DNA of 64,000 nt, from NCBI GenBank assembly GCA_051599415.1, contig AP039690.1, positions 434,001 through 498,000 on the forward strand, given 5' to 3'. The translations under genes were made by a program, and so were the position numbers. Positions 1 through 64,000 of this stretch are shown here, piece by piece. Numbering within the stretch: position 1 is the first letter of the stretch; each line of letters begins with the position of its first letter. This DNA comes from Savitreella phatthalungensis. Taxonomy: Eukaryota. The notes beneath the pieces are model-generated. The model was given only the letters and a program-made list of their open reading frames with translations, was not told the DNA's origin and did no database searches.

Positions 1-2
1 TC

Positions 3-608
3 GGTTGTCCTGCTCGCGTTGATCCATCTCCTGAAGATTGGGATATCCGTGCAACCCACCAGCACAAGCGTCAGGTAATTTCGTGGGAGCGCGCGCTTGA
101 GATCGATCCAACTGCGCTGCGGTCCAAATTTACGCACGACCGTAAATCTGTCGGAACAAGCGCGGACGGCAGTGCCCCACAGACTCCGCGACTCTCTCGT
201 GCACTCCGCCATGAGCTGAAGCGACAGCATGCCTCCCCAGCATTCGTCCAGTCAATCGAGCAGGATGTGCGCGATGTCCTTTGTCCGCAGGATGCCGAGG
301 CGGAGTACGATGTTGTGGACCCTATCAGCCATGGAGCAGATGATTCTGGCATTGAACTCGCCGCTGACGACAGCGCTCCCACACATGAAACACGCCTTGA
401 CCGCCAGCAAGCGTCACATACGGTCCGGATTGCTATCCAAGCACCAAATGAGCGAGCTACAGCTTACCTCAGATACTTTGTCCATCTGATTTGCCAGTAC
501 TATGGCCTCGAATCAGCATCAAAGGACTTTGGCTCGTCGCGCTATGCCTGCGTACAGCTTCGACCGACTTTCAAGCTCCCAGAGGTATGGTTTTGTCAGC
601 TCTTGTAG
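3..608 (+). CDS. R3H-domain / R3H-associated protein, 5'-truncated by the window edge
   Basis: Frame open from the window start to TAG at 608. Contains PSPEDWDIRATH (R3H-associated N-terminal-like) and the RxxxH motif LRYFVHLICQYYGLES. Confidence 0.7.
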   Translation, partial: GCPARVDPSPEDWDIRATHQHKRQVISWERALEIDPTALRSKFTHDRKSVGTSADGSAPQTPRLSRALRHELKRQHASPAFVQSIEQDVRDVLCPQDAEAEYDVVDPISHGADDSGIELAADDSAPTHETRLDRQQASHTVRIAIQAPNERATAYLRYFVHLICQYYGLESASKDFGSSRYACVQLRPTFKLPEVWFCQLL

Positions 609-838
609 TCGTCTAGGATCCAGCTGTGAATAAGGATATGCCTTGGTCCTCTGTCGTGTTGATCAGCTCCATTGAGAGTTGTTTTTCACTCCTTGTGGCG
701 AGCGATTTTTGGACCGCCTTCAGTATTCAGGGTGCTCAATGCACACCCGATGGATACTGTTCGTCCCATACATATTGATTGACTTGATGCATATGTCATG
801 CTTTTCAGGACGCTGTGTAAGCTGTCATCACATCCATC

Positions 839-2026
839 ATGGAAGACGATTTGGTACTATGCTGCAACAATCTGAGATGTCGCAAAAGACTCGTTCATCA
901 AGCGGTCACGACGGTGTGCGCTCATGTCTTCTGCCTCGAATGGTGAGTTTTATGATGCACTACACCCTCGGCACTAGCTCCTGACTCCGTACAGCGCCCA
1001 CGCTCAAATTGATGGACGCAGACTGTGCCCAGCCTGTAACGAACATCTAGCAACGGAAGACCAGATGGTTGTGTGCACACTCAATCCTGGCGAGTCAGTC
1101 TCATCAACCACAGCGAGAAGTCTTCGACTAACGACAACAGAGACTACAAGACAGTAAGCATCAATCTCGAGAGATGTTCGCATATGATTGACGCCTTTAG
1201 ACGGTGTTGGCAGGCCTTGCGCCTCGCGTTATTGTGGAGATCCTCCGCAGGGCGATGAGCTTCTGGTCTTACCAGGTCGGCGGTGAGATGTAAGATCGTT
1301 GGCGCATGGTTTATCTTCCTCTGACTGACCGGCAGTACACTTCGTGATGAGGATGTGGCGGCGCTTCAAGAAGAGATCGGACGACTCAACAAGGAAAAGA
1401 AAAAGCTTTCGATCAAAGCTCAGCAGAGCATTGAGGAGCATCGTCAGGCAGCAGAGCGACTTCGCTCAGATAACGACGCTGTACGTGCAGCTTGCAACGA
1501 AGCCTTGACCAAGCTCCATGAGCGTGAGGCGGACTATCAAAAGCTCCAAGTAATTTCACATTGTACTCTTTGGTGAAAGAAACTAATATCTCAGAATGCG
1601 CATGAGAAGCTGCAACGTAAGACAGCTGCACATCGTGCCGTTGGCCCAGCGACAATTTCGGATGAAGATGCTCCTTTGTACGCCGGTAATGCCAAAGCTG
1701 GTAAGCCACAAGTCGTCACGATACCATCGAAGCTAATTCGACGTACAGCTCGCCACGAGCCTGTTTCTTACACTCATCAGCGCATCGCGAGTCACGCTCT
1801 ACCGTCTAGGATGTCACAACCGCAGATGGCTCCAGGCAGTATTGTCGCTGGTACGAGCGCAGCCGCAGGCGTGCATCATCCTCGTCCGCTCGTAAATACA
1901 CTCCACCGCCCTCCAGCCATGGGCCCGCCTGCACCACCGGCACCTGCACATCTCGATCGTCGTATCACTTCCGCTTCACCAATGATGGCGACCCGTCAGC
2001 GCCAGATGCCGCGCAAACTATTCTGA
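839..2026 (+). CDS. HEI10: HEI10/CCNB1IP1-like meiotic RING E3 ligase; 6 exons: 839-942, 995-1093, 1141-1153, 1201-1289, 1336-1549, 1595-2026
   Basis: Manual splicing at GT..AG introns gives MEDDLVLCCNNLRCRKRLVHQAVTTVCAHVFCLEC...CPACNEHL...LNPGEDYKTTVLAGLAPRVIVEILRRAMSFWSYQ, then a coiled coil and a Pro-rich tail. This matches the HEI10 RING plus YK..VLAGL.P..RAL.FW.YQ signature. Confidence 0.88.
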
Positions 2027-2340
2027 TTGCACCACAGGAGCCATACGCCTTGTATACCTAGCTAGATCTCAACCAGACAGAACAAATTCAATAACAACTA
2101 AACATTTGCTGTTCGCCACCTCAAATGCTGCTATTGAATCCAGGCTTTCGATGCACGTGACGCGTAAACAAATCCATAGAATTTAGAGTTTCATTTTGTG
2201 CAAACCACGCAGTCGCTCGACAGCTCTGACCAAAATAGTCAAAGCCTCTCCAGTAAGAAAACACTTTGGCGCGAGGCGCGTCAAGATCAGCGTATGACAG
2301 AGCTATAGCAACGCCCATGTATCTGTAATCCTTAGCATCC

Positions 2341-4542
2341 ATGGCAGACTTCGACTTGGCTCAAGCGCTTGTCGACCTGAGCCTCGGATCCAAGTCGCAG
2401 ACTGCTTCACCGGCCGGGCCATCGCGAATCGAAGCGTCAACGGCTGTGAAGGTTGAGCCTGAAGAGCGCGAACCTGTGACACCACCAGAAGCTGATACAA
2501 CACCTCAGTCATCCATAAAACACATCAAACGCAATGAAACCCTCGTAGTTCTTCAAGATGCATGCTACAAGCACAAATTTGGAAGGCAGATCAGGCAGCG
2601 CGATCTCGACACGATCGTCGAGCGACCGGAGCGTACCCGTGCCGCTGTCCTCGGCATCGTGACTGCAAAGGCGAGGCTTGAACAAGCAGCTCTACCGTCA
2701 CTTGATATCGTGAAGAGCGAGCGGAGAGGCTGGCTGGGAGACGCGGCAGTCGAAGCAGTCCACGGCAACGTTTACCCGCAGGATCTGCTAAAGATGTCAC
2801 GAGAAGCGTCGGACAAGCTCAAAGACGGGAAGCTCGAGGTACCCGATCACCTTCCCTGGGGTGACCTCTATCTCGGCACAGAATCGCTTGATGCCATCAA
2901 CGGCTGCATCGGCGCAACCTATGACGGCGTCGATGCGCTGTTTTCGTCAAACTCGGAAACCACAGCCAGTGGCAGCGCATACAGGAGATGTCACGTGTGT
3001 ATCCGGCCTCCGGGACATCATGCCGCGGAGACTGCGCCCTGTGGGTTCTGCTGGATAAACAACGTCCATGTCGGCATCGCGTACGCGCAGGCCAAGTACG
3101 GCGTCAAGCGCGCAGTCATCCTCGACATCGACTTGCATCACGGCGACGGCTCGCAGGCAATGGCCTGGACACTGAACGAGACGAATCCCGACTCGATCGC
3201 GTACTACTCCCTCCACGACATCTACTCGTACCCGTGCGAGGTAGGCAATGTCGAGAAGATCCGCGAGGCATCGGTGTCGATTTCCGCACACGGCCACAAC
3301 ATCCACAACGTCCACCTGCGCACTTACACGACCGAGCAAGAGTTTGACAGCATCTACGAGCGCGACTATAAGGTCATCCTTCACAAAGCGCGAGCGTATC
3401 TGGAAGAAGGCAAGATGCGCGGTGAGAAGGCGCTAGTTGTGATCTCGGCAGGCTACGACGCGTCAGAGTACGAATCTACGACGATGCAGCGGCATAAGGT
3501 CAACGTGCCCACATCGTTCTACGAGCGCTTTACGCGAGACACAGTACAGCTGGCTGACGAACTTGCGGAAGGTAAGGTCTTGTCTGTCATGGAGGGTGGC
3601 TACGGCGATCGCGCCATCACCTCAGCCGCTTGTAGCCACATGCTTGGCCTCGCCGTCCCCGGCAAACTTGAAGGTGATAGCGATTTGCGAGCTGCATACG
3701 CGTTGCCAAACCTTCAATTACTCGAGAAACACTTCCCGAGCAAAGTCAGAGGCAATCGCAAGCCGCTGCCGAGATGCGCTACGCTCTCGCAATCCGACTC
3801 GCAGCTCAATTGGCTAGCTGCTGTCGAGCAACTGTACGAGGAATACGTCCCCGACAGCTTCAATCCCGTGGCGCCGGCGTCTCTCGATGCAGCTGCTGGA
3901 TTACTCAGAACGCCGGTATCTTCGGGAACGACTGATCTGCAGCTTGACATGGGTCGTATGACGCTGCGTGAGCGTAAGCCAAAGCCGTCACCCCAGCCAA
4001 CCCCTTCTGCCGCAGCAACGCACCCACGTCAAGCTGCACGAGCAGTCACGCCGCGATCGACACCCGTGCGGCGTGGTAAAGCGACAGTCCATCCAGACTC
4101 TATTCCACCACTTCCTGTCCAAGCCGCGGCGAATTTACACCTCCAGCACCAACAGCAACCGGATATCAAGCAGCCTAGTCTTGCGTCGGCTGTCGTTGAA
4201 CCGCGGACACCGATGCACGGTCATACGACACCAGCTTTGATCCACTCGCCAGCGGCAGCGCACAGTTCTAGTTTTGTCGATTCGCCTACTCCGGCAGCAG
4301 CAGGATATACAGGAGCCCAGCCGCAACCTCCAGCGACGCCTGGCGTAGTCCCCGCAATCTCAGGCGCCGATCGCCACGGTGGATCCAGGGTTGAACATGG
4401 CACTGGGCAGGCCGGCAGAGCACAGGTGCTCACGCCACATCCGGCCACGTCGTCCATGCGTCCCGTGACGACCGGCATGCCGTCGGTGCCGGCGCGCTCC
4501 GACAAGGACATCTACGACTTTGACGAAACTGCTGAAGACTGA
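2341..4542 (+). CDS. HOS3: Histone deacetylase, fungal Hos3 type
   Basis: 733-aa ORF with ERPER, RPPGHH, GFCWINN, DIDLHHGDG, SAGYD and EGGY motifs, plus Hos3-like HLPWGDLYL, SLHDIYSYPCE and MQRHKVNVPT. Confidence 0.9.
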   Translation: MADFDLAQALVDLSLGSKSQTASPAGPSRIEASTAVKVEPEEREPVTPPEADTTPQSSIKHIKRNETLVVLQDACYKHKFGRQIRQRDLDTIVERPERTRAAVLGIVTAKARLEQAALPSLDIVKSERRGWLGDAAVEAVHGNVYPQDLLKMSREASDKLKDGKLEVPDHLPWGDLYLGTESLDAINGCIGATYDGVDALFSSNSETTASGSAYRRCHVCIRPPGHHAAETAPCGFCWINNVHVGIAYAQAKYGVKRAVILDIDLHHGDGSQAMAWTLNETNPDSIAYYSLHDIYSYPCEVGNVEKIREASVSISAHGHNIHNVHLRTYTTEQEFDSIYERDYKVILHKARAYLEEGKMRGEKALVVISAGYDASEYESTTMQRHKVNVPTSFYERFTRDTVQLADELAEGKVLSVMEGGYGDRAITSAACSHMLGLAVPGKLEGDSDLRAAYALPNLQLLEKHFPSKVRGNRKPLPRCATLSQSDSQLNWLAAVEQLYEEYVPDSFNPVAPASLDAAAGLLRTPVSSGTTDLQLDMGRMTLRERKPKPSPQPTPSAAATHPRQAARAVTPRSTPVRRGKATVHPDSIPPLPVQAAANLHLQHQQQPDIKQPSLASAVVEPRTPMHGHTTPALIHSPAAAHSSSFVDSPTPAAAGYTGAQPQPPATPGVVPAISGADRHGGSRVEHGTGQAGRAQVLTPHPATSSMRPVTTGMPSVPARSDKDIYDFDETAED

Positions 4543-4621
4543 AGAAGGTCTAGATTTGTACAATTTCGAGCGCCGGGTGATTTCTTATTTTCCAACATAC
4601 ACCTTAATCCCACAGACGCGC

Positions 4622-5269
4622 TCATTCGTCGAGAAAGGCTTGTAGATCAGTAAGCTTAATCCTTCTTACGCCAGCTTGATCAAACTCGTCCTGAGATGTC
4701 TGTGTCCACGGCTTGATTCCGCGAACTGCTTCCTGGATCACCACTGTCTTGTATCCGCCAATTCGACTTGCATCAATAGCAGTATGGAAGACGCAGAAGT
4801 CATCAGCCAAGCCAACCACCGCTACTTTCCGGACCCCTTCGTCATCGAGCAATCCCTGCAATCGAGTCTTCTCAACCCCGAAGGCATCAACCAGCGCACT
4901 GTACGAATCTCTCTCGACATGATATCCTTTTCTGACAATTTCGGTGGTCGATGGCAGGCTGAGGGAAGCATGGAACTCTGCACCGCGAGTGTGCTGAATA
5001 CAGTGGTCTGGCCAGAGTGCTTGGTCGATAGTGGTGTCGTTGTGTGAGACTTGGACGGTGTCCTTGAACGGCTGCTTGCCTGGATGCGCTGAAGCAAAGG
5101 AGACGTGACCGGGAGGATGCCAATCCTGAGTCGCTACAACCACGTCCCAATTGACCGAGCTCAGCAGCCTGTTGATGACAGGAATCACGCTCTCACCATC
5201 GGGAACAGCAAGTGGACCATCTCCTAAGAAATCATACTGCACATCCACGATGATCAGTGCATTTGCCAT
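4622..5269 (-). CDS. PNC1: Nicotinamidase/pyrazinamidase (isochorismatase family)
   Basis: ALIIVDVQYDF, QDWHP..H.SF, LWPDHC, KG...DSYS and GLADDFCV motifs; ATG at 5269. Confidence 0.9.
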   Translation of the reverse strand: MANALIIVDVQYDFLGDGPLAVPDGESVIPVINRLLSSVNWDVVVATQDWHPPGHVSFASAHPGKQPFKDTVQVSHNDTTIDQALWPDHCIQHTRGAEFHASLSLPSTTEIVRKGYHVERDSYSALVDAFGVEKTRLQGLLDDEGVRKVAVVGLADDFCVFHTAIDASRIGGYKTVVIQEAVRGIKPWTQTSQDEFDQAGVRRIKLTDLQAFLDE

Positions 5270-6830
5270 CTCCTCCAATCCCTACACCAGGAGGTTCTGA
5301 AAGGACTAGATGGTTTTAACGGAAATTGATGAAGCTTCGAATGACGTATGGTTGCTGTAGAATGCTTCAGGTGTTTTGAAGAGTATTGCTTTGGTGAGTG
5401 ATCACATTGAACAATCTCGCAGGGAAACTGGAGATCAAATTCGACTGAAGACCGAGTTTAGAATGCCGCGGATAGATTGCGTTTAGATTGGTTGGATGTA
5501 AACACTGTCAACCTATACTCTTAACCTCCATGTATTTTCCAGGATAGACGAGGCCAGATTTCATTGACTTGATTTTGGTCGGCCGCTTGCGCTTGTTCCA
5601 AAAATAGACCAGCGGCTTCCAGTCATGGTCGAGAGGACGCATGGCTGAAACGCGTGAATTACATCGCGTTCTGCTCTGCGTGTCAAGTAGATAGATGATC
5701 TTGGGTCTCATTCGTACTAGGCTCTCGGAGATTTGAGGCATGCGGACCTGTGTATTAGGGGACCCATCGAGCTAGCTTTCTTCGATGTGAACGACTGAAG
5801 CATGAGCGAGAGACACGCACAGGTAAGTATGCAACAAGTCATTCATCCACTTCGGTCGTCTGTGCTGTTTGGCCCATTGCCAAATCACAGTCGAACGAGA
5901 CCAGATGAGATGAAATATGACATGAGATGATATGAGTTGAGATGAGAGTGAGACTGACAAGATTCCCTGCATCCAGTCGATCGTGTGGTCTGTCCCAGAC
6001 TATACAAGGTCTCTTCTCACGTCGATGATCTGATTCCCGACACCACGAGCATAGCAATGTACAAGATCACCGCGATCTTACGCGTCCATCACGTGGTACA
6101 CAAGCGTCTTCTCACATCGATCGCCCGTGCTCGTGTTCGTGCTTTCCAGATCGTGTGAGCAAGCTTGGTGCACCAACGCAGTGCAATCTGATTTCCGAAT
6201 CGGAGAGGCGGTGGGTTGTCTTCGCGTTAAAAGTCAGATACACAAGGATCCGAGCTAGAAACAAGGTAGCCTGGAGCAGTTCAGGAGAAAATCCAGAGGA
6301 ATTCTTTGGGAAAATAGAATTCGCCGATCTGCAGGAATACAATTCTATCCGTTCAAATGTATCTAAATTTAAACCGTAATAGAAGCACCACAGCAACAGC
6401 AAGGGCAACAGCAATAGCAGGACGAACAGCAACATGACTCGACATACGCATCCCAACACAGGCCACCTTCTCACCGCCATCCCAAATCCTCAGCAACGAG
6501 TCATAGCCTTGTCAATCATCACAATCTATACAGTCATTTGAACTGCAGCACTTCTCGTCGAATTGGCCTGCCCGACAAGACGTCCCTTCATAACAATCCA
6601 GGGCTCTTGGTCATCGCTTGTTCACGTGCGAGGTCCAGTGAGCCAACTGGGCTAGTGACGGAGGAGTGGCTCATAGGTGAGGGGCAGACTTGAATCGCAT
6701 TGCGCAAAGTCTCTCGCCCTTCTGGCCGCTCGCAGATCTCTGTTGCTCGCTGAAATCATTGAAGAAGTTCCCGACGTCAACATCTCCTGGCTCACGACCC
6801 CTTATTTTTCACCCTGATTCATCACACAAA

Positions 6831-8792
6831 ATGGCGAGCGACGACGGCAATAGCCACTATGGACTACCATCTCGCGTCCTCGCCGCCTTTCTCTCGCCTT
6901 GGTTTCTCCTCGTGGCCGCTGCGCTCATCCTCTTGCTCATGTATACTTTCTACTACAAGCCGAGATTACACCACGCATATCGCTCCTATCCTGATGCAGC
7001 CTACATCTACCTCACGCCACCAATCATCAGAAGGCGTAGATTCAATCGCGATCCGGTGGAATATCTCCGAAAGACTCGCGTAGACATGGCCATGTCGAAC
7101 ATCTACTGGCTCGACAGCATTGGCGATTATGGCATGTGTACACTCATCACCCAGTCAGACGCCCTCATTCACCAATTTCTAGCTACAGACAGCAAAGACG
7201 GTGTTTCATGGGATGCAGCGCTCAGGCACGTCTGGCGCGACCTATTCCGACCAGACTCGCCCTTCGGCAGGCGTTCTCAGTTCTACTACGCCTCTCGCTG
7301 GTGTCTTGTCAATGGCTTCTCTCGCGAGAAGACCAGTCTCGTCTCGAGCTATAGCGCAACAGTCGAGCGTGAAGCACTGCGCTGCTTGCACAATGCTAGC
7401 AACCAGGACGACCTGCTCGAGCTCGCTGATAGCGCAGTCTCTCGCTCTCTTCTGGCCATTATCTTTGGCACAGATTGTCAGCAATTCGAAAAACTAGCCA
7501 GCATCCTCGACAGCCTCAATCACTTGCTCGTTCGCACATCATCCAGATCCGATAGGAAGACCGCCATCCAGCTCGCCGATGAGTTCCGAGCCACGGTGCG
7601 CAGCCTCTTGCAAAATCAGATGAACAGCGATGTCGAAGCCCGAAGCGGTGGTGTAGGCGATGATTACCTCAGCTGGCTCCTGACAAATACACCGCAGATG
7701 CGTCAGGATGAGGACGGCAGGTCCAACGCAAACAGCCACAGCAATAATAACAGCGAGGCGGGAGGTAGTGACAGGGGCAGCAACACGATAGACGACAATG
7801 ACGAGGTGGAAAAGACTCGGCGTGAGCAACACCTTCTGCGCGATCTGCCAGATCATCTGCTTGTGACACTGCTGCAGACGCGGTTGCTCTGCGCGGTTGG
7901 TGTGCTTTGGAACGTCTACTCCGCCGCAACACTGGAGAACGCGGTCTCGCCTGACCCACTCTTGCTTGTTCGCAAGGCTCGGAAAGAGGTCCTGATTGGA
8001 TCGACCATCATTCCAAAGAATGCCTTTGTCGCCGTATCACCCGTGCTCGAGCGGCTCGAGGGAGGATACGAAGGCACCTCATCGGGATATCCTCGGGGCT
8101 CGACACCCGCCTCATCTATGCTCTTCTTCAACAATGGCCATTCACACAGCAATCCAAAGCGTGATCTCAGCTCTACAACAGAGCTTTCCCTGCTTACCTC
8201 GACGAACAGCTTGAATGATCTGACGCAGACAAGCGATACAGCAAGCACGGTTGATGGCTCTGCATTTGCATCTGTCAACCACTCTCGAAGCACCTCTTCC
8301 TTCGCTCCACTCCTCCGTCACAATCACTCGCGAAGGCAGTCGTCCGTCGCGGGTTTGTCGGAGATGGGCGGGCCTACGATTTCCGAAGCGGATTCCGCAG
8401 CCGACAGTGCCTTTGGCATTCCGAACGGTAGTCGCTCAGGCAGTCTTAGCGACGTTGACGAGCGGCACTACCGGTCAAAGCGAGGGTCTTGGACGCGACG
8501 CTACCCACAGGCGCATCTGATCTCCTTGGTCGTTGGTGCCGTCTCGACTCGGTTCTCGGATGCCTTGACCATCACCGGTTCTGCAAGCGTCCATCCGCGA
8601 TACCTTAGCGCTCGGGGTCTCTGGCTGCCTTTGCCGGACACCACCATCGCATGTGTCCGCCGCACGTCAAACAGTTCTCATGCTCCTCCGCGCCCAACGA
8701 GATCCTTGACGCCACCTGCCCCTGCAGCTGACCTGACAGGTCCCAACCCTAGCAACAAATCTGCAATCGTGGTAGCTGCGGTGGACGCATGA
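6831..8792 (+). CDS. Membrane-anchored, degenerate cytochrome P450-like (CYP51-like) protein lacking catalytic motifs
   Basis: N-terminal TM anchor, DPVEYLRK..NIYWL segment and LLVRKARKEVLIGSTIIPKNAFVAVSP (P450 beta-sheet-like). No K-helix ExxR and no FxxGxxxCxG heme motif; Ser-rich insertions. Confidence 0.55.
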   Translation: MASDDGNSHYGLPSRVLAAFLSPWFLLVAAALILLLMYTFYYKPRLHHAYRSYPDAAYIYLTPPIIRRRRFNRDPVEYLRKTRVDMAMSNIYWLDSIGDYGMCTLITQSDALIHQFLATDSKDGVSWDAALRHVWRDLFRPDSPFGRRSQFYYASRWCLVNGFSREKTSLVSSYSATVEREALRCLHNASNQDDLLELADSAVSRSLLAIIFGTDCQQFEKLASILDSLNHLLVRTSSRSDRKTAIQLADEFRATVRSLLQNQMNSDVEARSGGVGDDYLSWLLTNTPQMRQDEDGRSNANSHSNNNSEAGGSDRGSNTIDDNDEVEKTRREQHLLRDLPDHLLVTLLQTRLLCAVGVLWNVYSAATLENAVSPDPLLLVRKARKEVLIGSTIIPKNAFVAVSPVLERLEGGYEGTSSGYPRGSTPASSMLFFNNGHSHSNPKRDLSSTTELSLLTSTNSLNDLTQTSDTASTVDGSAFASVNHSRSTSSFAPLLRHNHSRRQSSVAGLSEMGGPTISEADSAADSAFGIPNGSRSGSLSDVDERHYRSKRGSWTRRYPQAHLISLVVGAVSTRFSDALTITGSASVHPRYLSARGLWLPLPDTTIACVRRTSNSSHAPPRPTRSLTPPAPAADLTGPNPSNKSAIVVAAVDA

Positions 8793-8902
8793 ACTCATGG
8801 CCCGTACGCCGTGCTACTTCTGAGATCCTTCACACAGCGTGACGATACTGAACCACCTCTAATGAATGACTTGTCCTACATGAGTTCGATATAGTGTAAT
8901 GC

Positions 8903-10357
8903 TTAGACTCGCTTGAGATGGACGCTCTTGAGCTTGACCCAGGCCTCGAAGCCAATAGATCCGCCCATGCTCGCTCCTCGACCAGAAAGCTTGTACCCGG
9001 TCCAGACGAGGGATGGATCTGGGTAGTCTGCCCTGTTGAGGAAGACGGTACCTGCATCGAGCTGAGCGCAAACCTCCTCCGCCTTCCCATCCAGATCCTT
9101 TGACCACACGCTCGCCGTCAGCCCAAAATCACTGTCATTCACCAACCTCACACCCTCAGCATCCCCACCATCCACCTTGATAATCGGCAACACCGGACCA
9201 AACGTCTCTTCCGTCATGACTCTCGCAGCTAGCGGTACGTCCACGAGGATTTGTGGTGTGACAAAATTGGTGTCTTCGTTGTCCAGTTGATGTGTCGGGA
9301 GGAGTGCTTTTGCGCCTCTTGCAAGGGCGTCTTGGATGTGTGCACGTGCGAGGTTTGCTTGGTTTCTGGAGACGCAGGGGCCTAAGGTGGTTGCGTTGTC
9401 TGCCGGGTCGCCTAGGACGTATGCTTTTGCTTCGGCGACACATGCCGCCACAAACGCATCGTACACGGCCGCGTCCACGTACACACGCTCCACAGCACAG
9501 CAGCTCTGTCCGCTGTTGAACATCCCACCATCCACAATCCCAGCAGCAGCCAACCCGACATCCGCATCACCACGCACCCAGCAACCATCCTTCCCACCCA
9601 ACTCCAGCGTCACTCCAGCATACCCTTTCCGAGGACCTCCAGGTCCATTGCTCCCGACAACAGCCCTCTCGACTGCGGTTCCGGCGTCGACGCTGCCTGT
9701 GAAGGAGATGTGGGTGAGATACTTGGAGGTGCAGAGGTTTTGTGTGAGGAGAGCTGGGTTGCCTATGTGTAGGTGCTGTAGGAGGTTCTGTGGGAGACCC
9801 GCTTCCGTGTACATGCGCGTGAAGGCCTCTGCGACGAGCGGCGTCTGTGGCGAGTGCTTCAGAATCACAGCGTTGCCAGCAACGAGCGCAGGCAGCACCC
9901 CATTGATCGTCACCAGCCAAGGATAGTTCCATGCACCAACCACCACAACCACACCCTTTCCGACCTTCACCACCTCACGGCGCAATCCGTCGCCTCCACT
10001 CGCATCTCCAGGCAGAGGCGACAGCGCTGACATCGCATGCGATAGCTGCCAACGGCCTCGTGCCACGGCAGTCGTGATCTCCGACAGGCAGTATCGGATG
10101 GGTCTGCCCATCTGGATAGAGATGTCTTTTGCCAGTGCATCTGCATCGGCTGTCAGGAGGTCGAGGAATGTAGAAGCGATGGCAATCCGTCGCTCGATCG
10201 CTTCACGGTCAAAGAACTTCCCGAGAGAGAGTGCTTGCTCCGCTTCGAATGCAGCCTGTGCGCGCTCGAAGCACGCCTCTATTTCAGAGACTGTAGCCTC
10301 AGGTCGTACAGCAACGACTGAGCCATCGTAAGGCGAGATTGTCTTGATCTCAGGCAT
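8903..10357 (-). CDS. NAD(P)-dependent aldehyde dehydrogenase
   Basis: WNYP, GNAVILKHS, FTGS, LELGGKD (catalytic Glu), FNSGQSCCA (catalytic Cys) and EETFGP. Confidence 0.95.
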   Translation of the reverse strand: MPEIKTISPYDGSVVAVRPEATVSEIEACFERAQAAFEAEQALSLGKFFDREAIERRIAIASTFLDLLTADADALAKDISIQMGRPIRYCLSEITTAVARGRWQLSHAMSALSPLPGDASGGDGLRREVVKVGKGVVVVVGAWNYPWLVTINGVLPALVAGNAVILKHSPQTPLVAEAFTRMYTEAGLPQNLLQHLHIGNPALLTQNLCTSKYLTHISFTGSVDAGTAVERAVVGSNGPGGPRKGYAGVTLELGGKDGCWVRGDADVGLAAAGIVDGGMFNSGQSCCAVERVYVDAAVYDAFVAACVAEAKAYVLGDPADNATTLGPCVSRNQANLARAHIQDALARGAKALLPTHQLDNEDTNFVTPQILVDVPLAARVMTEETFGPVLPIIKVDGGDAEGVRLVNDSDFGLTASVWSKDLDGKAEEVCAQLDAGTVFLNRADYPDPSLVWTGYKLSGRGASMGGSIGFEAWVKLKSVHLKRV

Positions 10358-10680
10358 TGCGGAGAGAGTGTGTGTCGTTCACGATGCTCTTTATCTATTT
10401 AAGTTGTCCTGATCTGCATGTGATGCATAGATACGTACAGTATACGTAGCCAAGGAGGCTAAGCGAGCGTGTGTGCATGTGATTGGATCATGCAAATTTG
10501 GGCCTCGCGGGATCCGCAATAGTTTCAGTCTGAGAACTTGAAGCACTGCTACGAACTGTAGAGCCAGTGGGTCCATCGAGCGAAAACACTCGTCGGTCTC
10601 ATGCTTATGCTTCCTTTGCCCTACAGGTGATATGTATGTCAACATGTAGATGTTGTCGTGAACGTCAGGTCGGTCCAATT

Positions 10681-11663
10681 TCAGTGCCCGAGTCCTGCGT
10701 TCTCCGGCACGAACGACCTGTTGTCTCCAAGGCTTGTGACGTAGGCACGTGTAAGACCACCGTCTACGAGGAAATCTGCGCCGGTGGTGTATGAAGACTC
10801 GTCGGAGGCGAGGTAGAGTGCGGCATACGCTTGCTCGATCGCTTCGCCGAATCTCCCTGTCGGCAAGTGCACCGTCCTCCGCTCCTTCTTCTCCCGCGTG
10901 TCGAGGAAGTCCTGGAGGAGCGGGGTATTGAGCGGTCCGGGGCAGAGGGCGTTCAGTCTGATGCCGTCTTTCGCATGCGTGATGGCCATCTCACGCGTCA
11001 TTGCCAGTACGGCACCCTTGCTAGCAGTGTACGCCAGTTGTGGCGTCGCAGCACCTACGAACGCCACCATCGACGCCGTGTTGATGATGCTTCCGCGCGT
11101 CTTTCCGTGAGCTAGCATACTCTTGATCGCGTACTTGCATCCAAACCACACACCCTTGACGTTGATGTCCATCGTGAGATCCCACACACGTTCCTCCGTC
11201 GTCAGGGCGTTGTCGTCGGCAGAGTGCATGATGCCGGCGTTATTGAACATGATGTCTAGACCGGAAGGCTGAAGCAGGGGGAAGGGCTGTGTCAGTTGTC
11301 GAGCAAGAGTAATTGCGGGATGATAAAGCTTACGAATTGCTCGTCTGCAAATGCGACCAGTTCAGCCACGTCCTGTTCCTTGCTCACGTCGCACTTCTTT
11401 GATTTGACGCTTTCTGCTGCGCCGGGGTGAAGTTCATGAACGCGCTTGAGCGCTTTTTCCAGAGCAGCTTCGTTCACATCTGCCAAGACAATCCTGGCTC
11501 CATGCTCGGCGAATAGGACTCTGTGTTCGTGGTCAGAGATTGAACAGGGTTTGAAGAAGTTCCAGGACTGGAAGGAGGAGACTTACGCTGACTCGAATCC
11601 AATGCCGCCTGCTGCGCCTGTGATGATGGCTACCTTATCTTGAAGTCTCGGTCCGACCACCAT
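10681..11663 (-). CDS. Short-chain dehydrogenase/reductase (Rv2857c/SCO1611-like); 3 exons: 11663-11587, 11520-11334, ~11268-10681
   Basis: Spliced product: MVVGPRLQDKVAIITGAAGGIG...FNNAGI...AYTASKG (YxxxK)...NALCPGPLNTPLLQ...FLVDGGLTRAYVT. Donors are GTAAGT and GTAAGC with CTGAC branch sites; the second acceptor could be 18 nt further upstream. Confidence 0.92.
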
Positions 11664-12063
11664 TGTTGGGGAAGGAGAATATGGTATGGATGCGAAGGTG
11701 TACAAGGTGCTTATGACTGTTGACAGATGGTCTACAGCCTGAACTAGAGAGTACGAGATGCTCGTCCTGTGGTGTTGAAGGACTGACCGTAGCACTAAAT
11801 GGATATCTTCTGCTGCGCAAGAATATATGTTGCTGATAAGGAAAATTCAATCTAGCGTAATGAATTCCGCAGCGTTGGCAAAGAAAGCCTAATTCAGCAT
11901 GCAGAACATATGTCGAGCAGTCGGGTGGAGCGTTGGGAATGAGTCAACGAGGTACACCTGCGACGAGCATCGGCAGCAGTAGTCAAAGGTCATGCGGAAG
12001 GAGGCTAGGTGCAGTCAGTTGACCTGTCAGTCTGTGTTATACATACACTTCATGCATATATAC

Positions 12064-12822
12064 CTATTCGGTCCTCCTGAATACAGCGATGAGATCCTTC
12101 TTGCTCATCTCAAGATCGAATGACTTGCCTGGCTTTTCCCGGTAGATCCGCTTGAAGCCTTGTGACAATAGTAGCTCGTCATAGAGCTCTGTGGTGAGTG
12201 AGAACGGCGGTCCACCTCCGTGACCAGCGTCTAATGGGTGCTGCAGCGTGATGAGTACACCTCTAGGAGCAATCACTTCGCTCATCCGTCTGGCCCAATC
12301 GGGACGACGACTGGGTGGAAGCGCACACAAGAACGTATAGTCGTACACCAGATCGTACTTCTTCCCTGTGCTCCATGATTGGGTCTCGTCGAAAAAGTCA
12401 CCTAGCACGACAGATGCATCTGTGGGTGATGCATCATTCGCACTCGCAGCTGATGTCGAAGAATCTGTAGCTTCATCCCCTTTTCGCTGCTGCTGTTGTT
12501 TGGCAAAATACTCTGCTGCAGCTTTGACTGCTCCTTCGCTGATCTCCAGGCCAACTGCCTTGTGGAAGCCATACTTGCGTAGGTTGTTTGCAAGAAAGTA
12601 GACATCGTAGCCACGGCCACAGCCTGGGACAAGCGCAACTCTTCCATTGTCACTTTGATCGTCAAACAGCTTGACCTTGTCATGCTCAATCAAATCTACA
12701 AGCGCTGGACTTGCCTGTGATCGATCCCAAGGAGTTTGACTGTCTTCCCATAACTTTGCCCATACGTTGCCATGCTGCTTAGCATCGACATCAGAGAAGC
12801 GCGATGAGAGTGGTGTTGGCAT
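12064..12822 (-). CDS. SAM-dependent thiol/halide methyltransferase (TPMT family)
   Basis: WAKLWE..TPWDR..ASPAL, ALVPGCGRGYD, DLVYDYTFLCALPP..R..WA.RM and GPPF motifs. Confidence 0.88.
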   Translation of the reverse strand: MPTPLSSRFSDVDAKQHGNVWAKLWEDSQTPWDRSQASPALVDLIEHDKVKLFDDQSDNGRVALVPGCGRGYDVYFLANNLRKYGFHKAVGLEISEGAVKAAAEYFAKQQQQRKGDEATDSSTSAASANDASPTDASVVLGDFFDETQSWSTGKKYDLVYDYTFLCALPPSRRPDWARRMSEVIAPRGVLITLQHPLDAGHGGGPPFSLTTELYDELLLSQGFKRIYREKPGKSFDLEMSKKDLIAVFRRTE

Positions 12823-13321
12823 GAGAGCAGACTGTTGGGGGCTGTCTCTTAGGCCGAGTAAGTGATAGCGTGAATGACCGCGTAGATGGCTGCGTAGAAG
12901 ACTGTCTGAACGAGTGCGTCATTCAAGGTGTAAATTAAGTGGATCATGTGGAGAACGATCGATGATCGATTCAACAGCTGAAATTGCTTGCTGCACGGAT
13001 GCTCGATCAATTGAAAGGAAAAATCCCGATCGAGTCATTGACTGAGTGGACTGGCCACAGAAGATCATATCAAAACAGGTGTAAATTACTCTAACGTTGA
13101 CTGACATCTACGCGTCCTGATCAAAGCAGGAGACGCGACGATACTTCCTCAACTACGCCCATCAACAGCGACAAGCTCTTCGACACGACCACGAGCAGAT
13201 CGCTCGTCTTGCATCATCAGTTCTGCATGGGAAGTCTCACGCTCTGGTCATCTACATCCAATCGCAACTAAGGTCTCTCTATAACCTGCTGATAGTCGCG
13301 TTTGTTACCTAAACACTGAGT

Positions 13322-15700
13322 ATGTCGGAGCAACCTATTCCGAACTCTTCTCCGGATGGTACAGAGCCTGCTCTCGCCCAGGAGACTCCTGTTCGCGCTC
13401 CAATGCACAAGATCACACCAGCAAAGACTCATTCGACCGGAAAGTGGGCTACCAACGTCCAGGGCAAGCGTGTCAGACTCGATCCAGGCGCAGGCGTAGA
13501 TACGCCAGGCCTCATCAGACAGCAGTCTCATCCACTTGCAGAGGCCATCACGGTTGCAGACACAAACACAGACGCAGATGACTCCTTAGCGCCAACCAGT
13601 CCCGCGCCGGCTCAAGAAGAACAAACCTCGCAGATCAGGAGCCTTTCTCAGCCCGAGCAGGCCTCTGATGATGGTACCGGGGTTCCATCTAGCACAAGCT
13701 CGAAGCTCTTTGACTTCTCACCCGTGCCGCCTGAGAAAGTAGGAAGGATGCTACCGCCCATGACGCTTCCCTCGAAAGACTCAGACCACCAGTCGTCCTC
13801 TTCCTCCCCATCAAAGCCTAATCTGACGCTTGAAGAACTCGGAAAGAACAACTTCGGCGCCGGTACGCCTCACGAAATTCCGAGTCACGATCGAGGAGAT
13901 ACTCATGACATTATCGTCGATTCCCACTCAGTCAGCAACGGAGCTCCGGCTCGCGAATCAATCTCGGCCCATGTCTGGAGCGGCATCGAATTCTCGGAAA
14001 TGCTCCCGGAAGACCTCACCGGAGAACGTCCTGCTGTTGAAGCTCTTGAGCCTGCCGAGGCTAACGCAGCAGCACTAAAAAACGAGCAAACCTCACAGAG
14101 GCCCGAAGAGAAGGAAGCATCAAAACTGTCGAGCATTGCGCCAACAAACCCGCCCGCGGCACAAATCTTGTCGGAGCAATCCGTGGACGACAGCATTACA
14201 GCTGCAACACAACTGAACGATATATATGTTCCCGAGCAAGAAATGCTCGACGCAGAGTTCCTAATGGGCGTGGATGATGTTATGCAAGATCCTGCCATGT
14301 TTGATCCTCTGCCCGCGCACGAAAGCACAGTCGCGCCAGTCACTACCCCTGCAAAGCCGAGTCAATCGTTGAGCACAACACCCGCTCGCCAATCGACAGG
14401 ACAGGCCAACAGCCTATTAGCCAGCACATCGAAGACGCCCAACACGCCACAGCATCTGATTTCCCATACAGAGCAATCAGTGAGACAATCGAACGTGCGC
14501 ATCTCGAAAGACATGCCAACGGACGCGATTGTCGCAGCTGATGCCAATCAATCCGTTGTGTTTCAGACTCCGACTCGTGGATTCCAGGCAGCGACACCGT
14601 CACAGCTCGGCTCGTCTACTCGCAAGCTTGTTCCACGCGAGGAGTATTCCTTCAGGGAAGAACTGCTTGATGACGTACCTGTCTACGACGACAGCGTTGC
14701 TGAAGAACTTGAGAAGCTGCATGCCGAGCAGCTGCATGCCGAGCAGACGCGCGGTCGCCGACGTGGCCGGCCGCCTGGCTCAACACAACGAAGCCGCAAG
14801 TCCACAAACGGCAATAACGTTGCAAACACTCCGGTTTCAGGCGACGCTTCTCAGAAACCATCCGTCACTGGCTCCGCAAGGAAACGTGGTGCTCAAGCCA
14901 AAGGCACGCCTGCTGCGTCGCAGACGCCCTCGAAGCGAGGCACAAAGCGTTCCAGAGATGCCGACGATGACGAGGAGAATCAAGCTCCTGGTGATGGTGA
15001 AGCTGAGGAAAGCAGACCGGCCAAGAAAACTCGAGGACGCCAGTCTACGAATACACCAAAGCGGGGATCCGGAGACACTGATCGCACCGATGAGATTGCA
15101 GAGGAAGAGGCAACGCCTGCGGACCCACCCAAGCGTGGTCGCACGCGCGGAAGACCTCTCAAAGCACAGACCAGTGAAGCGCCAAAGCGCGCGACTCGTG
15201 GACGCAATGCCGTCAGGAACTCTCCCGAACCAGCTGCCAGTGGCACGAGAAGGTCTACGCGCGGCAAGACACCTGTCGACGAAGACGTCTCTGATAGCGC
15301 GACGACGGCTGCACCAGCGACGAAAGGTCGACCGAAGCGCGGTTCAAAGTCTGCCACTGCCGCCACCTCAGAGCCATCGCCATCGGCCCCTGCTCCTTCG
15401 CAGAGTAATTCAACGAAGGGCAGGGCGAAACGCGCCACACAGAAGGCAAGCGCTCGCGGAGCACGTGCATCGAAATCGCCCACACCTGAATCAGCTGACG
15501 ATCCAGCTTCCGCTGATGAAGAAGATGTGGAGAGTGAGCGCGAGACAAAGCCGCTGGATACAATCGCCGAAGAATCAACATCCACAGCATCACAAGCGCA
15601 GTCCGACGGTGCACGCGCCACTAGACGCGGTCGTTCAGCCAATGCAGCGACGGTAGCTGTTGTGGTGCCGACCGGGAAGCGGTCACTCCGATCACGGTGA
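13322..15700 (+). CDS. Low-complexity, probably nuclear protein with AT-hook motifs
   Basis: 792-aa Ser/Thr/Pro-rich ORF; basic C-terminal half with RRGRPP, RGRPLK and KGRPKR motifs. Confidence 0.7.
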   Translation: MSEQPIPNSSPDGTEPALAQETPVRAPMHKITPAKTHSTGKWATNVQGKRVRLDPGAGVDTPGLIRQQSHPLAEAITVADTNTDADDSLAPTSPAPAQEEQTSQIRSLSQPEQASDDGTGVPSSTSSKLFDFSPVPPEKVGRMLPPMTLPSKDSDHQSSSSSPSKPNLTLEELGKNNFGAGTPHEIPSHDRGDTHDIIVDSHSVSNGAPARESISAHVWSGIEFSEMLPEDLTGERPAVEALEPAEANAAALKNEQTSQRPEEKEASKLSSIAPTNPPAAQILSEQSVDDSITAATQLNDIYVPEQEMLDAEFLMGVDDVMQDPAMFDPLPAHESTVAPVTTPAKPSQSLSTTPARQSTGQANSLLASTSKTPNTPQHLISHTEQSVRQSNVRISKDMPTDAIVAADANQSVVFQTPTRGFQAATPSQLGSSTRKLVPREEYSFREELLDDVPVYDDSVAEELEKLHAEQLHAEQTRGRRRGRPPGSTQRSRKSTNGNNVANTPVSGDASQKPSVTGSARKRGAQAKGTPAASQTPSKRGTKRSRDADDDEENQAPGDGEAEESRPAKKTRGRQSTNTPKRGSGDTDRTDEIAEEEATPADPPKRGRTRGRPLKAQTSEAPKRATRGRNAVRNSPEPAASGTRRSTRGKTPVDEDVSDSATTAAPATKGRPKRGSKSATAATSEPSPSAPAPSQSNSTKGRAKRATQKASARGARASKSPTPESADDPASADEEDVESERETKPLDTIAEESTSTASQAQSDGARATRRGRSANAATVAVVVPTGKRSLRSR

Positions 15701-15755
15701 GTATCTAGCTTGCGATTGTATGATTATCAATTTCCGCCTGATATCTCTCTCGTTC

Positions 15756-17318
15756 TTAGACCGTCTCGATATACCGTGCTACTTCCCATTCCGTGACTGC
15801 CTGCTGCCAGAGCTTGAGCTCGTGGTGCCTGGTTGCTGCGTAGTGATTGACAAAGCCGTCACCAAAGATCTCTCTGGCGATCGACCCTTCACGCGCAAAT
15901 AGCCCAACGGCCTCCCTCAAATCCTTCGCCAGCCGAATCGATCCCGGACGCGACCCCGGATCGCCCTTGTGACCGAGCGGTGGCAAATCAATCTTCAACT
16001 TCATCTCGATACCTCGTAGTCCTGCGCCGAAGATGGCTGCGAGAGCGAGGTGTGGGACGGTGTCTGCGCCTGGAACGCGGACTTCGATTCTGGTTGCCTT
16101 TTTGGCGGTTGCTGGGTCGTTTGCTGGGGAGATGAGTCTGAGTGATGCGAGTCTGTGCTCGAGTCCCCAGGAGACGTCGACTGGCGCCCAGAAGTTCTCG
16201 ACAAGGCGCTTGTACGAGTTGATGGTCGGTGCAAAGACCGGCATCAAGTCAGGCAGACCAGCGAGCACGCCAGCGAGGAAGTGTCGTCCTACTGCGGAAA
16301 AGTTCTCGAGATCTTTGTAGTGAATCCCACCGACCACAGTCGCCTCGTCCAACGCCTTCTCCTCGGCATCGCCAGATGACCTGTCACGGTAGAAAAGGTT
16401 GGATCCGCCTGTCAACGAGGCTAGTGAGACATGCATGTGTCCTGAGTTGCCACTGAGCCCTTGGACCGGTTTTGCCATGAAGCTCGGAGTTACGCCGTGC
16501 TGGAGACCCACGTTCTTGCACAGGAACTTGAACATCGCTCCGCGGTCGGCCATCCGCTCTAGCTCACAGAACGCGAGAGCGCCCTCGTACACACCGGGAC
16601 CAGTCTCCGTGTGCCAGCCCTCGAGAGGACAGTCAAAGAGCATAGCACACTTGTGAATGTCATTGAAGTACTTGCGGTACTTTACGTCGTGGATCCGCGC
16701 AAGTGAGTAACCAAAGTTGCCCGGCGTGATTGGTGTTAGGTCACGCCCGCGCTTCTCAGCCAGCGTCTGTGGTGTTTCTGCGAAGTTGAAGAACTCGTAC
16801 TCGAGTCCGGCCATGCCCTTGAAGCCGAGCTTGGTAGCCCGATTTGCTTGCCTCCGAAGGACGCTGCGCGGGTCAGCTGAGATCGGTTCCCCGGTAGACG
16901 GGTCATTGAAGTGGAGGAGGAAGAAGGGAGTGTTGTCGTCCCAGGGCAACCTGCGGAAGGTGGACAGATCGATCGTAGCGTCAATGTCTGCGAAACCGTT
17001 CGGTCCATCTGAGGTCGGACCTGCACCCATGGCTGCGATCACGCCTTCGTCGTACGTCTTGTCGTGCATATCCCAGCCAAACGTCACACTGCAGAATCCG
17101 AACGAGCCGCTTTTCAGCGCAGACTTGAATTTATCAAACGACATCAACTTTCCACGCACGATCCCATCGACATCCAAACCACCGACCTTGACGCCAGTCT
17201 GTTGAGCACCTCGATGCTCGAGCCAGGCAACTATGGCGTCTATTTGATGTGCTGTCGGAGGGTTGTCCGATGTTGGGGGATCATCCGTACCATTGGGAAC
17301 GGCAAAGACGCTTGCCAT
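15756..17318 (-). CDS. Glutamine-synthetase-like gamma-glutamyl-amine ligase (GlnA4/PuuA-like)
   Basis: DVDGIVRGK, GLEYEF, HTETGPGVYE, FMAKP..GNSGHMHVSL, APTINSYKRL and RIEVRVPGAD. The canonical GSI FDGSS and PGYEAP are replaced by FCSVT and ENFWAP. Confidence 0.9.
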   Translation of the reverse strand: MASVFAVPNGTDDPPTSDNPPTAHQIDAIVAWLEHRGAQQTGVKVGGLDVDGIVRGKLMSFDKFKSALKSGSFGFCSVTFGWDMHDKTYDEGVIAAMGAGPTSDGPNGFADIDATIDLSTFRRLPWDDNTPFFLLHFNDPSTGEPISADPRSVLRRQANRATKLGFKGMAGLEYEFFNFAETPQTLAEKRGRDLTPITPGNFGYSLARIHDVKYRKYFNDIHKCAMLFDCPLEGWHTETGPGVYEGALAFCELERMADRGAMFKFLCKNVGLQHGVTPSFMAKPVQGLSGNSGHMHVSLASLTGGSNLFYRDRSSGDAEEKALDEATVVGGIHYKDLENFSAVGRHFLAGVLAGLPDLMPVFAPTINSYKRLVENFWAPVDVSWGLEHRLASLRLISPANDPATAKKATRIEVRVPGADTVPHLALAAIFGAGLRGIEMKLKIDLPPLGHKGDPGSRPGSIRLAKDLREAVGLFAREGSIAREIFGDGFVNHYAATRHHELKLWQQAVTEWEVARYIETV

Positions 17319-19095
17319 GATCAGAGTCTTCTGAGAGAGGACACTTTGCTGCAGCTCGTTCGCAGTCTTGTAGCTACTGTAGACGAATGGGACAGCTTCG
17401 TGTATCTTACTGATGTATACTTCATGTGGTTATGACTCTTACGTCGGGCGAGTGGGCGGGCGGGATGTTTCCTCCCGGCTCCACGAAATGGTCAAGTGAT
17501 TCAGAGGCGAGATAAGCTTGGGTTATCAAACGTACGTGTTGGTGGTATCATATCAGGTATTCGTCAGTTGGAAAATGCATCAGTCTCTGACTTACGTGCA
17601 TATGAGGATAAACTAAATTTAAATTTGATCTGTTTTGCTCACTCGTCTGATATCAAATCAAAGTTCAAATACTGTAGCTTGCTTCTAAGCTGCAATGCGT
17701 GCATCCTGAGCGGTCGATTGGAAGATGCAATTGGCATACGGCCGCGGCTACTCCATTCAATCATCGAGTGCACGTGCAAATACAGTTGAGTGAACCGCAA
17801 TTGTGTGTGACCTGCAGCTCTGAAGCACATACATTTAGTAAATGCACGGGAATGCCGCGAATCATTGATGCCACAAACAATCAGCAGCGGAGTCTTTGCG
17901 CGCATTGATGGTGAAGCAGAAGAGTTGAATCAGTAGCCAACGAGAACAGATGGAAGACTGCACTCATAAGCAATGTATCTTGCTTGGCTCCTAATTGGAC
18001 GAACCACAGCGCCCGGCGCATTTGTTCCGCCTGCAGCACATATGTTGAATACTGCTTTCTCCTCGAAGTAGCGTCTCGTGCTACACGAGCTGACTTCGTA
18101 GTGCGGTTTGGATTAGATACTCCCACCTGCCTCTGGATCTTATCCTGACCCCCGCGAGCCCCTGAAGCCTCTCATTAGTCACGATTCACGGCCTGGCGGG
18201 TCTCAGTTGGTGGGGTGCGGTGATCGTGTGACCGCTAGGTAGATCGACTCAATCAGAATTTGCTGCTCGAGCTGCATAGAACTGTACGTATGACCTCATT
18301 TGTCCACCTTTGCTGAGCTGTGAGCTTTGTATTCGGTGTCTAGCCCAGCAGGAAGGATTATTTCGTCCTGGTTCTGCAACGTGCTACCGCATTTTTTCAG
18401 CACATTGCATACTGGTCTTTAGCGACCTCTCCGTGCGTATTGGTCTCTAGCGGCCTCTACGTACCTCTCTCTGTCTAAAGCGCGCAGTTCCAAGGTAAGT
18501 CAACGTCTATCATTGGAAATCAGGACGATTGGTTGCGTCTCTCAATGCTGTACTTACGCTAGCCTTATACGAGTGATTAGTTAATGAACACGATCGACTG
18601 CTGTGTACATTGAATGAGCACACAGCATATGGATGGCTTTCATACGCTTGACCCTCGCGAGGTAGAAGCATGGCATATACGAGCTTGCCATCAGGTTGAA
18701 GCGCGTCAGTTTGGCGATTCGATGATCGTGTGACTCCAAGATGGGTTGAGTCAATTCAATGTTTTGCATCCCAGTCATCATCTCATTCGTTCATTTCGTT
18801 TGAAGTGTGGTTGCTAAGTCCAGGAGTCAGGATCATCTCCAGGCTGTGGAAGGTGCAATGGTCTCTATCACATGCGATTACGAGATTCCTGGGAAATTGC
18901 TAAAGCCACTCGTCTGCATGCAGCTGCAGCGGATTTGTAGTCGAGTGGCGGTAGACGATCTTCTAACAAGCATAGAATTCCACACCTGTGGACAGCTGAG
19001 GCGATAACGAGCCCCATTCACCTCACCAGCTCTTCCGACGCACACATGCAGGATAGACTTGTCGTCGTATAAATGTCCTAACCCTGTCCTAGCAA

Positions 19096-20298
19096 ATGAC
19101 AGAAAGAAGCGCAGGAGAAGAAGAAAAAGAAGAAGTCATGACTAAAACCATACGCGTAAGTGAAGTATATGGATTTCGACGTGTAGCGCTAAAAGAACTT
19201 CTATAGGAAAGAGACACCGCAACTGGTCATGTTCCCAGACAGACTCATGGACAACAGCAGGAGCAATCACAAGAAGAACGACCGCAACAGGAATCGCAAC
19301 AGGGAGTTCGAACGCGCGAACAAGATGAGCTCTGGACTTTCGTTACTTTTTTGACCCTCGCAGGCGGATTGCTTGCCGTGGTCGTGACAGAAACAGATCA
19401 CATGGTCAGGATCCAGCTTGCGAGCCTCTCATGCTGTTCGCTCTGGATATTTATCCAATACGAAAGGGTATGGACTTTACGCCCTGTTCGCTATGCACTA
19501 GCGATCGTCGTCACCGCCAGCTTGGGCGGAGTCATCTTGATCTTTGTTGTTTTGCCACGGTACATCTTCCTGGGCATCGTACAGTACTTTACCGGCGTGC
19601 TTCACTACTCTTCAACCTTCGACCTACATTTTTTCCTCTTCGTGAGGTTTTGCTTTGCGATATTCGGTCCGTCGCAGAGCGCGGAACGAAAGACGCGCAA
19701 GTGCAATATGGAACTCTTTGGCACGTTTGAGCTAATCCTCGATGAAGGTACTCCGCGTGTCACGGGCATTCCAGGCGCATGGAGATTGACGGCTATGCAA
19801 ATCACTCATCTAGATTGGCCGGCACTGTGGGCTGTACTTGTCGGTTGCCCGGAACGAAACTTCTCCAGCGCCACATGGCGCTACCTGGCTTCCTTAGGTC
19901 GACGAGCGCGAGAAGTTCGACTATCAGTCTCCCGAGAAAATCGAAGCGAGAGAAAGAGGGAAGTCGCGCTCACTGTGGAGGCTCCCGGGTCAGCTGGAGG
20001 TGGAACTGAGCGAGCAGCATCGCAATTGGTCCAGGAAGAGTTCGTCGATACTTTCGAGATGATTGAGCAGTTGGCTGGCCAGGTTGCGACGAGTAACGGG
20101 TTCTGCATATTCATCCGAAATTCGTTGGGCAGCCAAGCGCTACCACAGTTCCAGCCGGGCGATTTCGACCTCTTGAGAAGCGACCTTCCTGTCCTGCTTC
20201 ATGTTTGCTCGTCTGCTGACTACGTCGGCCCTGTGAGCGATCTGGGCATGTTTGCCGTTCCTGCGGACTTCTTCGTCACCTGGGCGGCAAGTCTATAG
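19096..20298 (+). CDS. Orphan multi-pass membrane protein; 2 exons: 19096-19155, 19207-20298
   Basis: ATG at 19096 and intron GTAAGT(19156)..GCTAA..TAG(19206) join in frame to the 315-aa ORF. Gln/Glu-rich N-terminus followed by several hydrophobic segments; related to the ORFs at 20.8-21.45 kb. Confidence 0.55.
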
Positions 20299-20538
20299 TC
20301 GAGGTCAATGACCTCCAACGATCATTACGTACGTGTTCGTATTCCAATGAGTTCATCCAGTCTAGTCTGATGTACTTGCATCGCATCCTCGAGCTCGGTA
20401 ACTCTGGATAGGATGACTGATTGCAATGTCCTGCATTTCACCGTGCACTATCAAATTCTTCTGCCGCACTCATGACACGACAATTTTGAGCTCCTTGCGA
20501 TGCAGCGTCTCTCACATACATCACATGAGCCGCTCACC

Positions 20539-20750
20539 AGTCTACATCGCTATGTGGACGAGCATCACGCTTCGTATGCCTCCGTCATCAAGTGTCCTAT
20601 TAGCACAGGCAGCTGTCGGATCCAAGGCTCTTAGATGACAGCCAGCTGGAAGGAGTTGCGATCGACGATCCGCGCAATCGGACTGGGCAGATCGATCGAG
20701 ATTCCAAGATCTGAAAGAGGTTGATCTCTAAATCACTTGTGCGCGAAGTG
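20539..20750 (+). repeat. Diverged direct repeat, copy A (partner at 21469-21680)
   Basis: Shared blocks such as catcgc.at.tggacga..atcacgcttcgt, gtcatcaagtgtcct, atcgacgatccgcgcaatc and tctaaatca.ttgtgcgc. Confidence 0.9.
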
Positions 20751-20854
20751 TATGGATCTCGACGTGGAGCACCAACAGAGCTTTCAATAGCGAGAGGGCA
20801 TTAAAACTGGCGATGTCCGCAGACAGCAAGAAACACCGCGAGATCAATCGTTTC

Positions 20855-21434
20855 AAATCGGTCGCATGCAGAAGATCATTCTGGAGTTTCGTGACTTTCG
20901 CCATCGCTATCGGCAGTGGAGTCACGGGACTCTGGACCCGGTCGAAAGTCACGGTCATGTATGCGATTGCGAGCCTGCCAGGCATTCTGCTCTTTTTGCT
21001 CATCCGATGGGACAGGATGCTGGGTTCTCCGATTCTTGGCTATTTGCGAGTCAGCATTGCCACTGTCGTCTTGGGCATGGTTGTCTCTGTCATCTTGGTC
21101 TTTGTTGGGAAAGTGGAGGTCGAAGGCTGATGAGTCGAGCTCGGCAGTGATGTTCGTTTCGACGCTCCGATCGATGTACCGTGGCAGAACAACGAAGATA
21201 AAAACGACCACGGCCAAGACGACAGTGGCAATGATGGCTCGCAAATAGCCTAGAATCGGAGAACCCAGCATCCTGTCCCATCGGATGAGCAAAAAGAGCA
21301 GAATGCCTGGCAGGCTCGCAATCGCATACATGACCGTGACTTTCGTCCCGGTCCAGAGTGCCGTGATGGCACCGCCGACAGCGATGGCGGAAGCGACGAA
21401 ACTCCAGGATCGATCTTCTGCATGCGACTGATTT
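20855..21434. repeat. Long inverted repeat: arms ~20855-21074 and 21214-21434, spacer ~139 nt
   Basis: 20943-21036 is the exact reverse complement of 21252-21345 (94 bp). The flanking arm sequence is similar, with substitutions and one 1-nt indel. Confidence 0.97.
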
Positions 21435-21454
21435 CCCTGTGACAATTGTTGCAA
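20876..21454 (-). pseudogene. Paralogous fragment(s) of the orphan membrane-protein gene on both arms of the inverted repeat (minus ORF 21454-20876; plus ORF 20813-21130)
   Basis: The minus ORF has WSFV...IFVVLPRYIDRSVETNITAELDSSAFDLHF versus WTFV...IFVVLPRYIFLGIVQYFTGVLHYSSTFDLHF in the 19096 gene. It starts at a non-ATG codon, and the arms differ by a frameshift. Confidence 0.5.
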
Positions 21455-21468
21455 CCTTGACGCTCTCT

Positions 21469-21680
21469 AGTTCACATCGCAATATGGACGAAGATCACGC
21501 TTCGTTTGCCTCTGTCATCAAGTGTCCTGCGTACCACAGAGAGCTGCCGGAGTCAAGATTCTCAAATGAAAGCCTGCTGGCTCGAGTTGCAATCGACGAT
21601 CCGCGCAATCCGACTGGTCAGATCAATCGAGATTTGAGATCTGGAAGAGGTCGAACTCTAAATCAATTGTGCGCAAGGTG
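21469..21680 (+). repeat. Diverged direct repeat, copy A'
   Basis: Colinear with 20539-20750 in the same orientation. Confidence 0.9.
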
Positions 21681-21876
21681 GGGCTCCTCCAAAATTCTCC
21701 GGTATTAAAGATGGTGCGAATGGATAATTTATATGAGTACTTTTATTAAGAACTGATCGAGTGCTACAAATACCGATGATCAGCACGTCCGCCGGTGGTC
21801 TACGTCGATGATGTCGAGGTCTGAATGGAAGATTCCCGCGAAGGACAATGTTAATGTAGCTAATGTCATGAGTGAA

Positions 21877-23298
21877 TCATCTCTCCACATCTGATGGAAC
21901 AGCGGCGAATAACGTAATCTTTGGTCGTCGTCCGCTTCTCTTCCAGTAGCTGTTTAGTTCGTCGCATTTGCCTTCACAACCGTAACACCGATCCACTTCT
22001 GAAAAATCTTCTTCTGTTGGATGCTTGAACAACCAATCTCCGAGTTCATCATTCATGATTGACCGGCTGTAAGTAGCCTTGTAAACAGTGTGTTCGGCAA
22101 AGGGCTCCGATTCAATTGCCTGATAGCGCATGACCCCCTGGCTGAGACTGCTGATGTCGTCGTTCGCCAGGAGGAATCGGCTAGCATGCAATCTGTAAAT
22201 TTTCCGAGTCTCGTACATATCCTCGGGGAACTCGACGATCTCGCTCGAGCGACCTGATCTTAAATCGGTTGAGGTTACAGGTACTGAAGCAACTGTCGTC
22301 GGAAAATCTGGGTCGACGAGATACACAGTTGATTCATACGATGGCGGCAAAGCTCCATCCTCAGCGTCCGAAAGACCACCATCGTGTAATCGTCTCGCGC
22401 AAAGGTAATAGCTGATGTCGCTTTGACAGGCCCATATCTCCGTAGCCCCCCTAATCCTCGCCATATCGAGCCAGGAAGCGTACCCGAAAGCGACCGCAGC
22501 CTGACGCTGCAGGCAGTCTTCCATTTTTTGTACTTTGAGACAGACGGATTTGTCCAATGGCGAAAGAACTTGTCCTGCACAGGAACCTGGTTCCGTACCA
22601 TCAGCATTCGTTGTTGATACGCTGACCTGCGCCGAGACGAAAGAACCTTTGATCGAGGCCTCTGGCAGCAGAATACCAATGAGCTGCGTCTGCCAGGGTG
22701 TGGCTGAGGAGGCCTGCGAGAGCGGCGAATGAATTGGTTCGAGATCCCTGTTCACGTAGCCTGACACGCCTTCGGTGTGGGACTCGATGCATGGTTCGCT
22801 GCGTAATTCCAGTTCAGTTCGTGTGAGCTTTGCCACCAGCCGACGACCTTGTTCTTGAAAGAGACAAACCTCGATCGGTTGTTCAGAGTCTGGACGTGGA
22901 CCATCTTCGGCCGCAGTCAACTCGAGCTCCGTCAAGCGCTCCTTCGAGCGTTCATATCGCTCCCGCCGGTCCGTTGTCATCAAGGGCCATACCGTCGAAA
23001 TCACGGTAATTTTGCCGATGTCGACCAGGTTTCCAATACTGCGATCATCCGGCCTCAGAATTTGCCCATGGTGAAAGTCTCGCCGAGGGCTCGTGTCTTT
23101 CGCAGGATCCCATAGTATTCGCCGTACATTAATCCTGAGGCTAGTCGTCGCAGACTTGTCGGAGGTTGCCAGAATGGCACCGAGCCTCGCGCTGACCGCA
23201 AAGTGAAATCCACGCAATTGCAGCGGTAATGGCACGTTGTTACCTGTGCTCAGGATCACATAGTCGCCGTCGCATAATTGTACCATCAATTTCCCCAT
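21877..23298 (-). CDS. Hypothetical orphan protein (~470 aa)
   Basis: Long uninterrupted ORF; first ATG at 23298, true start uncertain. No family recognised; C-terminal CYGCEGKC. Confidence 0.6.
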   Translation of the reverse strand: MGKLMVQLCDGDYVILSTGNNVPLPLQLRGFHFAVSARLGAILATSDKSATTSLRINVRRILWDPAKDTSPRRDFHHGQILRPDDRSIGNLVDIGKITVISTVWPLMTTDRRERYERSKERLTELELTAAEDGPRPDSEQPIEVCLFQEQGRRLVAKLTRTELELRSEPCIESHTEGVSGYVNRDLEPIHSPLSQASSATPWQTQLIGILLPEASIKGSFVSAQVSVSTTNADGTEPGSCAGQVLSPLDKSVCLKVQKMEDCLQRQAAVAFGYASWLDMARIRGATEIWACQSDISYYLCARRLHDGGLSDAEDGALPPSYESTVYLVDPDFPTTVASVPVTSTDLRSGRSSEIVEFPEDMYETRKIYRLHASRFLLANDDISSLSQGVMRYQAIESEPFAEHTVYKATYSRSIMNDELGDWLFKHPTEEDFSEVDRCYGCEGKCDELNSYWKRSGRRPKITLFAAVPSDVER

Positions 23299-23715
23299 CG
23301 GCGGCAATGTGTATGATAGTCCACGGTCTTGTTGATTACAGATAAAGTGTGCAAAGCAGTTAGCGGACTATGCTTTCAAGAGGACGAAAACATAGTCACG
23401 AAGTAGCGAAAGCAAATGAGAAATCGACGACCGGCATATTTTGCAGCTTGCTGACTGATGTCATAAGTGCGGTTCATTTTGCTTCAAATGGGTGGATGCG
23501 GTGGGTTTTAGCGAAGATCATGCAAATAACCGTTGAAAGCTTTGCTGGTTGTCGAGAAGCTCGGTTCGGACAGACATGCAATGGGCATTTGCAAACGAAT
23601 GAGCGGGGCAGTCCGGGTAGATATGCATGGCGCTGTCCATTTGCATATGTTGTATGAGAATGATATGTGTAGGACCAGATTTTGGGTCTGTTCTCCGCAT
23701 CTTGCAGCTAGAAGC

Positions 23716-25341
23716 TCACTGCAGCATACCGGCGACGGTCATCGAGATGCCATCGACTTCCGCGCGTTCTCGTGCTTCAGCGTATACTCTCACGCACGGT
23801 TCGGTTCCTGAGGGTCGGACGAATACTCTGGTCTCCTTGTACTTGGAACACAGCTCGTCGATTTTGTCTTGAATGCCCGGCGGTGAAATGAGCTTCCGCT
23901 CGGCGTCAGTGGTCTTGTAGATCGTCGGGTCAGCGACCACAACTCGGACTAGACGATTTGGTAGGTCCTTGTAGCACCCATCCCACTCATCAAGACCCCA
24001 GCCTTTGTTGGCCAAGATGACCTCGACGAGCAGCAGATCAGACAATGCGTCCCCGACGGTCTGGTTGATGAGGTCGACGAGTGCTCGGAGGGCGTCAAGC
24101 GCGGACTGCTGAGCTGGTGATTGCGCTTCGTGCGCCTGCAAGAGGGCGAGAGTCGAGTGAGAGAACAAGACGGTGCCGTGGCCGTTTGCCTCGAAGTAGA
24201 CGCCGACATCGAATCGCTGAGCAGCGTGGTGGAGATGCTTGACTCCAGTAGGCGTGCACGTGACCGGAACGCCGAGCGTCTTCTCGAGGTAGCTCGTGCT
24301 CGACCCGTTGGCATAAGCCGTCTGGACTACGCCGACGTTGATGTCAAGCCCACACTGCGCAATCAGATCCTTCAGGAACATTGCAGCCAGTGTAGCGATC
24401 TTGTCCCCGTCCAGCAAGTGAAACTTGCCATCTTTGCCATCTCCAGAAGGGTCGGTGTAGTAGTATACCAGCCGATCTGCATCTCCGTCGAACGATGCAC
24501 AACGTGCGCCAGCAGGTGCACTCGACGAGAGTGGTTGTCGTTGCTGTGTCTTGACAAAGTCTGCACCGCAGTCACGGTTTAATTTGGCTGGGTCATCAAT
24601 GTCGTCGTTGACAATCTCTAAAGAAAGCACATCGTCCCCGAGCACACGCTTGAATTCCCGAAGTTTCGGCGCGCCAACGCCATTTGCAGAGTCGACGTAG
24701 ACTTTGCTCGCTCTCGGCTTGCCCTTCATCAACGCATGGAAGGCAGCCGCCAGCTTCTCATAGTAGCCTTTTTCCGTTGGCTCGCCGTATGAGGCCGGTG
24801 TGTTCTCTGTATTGACGCATCGGACAAGATAGTGCAGTTGCGGAGTTGTCTTGAGGCCAAAATCTTTGGACGATGCATCCAACGCATTCAGGCCATCTTT
24901 CAGAGCTACTGCTAGCGATTTTGACGACGGTCGTGTATCTACTGCATAGATGACATTCGCCTCGACTGCTTCGATGTCGATCTTGTGTCGTTCAACAACA
25001 TGCTGGAGTGCATGGATTACAGCGTCATCATCCTGGGCATTTGCGAGTGCAGTGGCGTAGGCCTCCCAAGACTGCTCCATCATATCACCTTGAGGATCGA
25101 CAATTTTGACGCCATTGTCTTCTGCCGGATTGTGTGAAGCTGTGATCATGACGCCAATGACTTGTCCATGAAGCTTTTTGGATCTCAGTGCAGCAAGCAA
25201 GCCGACCCGGAAGACGACACTGTCTAGAAGGGAGGCTTTTGTGCGGAATCCAGCTGTACCGTACGCGAATGTAGTCCCCTTAGGCTTGGCGTGAGCAGAA
25301 GAAGCAGCCTTAACCTTTTCGTGCCATGCATCAGATGTCAT
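23716..25341 (-). CDS. PCM1: Phosphoacetylglucosamine mutase
   Basis: YGTAGFR, TASHNP (catalytic Ser), DGDADR, YFEANGHG and FVRPSGTE; ATG at 25341. Confidence 0.96.
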   Translation of the reverse strand: MTSDAWHEKVKAASSAHAKPKGTTFAYGTAGFRTKASLLDSVVFRVGLLAALRSKKLHGQVIGVMITASHNPAEDNGVKIVDPQGDMMEQSWEAYATALANAQDDDAVIHALQHVVERHKIDIEAVEANVIYAVDTRPSSKSLAVALKDGLNALDASSKDFGLKTTPQLHYLVRCVNTENTPASYGEPTEKGYYEKLAAAFHALMKGKPRASKVYVDSANGVGAPKLREFKRVLGDDVLSLEIVNDDIDDPAKLNRDCGADFVKTQQRQPLSSSAPAGARCASFDGDADRLVYYYTDPSGDGKDGKFHLLDGDKIATLAAMFLKDLIAQCGLDINVGVVQTAYANGSSTSYLEKTLGVPVTCTPTGVKHLHHAAQRFDVGVYFEANGHGTVLFSHSTLALLQAHEAQSPAQQSALDALRALVDLINQTVGDALSDLLLVEVILANKGWGLDEWDGCYKDLPNRLVRVVVADPTIYKTTDAERKLISPPGIQDKIDELCSKYKETRVFVRPSGTEPCVRVYAEARERAEVDGISMTVAGMLQ

Positions 25342-26131
25342 TTTGGGTGGATATAAGACTTCGCGGAGCCTCAGAAGTCTACTGATAGTGTATAAAGGGA
25401 GGAGAAAGAAGGAAGCAGGCTTAAGAGGACCGACTGAGTGGGTTTCGATCAATCGTAATGTGGTAACCGAGGTCAGATGATGTCAGATGATGTTCGGTCT
25501 TGACCGAGTCTGTGCGTATCGAGTACAAAAGCGTATCGAAGCTTCCGATGAATGATCTAGATAGAAGCTGGGATCTGACTGTCTGAGAATGAGGCTGAGG
25601 ATGAGGTTGAGGACGAGGTTGTTGTTGGGGTTACAGTCTACCTTGTGGGATGGGGCTGATTTGTGTTATCTGTGCATATTGGCATGTATCCAACGTCAGA
25701 TGCATGCATGTGATTAAATTTGATTTTGACCTTCAATGCAATCAATCATTCATTCATTCATTCATCGATCATTCACTTTCAACTCTCTTGTCGACAACAC
25801 ATCAACATATATCCACATATACTGCATGTATATCCACACATCCACGTCAACGTCAACATCAACATCTGCAGCACGGTTGAGTCAGCCTTAGCGACTACTT
25901 CTACCACTCTTTGAAGGTCACGCTCATTCCTACGCAGTTAATAAGAGTCTTTGGTAGTGGTATTGCATCAATCATCAACTCTATCACAGTTGGGTCAAGT
26001 ACCTAAAGCAAAGGCACGTCTGGTCAACTCATCAGCCTAGCGTGCAACGCAAATAAGCACTGCTGCAACTTCTTCTCCATTCAACGATCAGAACGAGCAC
26101 ATTGGATTCGACCTTAACACGCTGAGTTATC

Positions 26132-28213
26132 ATGACGAGCTCATCATCCTTACTCAAGAATGTGCCAGAGTTCATTGAGACAGACCTTTCAGAATGTCTG
26201 TATGCTCGTTCAGAAGGCATGGCATCATTCAAAGAGCTAGGACCTCCAGATCTGGTTCATCTGAGCAAATCCTCTGGTAGACCAGGCCAAAAGGATACAG
26301 GCTCATATCACTTTGTCACCGGTGTGGATGCATCCTCCTCTGCATCCCTCGCAGCATATCTCAACACCCTCACCTACGCCCTTGGAGAGGGCAAGTACAG
26401 CGGCAAAAGCACAGGTACTGCAGGCTGGAGAATATCCACAGGCGTCTACTGCTGCTACAATGCTCTTTCTCGAGTCGATATGCGCGTCGAGGTCAAATTC
26501 CCTGGAAAGACGGAGACGTACTTTGTCGATGAGCGTGGTCAGAAGAAGGACAATCCGCCAGCAGAACTCTGGCTAGAGACCTATCTCTGTGCCACCGTCA
26601 GAGCTCTCCTCTACTCCGATGATCCCCATTACAGGCTGAACGGCTGGCGAAAGCTTCAGCCTTTACCAGATATCGACGCGGAGAATCGCTTCCTCGACGC
26701 TGCAGCAAGATTGTTCGAGGCAGGTTGGCAACTAGGCAGTGATCCGGACGTTCAGATCGCTACCACAGTCACTAATCACCTTTGCTCAGCACTACATGAA
26801 TATTTCTCCTACAGCGGCCGATGGACGAGTGCTATCAACTTCTTTGAGAAGCTCAGACCAACTCACCCGCAAGTCGTCTCGCTTCTCGTCCGCATCTATG
26901 TTGAGGCCGATGAAGAGATCAAGGCGATCGAGCTCCTGACAGATTCCCTCCTGGAGGATCCACTTGATCACGTGCTTCTCGATGTCGAATGCGATCTGCT
27001 CATGAAGAAGGAGCGATACGACCTCGCGTTGCAAGTTGCTCAGCGTGCTGTCAATTGTGCACCTTCCGAATTCCAGTCCTGGGCTCGCCTGACAGAGGTC
27101 TACATCGCCCTGGACCAATACGAGCAGGCTCTGTTGACTTTGAACTCCTGCCCGATGTTCACCTACTACGACAAGGACAGCTACAGAATTCCAGCAGCTC
27201 GCACAGCGAGCTTCCCGATCCCAGCAGAGGCCAATGATGAGGAAATTTTGAATGATACCCTGTCGACCGGATCAGAAACAGCCGATCAGAACCTGCTTCG
27301 TTTACCTGCTCCAGCATTGCGCGGCACATTCTCACGGGCCTATGCGCTACTCGCGAAGCTCGCCAACAAGATCGGATGGGATGAGTTGCTTCGCGCACGA
27401 TCCCTGGTATTTGTGATGGAGGAAGAATACCGCAGTCAGCGCGCTGGCGCGCCGAAAGAAGAGGCCGAGCAGGAGCCAAGCATGACCCACGACACTGAGA
27501 CCACCACTCCGTCCGAGACTGGAGTTACACCTGCTGAGTCTGAATCGATGCAAGCGCCACCTGCAGCAGTGACTGCGCCGAAGCATGACACATCAGATGG
27601 CGCCGACGACACTGTCATCGCATCATCAGAAGACAAATTGACCAATGGCAAATCTGACGACGAACCATCCCACGAGCGGAATGGCGCCTCTCATCCCTTT
27701 GACAACAAACGGCTTTGTGAACGGTGGCTTGACAACCTTTTCATGGTATTGTACGAGGACTTGCGAGTGTACACGGTGTGGCGGGCTGAGGTGAATCACT
27801 TCCGGTCGCAGAACCTGGTGTACCGCAAATCTGCGCTTGAATGGGAGATCTTTGGTGAGTTGTCACTCCGCCTTCACCACCTCCCTGAAGCTGAGGAGGC
27901 CCTGCTCCAGTGTGTCGGCCAGCAGTTCTCATCACGCGCATGGCGAGGTCTCCTGAACGCCTACCTCGCCAAGAACGAGATCGACAACGCCCTCACCTGC
28001 GTCGTCAAGCTGACAACCTACAACTGGCGCTGGTACGCTGACTTCTCACCACTGCTCTTCAAATCCGCGCGTAACCTCGTTGACCAAGATGGACTCGTCA
28101 AGGTACAAAACCTCATCGCCGCAAAACCACTCCCAAAACAGGCACTCGACCTCATGAACAAGTATTTCAGCTTCTGTAGAACATTCGACGTAGAAGGCGC
28201 TCGTGCCGGCTAA
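26132..28213 (+). CDS. BCH1: ChAPs-family exomer cargo adaptor (Bch1/Bud7-like)
   Basis: ELGPPDLVHL, GVDASSSASLAAY, ALLTLNSCPM, GWDELLRARSLVFVMEEEY and KRLCERWLDNLFMVLYEDLR. Confidence 0.92.
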   Translation: MTSSSSLLKNVPEFIETDLSECLYARSEGMASFKELGPPDLVHLSKSSGRPGQKDTGSYHFVTGVDASSSASLAAYLNTLTYALGEGKYSGKSTGTAGWRISTGVYCCYNALSRVDMRVEVKFPGKTETYFVDERGQKKDNPPAELWLETYLCATVRALLYSDDPHYRLNGWRKLQPLPDIDAENRFLDAAARLFEAGWQLGSDPDVQIATTVTNHLCSALHEYFSYSGRWTSAINFFEKLRPTHPQVVSLLVRIYVEADEEIKAIELLTDSLLEDPLDHVLLDVECDLLMKKERYDLALQVAQRAVNCAPSEFQSWARLTEVYIALDQYEQALLTLNSCPMFTYYDKDSYRIPAARTASFPIPAEANDEEILNDTLSTGSETADQNLLRLPAPALRGTFSRAYALLAKLANKIGWDELLRARSLVFVMEEEYRSQRAGAPKEEAEQEPSMTHDTETTTPSETGVTPAESESMQAPPAAVTAPKHDTSDGADDTVIASSEDKLTNGKSDDEPSHERNGASHPFDNKRLCERWLDNLFMVLYEDLRVYTVWRAEVNHFRSQNLVYRKSALEWEIFGELSLRLHHLPEAEEALLQCVGQQFSSRAWRGLLNAYLAKNEIDNALTCVVKLTTYNWRWYADFSPLLFKSARNLVDQDGLVKVQNLIAAKPLPKQALDLMNKYFSFCRTFDVEGARAG

Positions 28214-28377
28214 CTTAGACACAGTGCGTTCCGATGGTAGGCAGCTTGTCCATCATGAAAAGTAATCGACATTTTCCAGAGTCTTCCAGCATGTACTATC
28301 ACGACATGCTGCTATGTACAGGGATCCTATCTCGTTGCATGTGGATGCGCGTATGCACGTATGAGAGATAGATCTTT

Positions 28378-31300
28378 TCAGGAGGCGTAGACGACGGACG
28401 TGTTGTCGACGAACTTTGTCCTGAGCAATCGATTTGCGTTGGTGAACATGCCTTCTTTGAGAGAGACGACGATGAATTGGGCGGCTGCGAATCGCTGCTT
28501 GATTGTGGCTCCAATATTCTGGGTGTGTGAGAGGTCGAGTGCGGCGTCTACTTCGTCAAGGATGTACACTGGTGCTGGCTTGTACTGGAGCAGTGACATG
28601 ATGAGCGATAGCGCGATCAGCGACCTCTGCCCACCACTCAGCTCCGTCAACGAAGCCTTCCACACACCACCCAAGCACACCCTCACCTCCAATCCCTCCG
28701 ACAGCGGCTTTCCTTCCTGCGGCTCCAGCTTCGCAGTGTTGCCGCCGGGCAGGAGGCTGTTGAAGATGTTTCCAAAGTCGGTCGTTACTGTGCGCCAGGT
28801 CTTCTCGAGCGCCTCGACCTTGTAGGTATCTAGGGAGATGATTGTCTCTTGGATTTTGTCCTTGTCGCGGTGGATCGTGCGGACCATGGTCCTCAGGGCT
28901 GCTTCCTTCTTCTCGACGCCGTCGATCATCGACATGACCTTGGCGTTCACTCGCCGCTTCATCTGGCCGAATCGCTCCTGTAGCTTCTTCAGCTGCATTC
29001 GCGCCTGCCCGACATCCGTCCGAGACCAGTCGTAGATGCTTCCCGGCTTGCCAAAGTCAGCGCGGACGGCGTCATCGTCAAGCCAGTCCGCATTGTCCTT
29101 GTGGAGTTGCTGGAGCGTTGCACGTGCTGTTGCTAGTTCCTTAGAGAATGTCTCGATCTCATGGCGGAGTTGCTGGACGTCAAGTGCAGCGTCCGCTTTC
29201 GCCTGCTGCTTCTTCCCCCGAGTCTCCTCGAGAGACTTGATCTCAGCCTCGAATCCGGACATCTTTGCCCGCTCGTCGGCAAGCTGTGCGTCTAGGTCAG
29301 CTTGTTGAGAGACGAGGTGCCCGTGCTGTTCCCTGGTGGAGAGCAGTTCTGCTTGAGCAGCGTCTAGAGTTTGTGTGGCCTCTTCCAGCTGTTCTCGAGC
29401 GACGCTCAGGTCGCCGCCGAGCTGCTCGACGTCCATTTGCGCGGCGTTGTAGGACTGCTGTGCCTGTCTGAATGCTTGCTGGAGTGGAGCCAGAGCCTTC
29501 TTCAACTTGTCCACGTCCTTTTGCAGCGCTATAAGCTTACCGTCTTTGTTGTTCTTAAATTCGGCTTCATCGCGTTCGGCCTGAGCGACGTCACGCTTTG
29601 CGTCGTCAAATGCTAGCTTCGCCGTTGCGATGGCCTCACGTTGAAGGACGAGATCGGCCTTCATCTCCTCGACCCCCTTGATGATTCGGGAGTCGGCATT
29701 GTTGGCGATCCGGTCTTCGTTCAGCTTGATCTCGTGGTTGGCGAGGTCGAGTCGCTGCTGGAGATCTTGTGCCTTTGATGCACGTGCTTTGTCCTGGGCG
29801 AGCGTGGCGTCGATCTGAGACAATTCCGTTCGAGCTGCCTCTAGCTGTGACTTGACGCCAGACAGCTTCTGCAGGGTGACAAGAACGCCAGATGACTGTG
29901 GTTTCGATCCACCGCTCAACGTGCCACTTGGATCGTAGACGTCACCTTCCAGCGTGACACTCTTCAGACGGACATCTGCCGCAAAGGTGACCCTTTTGGC
30001 TGTTTCTGCATCTGCGCACACAAGCGTTGAGCCGAAGACGTACTCCATCGCCTTTGCCACTTCGTCGTCGTAACCAACGAGGCTGAGAGCGAGATCGACT
30101 TTGCCAGGGGCAAGTTTTTGAGCTGCACCAATCCTATCGGCTGTCGCTTTGAAGGCCGAGATCTTGTTGAGCGGGATGATGGTGACGCGCTTGCGGAGCT
30201 TGCCACCTGACAGCAACTGTGAGCCGACACGCTCGTTATCGACAACGACGTTGTAGAGACGACCGCCAGCACAGATCTCGAGCGCTGTAGCTGCCCCGAA
30301 ATGCTTCTCATCGAGCGTGAAGAGCTGTGCAACGACGCCTTTCACCTGCGATCGGTCAAAGTTCGGCGTCGGATCTGTGTAGGTGAAATCGAGGTTGGCG
30401 ACCTTCCGACGGAGCCCTTCAGCCTGTTCGGACAGATCGCGAACCTGCCAACGAAGTTCATCTCGACGAGCAGTCGAGTTTTTCGTCTGTGTTGTGTCAA
30501 TGCCCATGCCTGAAAGCTCGCCCTCAAGTTTTGCCGCTGCAAGTCGTGCCTGTTCGAGACCCTTTTGGAGAGACTTGTTTTGTGCGAGTGCCTTCTTGAC
30601 GCGCGGCTCATCCTCTTTCAGCTTTTTTTCGTAGTGAGCGATCTTGAGCTTCGCTTGCTCTTGCTGTGTGGTGGCTGCAGTCATGCGCTTGCGAGCTTCA
30701 TTCAGAACCTCGGCATAGCCTGATTCCTGCCCATCGCGGGTAGAGAATCCGGTGGCGAGGGATTGGAGGAGCTCTTCTTTTCTGTTGTACTCTGTCGTCT
30801 TGGCCTCATGCTCACCCTTGAGCTTGTCGAACTTGGTCTGCAATGCAGCAAACTCAGCTTGCTGACGCTGGAGCGTTGCCGTGATATCGTGTACTGACTG
30901 CTGAGCGGCGTCCCGCGCAGCCATGTCTTCTTTGAGAGATCCCTGCTTGAGCTCGAGGTTGGTTGCTAGTCGGACAATCTCGTGTGATACCTCCTTTGCC
31001 TGCTTCTCAAGCTTGGCGAATGCTCCTCCCTTGCGCATCTCCCGGTCACGTCTTTCTGTTGTCTCCTTGAGATCATTGTCGATGTACTGCATTTCTTTGT
31101 CCATGCGCGCCTGCGCTGCGATGAGGTCCTCGACACGCTGCTTCTTCTCATCGAGCTCTGCGCCTGACCGTTCAAGCTTGGCTGTCAACTTCGTGTAGTC
31201 ATGAGCGACAATGAGTTTCGTGCCCCGCTCGACCTCGCTCTGGACTTGCTGAAACTCGAGGAAATCGCGCTTCTCGTTCCGCAATTTTTCAAGCTTCGGC

Positions 31301-31914
31301 TCGATTTCCTCCTTCAGCAGAGCGTTGATCTCAAGCACTTTCGCCTCCTTCTTTGCGATGTTCCGAATGGCTTTGTCCTTCTTGTCTTCAAACATCCGCG
31401 TACCGGCTGCCTCTTCGATCATCGAGAGTGTTTCCATCGGCTTCATGTTGAGCACTTTGGTGATGCGTCCCTGCATGATAAGGAAGTTCGGGTTGTTGAT
31501 GTTGAGCTGGACACTCTGGAAGAGGTTCTGGACTGTCTGTTGTTGTGCGCGGTGTCCGTTGATGAGGTATTTGGATGTGCCGCCCATGACGATCTGCCGT
31601 GTGACGGAGATGATTGGAAAATCTGAGGAGAGGAATCCGACAGGTGCAGTCTTTGGATCATCATTTGCGAAGACGATCGTGACACTGGCCTTTGTGACGC
31701 CTGCCTGACCACGTTTGTAGATTAGGTCTTGTAGATTCTGTGCGCGAAGTGTGGTCATGTTGGTGATGCCGAGGACAAAGCAGATAGCATCAAGGATGTT
31801 TGATTTTCCTGAGCCGTTGAGACCCGTGATAGCTGTGAAGGTAGGGTCAAATTTGACCTCTGTTCTGACGGCATACGACTTGAAGCCGTCAATGACGAGC
31901 GAGTCGATACGCAT
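28378..31914 (-). CDS. SMC2: Condensin SMC subunit 2 (Cut14)
   Basis: Walker A GLNGSGKS, QDLIYKRGQAGVTKASV, hinge (GGRLYNVVV, TLEGDVYDPSGTLSGG), LSGGQ signature and ILDEVDAALD. Confidence 0.98.
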   Translation of the reverse strand: MRIDSLVIDGFKSYAVRTEVKFDPTFTAITGLNGSGKSNILDAICFVLGITNMTTLRAQNLQDLIYKRGQAGVTKASVTIVFANDDPKTAPVGFLSSDFPIISVTRQIVMGGTSKYLINGHRAQQQTVQNLFQSVQLNINNPNFLIMQGRITKVLNMKPMETLSMIEEAAGTRMFEDKKDKAIRNIAKKEAKVLEINALLKEEIEPKLEKLRNEKRDFLEFQQVQSEVERGTKLIVAHDYTKLTAKLERSGAELDEKKQRVEDLIAAQARMDKEMQYIDNDLKETTERRDREMRKGGAFAKLEKQAKEVSHEIVRLATNLELKQGSLKEDMAARDAAQQSVHDITATLQRQQAEFAALQTKFDKLKGEHEAKTTEYNRKEELLQSLATGFSTRDGQESGYAEVLNEARKRMTAATTQQEQAKLKIAHYEKKLKEDEPRVKKALAQNKSLQKGLEQARLAAAKLEGELSGMGIDTTQTKNSTARRDELRWQVRDLSEQAEGLRRKVANLDFTYTDPTPNFDRSQVKGVVAQLFTLDEKHFGAATALEICAGGRLYNVVVDNERVGSQLLSGGKLRKRVTIIPLNKISAFKATADRIGAAQKLAPGKVDLALSLVGYDDEVAKAMEYVFGSTLVCADAETAKRVTFAADVRLKSVTLEGDVYDPSGTLSGGSKPQSSGVLVTLQKLSGVKSQLEAARTELSQIDATLAQDKARASKAQDLQQRLDLANHEIKLNEDRIANNADSRIIKGVEEMKADLVLQREAIATAKLAFDDAKRDVAQAERDEAEFKNNKDGKLIALQKDVDKLKKALAPLQQAFRQAQQSYNAAQMDVEQLGGDLSVAREQLEEATQTLDAAQAELLSTREQHGHLVSQQADLDAQLADERAKMSGFEAEIKSLEETRGKKQQAKADAALDVQQLRHEIETFSKELATARATLQQLHKDNADWLDDDAVRADFGKPGSIYDWSRTDVGQARMQLKKLQERFGQMKRRVNAKVMSMIDGVEKKEAALRTMVRTIHRDKDKIQETIISLDTYKVEALEKTWRTVTTDFGNIFNSLLPGGNTAKLEPQEGKPLSEGLEVRVCLGGVWKASLTELSGGQRSLIALSLIMSLLQYKPAPVYILDEVDAALDLSHTQNIGATIKQRFAAAQFIVVSLKEGMFTNANRLLRTKFVDNTSVVYAS

Positions 31915-32261
31915 CTTGCGCTGTGTATCTCTCTCTGCCTCCTTCAGATCCGTCTCGCGAGAGATGCGCTTCGCTTATCAAGAGCAATGCGCTTGAGCTC
32001 ACGTCTCCTGAAGAGCTGTACAAGTTGAGCAGCAATGGAAATAAGATTGTGATGGTGGATGTCTTCGTTGTAGATACGCGTGACGGCGTTTGGGGTTTTT
32101 TGTTTACATTCGAATTTGAACGTGCAAAGGTAAACATATTCACGTGCATGCGTGATTGCTCAATTCCCGTAAGGGTGTACACCAGGTGCACGTACAACGC
32201 CGCTGAAGACGCGCCTGAAGCCGACACCGACAGTCTGTCTCTTCAGTAGAGGTTCAGAAGG

Positions 32262-32555
32262 ATGGAGAACCCGCATCAAGAGCAGCAGAATGCTATCATG
32301 TCCCGCATCATCGGCAATGTGGAGAAACTGAACGAGGCAGTGATCGAGCTGAACAAGTCCCTCCAGGTAAGACAACAACTGACTGCTTCAGTGAGCATAC
32401 AAATAGAGCGCAGTTGTACTGACACAAAATGATAGACTATCAACATGAATAACATGAACGTGGAGCTTGTCAGTCAGATGTGGGCGAACTATAGCCGGAA
32501 TGCTGGATTCTACTTGGAGACGGCGGCTCGACGAGAAGACAGCGACCGGGCATGA
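32262..32555 (+). CDS. DAD4: DASH/Dam1 complex subunit Dad4; 2 exons: 32262-32366, 32436-32555
   Basis: Spliced 74-aa product [63 protein letters not shown]; intron GTAAGA..CTGAC..TAG. Absent from the ORF track. Confidence 0.92.
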
Positions 32556-32683
32556 ACGACTGGGCGACCGCACAGCTGCAACACTGACCTCTGCTTGAGG
32601 ATGTACATAAACATGTTTTTCTTCATCTCTTATGCTATGCTACATGACGATCCAACCGTGGAGGAAGAGGTGAACACGTGATT

Positions 32684-34150
32684 TTACGACTCTCCGCGAT
32701 CCATGTCATCACGACCTCGCTTTTTGTTGCGATTGATTCCACCTTGTCGACCTCCCTTGTGATGATGTCCCCCTGCTGCTTTGGACGCCTGTACTTCCTT
32801 GATATCGATCATGGCTGCCCTTTGTGCTTCGGACACTCGCTCTGTTAGCAACATGACTGCTTCTTTGTCTGTCTGGTACTCCTTCATCTTCGACCCTAGG
32901 GCCTTCTCAATTCGGAGGAACAACTCGAGATCGTACTGCGTGACAAGTGAGAGAGATTTGCCCGATCTGCCTGCACGAGCCGTTCGTCCGACTCGGTGGA
33001 TGTATGATTTTGAGTCTGTGGGAATGTCAAAGTTGATGACTACATCCACGAGCGGGATATCGAGACCACGAGACGCGACATCCGTAGCAATCAAGATCGA
33101 TCGCTGACCGCTCTTGAACTTGTTCAGCGCGCCAAGACGGCTTGACTGTGACAGCTGACCGTGAAGGGGGATGGCAGGGAAGCCGAGATGGCGGAGGAGG
33201 AAGGCCAGTCGCTGCGTGTCGTTGCACGTCCGGGCGAAGATGATGGTCGATTGGCCTGCAAGCTCGTTCACGAGATACACAAGGTACGTGTCCTTGAATT
33301 TGAACGGGAAGAACAAATAACTCTGAATGAGTGTGTCGACAGTGCTGTACTTCGACGAGACGGCCACTCTGACAGGACTGCTGAGCGATGCCCGTTGTAG
33401 TTTCTCGACTTTCGATGTCATTGTGGCTGAGAACAGGTACGTGTTGCGCTCTCTCGGGATCACCTTGAGGATCTTGTCAATCATCGGTCCGAAGTCCATG
33501 TCAAGTAAACGGTCTGCTTCATCAAGCACGAGATACTTGAGGGTTCGTAAGGAGAACCCTTTCGTGTTCTCGAGGTGATCCTGCAGACGGCCTGGAGTGC
33601 AGACGACGATGTGAGGTTTCTTCGATAATGCGATCGCCTGCGAGACCATGTCCATACCACCGACGATGACGGCACATCGCAGTCCAAGCGATCCACCGAG
33701 CGCTTCGAATTGTTCGGAGATCTGGTATGCTAGCTCACGGGTGGGAGCCATGACACACGCGAACAGCGGCGATGGCTTTTCCCATAGCGCCTGAATGATT
33801 GGGATGGCAAAAGCAGCTGTCTTTCCGGATCCTGTCTGCGCAAGTCCGATGATATCCTTGCCTGCGATGGCGTGAGGAATACTCTCTGCCTGGATCGGTG
33901 AAGGGTGTTTGTATCCGATCTTCTCAATAGCCTCGCAAAGCTCTTCGATGACGCCTAGCTCGCGGAATGTGGTAGACTTAGCAGTCTCGACGGGTGAGTC
34001 GTCATCACCAGTGCTTGTAGCTTTATCAGTGGTCGCTGATGGCTCATCGGATGAGTCTGGTGTAAGTGCGGGTGGTGCAGCCGCAGCGCGCGCCTTGTCT
34101 GCAGGAGCATCACTGAGCTTGCGCTTCTTATGTCCGTCAACAGAAGGCAT
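32684..34150 (-). CDS. RRP3: DEAD-box rRNA helicase Rrp3/DDX47
   Basis: [41 protein letters not shown], and Rrp3-like [11 protein letters not shown] and C-terminal RDDMDRGE. Confidence 0.95.
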
Positions 34151-34439
34151 ATCTGAGGAGTTGACCCTGAGGAATGCGCCTCTCAAAGATGCTTGATGTG
34201 CTTAAAGTGTAGCTGATGTGATGGATTACCAACAGTGCCTGAAGAGAGTTTGATCGTTCATTTTCGTGCACGTGTATTTTATTTGCCCCATCAATTGTCA
34301 TCACGTGTATATGATCAGCTAGACGGGACATACCCTCCGTTACTTACAGATCCTTCCTATATATCTTATCCAAATACTGTACGTACTCTTTACTCGAAGT
34401 ACGCTGACGCCTAGCTGTGCAGCGATTTGTGGGCTGGAA

Positions 34440-37400
34440 TCAAGGGTCCGCTGCAGCGGTGAACGCTTCGGACACGGCTGCAGCTGTCGGTGCTTGCGGC
34501 GATTGAGGCTCTGTGATGGTTTGTGGTGCCGGAGTTTGTGCATCACTGTACTTTGGTGACGCAGGCATGTCTTCCATCTGAACATCAGCTTCATCTGACT
34601 GCAATCTTGATAGCTCGCCCGCATGGAGCTCTGCAGCTGGTAGTAGCCCATGGGCGTTCTGCGACGCTGCGCTGGTTGCTGTCGTCTTGTCATTGTCACG
34701 AGCGGTCTCTTCCTTCTCGGTGTCTGCTGTCGAAGGCTGGATGGCCTCGTTTCCGAGACCGGAGTCTGCTCTGAGTCGTGCTGACATTCTGGCGGACGAG
34801 TTCGGAGCGGCCACTGGATTGTTGCTTCCAGAGACTTCGTTCGCAGAGCCTTTCGGCTTGCAAAGTGCGAATGCGCGTGCCAGCATGTCCTTCCGTGCCA
34901 CTTTCGCCAGCTTCAGCTTCGCTTCCCTGAGCCTTGACCTTGCACTGCGACTCGATGGAGCAGCTGCCGGAGTGACAGGTGTGTCGTCCGCGGTAACAGT
35001 ATCATTTGCACCGGTTACGGCCGGAGGGCCAGGCGACGCGGTTGGTGCAGTGATCGTAGCTTCGATCTTGATCTCCTCCTCTGCCGGCGGCGCCTTGACC
35101 AGTCCTAGTTGGAAATCCGTCTGATCTTGTACCCACATATACATGGTCACATACATGTCTAGGATGAGGTTGTCGGCCTCATTTGTTTCTGAAAGACCGC
35201 CGTTGACTTTGCGCATGTCGTAGAGGTCGCGCATGGTCTTGAGGAGCGTTGATCGGGCGAAGGTCGGCAGGAGTGCTGCATTGTCGAGACGGGTCGCAGC
35301 TTGCTTGAAGTCTTCAAGCATGATGATATTCTCGAGCTCGAGATGAAGACCCGACTCGATCTGCTCCTGTTCAGCAATGTAGTCGAGATAGCGGTCGAAT
35401 GACTCGTCCCAGACCTCCTTGTGATCCCAAATGTTGGACGTGTCGCGCCGAATGCGTCGAAGGAAGCTGCGAATACAATCGACAGCGTCCGCGCCCTCCT
35501 CGCCCGCCGCAGCCGCTCCGGCTTGAGGGTTACGTGCTCTGAGGAGAAGATCCATGTAATAAAGACTGTACTTCTCCATGTAGATGAAGTGCTTGCCTGG
35601 CCGCTCGAAGGCTGTGCGCCAGATCGTCAGCACGCTTGTGACAGGGCCTTTTTGGGTCATCAGTGACTCGAAGGTCTCTCTTGCGAGCTGGAGCTCGCGT
35701 TTGGCAACGATCAGATCGGGAGCCGCTATGGAACGCTCAAGGTGAAGAGTACTCAGTCGATAGGTTGGTCGGTGATGCCAGTGCTTTTTGTCTGCGTTGC
35801 GCATGTTCTGCAGGGCTTTCTGCAGGAGGTCGAGGGCGGTTTGGTCGTCTTCGGGAACAGACCCATAAGCAGGCAGATTTGCCAGCCTTTGCCGCGCTTC
35901 TGATTCAGTCAGACAGCCGTTACGCAGGTATGCATGGATTGCAGAGACGTGGTTGTAGTGTGGCTCGAGGACAAGCATGCCGTCTCCGATTGGTTTTGTC
36001 GGGGCATTTTCAGCAGCTCTGCGCATGTAAGCCAGAACTTTCGAAGGCTCGACGCCCAGCCGACGACCGACTTTGCCAAGGTGCATATGGCATTGCCAGA
36101 TCTCCGTGCATCGCATGTTAGCACGACGAAGACACGTGTAGGCGAGTCTGAGGAGCTCTCGCTCTGTGGCTGCCGACTTTGTGCGAGAGCCAGGGTCGTT
36201 CTGACCGTCCTGTGCAAATACAAGGTCTTCGCGATCGAAAGCAGCCATCGATAGAGGGCACTCGACCACGTCCACCAGAAACACACCTAACTCGAAATGA
36301 AGATCCGCGAGCTCTCGCTCGATGTGCGGTTTGGTCTCGTCTGCTTGGATGATGTTAAGCGTGTTACTGATGGCCATGAGGTAGCAGAGGAGTGCGCGGC
36401 GCTGGAAGCCGACAATATCTTCTTGAAGAGAGACGATATATTCGCAGGTTGTCGAGAGATTTTCTTCGGCGGAAGTAGCGTACAGGCGGGCGAGCTGGAT
36501 CCAGGACTCGTGTTTTGCAGGGTTGAGCTGAATATCTAGCTCAAAGTATGCGGAGGCTTCTGAGATGTCCTCGAGAGCACGCGCATTTGGCGTGGCCAGT
36601 TTTGCGCGGGACTTGAGCTGACCGAGATATGCACGACCGATAGTACGTGCCAACTCTCTGGCCGGTCCCGCAGCCGCGTCATCCACATCTTTGAAGCCGA
36701 CTTGGCGTAGTGGGAGTGTCAGCTGCCCGACGACTGCTGCGGCTATCGCTTCGCGTGTGAGGTCTGCTGCAAAGAAGTCCTCGAGCACTGCGCCGTTGGT
36801 TGCGTATACGGGATCCTGCTTGAGCTCTTCTTGGAGAGCCTCATGGACAAGCTCGAGCGCGTTGCGCAGATCTTGCTTCGGCATAATGAGTCCGTCTGCT
36901 CTTTGCGGAACAAAGGTTGTCAGGAAAGGCAGAATGCGGCACGCTTCTTTGGCTGAGATGGAACTTGGCTCAGTGGCGTGGTCCCACGGATAGAATGCAC
37001 CGCTCTCAAAAGAGATGCCGTACCGACAGTGTAAGACTTGGATGAGATCATGCTCATTGTCTGCACTGTTGATGCGGTAAATTTCGTCCTCGCACAGCTT
37101 GAGAAAGGCGCCGTCCGCAAGTGCACAAAAGCCTCGCGATCCAAGCTCGTCGTGAAGAACGTAGAGTAGGTTGCCGAGTTCCTCATTCGCCTGCTGTGTC
37201 GGTAAACATGACAGTGTAAGCGTCGCCGTAAGCTTATAGAAGACGACCCACACCTGGAGAGAGAAGTGTTGCAAGTTATCTCTAAATCGAGCGAATAGAG
37301 AGGAGTCCTTTGAGCCGTGATCGTCTCGCTCGGCGCGCAGATCTTCGTCGTGGAAGAAGATGACACTGAATGATGCTAGACTGACAATGACCGAAAGCCT

Positions 37401-39881
37401 ATCCCTGAGGGTATCGTTGTTGGTATCGGACTCATTGCTGCTGACTTCTCGACGGGTGTAAATGACAGGCAAGGTTCGAAGAATCTGGTGAATGACGAAG
37501 AGGAGGAGATCCTTGCGCTGAGCGACATCGAGTGAAGCTGCCTGATCCGCAGAAATGGCTCGCAAGAGGATCTTTAGAATTTCGTATGCTGTCGTGACAG
37601 CAAGTGCATCTTGATCCGTGGTGATCAGCGCATCCATGAGCATTGTCCATATCCGCAGAGAGAACCTCCAGGGTGCATCTGCGACGTACTTCTGAATTAG
37701 CGCGCGGTTGGAGTCTTTGTCCTTCTGGGCGTCGAGAAGCACAGGTCGTAGTTCCTTGACGACTGCCGCGTGATTGCCTTCGGCGTCGGCATGGAAAACT
37801 GTGGCGAAGAAGTCACCGGTGCGGAATTTTGAGATCTCGATGAGCAGGCGCTCTCCGGAGAGTGTGGAAATGAAGGTGGTGTTGGGCATCGCTATGCGGA
37901 CTGTCGCGAGGAGATCTGAGGATTGCGACTCGAGCTCTTGATATTGACGGAGTACGCAATCTGAATCGAGGCCGGAGAGCTGTCCTGCCACTATGCAAGA
38001 CCACCGATGACGGAGTAGAAGGGCATCAAGTGTATCCGTAGATGAAGCAGCAGGACGATCCTGCTGAAGCCTGTGGAGGTCATCTACCTTGCGCTGCCAT
38101 GCCTCTGCGCGACTGAGCGCAGGAGTTGGCGACTGGTCTTCGTCTTTGCGCGCTTCAATGATAGCCTCATCTATAAGGAGCTCGACCGCAGCCTGCAGTA
38201 CTGATAGCACAGATTGAAATTGCGCTGTAGCGCTGTGCTCTGTCAGGCTGTCTGCGAGACGCATCAGAGAATCCTGCTCGACGTGAATGAGGTCTGTGAC
38301 GAGGTCCTTCAGTTGTGCAGGCCACGCCATAGTGAGGTAGGACGGTGTTTCATGGGCGCCGCCGAGAATGGTCTGTAGGTATACTGCGCTGACGTGTGTA
38401 TTGTGGGTGGGCTTACCTGCGAGCGTGCGTCTTAAATGCTCGAGATCCGCATCGGACATGGAGACCGAGGGCAAAGAGGTGTCCGTCGATGCAAAGTTCA
38501 GCATCATATTCCGCTCGATTGTCTGGGTGGCATGCTGAGTAGCGTCGTCCGTCTGGGCTTGTGCGCGAGCACACAAGTCATCGGACCACTCGTGCAACAA
38601 CATGCTGCTGAGCACATTTTGGACAGCGTCGAACGCACCGTGAGCATCGGCGTCGTGCAGTACGACGTTGCGGAAGACAGCGCTGAAGTCGTCACATTTG
38701 ACGTCGACACTGGTAAGCCTGTCGTTGACAGCTTCTAACAGCTGCGACGGGTTCTCCGTGTCGTGAGCGATCCGCGCATCGACCGAGTTGCGCCGCTGAC
38801 GCTTAGATGCGCGCAAACCACTGTCCTCTGTGTCGGTCGAGTCGACGCCGCGCTTGGTAGTCGGCGATCGAGTTCCGAGTCCGTTTGCCCGTGCCTCCTT
38901 CCTATCTCTGCGCGGCGAGCCATTCAAGTTAGCAGGGCTATCTGCTCTTGAGTGGTGCGATTTGCTGTCTGGTGAGGTCGGCACGGCAGATCCCGAGGAA
39001 GACTTCGCTGGAACGTCGACGATAATGCAGCATGGCTGTGGTGGCATTGTACGGCGTAGAATGCGCTGGCCTTCGAGTAGGGATCTGCCAAAGCGATACC
39101 AACTGAGGTGGTCCAAGTCGATCGAGCTAGTATGTAAAGCTGGAGCAGACGACACTGGCACTGGCGGGAAGTGCTTCGGCAGCCAGGACAGTGTATCGCG
39201 ATGGGGTGGTCCGTTCTCTCCGTTGACCTCGATTGCTGGGAGTATTGCTAGTCCACTCTCGTCGCCAAGCCTCGAACAGACTGTCCGCAGACCTGCTAGA
39301 ACAGGCTGTAACTCAGCGTCTCTGTCTTCGTCCACAAAGAAACTCCTGACTTCATTGGCCTTGACTGCATCTAGCTCGTTCTCGAGGGTAGCTCGAACTG
39401 CTTTATCTAGCGATAGGTATGTGGCGAGACTGTGGACAGTCTGCCAGAGCCTTCTGTCTGACGGGTCAAATGACAAAGCAGCCGCATATTCCTGGAGCAC
39501 GTGTAGAAGCTTTGCGTAGAGGAGTTCTGGGGGCGACAGGAGGTGTGGTAGATCACGACGTGTGGATTGAAGGAGCGCGGTGCCGTAGTTCTTGAAAGCG
39601 AGGTACGGCAATCGGCTTCCGGCGATCGCGTCTCCTCCGAAAACGTCATCCTCATCACCGACAGGCTCTTCGTCTGGACCATCTTCGATCAGGTCCTGGA
39701 CAATCTCACTAGCGAGCAGGGCCTCGTATCCGTGGAGAGCTTCATCGAGACTACCTGCAGCGTGGAGACGAAGGGTCTTCTGGTAATGCTTCAACGCTTC
39801 CTCTAGCTTGACTTCACGAATGTGCTCATCGATGTCGTCTTCTGTCTCCTCGATCCGGTTGACCGGCGTGAACGAGGACAT
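34440..39881 (-). CDS. HIR3: HIR histone chaperone complex subunit Hir3/Hip3 (Cabin1-like)
   Basis: 1813 aa; N-terminal REVKLEEALKHYQKTLRLH and YLAFKNYG, plus LEPHY, DKKHWHHRPTYR and IWRTAFERPGKHF. Confidence 0.88.
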   Translation of the reverse strand: MSSFTPVNRIEETEDDIDEHIREVKLEEALKHYQKTLRLHAAGSLDEALHGYEALLASEIVQDLIEDGPDEEPVGDEDDVFGGDAIAGSRLPYLAFKNYGTALLQSTRRDLPHLLSPPELLYAKLLHVLQEYAAALSFDPSDRRLWQTVHSLATYLSLDKAVRATLENELDAVKANEVRSFFVDEDRDAELQPVLAGLRTVCSRLGDESGLAILPAIEVNGENGPPHRDTLSWLPKHFPPVPVSSAPALHTSSIDLDHLSWYRFGRSLLEGQRILRRTMPPQPCCIIVDVPAKSSSGSAVPTSPDSKSHHSRADSPANLNGSPRRDRKEARANGLGTRSPTTKRGVDSTDTEDSGLRASKRQRRNSVDARIAHDTENPSQLLEAVNDRLTSVDVKCDDFSAVFRNVVLHDADAHGAFDAVQNVLSSMLLHEWSDDLCARAQAQTDDATQHATQTIERNMMLNFASTDTSLPSVSMSDADLEHLRRTLAGKPTHNTHVSAVYLQTILGGAHETPSYLTMAWPAQLKDLVTDLIHVEQDSLMRLADSLTEHSATAQFQSVLSVLQAAVELLIDEAIIEARKDEDQSPTPALSRAEAWQRKVDDLHRLQQDRPAASSTDTLDALLLRHRWSCIVAGQLSGLDSDCVLRQYQELESQSSDLLATVRIAMPNTTFISTLSGERLLIEISKFRTGDFFATVFHADAEGNHAAVVKELRPVLLDAQKDKDSNRALIQKYVADAPWRFSLRIWTMLMDALITTDQDALAVTTAYEILKILLRAISADQAASLDVAQRKDLLLFVIHQILRTLPVIYTRREVSSNESDTNNDTLRDRLSVIVSLASFSVIFFHDEDLRAERDDHGSKDSSLFARFRDNLQHFSLQVWVVFYKLTATLTLSCLPTQQANEELGNLLYVLHDELGSRGFCALADGAFLKLCEDEIYRINSADNEHDLIQVLHCRYGISFESGAFYPWDHATEPSSISAKEACRILPFLTTFVPQRADGLIMPKQDLRNALELVHEALQEELKQDPVYATNGAVLEDFFAADLTREAIAAAVVGQLTLPLRQVGFKDVDDAAAGPARELARTIGRAYLGQLKSRAKLATPNARALEDISEASAYFELDIQLNPAKHESWIQLARLYATSAEENLSTTCEYIVSLQEDIVGFQRRALLCYLMAISNTLNIIQADETKPHIERELADLHFELGVFLVDVVECPLSMAAFDREDLVFAQDGQNDPGSRTKSAATERELLRLAYTCLRRANMRCTEIWQCHMHLGKVGRRLGVEPSKVLAYMRRAAENAPTKPIGDGMLVLEPHYNHVSAIHAYLRNGCLTESEARQRLANLPAYGSVPEDDQTALDLLQKALQNMRNADKKHWHHRPTYRLSTLHLERSIAAPDLIVAKRELQLARETFESLMTQKGPVTSVLTIWRTAFERPGKHFIYMEKYSLYYMDLLLRARNPQAGAAAAGEEGADAVDCIRSFLRRIRRDTSNIWDHKEVWDESFDRYLDYIAEQEQIESGLHLELENIIMLEDFKQAATRLDNAALLPTFARSTLLKTMRDLYDMRKVNGGLSETNEADNLILDMYVTMYMWVQDQTDFQLGLVKAPPAEEEIKIEATITAPTASPGPPAVTGANDTVTADDTPVTPAAAPSSRSARSRLREAKLKLAKVARKDMLARAFALCKPKGSANEVSGSNNPVAAPNSSARMSARLRADSGLGNEAIQPSTADTEKEETARDNDKTTATSAASQNAHGLLPAAELHAGELSRLQSDEADVQMEDMPASPKYSDAQTPAPQTITEPQSPQAPTAAAVSEAFTAAADP

Positions 39882-40272
39882 GCTCAGCGACCGATTTATC
39901 TACACGGCTTGCGCCTATCACTCGCGCATGGGAACTGCGCAATAATTCTACACGAGCAGGTATAGCCCAAGCATCTGTCAGCGTAATCAGCGTCACTGTA
40001 TCTATGAGCTCTTGAGGTTGATCATCAAGTGTTATAGATGGTGATGATGTATGTCAGTGTGCATCCTTGTAAAGGGAAAGTAGAGTAGATGTGCGTCTTG
40101 AATACTGTGCATCTTCAAAGGTGATCGAGTGACTGCCGTGAAGAGTGTTTGTTTGATCACGTGTATGACATCCATTAATACAGGGGGACATCATCCTTGA
40201 ACGGCGTGAAAGTATCTAACGCCATCCACAAGCTAAGGCCCTCTCAGAGAGGGCAGTAACGATCAGTCCCCG

Positions 40273-40851
40273 ATGTTCGTGCTGTCACGGATTGAGGATG
40301 TTGTGAGATTGGCGCCTGACTCGTTCTCGTCGTCTACGGAGCTTGCGCTAACGCGAGCGATCAACGGCAAGTTCGCAAACAAGGTGGTTGACGGATTGGG
40401 CCTGTGTGTATGCCTCTACGATATTGTCGGCGCGACCGATGGGACTGTGAAGGCTGGTGACGGTGGCGCATACTTGAATGTCGAGTTCACGCTCGTCGTG
40501 TTCCGACCGTTCCGCGGTGAGGTCCTGACTGGGCGAGTGGCAGGGTACGATGGCGGTGGGATCAAGGTGTCCCTAGGATTCTTCGACGATATTCACATTC
40601 CGCCCGGTAAGCTGTTTGCTGGAATGAGCTACGACCTGGCCGCTCAGGGATATGTATGGACGACAGATGATGGGGAGAAGCTGGACATCGTTGTCGATGA
40701 CACCGTTAGGTTCAGAGTCGATCACGACCGTTTCCACGACTGTACCCCAGGGAAGAAAGGCGAGGCGATGGATCCAAAGCTCGCTCCTTACAGCATCATT
40801 GGCGCAATGGATCGGACTGGACTGGGTGTGACTGGCTGGTGGGCAGAGTAG
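40273..40851 (+). CDS. RPC25: RNA polymerase III subunit C25 (RPC8)
   Basis: INGKFANKVV..LGLCVCLYD, VVFRPFRGEVLTG, SLGFFDDI.IP and GLGVTGWW. Confidence 0.94.
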   Translation: MFVLSRIEDVVRLAPDSFSSSTELALTRAINGKFANKVVDGLGLCVCLYDIVGATDGTVKAGDGGAYLNVEFTLVVFRPFRGEVLTGRVAGYDGGGIKVSLGFFDDIHIPPGKLFAGMSYDLAAQGYVWTTDDGEKLDIVVDDTVRFRVDHDRFHDCTPGKKGEAMDPKLAPYSIIGAMDRTGLGVTGWWAE

Positions 40852-41098
40852 GACTTGGAGAGGCATCCCTTGTCCCTGAAGGGGATTTGGCTGACGAGAA
40901 TGACGAGATTGAACGACCACGAACGGCACTGACGACAACGGCAGATGGAGATCCATCCTCAGGAGCATTTGCATGAATAGAGCAGAGTGACATAAGTAAA
41001 GTGTACATTATCTACATATACAGGAGATCGTTATACCTTGCGGTGTGCTGGTGTAAGGTTGGTGTGTTATGCCGTAGACTTCAGAGTAGTGGGCCGCC

Positions 41099-42109
41099 TT
41101 AGAAGAGCTTCCTCGCGATCTTCGCGCGGTCCTTCGCTCCGTCACCGAGATGGTCTTCCGGTTTTCTCTTTAGATCTTGTGCTACGCTGGCAAGACCGCC
41201 TCCCTTTTTCGGTAGTTGCTCTGGAGGTGTAGGTCTCGGGAGGTTTGTGAAGTAGGGATGCCTGAGTATTTGCAAGGAGGTTGGACGCTTGAGTGGGTCT
41301 AGTTTGAGGAGGGTGTCGAGGAGATTGAGTTCGTCGTCGCCTGCTGCGGAGAAGAGGGCTCGCTTGTCTGGCTTCGGGTACATGTGTGCTGGCTCTGCGT
41401 AGTGCGGGAGATCCTTCATCCCTGGCCAGTCTTTCACCGTCGGCGTCCCTAGGGCACGGTAGATCAGGTCAAGTTGGCCAAGGTCATTCTCTCCGGGCAT
41501 GTACGGCGTTCGCAGGAGCAACTCAGCGAAGATGCAACCAACAGCCCAAACATCCACACCGTGGCCGTACGCCCTGGCACCCAGAAACAGCTCCGGTGCG
41601 CGATACCAGTGCGTGACGACTTGTGGAGACATGTTCACGTAAGCTGAGCCAAAGTCTCTTGCGAGACCAAAGTCTGCTAGCTTGAGGACGCCATTAGCGT
41701 CAAGCAGGAGGTTGTTTGGTTTGAGATCTCTGTGAAGAATGAATCTTGCATGCAGGTGGAGGAGTCCTCGCATGGTCATGAGCATCCACGACTTGACGTC
41801 TGAGGGTGAGAAGAGGATTGACTTGTCTTTGATGAGATGCTCGAGATCGGCGACGAGGTACTCGAGGATCAAGTTCAGATTCTGTTTCTTGTAGTACACG
41901 TCGACGAGCTCAATGACGTTCTCGTGCCGTAGCTCACGCAGGAACTTGACTTCCCGGATAGCAGACATGTCAAGTCCTTCCTTGAATTGTCCTAGCTTGA
42001 TCTTCTTGATGGCTACAGCCCTGCCTGTCGACACCTGGACGCCAGAGTACACCACCGCATACGTACCTTCACCTAGCTTCTCTTTCTTCTGGTAATCCTC
42101 TGCGGCCAT
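41099..42109 (-). CDS. KIN28: CDK7/Kin28/Mcs6 TFIIH kinase
   Basis: GEGTYA, GLDMSAIREVKFLREL, HRDLKPNNLL, ADFGLAR and LLLRTPY; ATG at 42109. Confidence 0.93.
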   Translation of the reverse strand: MAAEDYQKKEKLGEGTYAVVYSGVQVSTGRAVAIKKIKLGQFKEGLDMSAIREVKFLRELRHENVIELVDVYYKKQNLNLILEYLVADLEHLIKDKSILFSPSDVKSWMLMTMRGLLHLHARFILHRDLKPNNLLLDANGVLKLADFGLARDFGSAYVNMSPQVVTHWYRAPELFLGARAYGHGVDVWAVGCIFAELLLRTPYMPGENDLGQLDLIYRALGTPTVKDWPGMKDLPHYAEPAHMYPKPDKRALFSAAGDDELNLLDTLLKLDPLKRPTSLQILRHPYFTNLPRPTPPEQLPKKGGGLASVAQDLKRKPEDHLGDGAKDRAKIARKLF

Positions 42110-42360
42110 AGCTGATGACCTTTCTAGAGGCTTAGATTCCAGTGTTCTGTACTCAGAGATTGAGCCCTGTCTATGGAGCGAGCATACTCGAGGTCTTGCG
42201 CTTGATCTGACTACTGGCTTTCTGTCTCTCGTCTGTCCGCTTATCCTGTGAGACAATAATTCTTGAACCTCTCTCCACACACAAGCAAGACGATCAAAGA
42301 AGAAAAATTACACACTACTCGCCTTCCTCTCTACACACATCCTCTTCTACACTAATATCC

Positions 42361-43182
42361 ATGCTGCCAAGACGGTACCTCGGAAGCTCTCTTCGGGCGA
42401 CGCTTTCTCGCGCTTCGACTCGGCTATGTGCTTCGCCTGCTCTACAGCCGTCTGATGGTTGCGCTGTGGCACGGGTACGTGTATCTGGGACGCAGACTTT
42501 TGGTCGCGGGATGGGATACCGAGCTCGGGAGGCTGATGGTGCGGTCAAGCCGTCTCGGCAGTTGGATCGAGCGCCATCGGATGCAGGTGCTGCTCACCGG
42601 CTGATGGAAGCAGGTGCCGGGTACTTGGTCGCTGAAGGGTCGCGCAAGGGACACTTGCCATCGACTGCGTCCGTCAGGACGGACTTGCCTAGTGGTGGCG
42701 CTCAGGGACAGTTGTTTGACGATGTGCTTGTGCTACAGATTCTCACGCACAAGTCGCTCGATCACGGCAGGCAGCCGTACAACGAAAAGCTCGCGATGCT
42801 TGGTGGACAGCTGTGTAGGCTGTGTTTGGCGTCTGAGTTGATGAGGTCGTCGCCTGAGATGCTGGCTGATGAAGGCGCGATGGAGGCGATTGAGAAGGGT
42901 TCAAGTGCTTGGGCGCTTGGCGGTCTCGCGGATGTTGTCCTTCCTGGAGTCAGGCCGCTGCTTCGATGGAAGCCGAGGGCCGAAGGCAATATTCTGCGTT
43001 CCGGTGAGCGCAAAGTCGCTGGAAACGCCGTCGCAGCGCTTGTAGGTGCCCTCGATCTCAGGTACGGGACCGTTGTCGCTAGAAAATTCGTCGAGGACAA
43101 GCTCGTTGCGCTCCTCGTCACAGAGATGCGGCAACAGCAACAGGAACAGAAACCGGCACAAGCACAAGCATCAGCAGTATAG
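42361..43182 (+). CDS. MRPL15: Mitochondrial large-subunit ribosomal protein with RNase III-like domain (mL57/MrpL15)
   Basis: Arg/Ser-rich presequence-like N-terminus; LTHKSLDHGRQPYNEKLAMLG, LRWKPR...SGE and ALVGAL.L.YG..VA. Confidence 0.8.
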   Translation: MLPRRYLGSSLRATLSRASTRLCASPALQPSDGCAVARVRVSGTQTFGRGMGYRAREADGAVKPSRQLDRAPSDAGAAHRLMEAGAGYLVAEGSRKGHLPSTASVRTDLPSGGAQGQLFDDVLVLQILTHKSLDHGRQPYNEKLAMLGGQLCRLCLASELMRSSPEMLADEGAMEAIEKGSSAWALGGLADVVLPGVRPLLRWKPRAEGNILRSGERKVAGNAVAALVGALDLRYGTVVARKFVEDKLVALLVTEMRQQQQEQKPAQAQASAV

Positions 43183-43303
43183 GGAAAATGCAGCATAGTC
43201 ATTAACGTACGTCTCATATGATGAGGGAGATGTGTATGCGTGTCGGCGCATGTGTATGCACGCGCTATATGTTGAGGTAGAAGCAGGTAACGAGATTGAT
43301 TTT

Positions 43304-46300
43304 TCAGCGAGCGGCAACGCGCCTCCGGTACACAGCAGCGAAATCTGCCAGGACGGCTCTGGCCTTTCTGGATTGAGCGTCTTGAATCGCATCGTAGATC
43401 TGCTGGACGAGCTTTTGAGCTTCGTTTGAGCCGACAGTGGCTGGGTCCAGGGAGATCCAGATGTCCGCAGGCTCCAACTCGTGATCCTGTGGGGTCTTGT
43501 GACCGTTGGTCTCAGCTGAAGCGGCGGTTGGCCGCTGGGTCAGGGGCACGAGTGCCGGTGCGCATGCTTGCTGAGCTGTGGATTCGACTGGTCCGGCTGT
43601 GAGGGCTGCGAGGATGGCCTGGAGGATGGTGTTGCGGTGAGCTGGATCAGAGAGGCCTTCTAACAGAGCGACAACGACTGCGGAAGCATCGCCAGTTGCG
43701 TCTCGAGGGTACTCGTGTGCAAGTCCAATGACGAGCATGCGTGTTAGAACATGGGACGCTCTGACGATTGCTACAGCGAGATGATGTTTGACCTCTGGTG
43801 TGATTGATTGTCCTGACGTGGGGGGCGTGGCGCCAAGCCATCCGGTGAGATCACGCAGGAAGTGGAGGACGGTCTGGAGCGCATCTGCCTGTCTGACCTT
43901 GAGCGCGATCAGGCTGACGATAAGGACCGTGTCGAGGAAGCTGGTAGATGCTGGTGTGCTCTGAGATTCTGGTGCAAGGAAGCGCTGAGGATTAGCCAGG
44001 AGAGCATCAATCAGGAGTCTGAAGAAATCTTCGATGACGTCCGGCATCGCTTGTGGATTGCCGTGACGGGCTTCTAGAAGTGCAAAGAGCGCCGTCGACT
44101 GCCGCCCAACAAATGCCCAGACCGCATCGACTGTCGGAGGTGGGTTGTACTCTGGATCCGCAAATTGTCGAACACACGCGCCAGATACCCAAAGGAAACA
44201 GCCGTAATGAAGCCTATCGAATTCTGCTGCCAGTTTGTCCGCGAATAGCGGGAGTAGACCCAGAGCGTGCTGGCGGTATGATTGTAGCTGCGTCTTGATG
44301 CAGGAGCAGATTCGCTCGGAGATGAAGGACAAATGGCCATAGGTGTCGAGCGTTCGAGACAATGTTGGCCAGAGTTCTTCGAAGACGCGGACACAGGGAT
44401 GTGACGGAGCTTGTCGCGCGTCCACATATGCGTTCGCGGTGAATGCGAAGACGGTGCACAGCTCGATGTGGTCTGCAAGCTTTCGCGTCTCTGCCTCGTC
44501 TGTGGTGGGTGTCTCGCAACGAGCAGCGATCCGGTCGCCGATCGGCTTGACAAAGGCTGATAGAGCGGCGTATTGCTTCTCGAGTGGAAGTGCGGCGACG
44601 ACGTGGCCGATGCCCTCTGTTACCTCGACTGCAGACTCAAAGTCCAGAGATGGTTGAGCTTGTGCGTAAAAGCCGTAGAGCTGCTCGATGTGGTCGATAA
44701 GAAGTTTTGAACAATCCCTGCAGAAATGCTTGAGCGCTTGTGCTGCGGCGCTTGTCACGTCGTCCGCATCTTTGCTGGTATTCTGGGCGGTTGAGAAACC
44801 TGAGGTGATGTAGTTGAGCTGAGGGAGAAGGTAATCCTGGTGTTGGGCTGTCCACTCTGTGTATCGGCCCAGGACGAGGGTAGCAGCGTAACGGATCTTC
44901 GGATGCTCTGGCAGATTCAACAACATATTCATGATATGTGGTAGGACCTGATCTTCATCTAGAGAGATCTCCCTAGCCATGGCTCGCATACTGAACAGGA
45001 CAGCCTCGATGTCTTGCCACCTGACCGCCTGTGTCTTGCCTTTTTCCAACAGCTCACTAACCCGGTTGTATGCACGAGTGAGGCATTCGCGTCCACCGAC
45101 GACGACACAGCTGTCCTTCAAGACATCACCCATGTCATGTCGGAACGACCGGAATTTGTCCTCGGCCTCGCGATCTCCGTCAAAGAGGTCTGACTCGTCT
45201 GCTGCATCTGTCGGGTAGTGGAGGTGGTTGATCATGGCGTCAACGAGGGAGATGTAGACTGGTGTGAAGAGCTGCTTGGCTTCTGCGTGCTTTGGAGCTT
45301 CGAGGGATTGACGGAGATGGTACCAGAAGTTGAAGGTAAATTTGACAACTTCGAGGTCTTCGTCGATAGCCGTGGTGTCAGCAATGGCTTGAACGAGGGG
45401 CGCAAAGTGCTGAGGCATTCTAGCGATCAGGATGACCCAGGCTTCGCCTGCTTCGCTGAGGACGCGCGCATAGCCTCGGAACGCATCTGGGTCGGATTTG
45501 GTGGCTAGAAGACGCGGATGCAAGGCCATGACACGTGGAAAGAGAATCTCGACGATTTGTGCGTTTAATGCCTCGTTCACCTCGCTCGTTTCCCGGAGCA
45601 TCGTACTCACGAGATCAACAGCTGCCTCGAATGTATCACTGTCGTCACTCGCGCCTTCACTCGCCAAGGTACCGAACGCGAGGTCAACGAATCGAGAGGC
45701 TGCGACTTGCTGGAGTGGAATCTCGCGCAGCCACGACTGTAGACATGTGCATAGGGCCGCTGTACCTGTTGACGATGTCCGGTTCGCATACTCGCCGAGC
45801 ATATGCAGTACGTTCTGACCGTTCTTTTCGAGGAGCGTGCGTATCCGATCCTGGAGCTCTTGCTCGCTAAGGAGGGTCCTGCGTGACTCGTTCACTTCCT
45901 CCGGCAGGATTGTGAGGAACGAAAGAAGTGTCTCCCAGGCTGACACGCCTGCAGATGAGGCATCACCTACGAGCATCCGTGATACATCCGAGACTGGATC
46001 TGCCCAATCGGACATGTGGAGTGCTAGTGTGGCGAGAGCGACACAAAGCTGTGTCCGCAGTGCTTTTGGCGCAGTTGCGTAGGTTGTGAGCATCTGCAAT
46101 AGGGAGTCGCGCAATGGAGCCATGGATTCACGAGGAAGTTGATGGACATCGAGCTGGAGCTTTCGACGAAGTGTCTGTGCTGCAAATAACCGCGCTTCTT
46201 GTGTTGCGGATGGATCTGATTCTGGCGCAGCAAGGATGGCATGTGTTGCTTGCCATGCGTCGACGGACTTTTGGAACTTCTCTAGGTATTCATTGGCGCG

Positions 46301-46384
46301 GTCGCGTGTAGCTCTGTCTGTTGCCGTGTATAGAGCGTTCAGTGCTCCGAGAAGCTCACTATACTGCGCGAGAGCGGCCGACAT
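43304..46384 (-). CDS. MTR10: Karyopherin-beta Mtr10/transportin-SR
   Basis: ANEYLEKFQKS, FAAQTLRRK, TFNFWY, FRSFRHDMGDVLKD, KIRYAATLVLGRYTEW and PDVIEDFFRL. Confidence 0.93.
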   Translation of the reverse strand: MSAALAQYSELLGALNALYTATDRATRDRANEYLEKFQKSVDAWQATHAILAAPESDPSATQEARLFAAQTLRRKLQLDVHQLPRESMAPLRDSLLQMLTTYATAPKALRTQLCVALATLALHMSDWADPVSDVSRMLVGDASSAGVSAWETLLSFLTILPEEVNESRRTLLSEQELQDRIRTLLEKNGQNVLHMLGEYANRTSSTGTAALCTCLQSWLREIPLQQVAASRFVDLAFGTLASEGASDDSDTFEAAVDLVSTMLRETSEVNEALNAQIVEILFPRVMALHPRLLATKSDPDAFRGYARVLSEAGEAWVILIARMPQHFAPLVQAIADTTAIDEDLEVVKFTFNFWYHLRQSLEAPKHAEAKQLFTPVYISLVDAMINHLHYPTDAADESDLFDGDREAEDKFRSFRHDMGDVLKDSCVVVGGRECLTRAYNRVSELLEKGKTQAVRWQDIEAVLFSMRAMAREISLDEDQVLPHIMNMLLNLPEHPKIRYAATLVLGRYTEWTAQHQDYLLPQLNYITSGFSTAQNTSKDADDVTSAAAQALKHFCRDCSKLLIDHIEQLYGFYAQAQPSLDFESAVEVTEGIGHVVAALPLEKQYAALSAFVKPIGDRIAARCETPTTDEAETRKLADHIELCTVFAFTANAYVDARQAPSHPCVRVFEELWPTLSRTLDTYGHLSFISERICSCIKTQLQSYRQHALGLLPLFADKLAAEFDRLHYGCFLWVSGACVRQFADPEYNPPPTVDAVWAFVGRQSTALFALLEARHGNPQAMPDVIEDFFRLLIDALLANPQRFLAPESQSTPASTSFLDTVLIVSLIALKVRQADALQTVLHFLRDLTGWLGATPPTSGQSITPEVKHHLAVAIVRASHVLTRMLVIGLAHEYPRDATGDASAVVVALLEGLSDPAHRNTILQAILAALTAGPVESTAQQACAPALVPLTQRPTAASAETNGHKTPQDHELEPADIWISLDPATVGSNEAQKLVQQIYDAIQDAQSRKARAVLADFAAVYRRRVAAR

Positions 46385-46910
46385 TACGGTGTAGAGATTG
46401 GTATAACGTCACGCTCGTATCCTTGATGAGACTTCAAACGACAGACGAGAAGTCAAGCGTGCGGCAGATACGCCTTTAGAAGGTTGAAGATGACTGTAAA
46501 GGTCTTGAGAGATGTCCCTATTGACTGTCCTTGAGAGGTTGTGTGGGTGCGCGTGTAGGAGAATTGTTGAAGCTGTAAATATCTTTTTGTTCACAAGTCT
46601 CGAAAGGATAAAAGAATCTGTGCATCAATCGTGTCGAATGGCAAAGTGGTTTAAATCTGTGCACATGTTTGTGAGTGATGAGAATAGGTGATGCATAGAT
46701 GCACAGATGCACAGGACAAGTCATCCATCCCCCACTGCGAGATCGTCTGTTCATGACTCTGTAGTCGAAACCTGTAGTTTGCTCGTCTACCTCGTAACAG
46801 CGAATCAGACTTTTGGACGACATATCTCCATTGTGTCTACGGCGGTACTAGGCATCGAAGTCTGAACGCGTCGAACGATCAGTTGTTCAGACAGCTGGAT
46901 CTTTCTTTTT

Positions 46911-47718
46911 TTAAGCAGTCTTTCCGTTGATTCCGAGGAGGTGAACGTCAAAGTTGAGGTTGCTCTTCGCTAGAGAACGTTGTCAGTCACTTGTTCCTTT
47001 GAGGAGGATAGAAGAATCTCAAAGACTTTCGGACTTACGTGGAATGAGACCTGGGAAGCCACGGTCACCGTAGGCGTACTGCCAAGGGATTGACAGGGTT
47101 GCCTTCTCGTTCAGAGACATCTGGGGGATCAGGACGTCCCAGCCCTTGATGAGCTGTCCGACGCCGATGGTTGCCTGGAATGGCTGTCCACGGTCGACTG
47201 AGCTGTCAAACTTCTTGCCGCTGTCCAGTGTGCCAGTGTAGTGCTAGTGGAGAAAGGTCAGTCGATGTTCTGCCACTCCGGGAGAAGAAAGGAAACAGAG
47301 GAGAAAGAGGGACAGGAAGAGGAAGACTGCATGGATGTGGATGGATGATCTGCATGTGAAGGTACTTGTGCATGCATGCATGTGCATGTACATACCTCTC
47401 CGTACTTTCCTGTGCATATGCATACGTATGTGCATGAGTGCATGTACATGTGCATGGACATGTGCATAAGTGTGGTATGTCTTGTCTCTTGTTCTGCCAC
47501 CTCTTGATCTCTTGGGCTCATTAGATCAGACTTACAATGGTGACTTTATCTCCTGGCTTTGGGAAGTCAGAGCCGTTGCCCTGCTGGGTCACTTTCTTGG
47601 TTGGTTCGCTCATGTTGAGGGTGGATGCTGAGAAGAGGCGTGTAGATTGGATTGGATGCGATAGAGATCCGCTTCTAAGTGCTGAGGAGATGAGCGTGGA
47701 TGTTCGTAATCTATTCAT
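46911..47718 (-). CDS. FPR1: FKBP12-type peptidyl-prolyl isomerase with an optional N-terminal presequence; 3 exons: 47718-47536, 47243-47039, 46969-46911
   Basis: Spliced product ...MSEPTKKVTQQGNGSDFPKPGDKVTI/HYTGTLDSGKKFDSSVDRGQPF..IGVGQLIKGWD...AYGDRGFPGLIP/PKSNLNFDVHLLGIN; both donors are GTAAGT. Confidence 0.93.
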
Positions 47719-48081
47719 CGACCTTCCTGGAGACGAGTTGGAGGTGACGTTGGGGGGTTGGTGACGCTAATTGCACGAATAAGAAACTCCACTCAAATTG
47801 ATTCAAGTTGACTTGATTGGATTCCAGTGGAGTCATGTTTGGAGAAGTGATTGATACACGTGATCAGATCACAGCAGTGTGGCGCACCCATCAACACGGT
47901 CCAAGTCTCGAGTTCCAGTTGACCCAAGACCGCATACCGGTCAGTATATATCGGTAAGTTTGCCTCTATCTATGTACATATGTATGTTTGTACGTTTACA
48001 AGTGTGTACATCAGGACGTCCGTTTGCGTTGATACGTAGTCCCCATATTCGTCCCTCCTGTTTACAGGAATATTACCGCCG

Positions 48082-49704
48082 TCACCGAGCTGAATGGGTA
48101 ATCTCCAACGACCCAAAGACTTCATCAAAATGACTCTTCAGATCTGAACAGACATCAGCCCTGTCTTCCAATCTGCAACCCTCCTCGAGGATGACCTCCC
48201 ATACTTGTCTCTCCATATCGTACCCAAAATTCTCAATGGTCGTCTCTAGCGGACCCCACATACGGGTGTGATTGCCATCTTTTGTCTTGACTGTCGAACC
48301 TTCCTCTGAAAGTATGCTTGCCGGGTCTAACTTGTGCATGTTCTGGTGGACAAACAGTGGCTTTGGTTTGATCGGTACCTCGCCGAGCATCACGTCTGTG
48401 AGTTGCCAGAGATCGGCAGGGGGGATGTCGTTGATGGACGGAGCGATGTAGAGGTAATCAGCACGGGGATCCATCTGCATCAGCGCGCTCAAACGGAACT
48501 CGGTTTGTTCGAAGAATCCGGCCATGCCTACGCCACTCTTGACTTGGTACCAAGGGGCGTTGACCGCCATGGCCGCAGGGACAAATGTCTCTTTGTCGCC
48601 GGCTCCGTGGGATCCTTGGCACAGCAGCGGGTAATAGTAGTCGGGGCCGTAGTAGTTGTAGAACATCATCATCAACAACGACTCGCGATGCTTTTCCTTG
48701 TCAAGTAAGATGACGCCGCTCTCTGTCGAATATCGAGAAGAGCGGGATTCGTAGGGTATTCCGGCGATATGGTAGTAATGTTCTGATATCGTTATAGCCC
48801 AGAGATCGGGCCAGAGGACAAGCCCATGTGTCGAATAAGGTGCTGTCGTAAAGAGATCCGTTGGGTCGCGGACTGGGAAAGCGTCGCTATCAAGAAATAG
48901 GACGTGTTGAAAGGACGAAAACATCATGGCGAATAATTTGAACTGGTAGCTAGTTGGCTCCTGCGCATTTGGGGCTGCGTCGAAAAGCTCCGATAAAACT
49001 ACGCATGCTGCATTCATAGAAGGAAGGATAGACTCGCATACGACTGGATCATATTTAGACCAGTTGTCGATGAGCACTTCGACAGGAAGGTTGCAGCCGG
49101 TCTTTCGTAGCATCCGGAGAGAAACCAGGAAGATTGGTATGTACTTCGCATTGGCTGTAGTGACAATTCCTTTCGCTCCTTCAGAGAAGGTAAGGCGTTG
49201 CGCAAGATGCCTTGAGGCGACACGCATCTGATAATGCGACTTAAACAAAACGCGTTCCTGATCATCTGTGAAGTTGATCAACCTCGAGGGTGGTGTCCTG
49301 CTGATGTTCAGAGGCTGGAAACTTGTCTCCTCGTCGGGAGGATGGCCATCCTGTACCTCGATTGGGCCACACTCAGGGCGTGCGTCTTCGAGCGCAGTGG
49401 CTAAGTCACGCCAGAAATCCTTCAGTTGAGAGCTGAAAGTTGACTTCATCTCGGTAATATTCTTCGCTGAGATAGGCGCAGCGTCGGTAGTGGGCCGTCC
49501 AGCGGTAGACGACTCTGTGTTTAGTGTCGTAGTAGTGGTCGTCTCTGTGAAAATATGATCATGAGTGATGGCGCCATAGTCCTGTAGAGGTCTAAAGTGA
49601 GCGGTAATGTCGCCGACATGACCACGTAGCTGCACAAAAGTGAAATAGATGATGAGCACGACAAATAGCACACGCAGTACAAAGGAGGTAATCGAAGTCC
49701 GCAT
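48082..49704 (-). CDS. Golgi alpha-1,2-mannosyltransferase, MNN2/MNN5 family (GT71)
   Basis: N-terminal type II TM segment, SLRMLRKTGCNLPVEV, SSFQHVLFLDSD (DxD), LWPDLW, ESG and GAGDKETF; ATG at 49704. Confidence 0.9.
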   Translation of the reverse strand: MRTSITSFVLRVLFVVLIIYFTFVQLRGHVGDITAHFRPLQDYGAITHDHIFTETTTTTTLNTESSTAGRPTTDAAPISAKNITEMKSTFSSQLKDFWRDLATALEDARPECGPIEVQDGHPPDEETSFQPLNISRTPPSRLINFTDDQERVLFKSHYQMRVASRHLAQRLTFSEGAKGIVTTANAKYIPIFLVSLRMLRKTGCNLPVEVLIDNWSKYDPVVCESILPSMNAACVVLSELFDAAPNAQEPTSYQFKLFAMMFSSFQHVLFLDSDAFPVRDPTDLFTTAPYSTHGLVLWPDLWAITISEHYYHIAGIPYESRSSRYSTESGVILLDKEKHRESLLMMMFYNYYGPDYYYPLLCQGSHGAGDKETFVPAAMAVNAPWYQVKSGVGMAGFFEQTEFRLSALMQMDPRADYLYIAPSINDIPPADLWQLTDVMLGEVPIKPKPLFVHQNMHKLDPASILSEEGSTVKTKDGNHTRMWGPLETTIENFGYDMERQVWEVILEEGCRLEDRADVCSDLKSHFDEVFGSLEITHSAR

Positions 49705-50534
49705 GATTGCAGAATCCTGCCTTCTGAAGTCCCCGACTAGCGCCGAGCTCGCTCGAGATCTGGTGTTTGTGACAGACCGTGAAGCGCGTGATATCCGCTC
49801 GGTCTGTGAGCTCAAGGCTTACCTACTGATGCGGTGGGGGGAGGTTGCGCTAGTGAGTGCGCGGCTGAACGATAGTGAACCTGTGAAAGAGAGTGCAGAG
49901 GACTTGAACATTGGTATTTGTGTTGCGGTTGAACCCATGTTACTGGTTCGGCGTGTGATATCGTATGGGTCCCCCTTGAACGCGGCAACAGGGTCTGCCG
50001 TTTGTGCGTGTCAGACAGCCGGATAATCCTCTGTGTCCCGTTAGCTGTCAAATCCTGTCCGCTGGAGATCAGCACAACACCTTACAACAAAGGGCGATCG
50101 ATTACATGTGGACGCAAAAGGGCAATTGAAAAAGTGATCAGTAAAATTGCAAAATTGACTTTAATTGAAAGTTGTATTGAAGATGCACAGATTCAGATTG
50201 GATTTGGTGGCAACTACACTACTATTCCTGTATCCTACATCCTACTAATGTTCCTTGCTTCGACTTCGAAGGGGCAGAAACAGTCGAAGATGCTTCAAAT
50301 GATAGGACCCTCCGATGTTCCTCCAAGGCTTCAACAAGTGCTTCAAAAAGTGTTGTCGAGCCAGATTTATGCATTCATTTTTGCAGTTTGTGCTCTCAAA
50401 GCAGCGTTTGCTCTATTGGCATGAGCCCATCCATAGCAAACTGCCGGCACATTGCTTCACAGTCGCTGAGAGTGTCCTGCTACCACGTGAACCATCACCA
50501 CTTCTGGGCTGCGTGCCCGGCCTGCACTAAAATC

Positions 50535-50552
50535 ATATATATATATATATAT
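50535..50552. repeat. (AT)n microsatellite
   Basis: Run of atatatatatatatatat. Confidence 0.85.
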
Positions 50553-50937
50553 AGCTATATAGGATGAGTTATTTGAGTTGAAACATGAGACTTGAGACTT
50601 GAGAATTCGATCGAGCTGTAGCCACATCACATCTTTGAGATCGCTTGATGTGGCTGGTAGTTCACGTGCTCAGCAATGACACGACCTGTTCACGTGTCTC
50701 CACTGTATTCACTCGCGCATGTGTTCATCACCAACACAGATCCTTAGATCGTTACTTCTCCGTGTACTTACATCTACGGCTTCGCTTGCGGCTGCTGCGC
50801 CATAGATTTCCTGCTCCCTTGTCACTCACGCCTCCATTATCCTTTTCCTAGCTCTTCTCTTCCTTCTCATCGAAGTCACTGATACAACAACCACGCGTCT
50901 CGGCTTCTGCAAGTAGTCACAATTTCTGTCACCCGCG

Positions 50938-52011
50938 ATGGCCTGGACGCCCGTCAACACGGGTCACGAAGATCTCGTGACAGATCTCGCATACGATTAC
51001 TATGGCCAGCGTGTAGTGACTTGCTCTGCAGATCGGACGTTGCGCGTGTTCGACATCGCGCCTTCGTCAACTCGCTCTACCGAACCAGCATCAGAAGGCA
51101 CGCCGTCCCCGGGCACATGGACACTCTCGGCTTCTTGGAAATGCGCCGACGCACCGGTCCTCAGAGTCTCTTGGGCCTTTCCTGAGCACGGTCAGATTGT
51201 CGCATGCGCTTCCGCAGATCGGACTGTCCGGGTGTTTGAGGAGCAGGATCATGAGCCTGGATGTGCATCGCGGTGGGTGGAGAGAGCAAAGCTGACTGAC
51301 GCTCGTGGTGGTGTGCATGATCTGGCGTTTGCGCCTGCACATGCTGGCCTGCGGTTGGCGAGTGTGGCTGGGGATGGTGTGCTGCGGGTGTATGAGGCGC
51401 TTGAGCCTTCGAATTTGTCGAGGTGGACGCTGATGGAGGATGTCGGAGTGGTGGAGAAGCGTCCGCTGAGGGAGACAGAGGCCTCGTTTTGCCTTTCATG
51501 GTGTCCCTCACGGTTCTGTCGTCCAACGATCGCAGTCGGAGCCATGGACGCCGTCAAGCTGTACACGCAGGATTCCGCTGGCAAGTGGCGACCCGGACCC
51601 ATCCTCCCGCACGGCGGACTCGTCAGGGACGTCGAGTGGGCGCCGGCCGTAGGCAGAACGTATCACCTGCTCGCGACAGCCTGCAAGGACGGCCACGTCC
51701 GTGTATTCAAGCTCAAGGAGCAAGATTCCCATCCGCCTGAATCTGGCGACCATGCAGACGACACCCACACAACCCTCGACAACGACGACCACCACGACCA
51801 CGCAGACTCACACACCACCTGGCACGCCGACCTGATCGCAGACCACGACGATCACGGCGCTCAAGTCTGGCGCGTCTCCTTCAACGCCACAGGCACCGTT
51901 CTGTCGACTGCTGGTGACGATGCGAAAGTTCGGTTGTGGAAGTCGTCTTTGGGCGGTGAGATTCGATGTGTGAGTGTATGCTCGCTCCAGCAACCGCGTT
52001 CACGCGATTAG
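50938..52011 (+). CDS. SEH1: Nucleoporin Seh1 (WD40)
   Basis: GHEDLVTDLAYDYYGQR, WAFPEHGQ, FAPAHAGLRLA, YEALEP.NL..W, GRTYHLLATACKDG and VWRVSFNATGTVLSTAGDD. Confidence 0.94.
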   Translation: MAWTPVNTGHEDLVTDLAYDYYGQRVVTCSADRTLRVFDIAPSSTRSTEPASEGTPSPGTWTLSASWKCADAPVLRVSWAFPEHGQIVACASADRTVRVFEEQDHEPGCASRWVERAKLTDARGGVHDLAFAPAHAGLRLASVAGDGVLRVYEALEPSNLSRWTLMEDVGVVEKRPLRETEASFCLSWCPSRFCRPTIAVGAMDAVKLYTQDSAGKWRPGPILPHGGLVRDVEWAPAVGRTYHLLATACKDGHVRVFKLKEQDSHPPESGDHADDTHTTLDNDDHHDHADSHTTWHADLIADHDDHGAQVWRVSFNATGTVLSTAGDDAKVRLWKSSLGGEIRCVSVCSLQQPRSRD

Positions 52012-52017
52012 GCTACA

Positions 52018-53424
52018 TCACATATCCCACAGCCGGAACTCTTCACGCCGACCTACCACCACCCGGGACGGCGTCTCCATAACCCCAACTAAACCATCCT
52101 TCCGGCTCGATCCAGACACAGATCGACCCAGCAGATCCACTAATCGATTCACAGATCGCGCAGTCGGTGTCAGTGTTAAGTCCAGATCGTCGCGCCGGTT
52201 CCGTGGAGTTTCCGGCGTATTGTAATCGTTCGGCGTCGTTCGTTTCGGTGTCGGTCGTGATAGCGCTTGACGTAGGAGATCGTGCTGCCTTTGTGGCTGT
52301 CGCTTGATTGTGGTCGGTGGCGGTGGACGTGGTGATGGTTCGGTCTGGTTTGGTGTAACGGTGGTGGTGGGGGCGAGGGATGCGCGCAGGAGTGCGAGAT
52401 CAGGCACGATTTCTGCAGACCCAGAGTCCATTCTCGCACCGTGCTGTAAAGCCAGCAGCCACGACCGAATGCGCTCCGCCCACGATGTCCGCGTGACGTG
52501 GTACGTGATCGGCGTGGTCGTCGGCCGAAGGATCTTATCCACAGCTTTGTCTAAGGAGTTGATCTGCTCTGGCGGGTCTTGCAATGAGACACGTAGCTTC
52601 CTACACCGCTCAGTGATCTGCTCGACGTGTTGTAAGGGCGTGATGCTAGTGTCAACGTAGCTGGTGGTGCGGCGTGGGTTTGTAGGACCTGGTCGCCACG
52701 GCAGGCTCTCGAAGAAAGGATCTGTGGGTGTCGGCGGAGTGGAGATGAGGGACAGAACTCGTGTACTCGCGCCTGCGGTCCTTAGCCGTCGTAACTCCAT
52801 CTTTCCTCGGTCCTGCTCTGCACCAGCATCGATCGCGTGTTTCGGCAGTGGCGGAATAGTGGAATGTGCACGAAGCTCTTGCTCGAATGATCTATACTTC
52901 TGGATCACCCGCTGCCGCTGCTTCCTATACCGGTCCAGCCTCAGCTGAGCGATCGCGTACATGGCTCTGAGGTCGTCGTCCGACGTGGCGCTGTCGAGGA
53001 TGCGCTTCTCCAATGGCTGGGTGAGGGTCTGGACTGCGGTATGCAGGTACACGTGAGTGGCAAGGGCGAAGATAAGATCCTCGTAGCGCTCGCCTGCAGC
53101 ATCATCGAGGATGGACCTCCTGAGGATGCTGTTACCGAGGGCGTGGTCCTTCTTGAGCTGAGATAGCCATACAAATGCCTGTTGACGGAACTCCTTCGCC
53201 GCAACGCCGTCTCTGCAAGGAAAATGCTTGTCGAGCTTAGTACGGGCCTCTGCGGGGTCTAGTAGCCGCAGGAGCCCGTATATGGTGACTTCACACGCCT
53301 TCTTGTGATTCTCCAGCGCTGTGAATGTGCGTTGTGAGATTGTCACGCCATGTCTGTCAGCTGCCCAATCGGTGATCCCAAGGCATGAGAGCGTGAGTAC
53401 TGCGCTCTCGACTTGTGGTCTCAT
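52018..53424 (-). CDS. HAUS6: HAUS augmin-like complex subunit 6 (N-terminal domain)
   Basis: KKACEVTIYGLLRLLDP....KLDKHFP..D.....EFR..AF.WL..LKK....LRRSILDDAAGERYEDLIFALATHV resembles HAUS6_N; ATG at 53424. Confidence 0.75.
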   Translation of the reverse strand: MRPQVESAVLTLSCLGITDWAADRHGVTISQRTFTALENHKKACEVTIYGLLRLLDPAEARTKLDKHFPCRDGVAAKEFRQQAFVWLSQLKKDHALGNSILRRSILDDAAGERYEDLIFALATHVYLHTAVQTLTQPLEKRILDSATSDDDLRAMYAIAQLRLDRYRKQRQRVIQKYRSFEQELRAHSTIPPLPKHAIDAGAEQDRGKMELRRLRTAGASTRVLSLISTPPTPTDPFFESLPWRPGPTNPRRTTSYVDTSITPLQHVEQITERCRKLRVSLQDPPEQINSLDKAVDKILRPTTTPITYHVTRTSWAERIRSWLLALQHGARMDSGSAEIVPDLALLRASLAPTTTVTPNQTEPSPRPPPPTTIKRQPQRQHDLLRQALSRPTPKRTTPNDYNTPETPRNRRDDLDLTLTPTARSVNRLVDLLGRSVSGSSRKDGLVGVMETPSRVVVGRREEFRLWDM

Positions 53425-53766
53425 CCCCGACACCCAAGACGATGCAAAAAGCGCAAGGACATGATGTTCTATTTACTGATTTGCTGTCGTGCTTCTCTCC
53501 TGCTCCCTCTTGTGGTATCTATCACATGTCTGTTTGTGAGCTGTGTGCATTTTTCAATTGTGAATGAACGTGTTGCACGCGTGCTGGAACACAAATTTGA
53601 CCAGAAAAGTAAAGACGTGTCACCATCATCACTCGTGAAGCACATACGCTTTCTGTACAGGGCAACGTAAACCAATTTCCGGGTGGAGCTCGATGCAGGT
53701 CGTCTAGGACAAGTGTGCTAAGGTCACTCAGTCGAGGCTCTGGTTTGGGGTGGGGGTAGACACAAG

Positions 53767-55092
53767 ATGGGGCTTGCACTGAACAGTGTTCGATTGGCCA
53801 CGGTTGCATGGGCTGCGTACATGTTCGATGTGGGCCGACCATTACAGACGTCTTGTGCATTTGCACTGATGGCTTTCATCGGCGTTGATGTGCTGGTGCC
53901 AATGTGTGGACCTGTATTCCTCGGTAAGGGACTCTCGGGCAGGGATCTGAATAAGGTTGGGACACCAACGTTGCCAGAGACGATGGGCGCTGTACCGGCA
54001 GTCGTCTACTTGCTCGTCATGCTCCTCTTCACGCCTTTTGCTTTTTACCCGCAGCTAGGTGATGCTGCCTCCTTTCCACACAACAAGCTCGGCGGCTACC
54101 TCGGTGCAGTTTTGTCACTTCAGTCGATGGTGATTCTCGGTATTGCCGACGATTTTTTCGATCTGAGGTGGCGGCACAAGTTCTTCATTCCCGGGTTTGC
54201 AGCGATTCCGCTTTTGATCGTCTACTTTGTGGACTATGGTGTCACGTATGTGGTCGTGCCAACGCCCCTACGACCGTACCTGGGGGAGATGGTCGAGTTA
54301 GGTTGGCTGTACTACTTGTACATGGCAGCCCTCTCCATCTTCTGTACCAACAGCATCAACATTCTCGCGGGCGTGAATGGTGTCGAGGTGGGTCAATCGG
54401 TCATAATCGGCCTCTGTGTCCTCGCCAATGACTTGCTCTACATCACAGGCATTCAGTCGCATTCGCACGAAGGCGAGCAGCAACCCGCTTTACAGTCGCA
54501 CCTCCTCAGCGCATACTTTGTGCTGCCTTTCCTTGGGGTCAGTCTGGGCCTGCTGAAGCACAATTGGTGGCCTGCGCGGGTATTTGTCGGGGACACGTAT
54601 TGCTACTTTGCAGGCATGACATTTGCAACCATTGGTATCCTCGGCCACTTTTCAAAGACCTTGCTACTCTTCTTCGTCCCACAGATCTTCAACTTTGTCC
54701 TCTCTGTACCTCAACTCTTCCACATCATCCCATGTCCACGCCACCGCCTGCCAAGGCTCCAACCGAATGGAAAGCTCGATGCTAGCTGTCTTGAATTCAC
54801 CAAGGACAAACCACCGACTGTGCTACAGCGGCTTATTCTTCAGACGGCTTCAATGCTGGGATTTGTAAGGCTCACGAGAGATGACGAGTCAGGACAGATC
54901 GTCAAGAGTACTAATTTCACGCTGATTAGTATGGTGCTGGTAAGATTTGGACAGATGCGTGAGGATACGTTGGCTGGGACAATCATGTTCATCCAGCTGG
55001 TGTTTGGGATCTTGGGCTTCCTCGTCCGACACAGGCTGGCTAGACTTATCTTCACAGATGACAATAGACCGGACGGTGCTTTCTACGTCTAG
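53767..55092 (+). CDS. ALG7: UDP-GlcNAc:dolichyl-phosphate GlcNAc-1-phosphate transferase (GPT/DPAGT1)
   Basis: GRDLNK, LGIADDFFDLRWRHK, FCTNSINILAGVNGVE, VFVGDTYCY, HFSKTLLLFF and CPRHRLP. Confidence 0.96.
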   Translation: MGLALNSVRLATVAWAAYMFDVGRPLQTSCAFALMAFIGVDVLVPMCGPVFLGKGLSGRDLNKVGTPTLPETMGAVPAVVYLLVMLLFTPFAFYPQLGDAASFPHNKLGGYLGAVLSLQSMVILGIADDFFDLRWRHKFFIPGFAAIPLLIVYFVDYGVTYVVVPTPLRPYLGEMVELGWLYYLYMAALSIFCTNSINILAGVNGVEVGQSVIIGLCVLANDLLYITGIQSHSHEGEQQPALQSHLLSAYFVLPFLGVSLGLLKHNWWPARVFVGDTYCYFAGMTFATIGILGHFSKTLLLFFVPQIFNFVLSVPQLFHIIPCPRHRLPRLQPNGKLDASCLEFTKDKPPTVLQRLILQTASMLGFVRLTRDDESGQIVKSTNFTLISMVLVRFGQMREDTLAGTIMFIQLVFGILGFLVRHRLARLIFTDDNRPDGAFYV

Positions 55093-56591
55093 CTTGGGGA
55101 TCAGACTTCCGAGATACAGGTTACATGAGCTCTGCTGGAGAACGTGGGCTTAGAAATGTAGATGAGGTTGTAAAAAGGAAATGCATGGTGATGGCGAGGC
55201 ACTGATACTGGATCCGATTTGCTCGGGGCATCAGGCCTGTGATAAACAGGTTCATAATGAATCTCGGCACACCTGTTGCCGCCCGCACTTTACCTTCCCG
55301 CCCATGCTTTACCTATTCTACCACTCCGAAAAGACCTCTTGCTTGCAGCCGCTATGTTAGGGATAATACACGTGCTTCAGAGACTCTCAACTGTCTACAT
55401 TCGAGATCTGCATGCTGCACTCTGGACTGCGATGCCATATGTCTGTATATCTGTTCCATACAGACATCCATATATGAAACTCCGATCGAGTGTATGAATA
55501 TATATTCCATGGAATATTAAAAGATCAAGTTGATGTCATTTTATCTTCCGATTCGAGTCTTGGTGAAAATGAATTCTGTACTGTTTGTGCGGGGGATTAT
55601 CTTTCTCGAATTTGATTTGAATTATTACCATTCTGAGCTGAGATCAACAAATTCTTGTTCAATTCCACTGGATTTAGATTCCTGAAGCTTCAAGATTGGA
55701 ATATGATGAAACAAGATGAAACAAGCTGAAACTCCACGGGGTTGAGAGTGTGCAAGTGACGCCATCGATAGATTGATCACCCGCTTGCAGGGCTTTAGTT
55801 CAAAGATCTTAGATCTGGGTCGCGTTTCCTCAACAAACTCCAGTCCACAGTCCTTTCAACCTTGATATCCCATGACTCTAAGGATGTGAGTGACTCTCCG
55901 CTGCACTGACCTTACGGATGTAACGGTCACGAGCAAGAACATCCACTCGATCACATACTCACTTCACTTCACTTCACTTCACTCCACTTCAAGTACACCT
56001 CACATACAACTCACATACACCTCACACACACTCGTGGTTTTGACGGATGAAGCGCATGCACAAGAGTCAAGGGACGTTTGCATAATTCCAAAATCAACAC
56101 CCACCCATCCAACCACATCAAGCATACTCATCAAGTGCATCAGCTTCTGTACCTGCGCCTCGGACGATTCATCCCCATCTAGACTCCACTAAACTTCCAG
56201 TGATCACTCTGCGGTACTCTGCCACACACAGACAGCATCAGGCTTTGCATCTCATCTACCCAGATCACTCACAAGCAATCACAAGTCTCCTCTATCGAAC
56301 AAAACACCTGATCAACCACCACACGACCACAATCTCTCTTGACAGGCCCGCCCAGCTCATCTAATCATACATACTCTTGTACACATTCTCACTCACAAGC
56401 CCAAACACTCGCGCGCACATCTACACAGGCCATCTAAGCCTCACGCGACTGTAGACCACCCAGTAATAATCACCCACCTTCGCCCATCAGTTTACAGCAT
56501 TACCCCAACAGTCTCCATCCCCACGACCGAGCCATCATCTACCGATTCACAACTATTCCTTCATACTGTCTGACACATCCTTCTCGTCACC

Positions 56592-57821
56592 ATGACTATC
56601 ACAGAGGACAGAAGATCAGGGGATGGACTTCTTGCCTTCAACTGCTTCAGAACAATACCAGCGCACGTCACCATCAAGCACTGGCAGCTCAAAAACCTAA
56701 TTACCCTGAATTCCACAGGTGGCGCTCTCCACCCATCCTTCACAGACAGAGAAAGAGAAGAAATCTTGTATGTGTGTCGACATAGCATTCGGACACTCAA
56801 CCCACACACAAACAGGATCGGCCTCTTAGCGCCAAAACTCTCATTTGAGCCGCGGAGTCTATGCTCTGCCCATGGATGGACGCTTGCAGGTTCCGAACAA
56901 GGTCGACTTGCCGTCATGCACGAGTCTAGACCGAGCGAAAAGCACGAAGACGAAATTGGCCAATCGCTCATCAACGGACTCCACATATACAAATCCCCGC
57001 AGGGCGTTGCACGAGCTTTGATCAGTAGCAATGACTGGACAATACAGATCTACAACCTCGATCTCCAGTCAAAGGAATCCATTGTCCGCTGTCCGACGGC
57101 TGTCAACTATGCCAGTGTCAGCCCAGACGGCAAGATGATGGCTGCTGTGGGGGACTCGACGGAGGCGTACATCTACGTGCTCGAGAGTGGCACCTGGGTT
57201 CGGCACTCGAGCTTCATCGTCGCCAACGATGCATGCTTCATGACCGCATTCAATCCGGCAGGCGACAAGCTCGCCATCGCCTCTCAGGCTGGCACACTTC
57301 CAATCTACGATGTGCGAATGCTCGACAACGATCGATCGTTCGAACCGCCACCGCGACCGCTGTGCAAGAGTGGCACATCCACGCCATCCGGTGCACTTGG
57401 TGGCGATCGTGCCGTCCTGCACACCCTTCGAAGTTCCCGCCGAGGATCTCGGAGATTTCCCCATGTCGCCATCCGCAGTGTGCAGTGGTCACCAAACCCG
57501 CTAGATCTGCTGCTCTTTACGGAGGAGAACGCTCGTGCGACTGTCGTCGACGCTCGAGACTTCAGCCGGTCTCAAGATTTGAACGTGCCCGCGATGGAAC
57601 GCGTTCCGTCTCGGCTATCTTCTGTCGACGGCAACTCGAACTCAGTCGCTGCCTCTATCGCCACCTTCCCAAACGGCTACGATATCGGCGATAGAGATCT
57701 CTCCGGCGCGTGCTTCTCAAAATCAGGAGACAGAATCTACATTGGAACACGCGAAGACATCTCCGAGTGGCACGTTCGTACCTACGATCGCAGAACCTTC
57801 TCCTCCGTCCGCATCCGGTAG
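56592..57821 (+). CDS. WD40-like beta-propeller protein, DUF2415 (Gid11/YLR149C-like)
   Basis: IKHWQLKNL, ISSND, VNYASVSPDGKMMAAVGDS, AIRSVQWSPNPLDLLLFTE and VVDARDF. Confidence 0.75.
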   Translation: MTITEDRRSGDGLLAFNCFRTIPAHVTIKHWQLKNLITLNSTGGALHPSFTDREREEILYVCRHSIRTLNPHTNRIGLLAPKLSFEPRSLCSAHGWTLAGSEQGRLAVMHESRPSEKHEDEIGQSLINGLHIYKSPQGVARALISSNDWTIQIYNLDLQSKESIVRCPTAVNYASVSPDGKMMAAVGDSTEAYIYVLESGTWVRHSSFIVANDACFMTAFNPAGDKLAIASQAGTLPIYDVRMLDNDRSFEPPPRPLCKSGTSTPSGALGGDRAVLHTLRSSRRGSRRFPHVAIRSVQWSPNPLDLLLFTEENARATVVDARDFSRSQDLNVPAMERVPSRLSSVDGNSNSVAASIATFPNGYDIGDRDLSGACFSKSGDRIYIGTREDISEWHVRTYDRRTFSSVRIR

Positions 57822-58236
57822 TTCTTTATCCCGATGGCGCGGTATCATGTAATGCTATATGAGTATATATCTATTCCACATTCTGAGAGCCCATTATCTC
57901 TTGTCGTCATGTATTCGTTGCTCAGCTATGGCTGATGCATTTTGGCAGGAGAATCAGTCTGTTGCATGCTCACGTAGACAGAATCAGGATTTCAGCGGTG
58001 AGGATCTCTGGTCTGCGTGATTTGGTGTTTTCTTTGTATGTTTTGAAATTTTGCATGGGTGGGTGATCATCGATCGAGTGATTGATAAAAGTGAGTGGAA
58101 AATGGCATATTGTGATAGACGGGCAGGGCAACACGAGCACCCCTGCAACGGTACAGCACCTAGCACCTTTGAGAACAAAGAGAACAACTTCCGTGAGCTT
58201 ATAACAGCCGTGGGCTCTCAAGTCAGTCTCCTCCCC

Positions 58237-59040
58237 ATGACGCAGTCACAACCCTCTCGAGACCTCTCCACAAACGGTCATTCCTCCAGCACCGTCCCAC
58301 CTTCCGAGCCCTCTCCTGCATCTTCGCCATCAAAGTCACGCAAGGCGCCCGTGGCATTCGGTGCGTCAGTTCTGCCTGGCGATGGCTCCTCCATGCTGCC
58401 GTACATGCACCTGCTCGAGTCCTTGAAGACGACTAAACGGACCGGTTGGATCAACGAGAGCATCCCTCTGCCTGAATCGATCGCAGATCACATGTACCGG
58501 ATGGCGATGATCACAATGATGATCCGTGACAAATCGATCGACAGACACCGACTGCTTCAGCTCGCGCTCGTCCACGATCTCGCAGAGGCAATCGTCGGTG
58601 ACATCACGCCGATGGACGAGATTCCGAAAGCGCGTAAGCAGGCAATGGAGGCAGCAGCGATGGATCGGATTGCTTTGGAACTAGTCCCGCAGACGACGCA
58701 TGCAGACCGCGGTCGCGAACTCGTCGCGCTGTTTGAGGAGTACGAAGGACGGACGACGGCTGAAGCGAGACTGGTCAAGGACATCGACAAGTACGAGCTG
58801 GTGCTGCAGACGTTCGAGTACGAGCGCCGTCACGAGGGGACCAAGCGGCTGGACTCATTCGTCGTGGCCGATCGGCAGATCGAGCATCACGAGGTCAAGG
58901 TCTGGGTGGAGGAGGCGTTGGCAGAGAGAGAGGCCTGGTGGGCATCACGGTCGCCCGCACTAGTACTACCACCGAAACGCTCAGCCGAGATTGTGGAAGA
59001 AGTAGTTAGCACTCTCACAAACGGTCATGCCCCACCTTAG
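58237..59040 (+). CDS. HD-domain 5'-deoxynucleotidase (HDDC2/YBR242W-like)
   Basis: LKTTKRTGW, ESIADHMYRM, LALVHDLAEAIVGDITP and EARLVKDIDKYE. Confidence 0.92.
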   Translation: MTQSQPSRDLSTNGHSSSTVPPSEPSPASSPSKSRKAPVAFGASVLPGDGSSMLPYMHLLESLKTTKRTGWINESIPLPESIADHMYRMAMITMMIRDKSIDRHRLLQLALVHDLAEAIVGDITPMDEIPKARKQAMEAAAMDRIALELVPQTTHADRGRELVALFEEYEGRTTAEARLVKDIDKYELVLQTFEYERRHEGTKRLDSFVVADRQIEHHEVKVWVEEALAEREAWWASRSPALVLPPKRSAEIVEEVVSTLTNGHAPP

Positions 59041-59334
59041 TCACCCCTCGAACACTCACACACGCATACGCATACACCTCTGATGACCTGACGCAAAAAA
59101 AGCACGCGGACGTAGCCAGGTACGAACGATTCTTTCTTCTCAACGTCTTTCCATCAAGATTGTCAGTCGTGTCTGTGCATCTTTTGTCGATTTGTGCATT
59201 CCGGCGGACTTTCAATTTATTCCGGAAGACGTGACATGACGCGCAGGGAATACAAGAGTTGACACAAACAAGCAGTTCAGCAGATCAAACCAGGCGCGCT
59301 GATATCCTTACGGATCGGGTGCCTTGGATGAGTC

Positions 59335-59772
59335 ATGGATATCTTGGCAGAGATGGAAGCTCGAGTGGATGCTGCTGAGCGTGGTGCGCTGGTGTTGCGA
59401 TCGCTTCTATCACTGGAGATGATGTGTCGCGATCGGCTGGACGGCGTCCAGATGAATTGCACTTTCCTGGACACCTTAGGCCAGCGTCACCCTGAAAACC
59501 TCACCCTCGCGACAACCGCTCTCCCCACACACAGGCGCGAGGTGCCAGACACCAGAACGTTCCTAAACATCGCAGCACACAGCAAAGCGGTCGAGGCCGC
59601 GCAGGCAGCAGTACACCAGAAAGACCAAGTCATTGATCAGCTGGCAATCAAAGCAGCCATCCTGATTGAGAAGTGGTATGCCAAGGTTGTCAGACCAGCA
59701 AACGAGATCGTGGTGGGAGGAAAGGCAGGCGCAGTGGTAAGTCGGTTTGCCGGAAGTTCAGCCTTCACGTGA
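59335..59772 (+). CDS. Small coiled-coil protein, possibly dynactin p24/RO10-like
   Basis: 145-aa ORF; N-terminal LAEMEARV and C-terminal IDQL..KAAILIEKWY..VV.PANE resemble fungal RO10/DCTN3 only weakly. Confidence 0.4.
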   Translation: MDILAEMEARVDAAERGALVLRSLLSLEMMCRDRLDGVQMNCTFLDTLGQRHPENLTLATTALPTHRREVPDTRTFLNIAAHSKAVEAAQAAVHQKDQVIDQLAIKAAILIEKWYAKVVRPANEIVVGGKAGAVVSRFAGSSAFT

Positions 59773-61024
59773 GCGCAGTCAGTGATGGGGATAAGTTCTC
59801 GTCGACGATGCATGCACGTATGCTGGGAGGAAATCATGGCGAAAAATGGTTTGATGTCGGCTGGGTGGCTGGGATGCAAGAGGATTGGCGAATGCCCGAT
59901 GATAGGAAAGCGGGTCGATCGATGAGTGATGACCTAGTCATTGTCATTCCGGCTGGATCTTCAAAAGTGAAAATCTGATCCAATCCAATCCCGTGCTACC
60001 ACGACCATACCATGTGACCGAAGGGTCAGAATAAAGCTTATCTACGACGACACGACAAGAGGACTAGAGGCGCATACTTGATCAGGATCCGAGATTTGAA
60101 ATTTTCCCAGATCAGATCGATCTCATTCCGCTCGAGCCGGTAGACTGGGTGGATGTATGGAGGGAGGGAGTTGGAGGGGGAGGAGAGAGGGGTGGAAACA
60201 ATGGCAGTAGCGGAAGTGTTGATGGATGCATGCTGAGAAGATGGAAAAAACCTTTCTCATGTTGTCATGATGCCATCCGATTCCCAAGACTTTTCCTGAA
60301 AAGAGGGTCATGAATGGCTAGATGAATGGGTGCTCTGGATGCTCTTCAAGGCAAGATGGAAATCGACATGACCGAGTTCCCACCTACCTACTCACTTCCA
60401 TCCACACTGAAGCTTCCATCATCGTCAATGGGGTAGGTCGATCGATTCACAGTATCATGCAATCGTTTGGAAATGTTGATGTCTCGTCTGTCAGAATAGA
60501 CCTTCTACGGGGCATGGTAACGATTGGCTCCATGATCTCGAGGGTTTCTGGCTATAAGGAAGGACAAAAATTTTGGAGAAGAGGCGTTTTACAGATTTCA
60601 TCATGATGTTGTTTACACCTTCGTCAGTGTAGAAGCCACACAAGATACGCTCATCCTCTGGAGAAAGAAAGATAGCTGCTGAAGGACAAACTATCTCACT
60701 CAATCAATCAACTTTGCTTCCATTTGTCAATCAGGTTGGAGTGCAATGGAAGTGAAGTAGTGGTGAAGTGGAAGTGAAGTACAAGACAAGTCAATTCAAG
60801 TCAAAGGATGTGGACAGGTATGGATTGGTAGACTGTTGGCCCACTTTGACCAACTCTGATCCACCAATCTCCAGTCTTCTACACTTTACTCATTCGCCTA
60901 CGCTGCTCAGATCTTCTTGCGGATCAGGCGGTATAAGCTCTCTCCATCCATCAGTCATCAGTACTTGACTCTTGTGTATATCGACAGTCATCCTCCCGCA
61001 ACTCTCATGACCCTCGAATAGATC

Positions 61025-61117
61025 AAGAAGAAGAAGAAGAAGAAGAAGAAGAAGAAGAAGAAGAAGAAGAAGAAGAAGAAGAAGAAGAAGAAGAAGAAGA
61101 AGAAGAAGAAGAAGAAG
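61025..61117. repeat. (AAG)31 trinucleotide microsatellite
   Basis: Perfect AAG run of 93 nt. Confidence 0.98.
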
Positions 61118-61337
61118 AGGAAGATCAAGCTGTCCTCTGATTGTAGAACTGTCGACCAACGAGATCCTCTCCCATCTGTCTCTCCCTCTGACTCTCTCTC
61201 TGTCTTTACCCTCTTCACTCTCTACTCACTCTGATCCCTACTCTGTGTCCGTGTCGAATCCAGACTGTGATTCAATCTGATCAGGGTCTAGCCTAAATCT
61301 AGTGCAGTCCAGACTATTCTCATGACGCTTTTCATCG

Positions 61338-61400
61338 GGCTTTCTCATCAGGCTGTTGTTCATCAGCCATTCTCATTAGGCTTTCTCATTAGGCTTTCTC
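61338..61400. repeat. Degenerate ~13-nt tandem repeat (ggctttctcatta-like)
   Basis: ggctttctcatca ... ttctcattaggctttctcattaggctttctc. Confidence 0.7.
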
Positions 61401-62371
61401 CCTTGACATCACCATCAGCTGGAACTGGACGTCAGTAAGGAGCTCTAGAGTCATTCATTCATTCATCTCACTTTTCATATACGTACTGTTCAACCCGTCC
61501 ACCTCTCCCTCAAACGACAAGGTATTCGAAAGACAGCTAGAGTGGACAGCTAGAGTGGAAGGTAGAGGAAGGCCAGAGGGTGTCTCATATTCTCTTTCTT
61601 TTGAATCGCTACCTTGTATACGTCCCAAAGGTCAAGTATCCAATATCTTCCTTTTTCAGGTAACAAAAGTCATCACTCTCTCGACGTTTGCTATACGCGA
61701 ACTTCTCCAATCATCTCTTCAACGGTATTGAGCACGGGATTCTCAGAAATCGTTATCCCTTAAAGCTTGCTCTTGATCATCTGTACCCTGTCGTCTCGTC
61801 TGAAGGACGTCCCTTGCAAGAGTCAGTCGCCTGGCGCTTGGCCATCATCAGACGCTCGCCTTCGTCCGCTGCTGCATCGTCACACCTGCTCCAGCGCTAA
61901 CGTACACGTTCACGCCCACGTTCACGACAATACTCACGCGCACGCTCCAGCCCGCGCCTGTTTCCACGCACACCACGCAGTCCCTATTCTCCATTCCTCC
62001 TAGACTCTACCACATGTCGCGCGCTAGACATTCATGCTCGTGACGCTCTTTTGAAACGTCACGCATTCCGTAAACTTCGTCCACCCTGCCCTCGCCTGCG
62101 CAGTATCCGGCACATCCGCCCCACGCAACGTCTAAAGACCTTGCTCACTCTTCCACGCAGAGGGACTCAAACGGCGCACACAGACACACAGAGACAAAAG
62201 CCTTGCGACGACGATTGCGACACACGCCCAACCTCGACACTTGGGTCTCAGACGCTCTAACCATTACAATCACAGTGTTCTCCCGACACTGATCTCCCAG
62301 CCCTCGTTGCCTTACCTGCAAAGCTCTCGAACACGCCCGCAGATAGATAAGGAGGAGGGGATTAGGACAAC

Positions 62372-64000
62372 ATGATGGAGATCACCTTCATCACAATGCA
62401 CGACCTGCAGCCGGCCTGCAAGATCCTCTATGCATCGGCCTCCATCACAGACGTCCTAGGCTACCAGCCAGAGAACGTCATCGGTCAGAGCACCTTTGAC
62501 TATTTCCACCCGGACGACCTACCCATGGCACTCCACCAGCACCGCGATTACGTCGAGCTTGACAGAGCTTCCGTCCTCTCATACGTCCGTGTCCGTAACA
62601 GCGACGGAGAATGGATGTCATGCGAGTGTGTATTCAGCATCGCCTACGACGTCATCGTCGCCGCCACGACCATCTACGACCGGGATTCCGAGCGCAGTCA
62701 GGGTAGGGCACTTGCCGTGCCGGTCGTCCAGGCCGCCTTCTCTAAGGACACCTACGAGATCACGCCGCCAGACGATGACCCGGCCACGGCAGACAAGAAC
62801 GACTCCTCCGTCCGGACACGAGCGCGCGCAGACGCAGACGCACAAGACCGGGATCCAAAGTACGAGATGTTTGCTCACATGTCCAGTCGTTTCACCGAAC
62901 CGAACACGCTCGCCCGCGGAAGCGACTCTGCAGGTAGCGCCGATGAGCCAGAACCCCGAGCGTGTTTCATCCTCAATCGCTACACCCACAACATGACCAT
63001 CATGTACGCCTCGCAGGCAGCTCAGGAGGTCCTCGGGATTGACCCACATGCCGTTGTCGGAAAGTCGTTCTGGGAGTGCGTCGACAGGCCTGCACTCGAC
63101 GGCTGTATCGATGCGATCGACCGTGCGAAGCAGAACGACTCTGTCGCCTACATGCGCTTTGGCTGGCGCAACCCGTTCAACCCTGGAAGCACATCGGGCG
63201 CAGCACAGGTCGACAGCCCTGTAGACACACCGGAAGATTCTCACTCAGGTTCAGACTCCCCGAGCGTTCTCTCGACCGTCCTGTCAGGCGGCATGTCAGC
63301 CGTTGCAGCTGCAGCCGCTGCAGCAGCCGGTACGCAGACTTCTGCACACAGTTCTCGCCGGGCGGCCTCGACCCTGTCCCGCAGTACGCGCGAAGAGAGC
63401 ACACCGAGCAGTACAAGCCGTGAGGATGTGCCACAGCTCGACGTCGAGGGCATCCTGAGTTGCTCGTCCGATGGACTCATCCTCGTGCTCCGTCGAGCAT
63501 CACCCTTCCGTACAGCCGCCCCATCCACAGGACTGTTTGCCGTTCCTTGGTCGACTATACCGTTGTACGCGCCACCACCATCGACCGATTCTGCACAGTC
63601 AGAAATGATGGACTCGATCCAGCAGGTCGGTGTCTTCGTCTGGGGTCTCGCGACCAACGACGAAGTCGTGCGTCTGCATGCACGTGGAACCCCTGGAGAA
63701 GGCGCGGTCCCGTCCCAGCCTGCGTCCTCATCATCAGGTACTCAGGTACCAGGCGACAGAAGTCGTCCAAATTCGTCTCGTCTTGCACCGCGGCGCGCCG
63801 TCGCACAGGCCAGACCACTTTCTGCGGAGGCACTCGCACGAGGTGATCTGTCGGCGGCGGTGGCCCAGCAGCTCGAGGCCGCCGCCGCATCCTCCGCTTA
63901 CCTCGCCCGCCCACCCCGGCGTGAACAACCACGTCCGTCCTCCCGCCCTTCCACCTCCGGCAGCCGTCCTCGGCCAGGGGCAGCAGAAGTGATCTCAATC
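62372..64000 (+). CDS. Fungal tandem PAS-domain protein, 3'-truncated by the window edge
   Basis: ATG at 62372; frame appears open to the end, so it is absent from the ORF track. MMEITFITMHDL...ILYASASITDVLGYQPENVIGQSTFDYFHPDD (PAS1) and EPRACFILNRYTHNMTIMYAS...LGIDP..VVGKSFWECV (PAS2). Confidence 0.88.
   Translation, partial: MMEITFITMHDLQPACKILYASASITDVLGYQPENVIGQSTFDYFHPDDLPMALHQHRDYVELDRASVLSYVRVRNSDGEWMSCECVFSIAYDVIVAATTIYDRDSERSQGRALAVPVVQAAFSKDTYEITPPDDDPATADKNDSSVRTRARADADAQDRDPKYEMFAHMSSRFTEPNTLARGSDSAGSADEPEPRACFILNRYTHNMTIMYASQAAQEVLGIDPHAVVGKSFWECVDRPALDGCIDAIDRAKQNDSVAYMRFGWRNPFNPGSTSGAAQVDSPVDTPEDSHSGSDSPSVLSTVLSGGMSAVAAAAAAAAGTQTSAHSSRRAASTLSRSTREESTPSSTSREDVPQLDVEGILSCSSDGLILVLRRASPFRTAAPSTGLFAVPWSTIPLYAPPPSTDSAQSEMMDSIQQVGVFVWGLATNDEVVRLHARGTPGEGAVPSQPASSSSGTQVPGDRSRPNSSRLAPRRAVAQARPLSAEALARGDLSAAVAQQLEAAAASSAYLARPPRREQPRPSSRPSTSGSRPRPGAAEVISI

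Follow-up and report, generated by a model that had tools for sequence, protein, structure and literature searches.

Three neighbouring genes of the yeast-like fungus Savitreella phatthalungensis pointed to a putative widespread fungal pathway. We infer its reactions and substrate, and that the three genes are functionally coupled, from bacterial relatives that jointly degrade ethanolamine-type amines after attaching them to glutamate. The genes were located on the minus strand of the window, the 64-kb stretch of DNA that was analysed, and encoded a glutamine synthetase (GS)-like ligase, an SDR and an ALDH, with the catalytic residues intact in all three. We hold with moderate confidence that the trio carries out the three opening steps of a gamma-glutamylation route consuming a small amino alcohol, most likely ethanolamine. 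The ligase would couple the amine to glutamate at its gamma-carboxyl in an ATP-dependent reaction, which would mask the amine. The SDR would oxidise the resulting gamma-glutamyl amide at its free alcohol group, and the ALDH would convert the aldehyde so formed to an acid, which in the case of ethanolamine would be gamma-glutamylglycine. Glutamate and the amino acid would then be freed by a hydrolase encoded elsewhere, which could be either a C26/GATase-type enzyme dedicated to this route or one that cleaves gamma-glutamyl compounds in general.

The earlier note had placed the three genes on the same strand within 8.4 kb, and this was confirmed for all of them. The gene of the GS-like gamma-glutamyl ligase (17318-15756, minus strand, stop included) was a single exon encoding 520 aa (P0002), identified as an open reading frame with a Pfam Gln-synt_C match (E 4.9e-73). 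The SDR gene (11663-10681, minus strand) consisted of three exons, and its two GT..AG introns were read from the DNA. Exon 1 (11663-11587, minus strand) ran from the ATG to a GT donor, contained the TGAAGGIG cofactor motif and corresponded to the N-terminus of the protein P0122. Exon 2 (11520-11334, minus strand; donor gtaagc, acceptor cag) agreed with P0122 and matched Pfam adh_short_C2 (E 1.1e-07), and its first base, 11520, completed the codon split from exon 1. Exon 3 (11268-10681, minus strand) carried the catalytic Ser-Tyr-Lys, the subfamily motifs and the stop, and matched adh_short_C2 with E 4.4e-45. The splice model as a whole agreed with the deposited 283-aa protein P0122. The ALDH gene (10357-8903, minus strand) began 323 bp after the SDR stop and was a single exon encoding 484 aa (P0001; Pfam Aldedh, E 3.3e-104). 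The introns that had been proposed for the cluster were present in the SDR gene, but not in the ligase and ALDH genes. The cluster was interrupted between its SDR and ligase genes by two genes that look unrelated to it. One, on the minus strand, encoded a TPMT-type methyltransferase (12822-12064), and the other was a 792-aa low-complexity open reading frame (13322-15700, plus strand). No gamma-glutamyl hydrolase gene was found in the 64-kb window, as the earlier note had also stated. The window was examined by Pfam on 51 open reading frames for all hydrolase types, the formylglutamate-amidohydrolase type included, and by tblastn for the C26/GATase type (five bacterial queries) and the M81 type (one query).

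The ligase showed what would be expected of a GS-like gamma-glutamyl-amine ligase, that is, a Gln-synt_C domain with the substrate residues kept and the ammonium-site residues lost. In the numbering of E. coli GlnA, the metal, ATP and glutamate sites were conserved (E129, E131, E212, E220, G265, H269, H271, R321, R339, R344, E357 and R359); the D50 region aligned poorly and was not used. The Glu327 flap position was Trp in all nine fungal ligases aligned. The same residue was found in 20 of 22 other bacterial GS-like sequences, with Phe in L039 and Tyr in PuuA. Trp at this position is described for the gamma-glutamyl ligase PA5508 and for FluG in the available text of PMC6478659. Further changes at the ammonium site of the fungal ligases were Y179 to Phe and N264 to Ser or Pro, with Ser in Savitreella. 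Because the Glu327 flap residue was Trp, it is unlikely that the Savitreella ligase is a true glutamine synthetase. The database name of the protein is 'glutamine synthetase', and the conserved metal, ATP and glutamate residues would also suit an ordinary ammonium-assimilating isoform, for which the neighbouring dehydrogenases would be irrelevant. However, the substitutions at positions 327, 179 and 264 and a GlnA model score of 179 bits against a cut-off of 429 made this explanation hardly credible. In addition, the fungal ligases grouped with GS-like ligases that are encoded in operons and were remote from E. coli GlnA. The GGputSyn model gave 134 bits against a cut-off of 650, and an NCBIfam equivalog cut-off was reached by none of the ligase, the SDR and the ALDH.

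The fungal ligases formed one clade (11 rows, support 100) that was nested within a clade of bacterial ligases (27 rows, support 99). In bacteria, the fungal-type ligase clade occurred in operons of a GS-like gene, an Fe-ADH, a C26/GATase or M81 gene and an ALDH. On the same strand and at most 6 kb downstream of the ligase, an Fe-ADH was found in 32 of 42 loci from metagenomes and 19 of 20 from Burkholderiales, and an ALDH in 28 of 42 and 17 of 20, respectively. The Savitreella ligase was 37-46% identical to the ligases of this Fe-ADH-operon clade, compared to 29-34% for SDR-linked ligases. The FGWD motif, Trp at 327 and Phe at 179 were common to the fungal and the Fe-ADH-operon ligases. The SDR-linked and fungal-type ligases were separate clades, with support of 99 each. 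A single clade of fungal and SDR-linked ligases, a grouping named after the tree had been seen, was rejected (lnL -247.6, p-AU 4.9e-54). The SDR-linked clade contained PDB 11zs and 5dm3, the latter of which we take to be the ethanolamine gamma-glutamylase ligase of Chromohalobacter salexigens. Among solved structures, these two matched the fungal ligase best, and the matches were weak (161 and 154 bits); a Dyadobacter operon ligase gave 487 and 415 bits. The ligase had been read as GlnA4-type in the earlier note. This did not hold, since the ligase was outside the SDR-linked clade, to which GlnA4 itself was assigned only indirectly. The earlier reading was largely right on the inferred function and wrong on the orthology of the ligase.

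The SDR gave a different picture of its bacterial relatives. The motifs that the earlier note had named for its subfamily were present, and GAATPQLAYTASKG, NALCPGPL.T.LL and VDGG...AYVT varied little or not at all when five fungal and five bacterial operon SDRs were aligned. The protein also had the classical SDR signature, with S154, Y168 and K172 invariant and TGAAGGIG and NNAG present. The full-length SDR was 56-64% identical to the SDRs of 78 of 79 bacterial loci, and the 79th, a partial match, was 69% identical. Exon 3 showed 66-73% identity to the 79 loci, which were labelled with about eight phyla. A GS-like gene was located upstream on the same strand within 3.5 kb in 56 of the 68 loci with at least 1.5 kb of upstream sequence, and in 41 of the 56 it was within 150 bp. 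Downstream, an ALDH was found within 2.5 kb in 41 of the 68 loci with at least 1.6 kb on that side. These operons also held GATase/Peptidase_C26 hydrolases, HAD phosphatases, an amino-acid permease and a glycine-cleavage H gene (Pfam on 61 open reading frames of nine loci). The fungal SDRs were one clade (16 rows, support 99) nested among the bacterial operon SDRs, and by both tree and identity the Savitreella SDR grouped with SDRs whose genes are flanked by a GS-like gene and an ALDH gene. Its best NCBIfam match was PRK06057, where it scored 283 bits and thus fell short of the cut-off of 404. Two SDRs of bacterial operons, L010 (319 bits) and L057 (310 bits), were likewise below this cut-off, which was passed in none of 14 control genomes. 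The PRK06057 model is narrower than the operon-type SDR subfamily. An SDR of the Savitreella kind was found beside a fungal-type ligase in only one of 80 metagenome loci (L156, 46% identity). The fungal ligase and SDR come from two different bacterial operon types, so that the fungal trio mirrors no single bacterial operon.

The translation of the ALDH contained the catalytic motifs ELGGKD and GQSCCA within an Aldedh fold, and it was 40-45% identical to bacterial operon ALDHs. In a tree of 37 rows, the fungal ALDH clade (11 rows, support 95) was sister to a bacterial clade (11 rows, support 98), with a joint support of 99. This sister clade, which we call type-B, consisted solely of ALDHs of these operons, and type-B ALDHs were present in both the SDR-linked and the Fe-ADH kind. 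The fungal relatives were drawn from the best 120 matches, and other bacterial ALDHs were therefore sampled narrowly. Each of the three proteins was a member of a monophyletic fungal family that grouped with bacterial proteins of gamma-glutamyl amino-alcohol operons. All three relationships led to operons of a GS-like gene, an alcohol dehydrogenase, an ALDH and, in some, a hydrolase, which fits the protect-oxidise-oxidise logic first proposed for this locus. The ligase, SDR and ALDH families each look bacterial in origin, as had been suggested; this is plausible because the ligase and SDR clades nest within bacterial diversity and the ALDH clade is sister to a bacterial one.

The same chemistry might act on another amine with an oxidisable alcohol, such as 3-aminopropanol, alaninol, 1-amino-2-propanol or serinol, or on a broader set of amines, with ethanolamine not being the physiological substrate. 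The position of the ligase outside the SDR-linked clade, the home of its top PDB matches, would be consistent with this. The ligase's own bacterial clade is uncharacterised as to the amine, and its contexts varied, with Amidohydro_1 in L123, GNAT in L218 and M81 peptidases in L133 and L134. However, the SDR was very near the SDRs of operons read as ethanolamine operons, and the type-B ALDHs were common to both operon kinds. In addition, one operon with a fungal-type ligase (L164) adjoined a fused ethanolamine ammonia-lyase gene. We considered another substrate possible but not probable, and ethanolamine was kept as the preferred one.

The order and orientation of the GS-like gene, SDR and ALDH in Savitreella were those of the bacterial SDR-type operon. 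In Protomyces, the SDR and ALDH had consecutive accessions and the GS-like gene was on a separate contig. In two Saitoella species, the GS-like gene and SDR were three genes apart, and the ALDH was about 90 genes off. The full trio was seen in Savitreella only. Outside Taphrinomycotina the genes were dispersed. The GS-like gene and ALDH were on contigs of different length in all eight species found in both match lists, one of which rests on a multi-member cluster, and in Dimargaris verticillata and Trichomonascus ciferrii the GS-like gene and SDR did not share a contig. This meant that three-gene linkage was not general across fungi, where the check proposed in the earlier note had looked for it, and was partial within Taphrinomycotina. 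The families themselves are old in fungi. Identity across fungal phyla was 69-87% for SDR exon 3, 49-59% for the ligase and 43-54% for the ALDH, and the ligase and SDR families extended to chytrids and zygomycete lineages. The tight GS-x-x-SDR-ALDH order is probably the ancestral state of Taphrinomycotina, best kept in Savitreella.

It is conceivable that no functional unit exists in the fungus, that the enzymes are independent and their proximity is inherited gene order, and that the SDR or ALDH serves other substrates. Most fungi examined were without linkage, the cluster was interrupted by two unrelated genes, and the SDR was far more conserved than the ligase and ALDH, which could mean a separate, more constrained role. 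However, relatives of all three families were operon partners in bacteria, and different pairs were still linked in separate Taphrinomycotina lineages, Protomyces and Saitoella. Dispersed genes are normal for fungal pathways and no argument against a shared function. We regarded independent enzymes as unlikely. The bacterial operons and the partial synteny in related fungi carry the case that the co-location is not due to chance, and we favour a joint gamma-glutamylation route. Literature searches found no fungal description of such a pathway, which agreed with the earlier note. In Magnaporthe, knockouts of two extra 'GLN' genes, which may or may not belong to this ligase family, had normal growth and virulence, and the available text of PMC8229676 held no test of these knockouts on amino alcohols.

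The proposed steps were compared with known systems. The bacterial gamma-glutamylation scheme is printed in the available parts of PMC6529630 and PMC10132767. In the former, the Streptomyces coelicolor ethanolamine cluster SCO1610-SCO1615 contains GlnA4, whose step is shown, and the later steps are predicted; the SCO1611/SCO1612/SCO1613/SCO1615 scheme behind the earlier note matched this text. The steps are the same as those proposed here, namely a ligase that forms the gamma-glutamyl amide, a dehydrogenase, an aldehyde dehydrogenase and a hydrolase that frees glutamate and glycine. The fungal SDR belonged to the subfamily that is encoded in bacterial GS-SDR-ALDH operons, including those of actinobacteria. 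In contrast, the fungal ligase was outside the SDR-linked clade, in which GlnA4 is placed by indirect assignment. The fungal genes also differed as separate transcription units with introns and two interrupting genes, and no hydrolase, regulator or permease was linked to them. Chromohalobacter salexigens has another ethanolamine gamma-glutamylase cluster, of the proteobacterial kind. In Phaeobacter sp. MED193, the cluster MED193_10026-10056 is induced by phosphatidylethanolamine and comprises a ligase, a gamma-glutamylethanolamide dehydrogenase, a gamma-glutamyl-aldehyde dehydrogenase and an amidohydrolase, according to the available text of PMC10132767. The proteobacterial clusters, as described there, differ in a TRAP transporter and a formylglutamate-amidohydrolase-type hydrolase, neither of which was seen in the Savitreella window.

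The E. coli Puu pathway (PuuA, PuuB, PuuC and PuuD) likewise protects an amine by gamma-glutamylation before oxidation, an ALDH step and hydrolysis. However, its substrate is putrescine, and the oxidation is carried out by an amine oxidase (PuuB) instead of an alcohol dehydrogenase. Both PuuA and PuuC were distant from the fungal proteins on long separate branches, and the PuuC model scored 191 bits against a cut-off of 850. Another fungal protein, FluG of Aspergillus nidulans, is a GS-type-I-like gamma-glutamyl ligase that has Trp at the flap and no reported GS activity, and it is likened to the polyamine or arylamine ligases SCO6962 and PA5508, in the available text of PMC6478659. It differs as an 865-aa fusion with an N-terminal amidohydrolase that acts in development, whereas the Savitreella ligase is a stand-alone protein of 520 aa. 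The closest bacterial relatives of the fungal ligase were those of the uncharacterised GS-like/Fe-ADH/Peptidase_C26 (or M81)/ALDH operons of Burkholderiales genomes and metagenome contigs. Some of these operons bear an ALDH of type-B, the sister clade of the fungal ALDHs, and they differ from the fungal cluster in an iron-type ADH instead of an SDR and in a hydrolase encoded within the operon.

The three genes lay at the positions and on the shared minus strand claimed in the earlier note, as ORF prediction, Pfam and a splice model bore out. The GS-like ligase (17318-15756) was 520 aa long and matched Gln-synt_C with E 4.9e-73, and the ALDH (10357-8903) was 484 aa long and matched Aldedh with E 3.3e-104. 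The SDR was encoded in three exons (11663-11587, 11520-11334 and 11268-10681) separated by two GT..AG introns, and its splice model reproduced the deposited 283-aa protein PYCC9005_000820 identically. The spacing from the SDR stop to the ALDH start was 323 bp. Between the SDR and the ligase, we found a TPMT-type methyltransferase gene (12822-12064, minus strand; Pfam TPMT E 4.1e-32) and a 792-aa low-complexity ORF (13322-15700, plus strand), which had no Pfam match, was rich in Ser, Pro, Lys, Arg and Thr, and was convergent to the ligase gene. Two further long ORFs, 6681-8789 (plus strand, 703 aa) and 34443-39899 (minus strand, 1819 aa), gave no Pfam match at E 1e-4. The remaining genes of the window were ordinary housekeeping genes. 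A gamma-glutamyl hydrolase had been said to be missing from the window, and none of the expected kinds was detected in the 64 kb by Pfam or tblastn. An isochorismatase-family ORF (4625-5281, minus strand) was considered for this role and rejected as a nicotinamidase/pyrazinamidase-type protein (NCBIfam PRK11609, 169 bits against a cut-off of 174).

The SDR was the strongest of the leads. Its exon-3 part was 69-87% identical across fungal phyla, with named matches from chytrids, Zoopagomycota, Mucoromycota, Basidiomycota and Ascomycota. In bacterial and archaeal genomes, 79 loci were 66-73% identical over the same part. Full-length identity was 56-64% in 78 of them, and the remaining one was a partial match at 69%. 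The SDR motifs quoted in the earlier note were invariant or nearly so in an alignment of five fungal and five bacterial members. Sixty-eight loci offered 1.5 kb or more of upstream sequence; in 56 of these, a GS-like gene was located upstream of the SDR, on the same strand and within 3.5 kb, and in 41 of the 56 it ended within 150 bp of the SDR. Sixty-eight loci extended 1.6 kb or more downstream, and 41 of these had an ALDH within 2.5 kb. We called type B the twelve of these ALDHs that shared 38% identity or more with the fungal ALDH, and type A the 29 that were less similar. Among the 59 loci with sufficient sequence to either side of the SDR, 7 lacked both neighbors. Further partners, identified by Pfam among 61 ORFs of nine loci, included GATase/Peptidase_C26 hydrolases, HAD phosphatases, an amino-acid permease, an MFS transporter and a glycine-cleavage H gene. 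In a 45-row tree of hand-chosen sequences, the 16 fungal SDRs formed one clade with a support of 99 among the bacterial operon SDRs. The SDR-linked operons are of the published gamma-glutamyl ethanolamine pathway type, whose steps, according to two reports, are carried out by a ligase, a dehydrogenase, an aldehyde dehydrogenase and an amidohydrolase (PMC6529630, PMC10132767). Single loci showed variations of their own. A SAR324 MAG with an operon of GS, C26 and SDR carried a tungsten-type aldehyde:ferredoxin oxidoreductase (AFOR_N + AFOR_C; L026:10559-12439) instead of the ALDH. An IS200-type transposase was located between the operon ligase and the SDR in Dyadobacter (L010:8766-9227), and the ALDH of one locus was split into two ORFs (L002:10525-11954), possibly by a frameshift or an assembly error.

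The ligase gave a different result from that expected. The earlier note had likened the gene cluster to the actinobacterial glnA4 operon, and orthology of the fungal ligase with the SDR-linked type was not borne out. The fungal ligase was 29-34% identical to the SDR-linked ligases. Nearer bacterial relatives were found in a search of 1.84 billion representatives and labelled by BLAST, the source names of some being Collimonas, Glaciimonas, Verrucomicrobiota and Paceibacterota. One such relative was matched at E 1e-60 or better in 54 of 301 genomes of the order Burkholderiales. The ligases of 20 Burkholderiales loci and 80 metagenome loci were 37-45% and 37-46% identical to the fungal ligase, respectively. 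By Pfam, these fungal-type bacterial ligases were found in operons of GS, Fe-ADH, a Peptidase_C26, GATase or M81 protein, and ALDH. Partners were counted when encoded on the strand of the ligase no more than 6 kb downstream, and the count covered the loci whose downstream sequence reached 4.5 kb or more (42 of the 80 metagenome loci and all 20 Burkholderiales loci). Fe-ADH was present in 32/42 metagenome and 19/20 Burkholderiales loci, ALDH in 28/42 and 17/20, C26/GATase in 20/42 and 8/20, and M81 in 0/42 and 4/20; no listed partner was detected in 9/42 and 1/20. In some Burkholderiales loci (L133:11958-13412 and L134:12015-13457), the M81 (MlrC-like) metallopeptidase occupied the position of the C26 hydrolase, suggesting that a non-homologous enzyme has replaced the one for the last step. 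In one metagenome locus, a single ORF that fuses the two ethanolamine ammonia-lyase subunits, large (EutB) and small (EutC), adjoined a fungal-type-ligase operon (L164:6407-8605).

Both a FastTree tree (157 rows) and a quick IQ-TREE tree (48 hand-chosen rows) separated the two ligase types. The fungal ligases formed one clade (11 rows, support 100) nested in that of the Fe-ADH-operon ligases (27 rows, support 99), and the SDR-linked ligases formed a separate clade (14 rows, support 99). Forcing the fungal and SDR-linked ligases together, a group named post hoc after the tree, cost 247.6 log-likelihood units and was rejected with p-AU 4.9e-54. The structures 11zs and 5dm3, the latter of which is presumably the C. 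salexigens ethanolamine ligase (Csal_0679), an identity for which a literature search gave no confirmation, scored 487 and 415 bits to a Dyadobacter operon ligase. Against a Burkholderiales Fe-ADH-operon ligase they scored 208 bits, and against the fungal ligase 154-161 bits. On sequence similarity, both structures belong to the SDR-linked ligase type. The M. tuberculosis GS4 entry 9WRM, which PMC13740247 names, was not among the PDB matches. Compared with E. coli GlnA, the fungal ligase kept every metal, ATP and glutamate residue. Fungal and Fe-ADH-operon ligases had Trp in place of Glu327, Phe in place of Tyr179, and Ser or Pro in place of Asn264. According to the FluG report (PMC6478659), the same Trp occurs in PA5508 and FluG and cannot replace the flap glutamate. 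The ligase reached no NCBIfam cut-off, and it is probably not a true glutamine synthetase. Two long proteins of the representative library, P0362 (4424 aa) and P0427 (2757 aa), matched the GS-like query in six and three separate stretches, which indicated several GS-like modules per chain.

The ALDH was related to both kinds of operon. In a tree of 37 rows, the fungal ALDH clade (11 rows, support 95) and a bacterial clade (11 rows, support 98) were sisters with a joint support of 99, and the members of this bacterial clade came exclusively from gamma-glutamyl operons of both kinds. The fungal ALDH was 40-45% identical to the bacterial operon ALDHs. The fungal trio was a mosaic: its ligase belongs with the Fe-ADH operons, its SDR with the other kind of operon, and its ALDH with both. 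We considered whether the trio was a relic of one bacterial operon. A fungal-type ligase was paired with a related SDR in only 1 of the 80 metagenome loci (L156, SDR 46% identity) and in none of the 20 Burkholderiales loci. Because the pairing was so rare, transfer of a single operon was considered less likely. The fungal clades of the ligase and the SDR were nested within bacterial diversity, which, together with the sister position of the ALDH clade, was consistent with a gain from bacteria before the fungal radiation.

Among the matches listed, the ligase family was found in Glomeromycotina (Funneliformis), Kickxellomycotina (Dimargaris, Ramicandelaber), chytrids (Podochytrium, Phlyctochytrium), budding yeasts (Wickerhamiella, Trichomonascus) and many Pezizomycotina, as judged from source names, and the ALDH matches were from Ascomycota and Basidiomycota; this spread is drawn from the best matches, and other eukaryotes may carry the families too. 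A GS-like protein of Gregarina sp. (P0383, eukprot) grouped tightly with a bacterial metagenome sequence (L188) and is probably bacterial contamination of that data set.

Linkage in other fungi was judged from contig sizes, locus tags and accession order. In Protomyces lactucae-debilis, the SDR (ORY83605) and the ALDH (ORY83606) were consecutive on one contig, with the ligase on another. Two Saitoella species, S. complicata and S. coloradoensis, had the ligase and the SDR three genes apart as in Savitreella, and the ALDH was on the same contig about 90 genes off. The two genes that likewise separate ligase and SDR in Saitoella may or may not correspond to the TPMT gene and the 792-aa ORF of Savitreella. 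An SDR match (P0126) and an ALDH match (P0243) were each on an assembled contig of 4,531 bp and presumably share it. The ligase and the ALDH were on contigs of different size in all eight species found in both match lists (Agyrium rufum, Pseudovirgaria, Phylliscum, Claussenomyces, Cylindrodendrum, two Thermothelomyces and Geosmithia), where one comparison relies on a multi-member cluster and adjacency would still be possible for small contigs. The ligase and the SDR were on different contigs in Dimargaris verticillata and Trichomonascus ciferrii. Pairs of genes were linked in Protomyces and Saitoella, the full trio was seen only in Savitreella, and the genes were dispersed in more distant fungi. 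The trio is not a cluster general to fungi, and this partial and differing linkage is best read as an old Taphrinomycotina arrangement broken in different ways.

Beyond the families, residues and operon contexts established here, we infer the fungal reactions, their substrate and the coupling of the three genes. The ligase would mask an amine as a gamma-glutamyl amide, and the SDR followed by the ALDH would oxidize its alcohol group to an acid. Glutamate and the amino acid, which would be glycine if ethanolamine were the substrate, would be released by a hydrolase whose gene lies elsewhere. Comparative evidence largely supported the functional reading of the earlier note, with ligase orthology and cluster conservation corrected. 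Its statement that no biochemical characterization in fungi was known agreed with our search: in the main texts searched on GlnA4, gamma-glutamylethanolamide, fungal GS-like/GSI-like proteins and yeast ethanolamine catabolism, the work on this pathway was bacterial or archaeal only, and no eukaryotic example of the gamma-glutamylation ethanolamine route was found. In Magnaporthe, two extra 'GLN' genes, which may or may not be of this ligase family, were deleted without a growth or virulence defect, and the accessible part of that study contained no amino-alcohol test (PMC8229676).

The spread of the ligase and the SDR from chytrids to Dikarya, with the SDR unusually well conserved at about 60% identity to bacterial proteins, suggests a conserved, unassigned part of fungal nitrogen or phospholipid-headgroup metabolism. 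A possible but somewhat doubtful wider reading is that fungi as a whole have a bacterial-derived route from ethanolamine to glycine via gamma-glutamyl intermediates, gained before the crown radiation, and that Taphrinomycotina still have a eukaryotic cluster with the genes ordered as in the bacterial operon (ligase, alcohol dehydrogenase, aldehyde dehydrogenase). If so, the ethanolamine would come from phospholipid turnover or the environment, and thousands of annotations as 'glutamine synthetase', 'glucose 1-dehydrogenase' and 'betaine/succinate-semialdehyde dehydrogenase' would be misnamed parts of one pathway. This very large set of fungal genes would gain a testable function, fungal metabolic models would gain an ethanolamine-to-glycine exit route, and the trio would exemplify an old transfer of pathway parts from bacteria to fungi. 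If the reading is wrong, the finding would come down to inherited gene order among three ordinary enzymes. Judged from sequence comparison, the trio would represent a variant of a known bacterial pathway in a new kingdom.

Follow-up and report, generated by a model that had tools for sequence, protein, structure and literature searches.

The inverted repeat at 20855-21434 of the window (the whole 64,000-nt stretch that was analysed) is real, and consists of two decayed copies of an orphan membrane-protein gene in opposite orientations. No intact gene of this assembly is a close target of the repeat, and taken alone the hairpin is probably a scar. Long inverted repeats of the same gene family were found at two further loci, and three separate hairpins hint at repeated silencing of the family. 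The explanation that we favour, at about even confidence, is recurrent fold-back duplication with homogenisation of the arms, now acting at most in cis. The source genome is that of Savitreella phatthalungensis, a leaf yeast of the Taphrinales (assembly of 12.7 Mb in 27 contigs).

The features of the locus are listed below.

19138..20298, plus strand: gene A1, an intact orphan that encodes a membrane protein of 369 aa (annotated protein P0001)
20531..21105, plus strand: decayed A copy, frameshifted and truncated at ~21105, comprising the upstream segment, an intron-like stretch and 5' coding sequence (self-BLAST, translations)
20855..21102, plus strand: left arm (repeat and gapped arm alignment)
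20876..21331, minus strand: 151-aa ORF called by the annotator, P0020 (annotation; profile search)
20943..21036, plus strand: perfect 94-bp core of the left arm, homogenised tract (self-BLAST; permutation, 5/200,000)
21103..21184, minus strand: loop, the inverted A copy continuing past the end of the plus-strand copy; junction at ~21105 (self-BLAST; X3 contig)
21185..21434, minus strand: right arm, second decayed A copy, inverted, frame still open (self-BLAST, alignments, translations)
21252..21345, minus strand: perfect 94-bp core of the right arm (self-BLAST)
21461..21680, plus strand: upstream segment belonging to the second copy; repeats 20531-20750 in direct orientation at 81% (repeat search, self-BLAST)
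21877..23298, minus strand: gene B1 (P0022; 473 aa), an orphan whose soluble product is predicted to be beta-rich and has a conserved (L/P)PxY motif (annotation, paralogue searches, model)

Geometry and fold of the inverted repeat

The initial annotation had described arms of ~220 bp around a spacer of ~139 nt. The arm length held for the ungapped block (222 nt, 20878-21099 / 21189-21410, 89% complementary, separated by 89 nt), but the gapped arms were ~250 bp long (20855-21102 / 21185-21434, with 27 differences in 250 columns, 89% identical) and the loop was ~82 nt. The perfect core of 94 bp was recovered by self-BLAST at exactly the positions first reported, 20943-21036 / 21252-21345.

When the 27 arm differences were shuffled, a run of at least 94 arose in 5 of 200,000 trials, and the flanks outside the core were 83% identical. 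The core is thus beyond chance and is a homogenised tract; the initial annotation had read the perfect core within diverged arms as a sign of gene conversion or of selection for pairing.

The predicted RNA fold had an energy of -471 kcal/mol (z -27.6), which none of 20 shuffles equalled; the duplex is very stable, in agreement with the long dsRNA anticipated earlier. Either strand folded, with ~92% of the bases paired. The arm differences comprised 7 wobbles on the plus strand and 6 on the minus strand, with 12 transversions. As noted before, there was no clear G:U bias. Rfam gave no match in the window at 17000-26000.

Origin from the gene A family

A1 has an intron at 19156-19206, and P0001 splices MTKTIR onto the frame 19207-20298. 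The product, annotated as a hypothetical protein of S. phatthalungensis, has a Q-rich N-terminus, hydrophobic segments and a C-terminal domain common to the paralogues at the C9 and C2 loci. Both arms and the loop were coding sequence of the A1 family, at 59-63% DNA identity, which upheld the view that the arms came from an orphan membrane-protein gene with a relative upstream (A1, 19138-20298).

Self-BLAST aligned 20745-20826 with 19162-19242, tying the decayed plus-strand copy to the start of A1, and 21110-21239 with 19500-19632 on the minus strand, which identified the loop as inverted A sequence. The left arm lay within the frameshifted plus-strand copy (20531-21105), and the right arm and the entire loop lay within the inverted copy (21434-21106). 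The 3' half was missing from both copies. The direct repeat at 21461-21680 was oriented opposite to its own coding part, and contained a 74-codon ORF starting at 21484. The similar identities of this repeat (81%) and the flanks (83%) suggested a similar age.

Outside the core, the copies differed by pN 0.18 and pS 0.15 over 41 codons; within it there were no changes in 30 codons. Judged from these codons, the A copies diverged without visible protein constraint and were then homogenised. Protein-level constraint was rejected as the cause of the core, which had no synonymous changes at 23 sites and lay in a frameshifted left copy. P0020 crosses from one arm to the other: its frame leaves the right arm, and its second half is left-arm antisense. 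This 151-aa ORF is therefore probably no real protein.

In a search for relatives of A1 outside this genome, only A1 itself was found among 8000 candidates, a blank that is not proof of absence. The A profile retrieved only the window's own two proteins, apart from one fibronectin-repeat-like match (7e-5), which was rejected as an A homologue because it was a match of composition. The Atlas had nothing for A1 or B1, and the core 24-mer was absent from metagenome contigs; neither blank is proof of absence. The model of the A C-terminal part had a pLDDT of 49, and a structure search with it gave no match at Z of at least 5.

Elsewhere in the window, the 1.7 kb upstream of A1 (17430-19100) was gene-free and contained two copies of a 36-nt repeat, 75% alike, one at 18218 and the other at 18720, and a pure (GAA)n run of ~30 units lay at 61027-61118.

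Confirmation of the junction by an independent contig

The contigs of run X1, from which the assembly may itself derive, were broken as expected of an exact 94-bp repeat. Run X3, from a separate study, supplied one 230-nt contig (20956-21185, depth 2.3) that spanned the inversion junction at ~21105 with no differences and left the right arm uncovered. We concluded that the inverted repeat is real.

This contig over the core and junction differed at 0 of 230 positions, versus 69 of 1987 across seven other listed contigs (of 13), a weak hint of constraint; three of the 13 contigs were at least 99% alike. Over 17000-26000, X3 represented a related strain, ~3.5% divergent at 2-3x depth.

Run X2 came from the same sample as X1 and was taken, by guess, to be DNA. 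From their depths (2.8-193) and their ends close to gene ends, its contigs look like RNA. None of them covered 20839-21290. No weight was given to this gap, because RNA-seq signal falls over hairpin arms for technical reasons, as described in the available text of PMC10317233. The contigs of X5 were short PGM3-like pieces only.

Gene B and the four A/B loci

The right arm and the stop of B1 are 443 nt apart. Three different queries gave the same result for B, namely four copies in the genome, every one beside an A or A-like gene. A1, A2 (C9) and A3 (C2) were homologous in leave-one-out HMM searches (E 1.7e-6, 4.2e-19 and 5.4e-10 among 8490 segments). The A-like gene at C17 is a hydrophobic 5' fragment that the A profile failed to detect; its membership of the family is unproven, and was proposed from position, hydrophobicity and a short motif. 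A1 and B1 are tail to tail, and the A/B pairs at the other loci are head to head.

The (L/P)PxY motif occupied one aligned position in all four B proteins, which are 29-31% identical to one another; the background was 12 of 131 chunks of 350 aa. No homology was found between A and B. Scans for B in metagenomes and viruses were blank, which is not proof of absence. Foldseek gave no match for the B fold at E 0.001, and PDB gave no sequence match. The B model had a pLDDT of 51. Compared with the arrestin beta-sandwich fold, as for an arrestin-like adaptor, it gave a best match at Z 7.4 (rmsd 6.5, 161 aligned), a score that numerous beta sandwiches of unrelated proteins equalled. CA-rich, hexamer-like tandem repeats were seen between head-to-head A and B at two loci (L032:5621-5733 and L033:5750-5888).

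Recurrent hairpins at A/B loci

Three of the four A/B loci (the one in the window, C17 and C9) each carried a long inverted repeat, made of the A or A-like sequence of that locus. The two others are as follows.

L031:5232-5512 / 5558-5838: C17 hairpin, 281 nt, 87%, 45-nt loop, ~340 nt when gapped
L032:8113-8378 / 8475-8740: C9 hairpin, 265/266 identical, 96-nt loop

These two family-derived hairpins strengthened the earlier idea of a hairpin suppressor. The C17 hairpin region (L031:5172-5893; G000:C17:241171-241892) stands head to head with a B paralogue, and no intact parent gene was found. The C9 region (L032:6130-9139; G000:C9:467129-470138) holds A2, which is intact, and after it several partial copies lying in either direction and the hairpin, which is built from the 3' half of an A gene. 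The fourth locus had no hairpin within ~29 kb around it.

Such an inverted repeat was found in none of 20 scattered 10-kb control stretches, versus three of four A/B loci (Fisher p 0.002). With the discovery locus removed, the count was two of three (p 0.012). The controls covered scattered stretches, with other tandem orphan-gene islands outside their coverage.

The three hairpins shared a geometry, with arms of 250-340 bp and loops of 45-96 nt. They had no DNA similarity to one another, and the C9 hairpin came from the 3' half of the gene, so they arose separately. None was made from B sequence. The arms were 99.6% identical at C9, 89% in the window and 85-87% at C17. Wobbles per strand numbered 7/6 in the window, 14/8 at C17 (p 0.29) and 0/1 at C9, and none showed a clear bias. 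At C17, a 107-bp run would be wholly paired on the plus strand if G:U is allowed; the longest perfect run was 44, a weak signal, reached in 1032 of 20,000 permutations.

Targets of the hairpins

No 21-mer of the left arm (0/228) or the right arm (0/230) came under 4 mismatches to intact A1, and the core 21-mers had at least 6 each. Matches to A1 down to 1 mismatch arose only when the unpaired loop was counted. The search for closer targets that had been proposed returned this locus alone in the genome. Because every stem 21-mer had at least 4 mismatches to A1 and the DNA search matched this locus only, the assembly contains no intact gene that would be a close target of the window hairpin. The suggestion that it could silence present family members was not borne out.

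The C9 hairpin was closer to its neighbour, with 70 of 246 left-arm 21-mers within 2 mismatches of intact A2. Its loop was 89/93 identical to A2, and the stem was ~71% identical. This suggested that the stem was not tuned to the target. Neither the C17 nor the C9 hairpin had genome matches outside its own locus. Two of the three hairpins, those of the window and C17, have no close target in this genome.

RNAi machinery in the genome

The initial annotation had called for a check for Dicer and Argonaute. An intact Argonaute was found, but no canonical Dicer.

The single Argonaute gene (G000:C4, L009:3565-6420, minus strand; 918 aa) was intact, with all six domains. It carried D-E-D-D at the catalytic positions when aligned with human AGO2, and it is predicted from this to be slicer-competent. 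Its best named matches were from Pezizomycotina, mostly Dothideomycete QDE-2-like proteins at ~40%, and no named Taphrinomycotina protein appeared among the 120 matches listed. Remodelling or transfer of RNAi is possible in this genome. Around the gene (L009:3-1049 and 7025-8410) were a polyprenyl synthase, a GMC-type oxidoreductase (our reading) and a dehydroquinate-synthase-like gene.

The profile of the Dicer dimerisation domain (PF03368), run without a positive control, had no match in the genome. RNase III profiles found two and three single domains in the genome, none within a Dicer. Plant and fish Dicer queries, with none from fungi, matched only helicases, of which the best was Mph1/FANCM-like (our reading), and the Rnt1-type gene. 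A search of the genome for RdRP, also without a positive control, gave no candidates. Loss of canonical Dicer and RdRP is likely and not proven, because no fungal Dicer query was included and the completeness of the assembly is not given.

A Pac1/Rnt1-type RNase III was present, with an intact signature motif and one dsRBD hit. Two further RNase III domains resembled mitochondrial ribosomal proteins and were mL44/MRPL15-like; the RNase III-like protein at 42211-43182 (plus strand) of the window is probably MRPL15. A Spo11-type domain was also detected in the genome.

One PAZ domain was found, that of the Argonaute. This count was left out of the argument on Dicer, because in 86.7% of fungal Dicers no PAZ can be detected, according to the part of PMC12663654 available. 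Taphrina deformans is described in PMC4159005, as far as its available text goes, as having both Dicer and Argonaute.

Discussion

The fold-back explanation begins with local duplication of A in an unstable island of two genes. Two copies fused tail to tail and lost their 3' halves, one copy continuing as the loop, as the sequence shows. The copies diverged by ~17-19% without evident protein constraint. The observed 94-bp tract may then have been reset to identity when the adjacent arms underwent conversion or a template switch. A fold-back event of this kind occurred independently at the two other A/B loci.

A transcript across both arms would fold to a 250-bp duplex, and the single Pac1/Rnt1-type RNase III would cut it, thereby ending and destroying the transcript. 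Here we infer both transcription through the hairpin and the cleavage, by analogy with fission-yeast Pac1. The intact A1 message, being only ~60% identical, cannot be sliced by way of the window hairpin.

Template switching homogenises inverted arms in yeast, likewise leaving a perfect tract inside diverged arms; the cases in the available part of PMC8604942 had arms of 7-16 bp and spacers up to 70 bp, unlike the 94-bp tract in 250-bp arms here, for which the direction of homogenisation cannot be polarised. No relative carrying the two arms turned up in X3 or in the metagenome scans. Pac1 cleaves stems of at least 20 nt and terminates transcription, and its natural sites as described in the available part of PMC8421224 are short stems, unlike the 250-bp window duplex. 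A duplex of at least 20 bp and an RNase III with the signature are nevertheless features of a putative Pac1/Rnt1 cleavage site.

In favour of the fold-back explanation we counted the loop of inverted A coding sequence, the lack of a clear wobble bias and the confinement of matches to the window hairpin's own locus. Against it, three of four loci versus none of 20 controls would be hard to obtain by accident alone, and two of the three hairpins have persisted to 11-15% divergence. The X3 core contig (0/230 versus 69/1987, with 3/13 contigs at least 99% alike), the retention of an intact Argonaute and the 70 of 246 C9 21-mers within 2 mismatches of A2 also count against it.

Part of this contrary evidence would fit hairpins selected as RNA suppressors of a harmful or selfish A, silencing local A through RNase III and Argonaute. 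We hold this tentatively, as possible rather than probable. A would be a membrane poison, and B a linked antidote recruiting Rsp5/NEDD4-type ligases by its PY motif. The window hairpin would be a relic, its close target decayed or segregating in other strains; the C9 hairpin would be young, with its target remaining. Besides the excess at 3/4 loci over 0/20 controls, the origins of the three hairpins were separate, given their mutual lack of DNA similarity, and all came from A or A-like sequence and none from B. The (L/P)PxY motif is kept at one aligned position in 4/4 B proteins at 29-31% identity (background 12/131 chunks), and PY motifs define the wtf antidotes in the available text of PMC10721834. 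Driver-derived suppressors formed by inverted duplication are described in PMC12941216, suppression of a Neurospora spore killer by RNAi in PMC8092558, single-domain Dicers of budding yeasts in PMC3579876 and PMC5751038, and a single-RNase-III Dicer of Candida in the first of these, each for the portion available. The genome also has an Argonaute with D-E-D-D aligned to human AGO2, and a Spo11-type domain. On the other side, canonical Dicer and RdRP were not found in the genome, two of the three hairpins lack a close target in it, and there is no clear wobble bias. The RNase III has one dsRBD hit versus two in the S. castellii Dicer (PMC3579876, available part). The A profile missed the C17 gene, which was placed in the family by its position, its hydrophobicity and one short motif. 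The tail-to-tail arrangement of A1 and B1 also differs from the head-to-head one at the other loci. The role in poisoning or drive would be by analogy, and ascospores were not observed in culture in the available account of Savitreella (PMC8877625). The fuller version, a new two-gene poison-antidote family (A the poison, B the PY antidote) answered three times by A-fragment hairpins, with the Pac1/Rnt1-type RNase III processing them in place of a canonical Dicer and the QDE-2-like Argonaute taking up the products, we consider rather unlikely. That the hairpin was selected as a cis terminator or insulator, an RNase III site halting read-through between a convergent A-copy promoter and B1 with arm identity kept for it, seems improbable. 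The window hairpin does lie between convergent units, 443 nt from the B1 stop, either strand folds (~92% paired) and Pac1 offers a precedent (PMC8421224), but Pac1 requires ~20-37 bp in the available text of that source, not 250, and neither at C17 nor at C9 does the hairpin lie downstream of B. The long inverted arms and short loop would also suit a fold-back transposon or MITE, and the C9 repeat, 265/266 identical and known from assembly alone, an assembly artefact. We regard these origins as very improbable: the arms are protein-coding sequence of a neighbouring gene, each hairpin is confined to a single locus in the genome with no similarity among the three, the window arms differ at 27 positions, and the junction is bridged by a contig of an independent study (X3).

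The locus is built like the Drosophila hairpin-RNA loci (Nmy, Tmy, hp58), and we do not file it as one. In the available text of PMC10317233 and PMC12941216, those are inverted repeats from part of a lineage-specific gene, born beside or near the parent gene and repeatedly within one family. They are transcribed, Dcr-2-dependent and fully complementary to their targets, whereas the Savitreella locus is known from sequence alone. Two tested features are missing here: a close target of the window hairpin, and a canonical Dicer, for which the searches of the genome gave nothing.

The A/B genes resemble the wtf genes of Schizosaccharomyces, of the same subphylum, in that their membrane proteins are orphan and diverge fast, their loci are dispersed and include decayed copies, and a PY motif is present. 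As described in the available part of PMC10721834, one wtf gene makes both products, and the wtf suppressors are antidote-only genes; in Savitreella the PY motif is on the separate soluble protein B, and the candidate suppressors are hairpins. Unlike wtf, A/B are at four loci only, and kinship to drivers would be an analogy. No WTF family was among the Pfam hits (E up to 1) for eight A and B proteins.

As with Pac1/Rnt1 and Candida Dcr1 in the available accounts (PMC8421224, PMC3579876), there is just one candidate for cutting double strands, an RNase III of a single domain that bears the signature motif, and Argonaute is kept. In the published literature searched, mostly non-subscription, no paper was found on the A/B genes or such hairpins in Taphrinales, and the pairing of A and B with recurrent hairpins appears new to it.

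If the hairpins recur by neutral events, the locus is a clear case of an orphan-gene island that folds back time after time, with a false gene call over a hairpin. If the recurrence reflects selection, it would offer a small and tractable example, in a fungus, of suppressors that derive from the very genes they silence. The three hairpins differ in age (arm identity 99.6%, 89% and 85-87%), and A and B would be a new candidate pair of selfish genes. The seeming retention of Argonaute without canonical Dicer or RdRP would allow a test of whether a Pac1/Rnt1-type enzyme feeds Argonaute outside the budding yeasts. Were the poison-antidote reading true, fungi would have their own equivalent of the hairpin-RNA arms race seen in Drosophila, with a second, independent Dicer-free route to RNAi.
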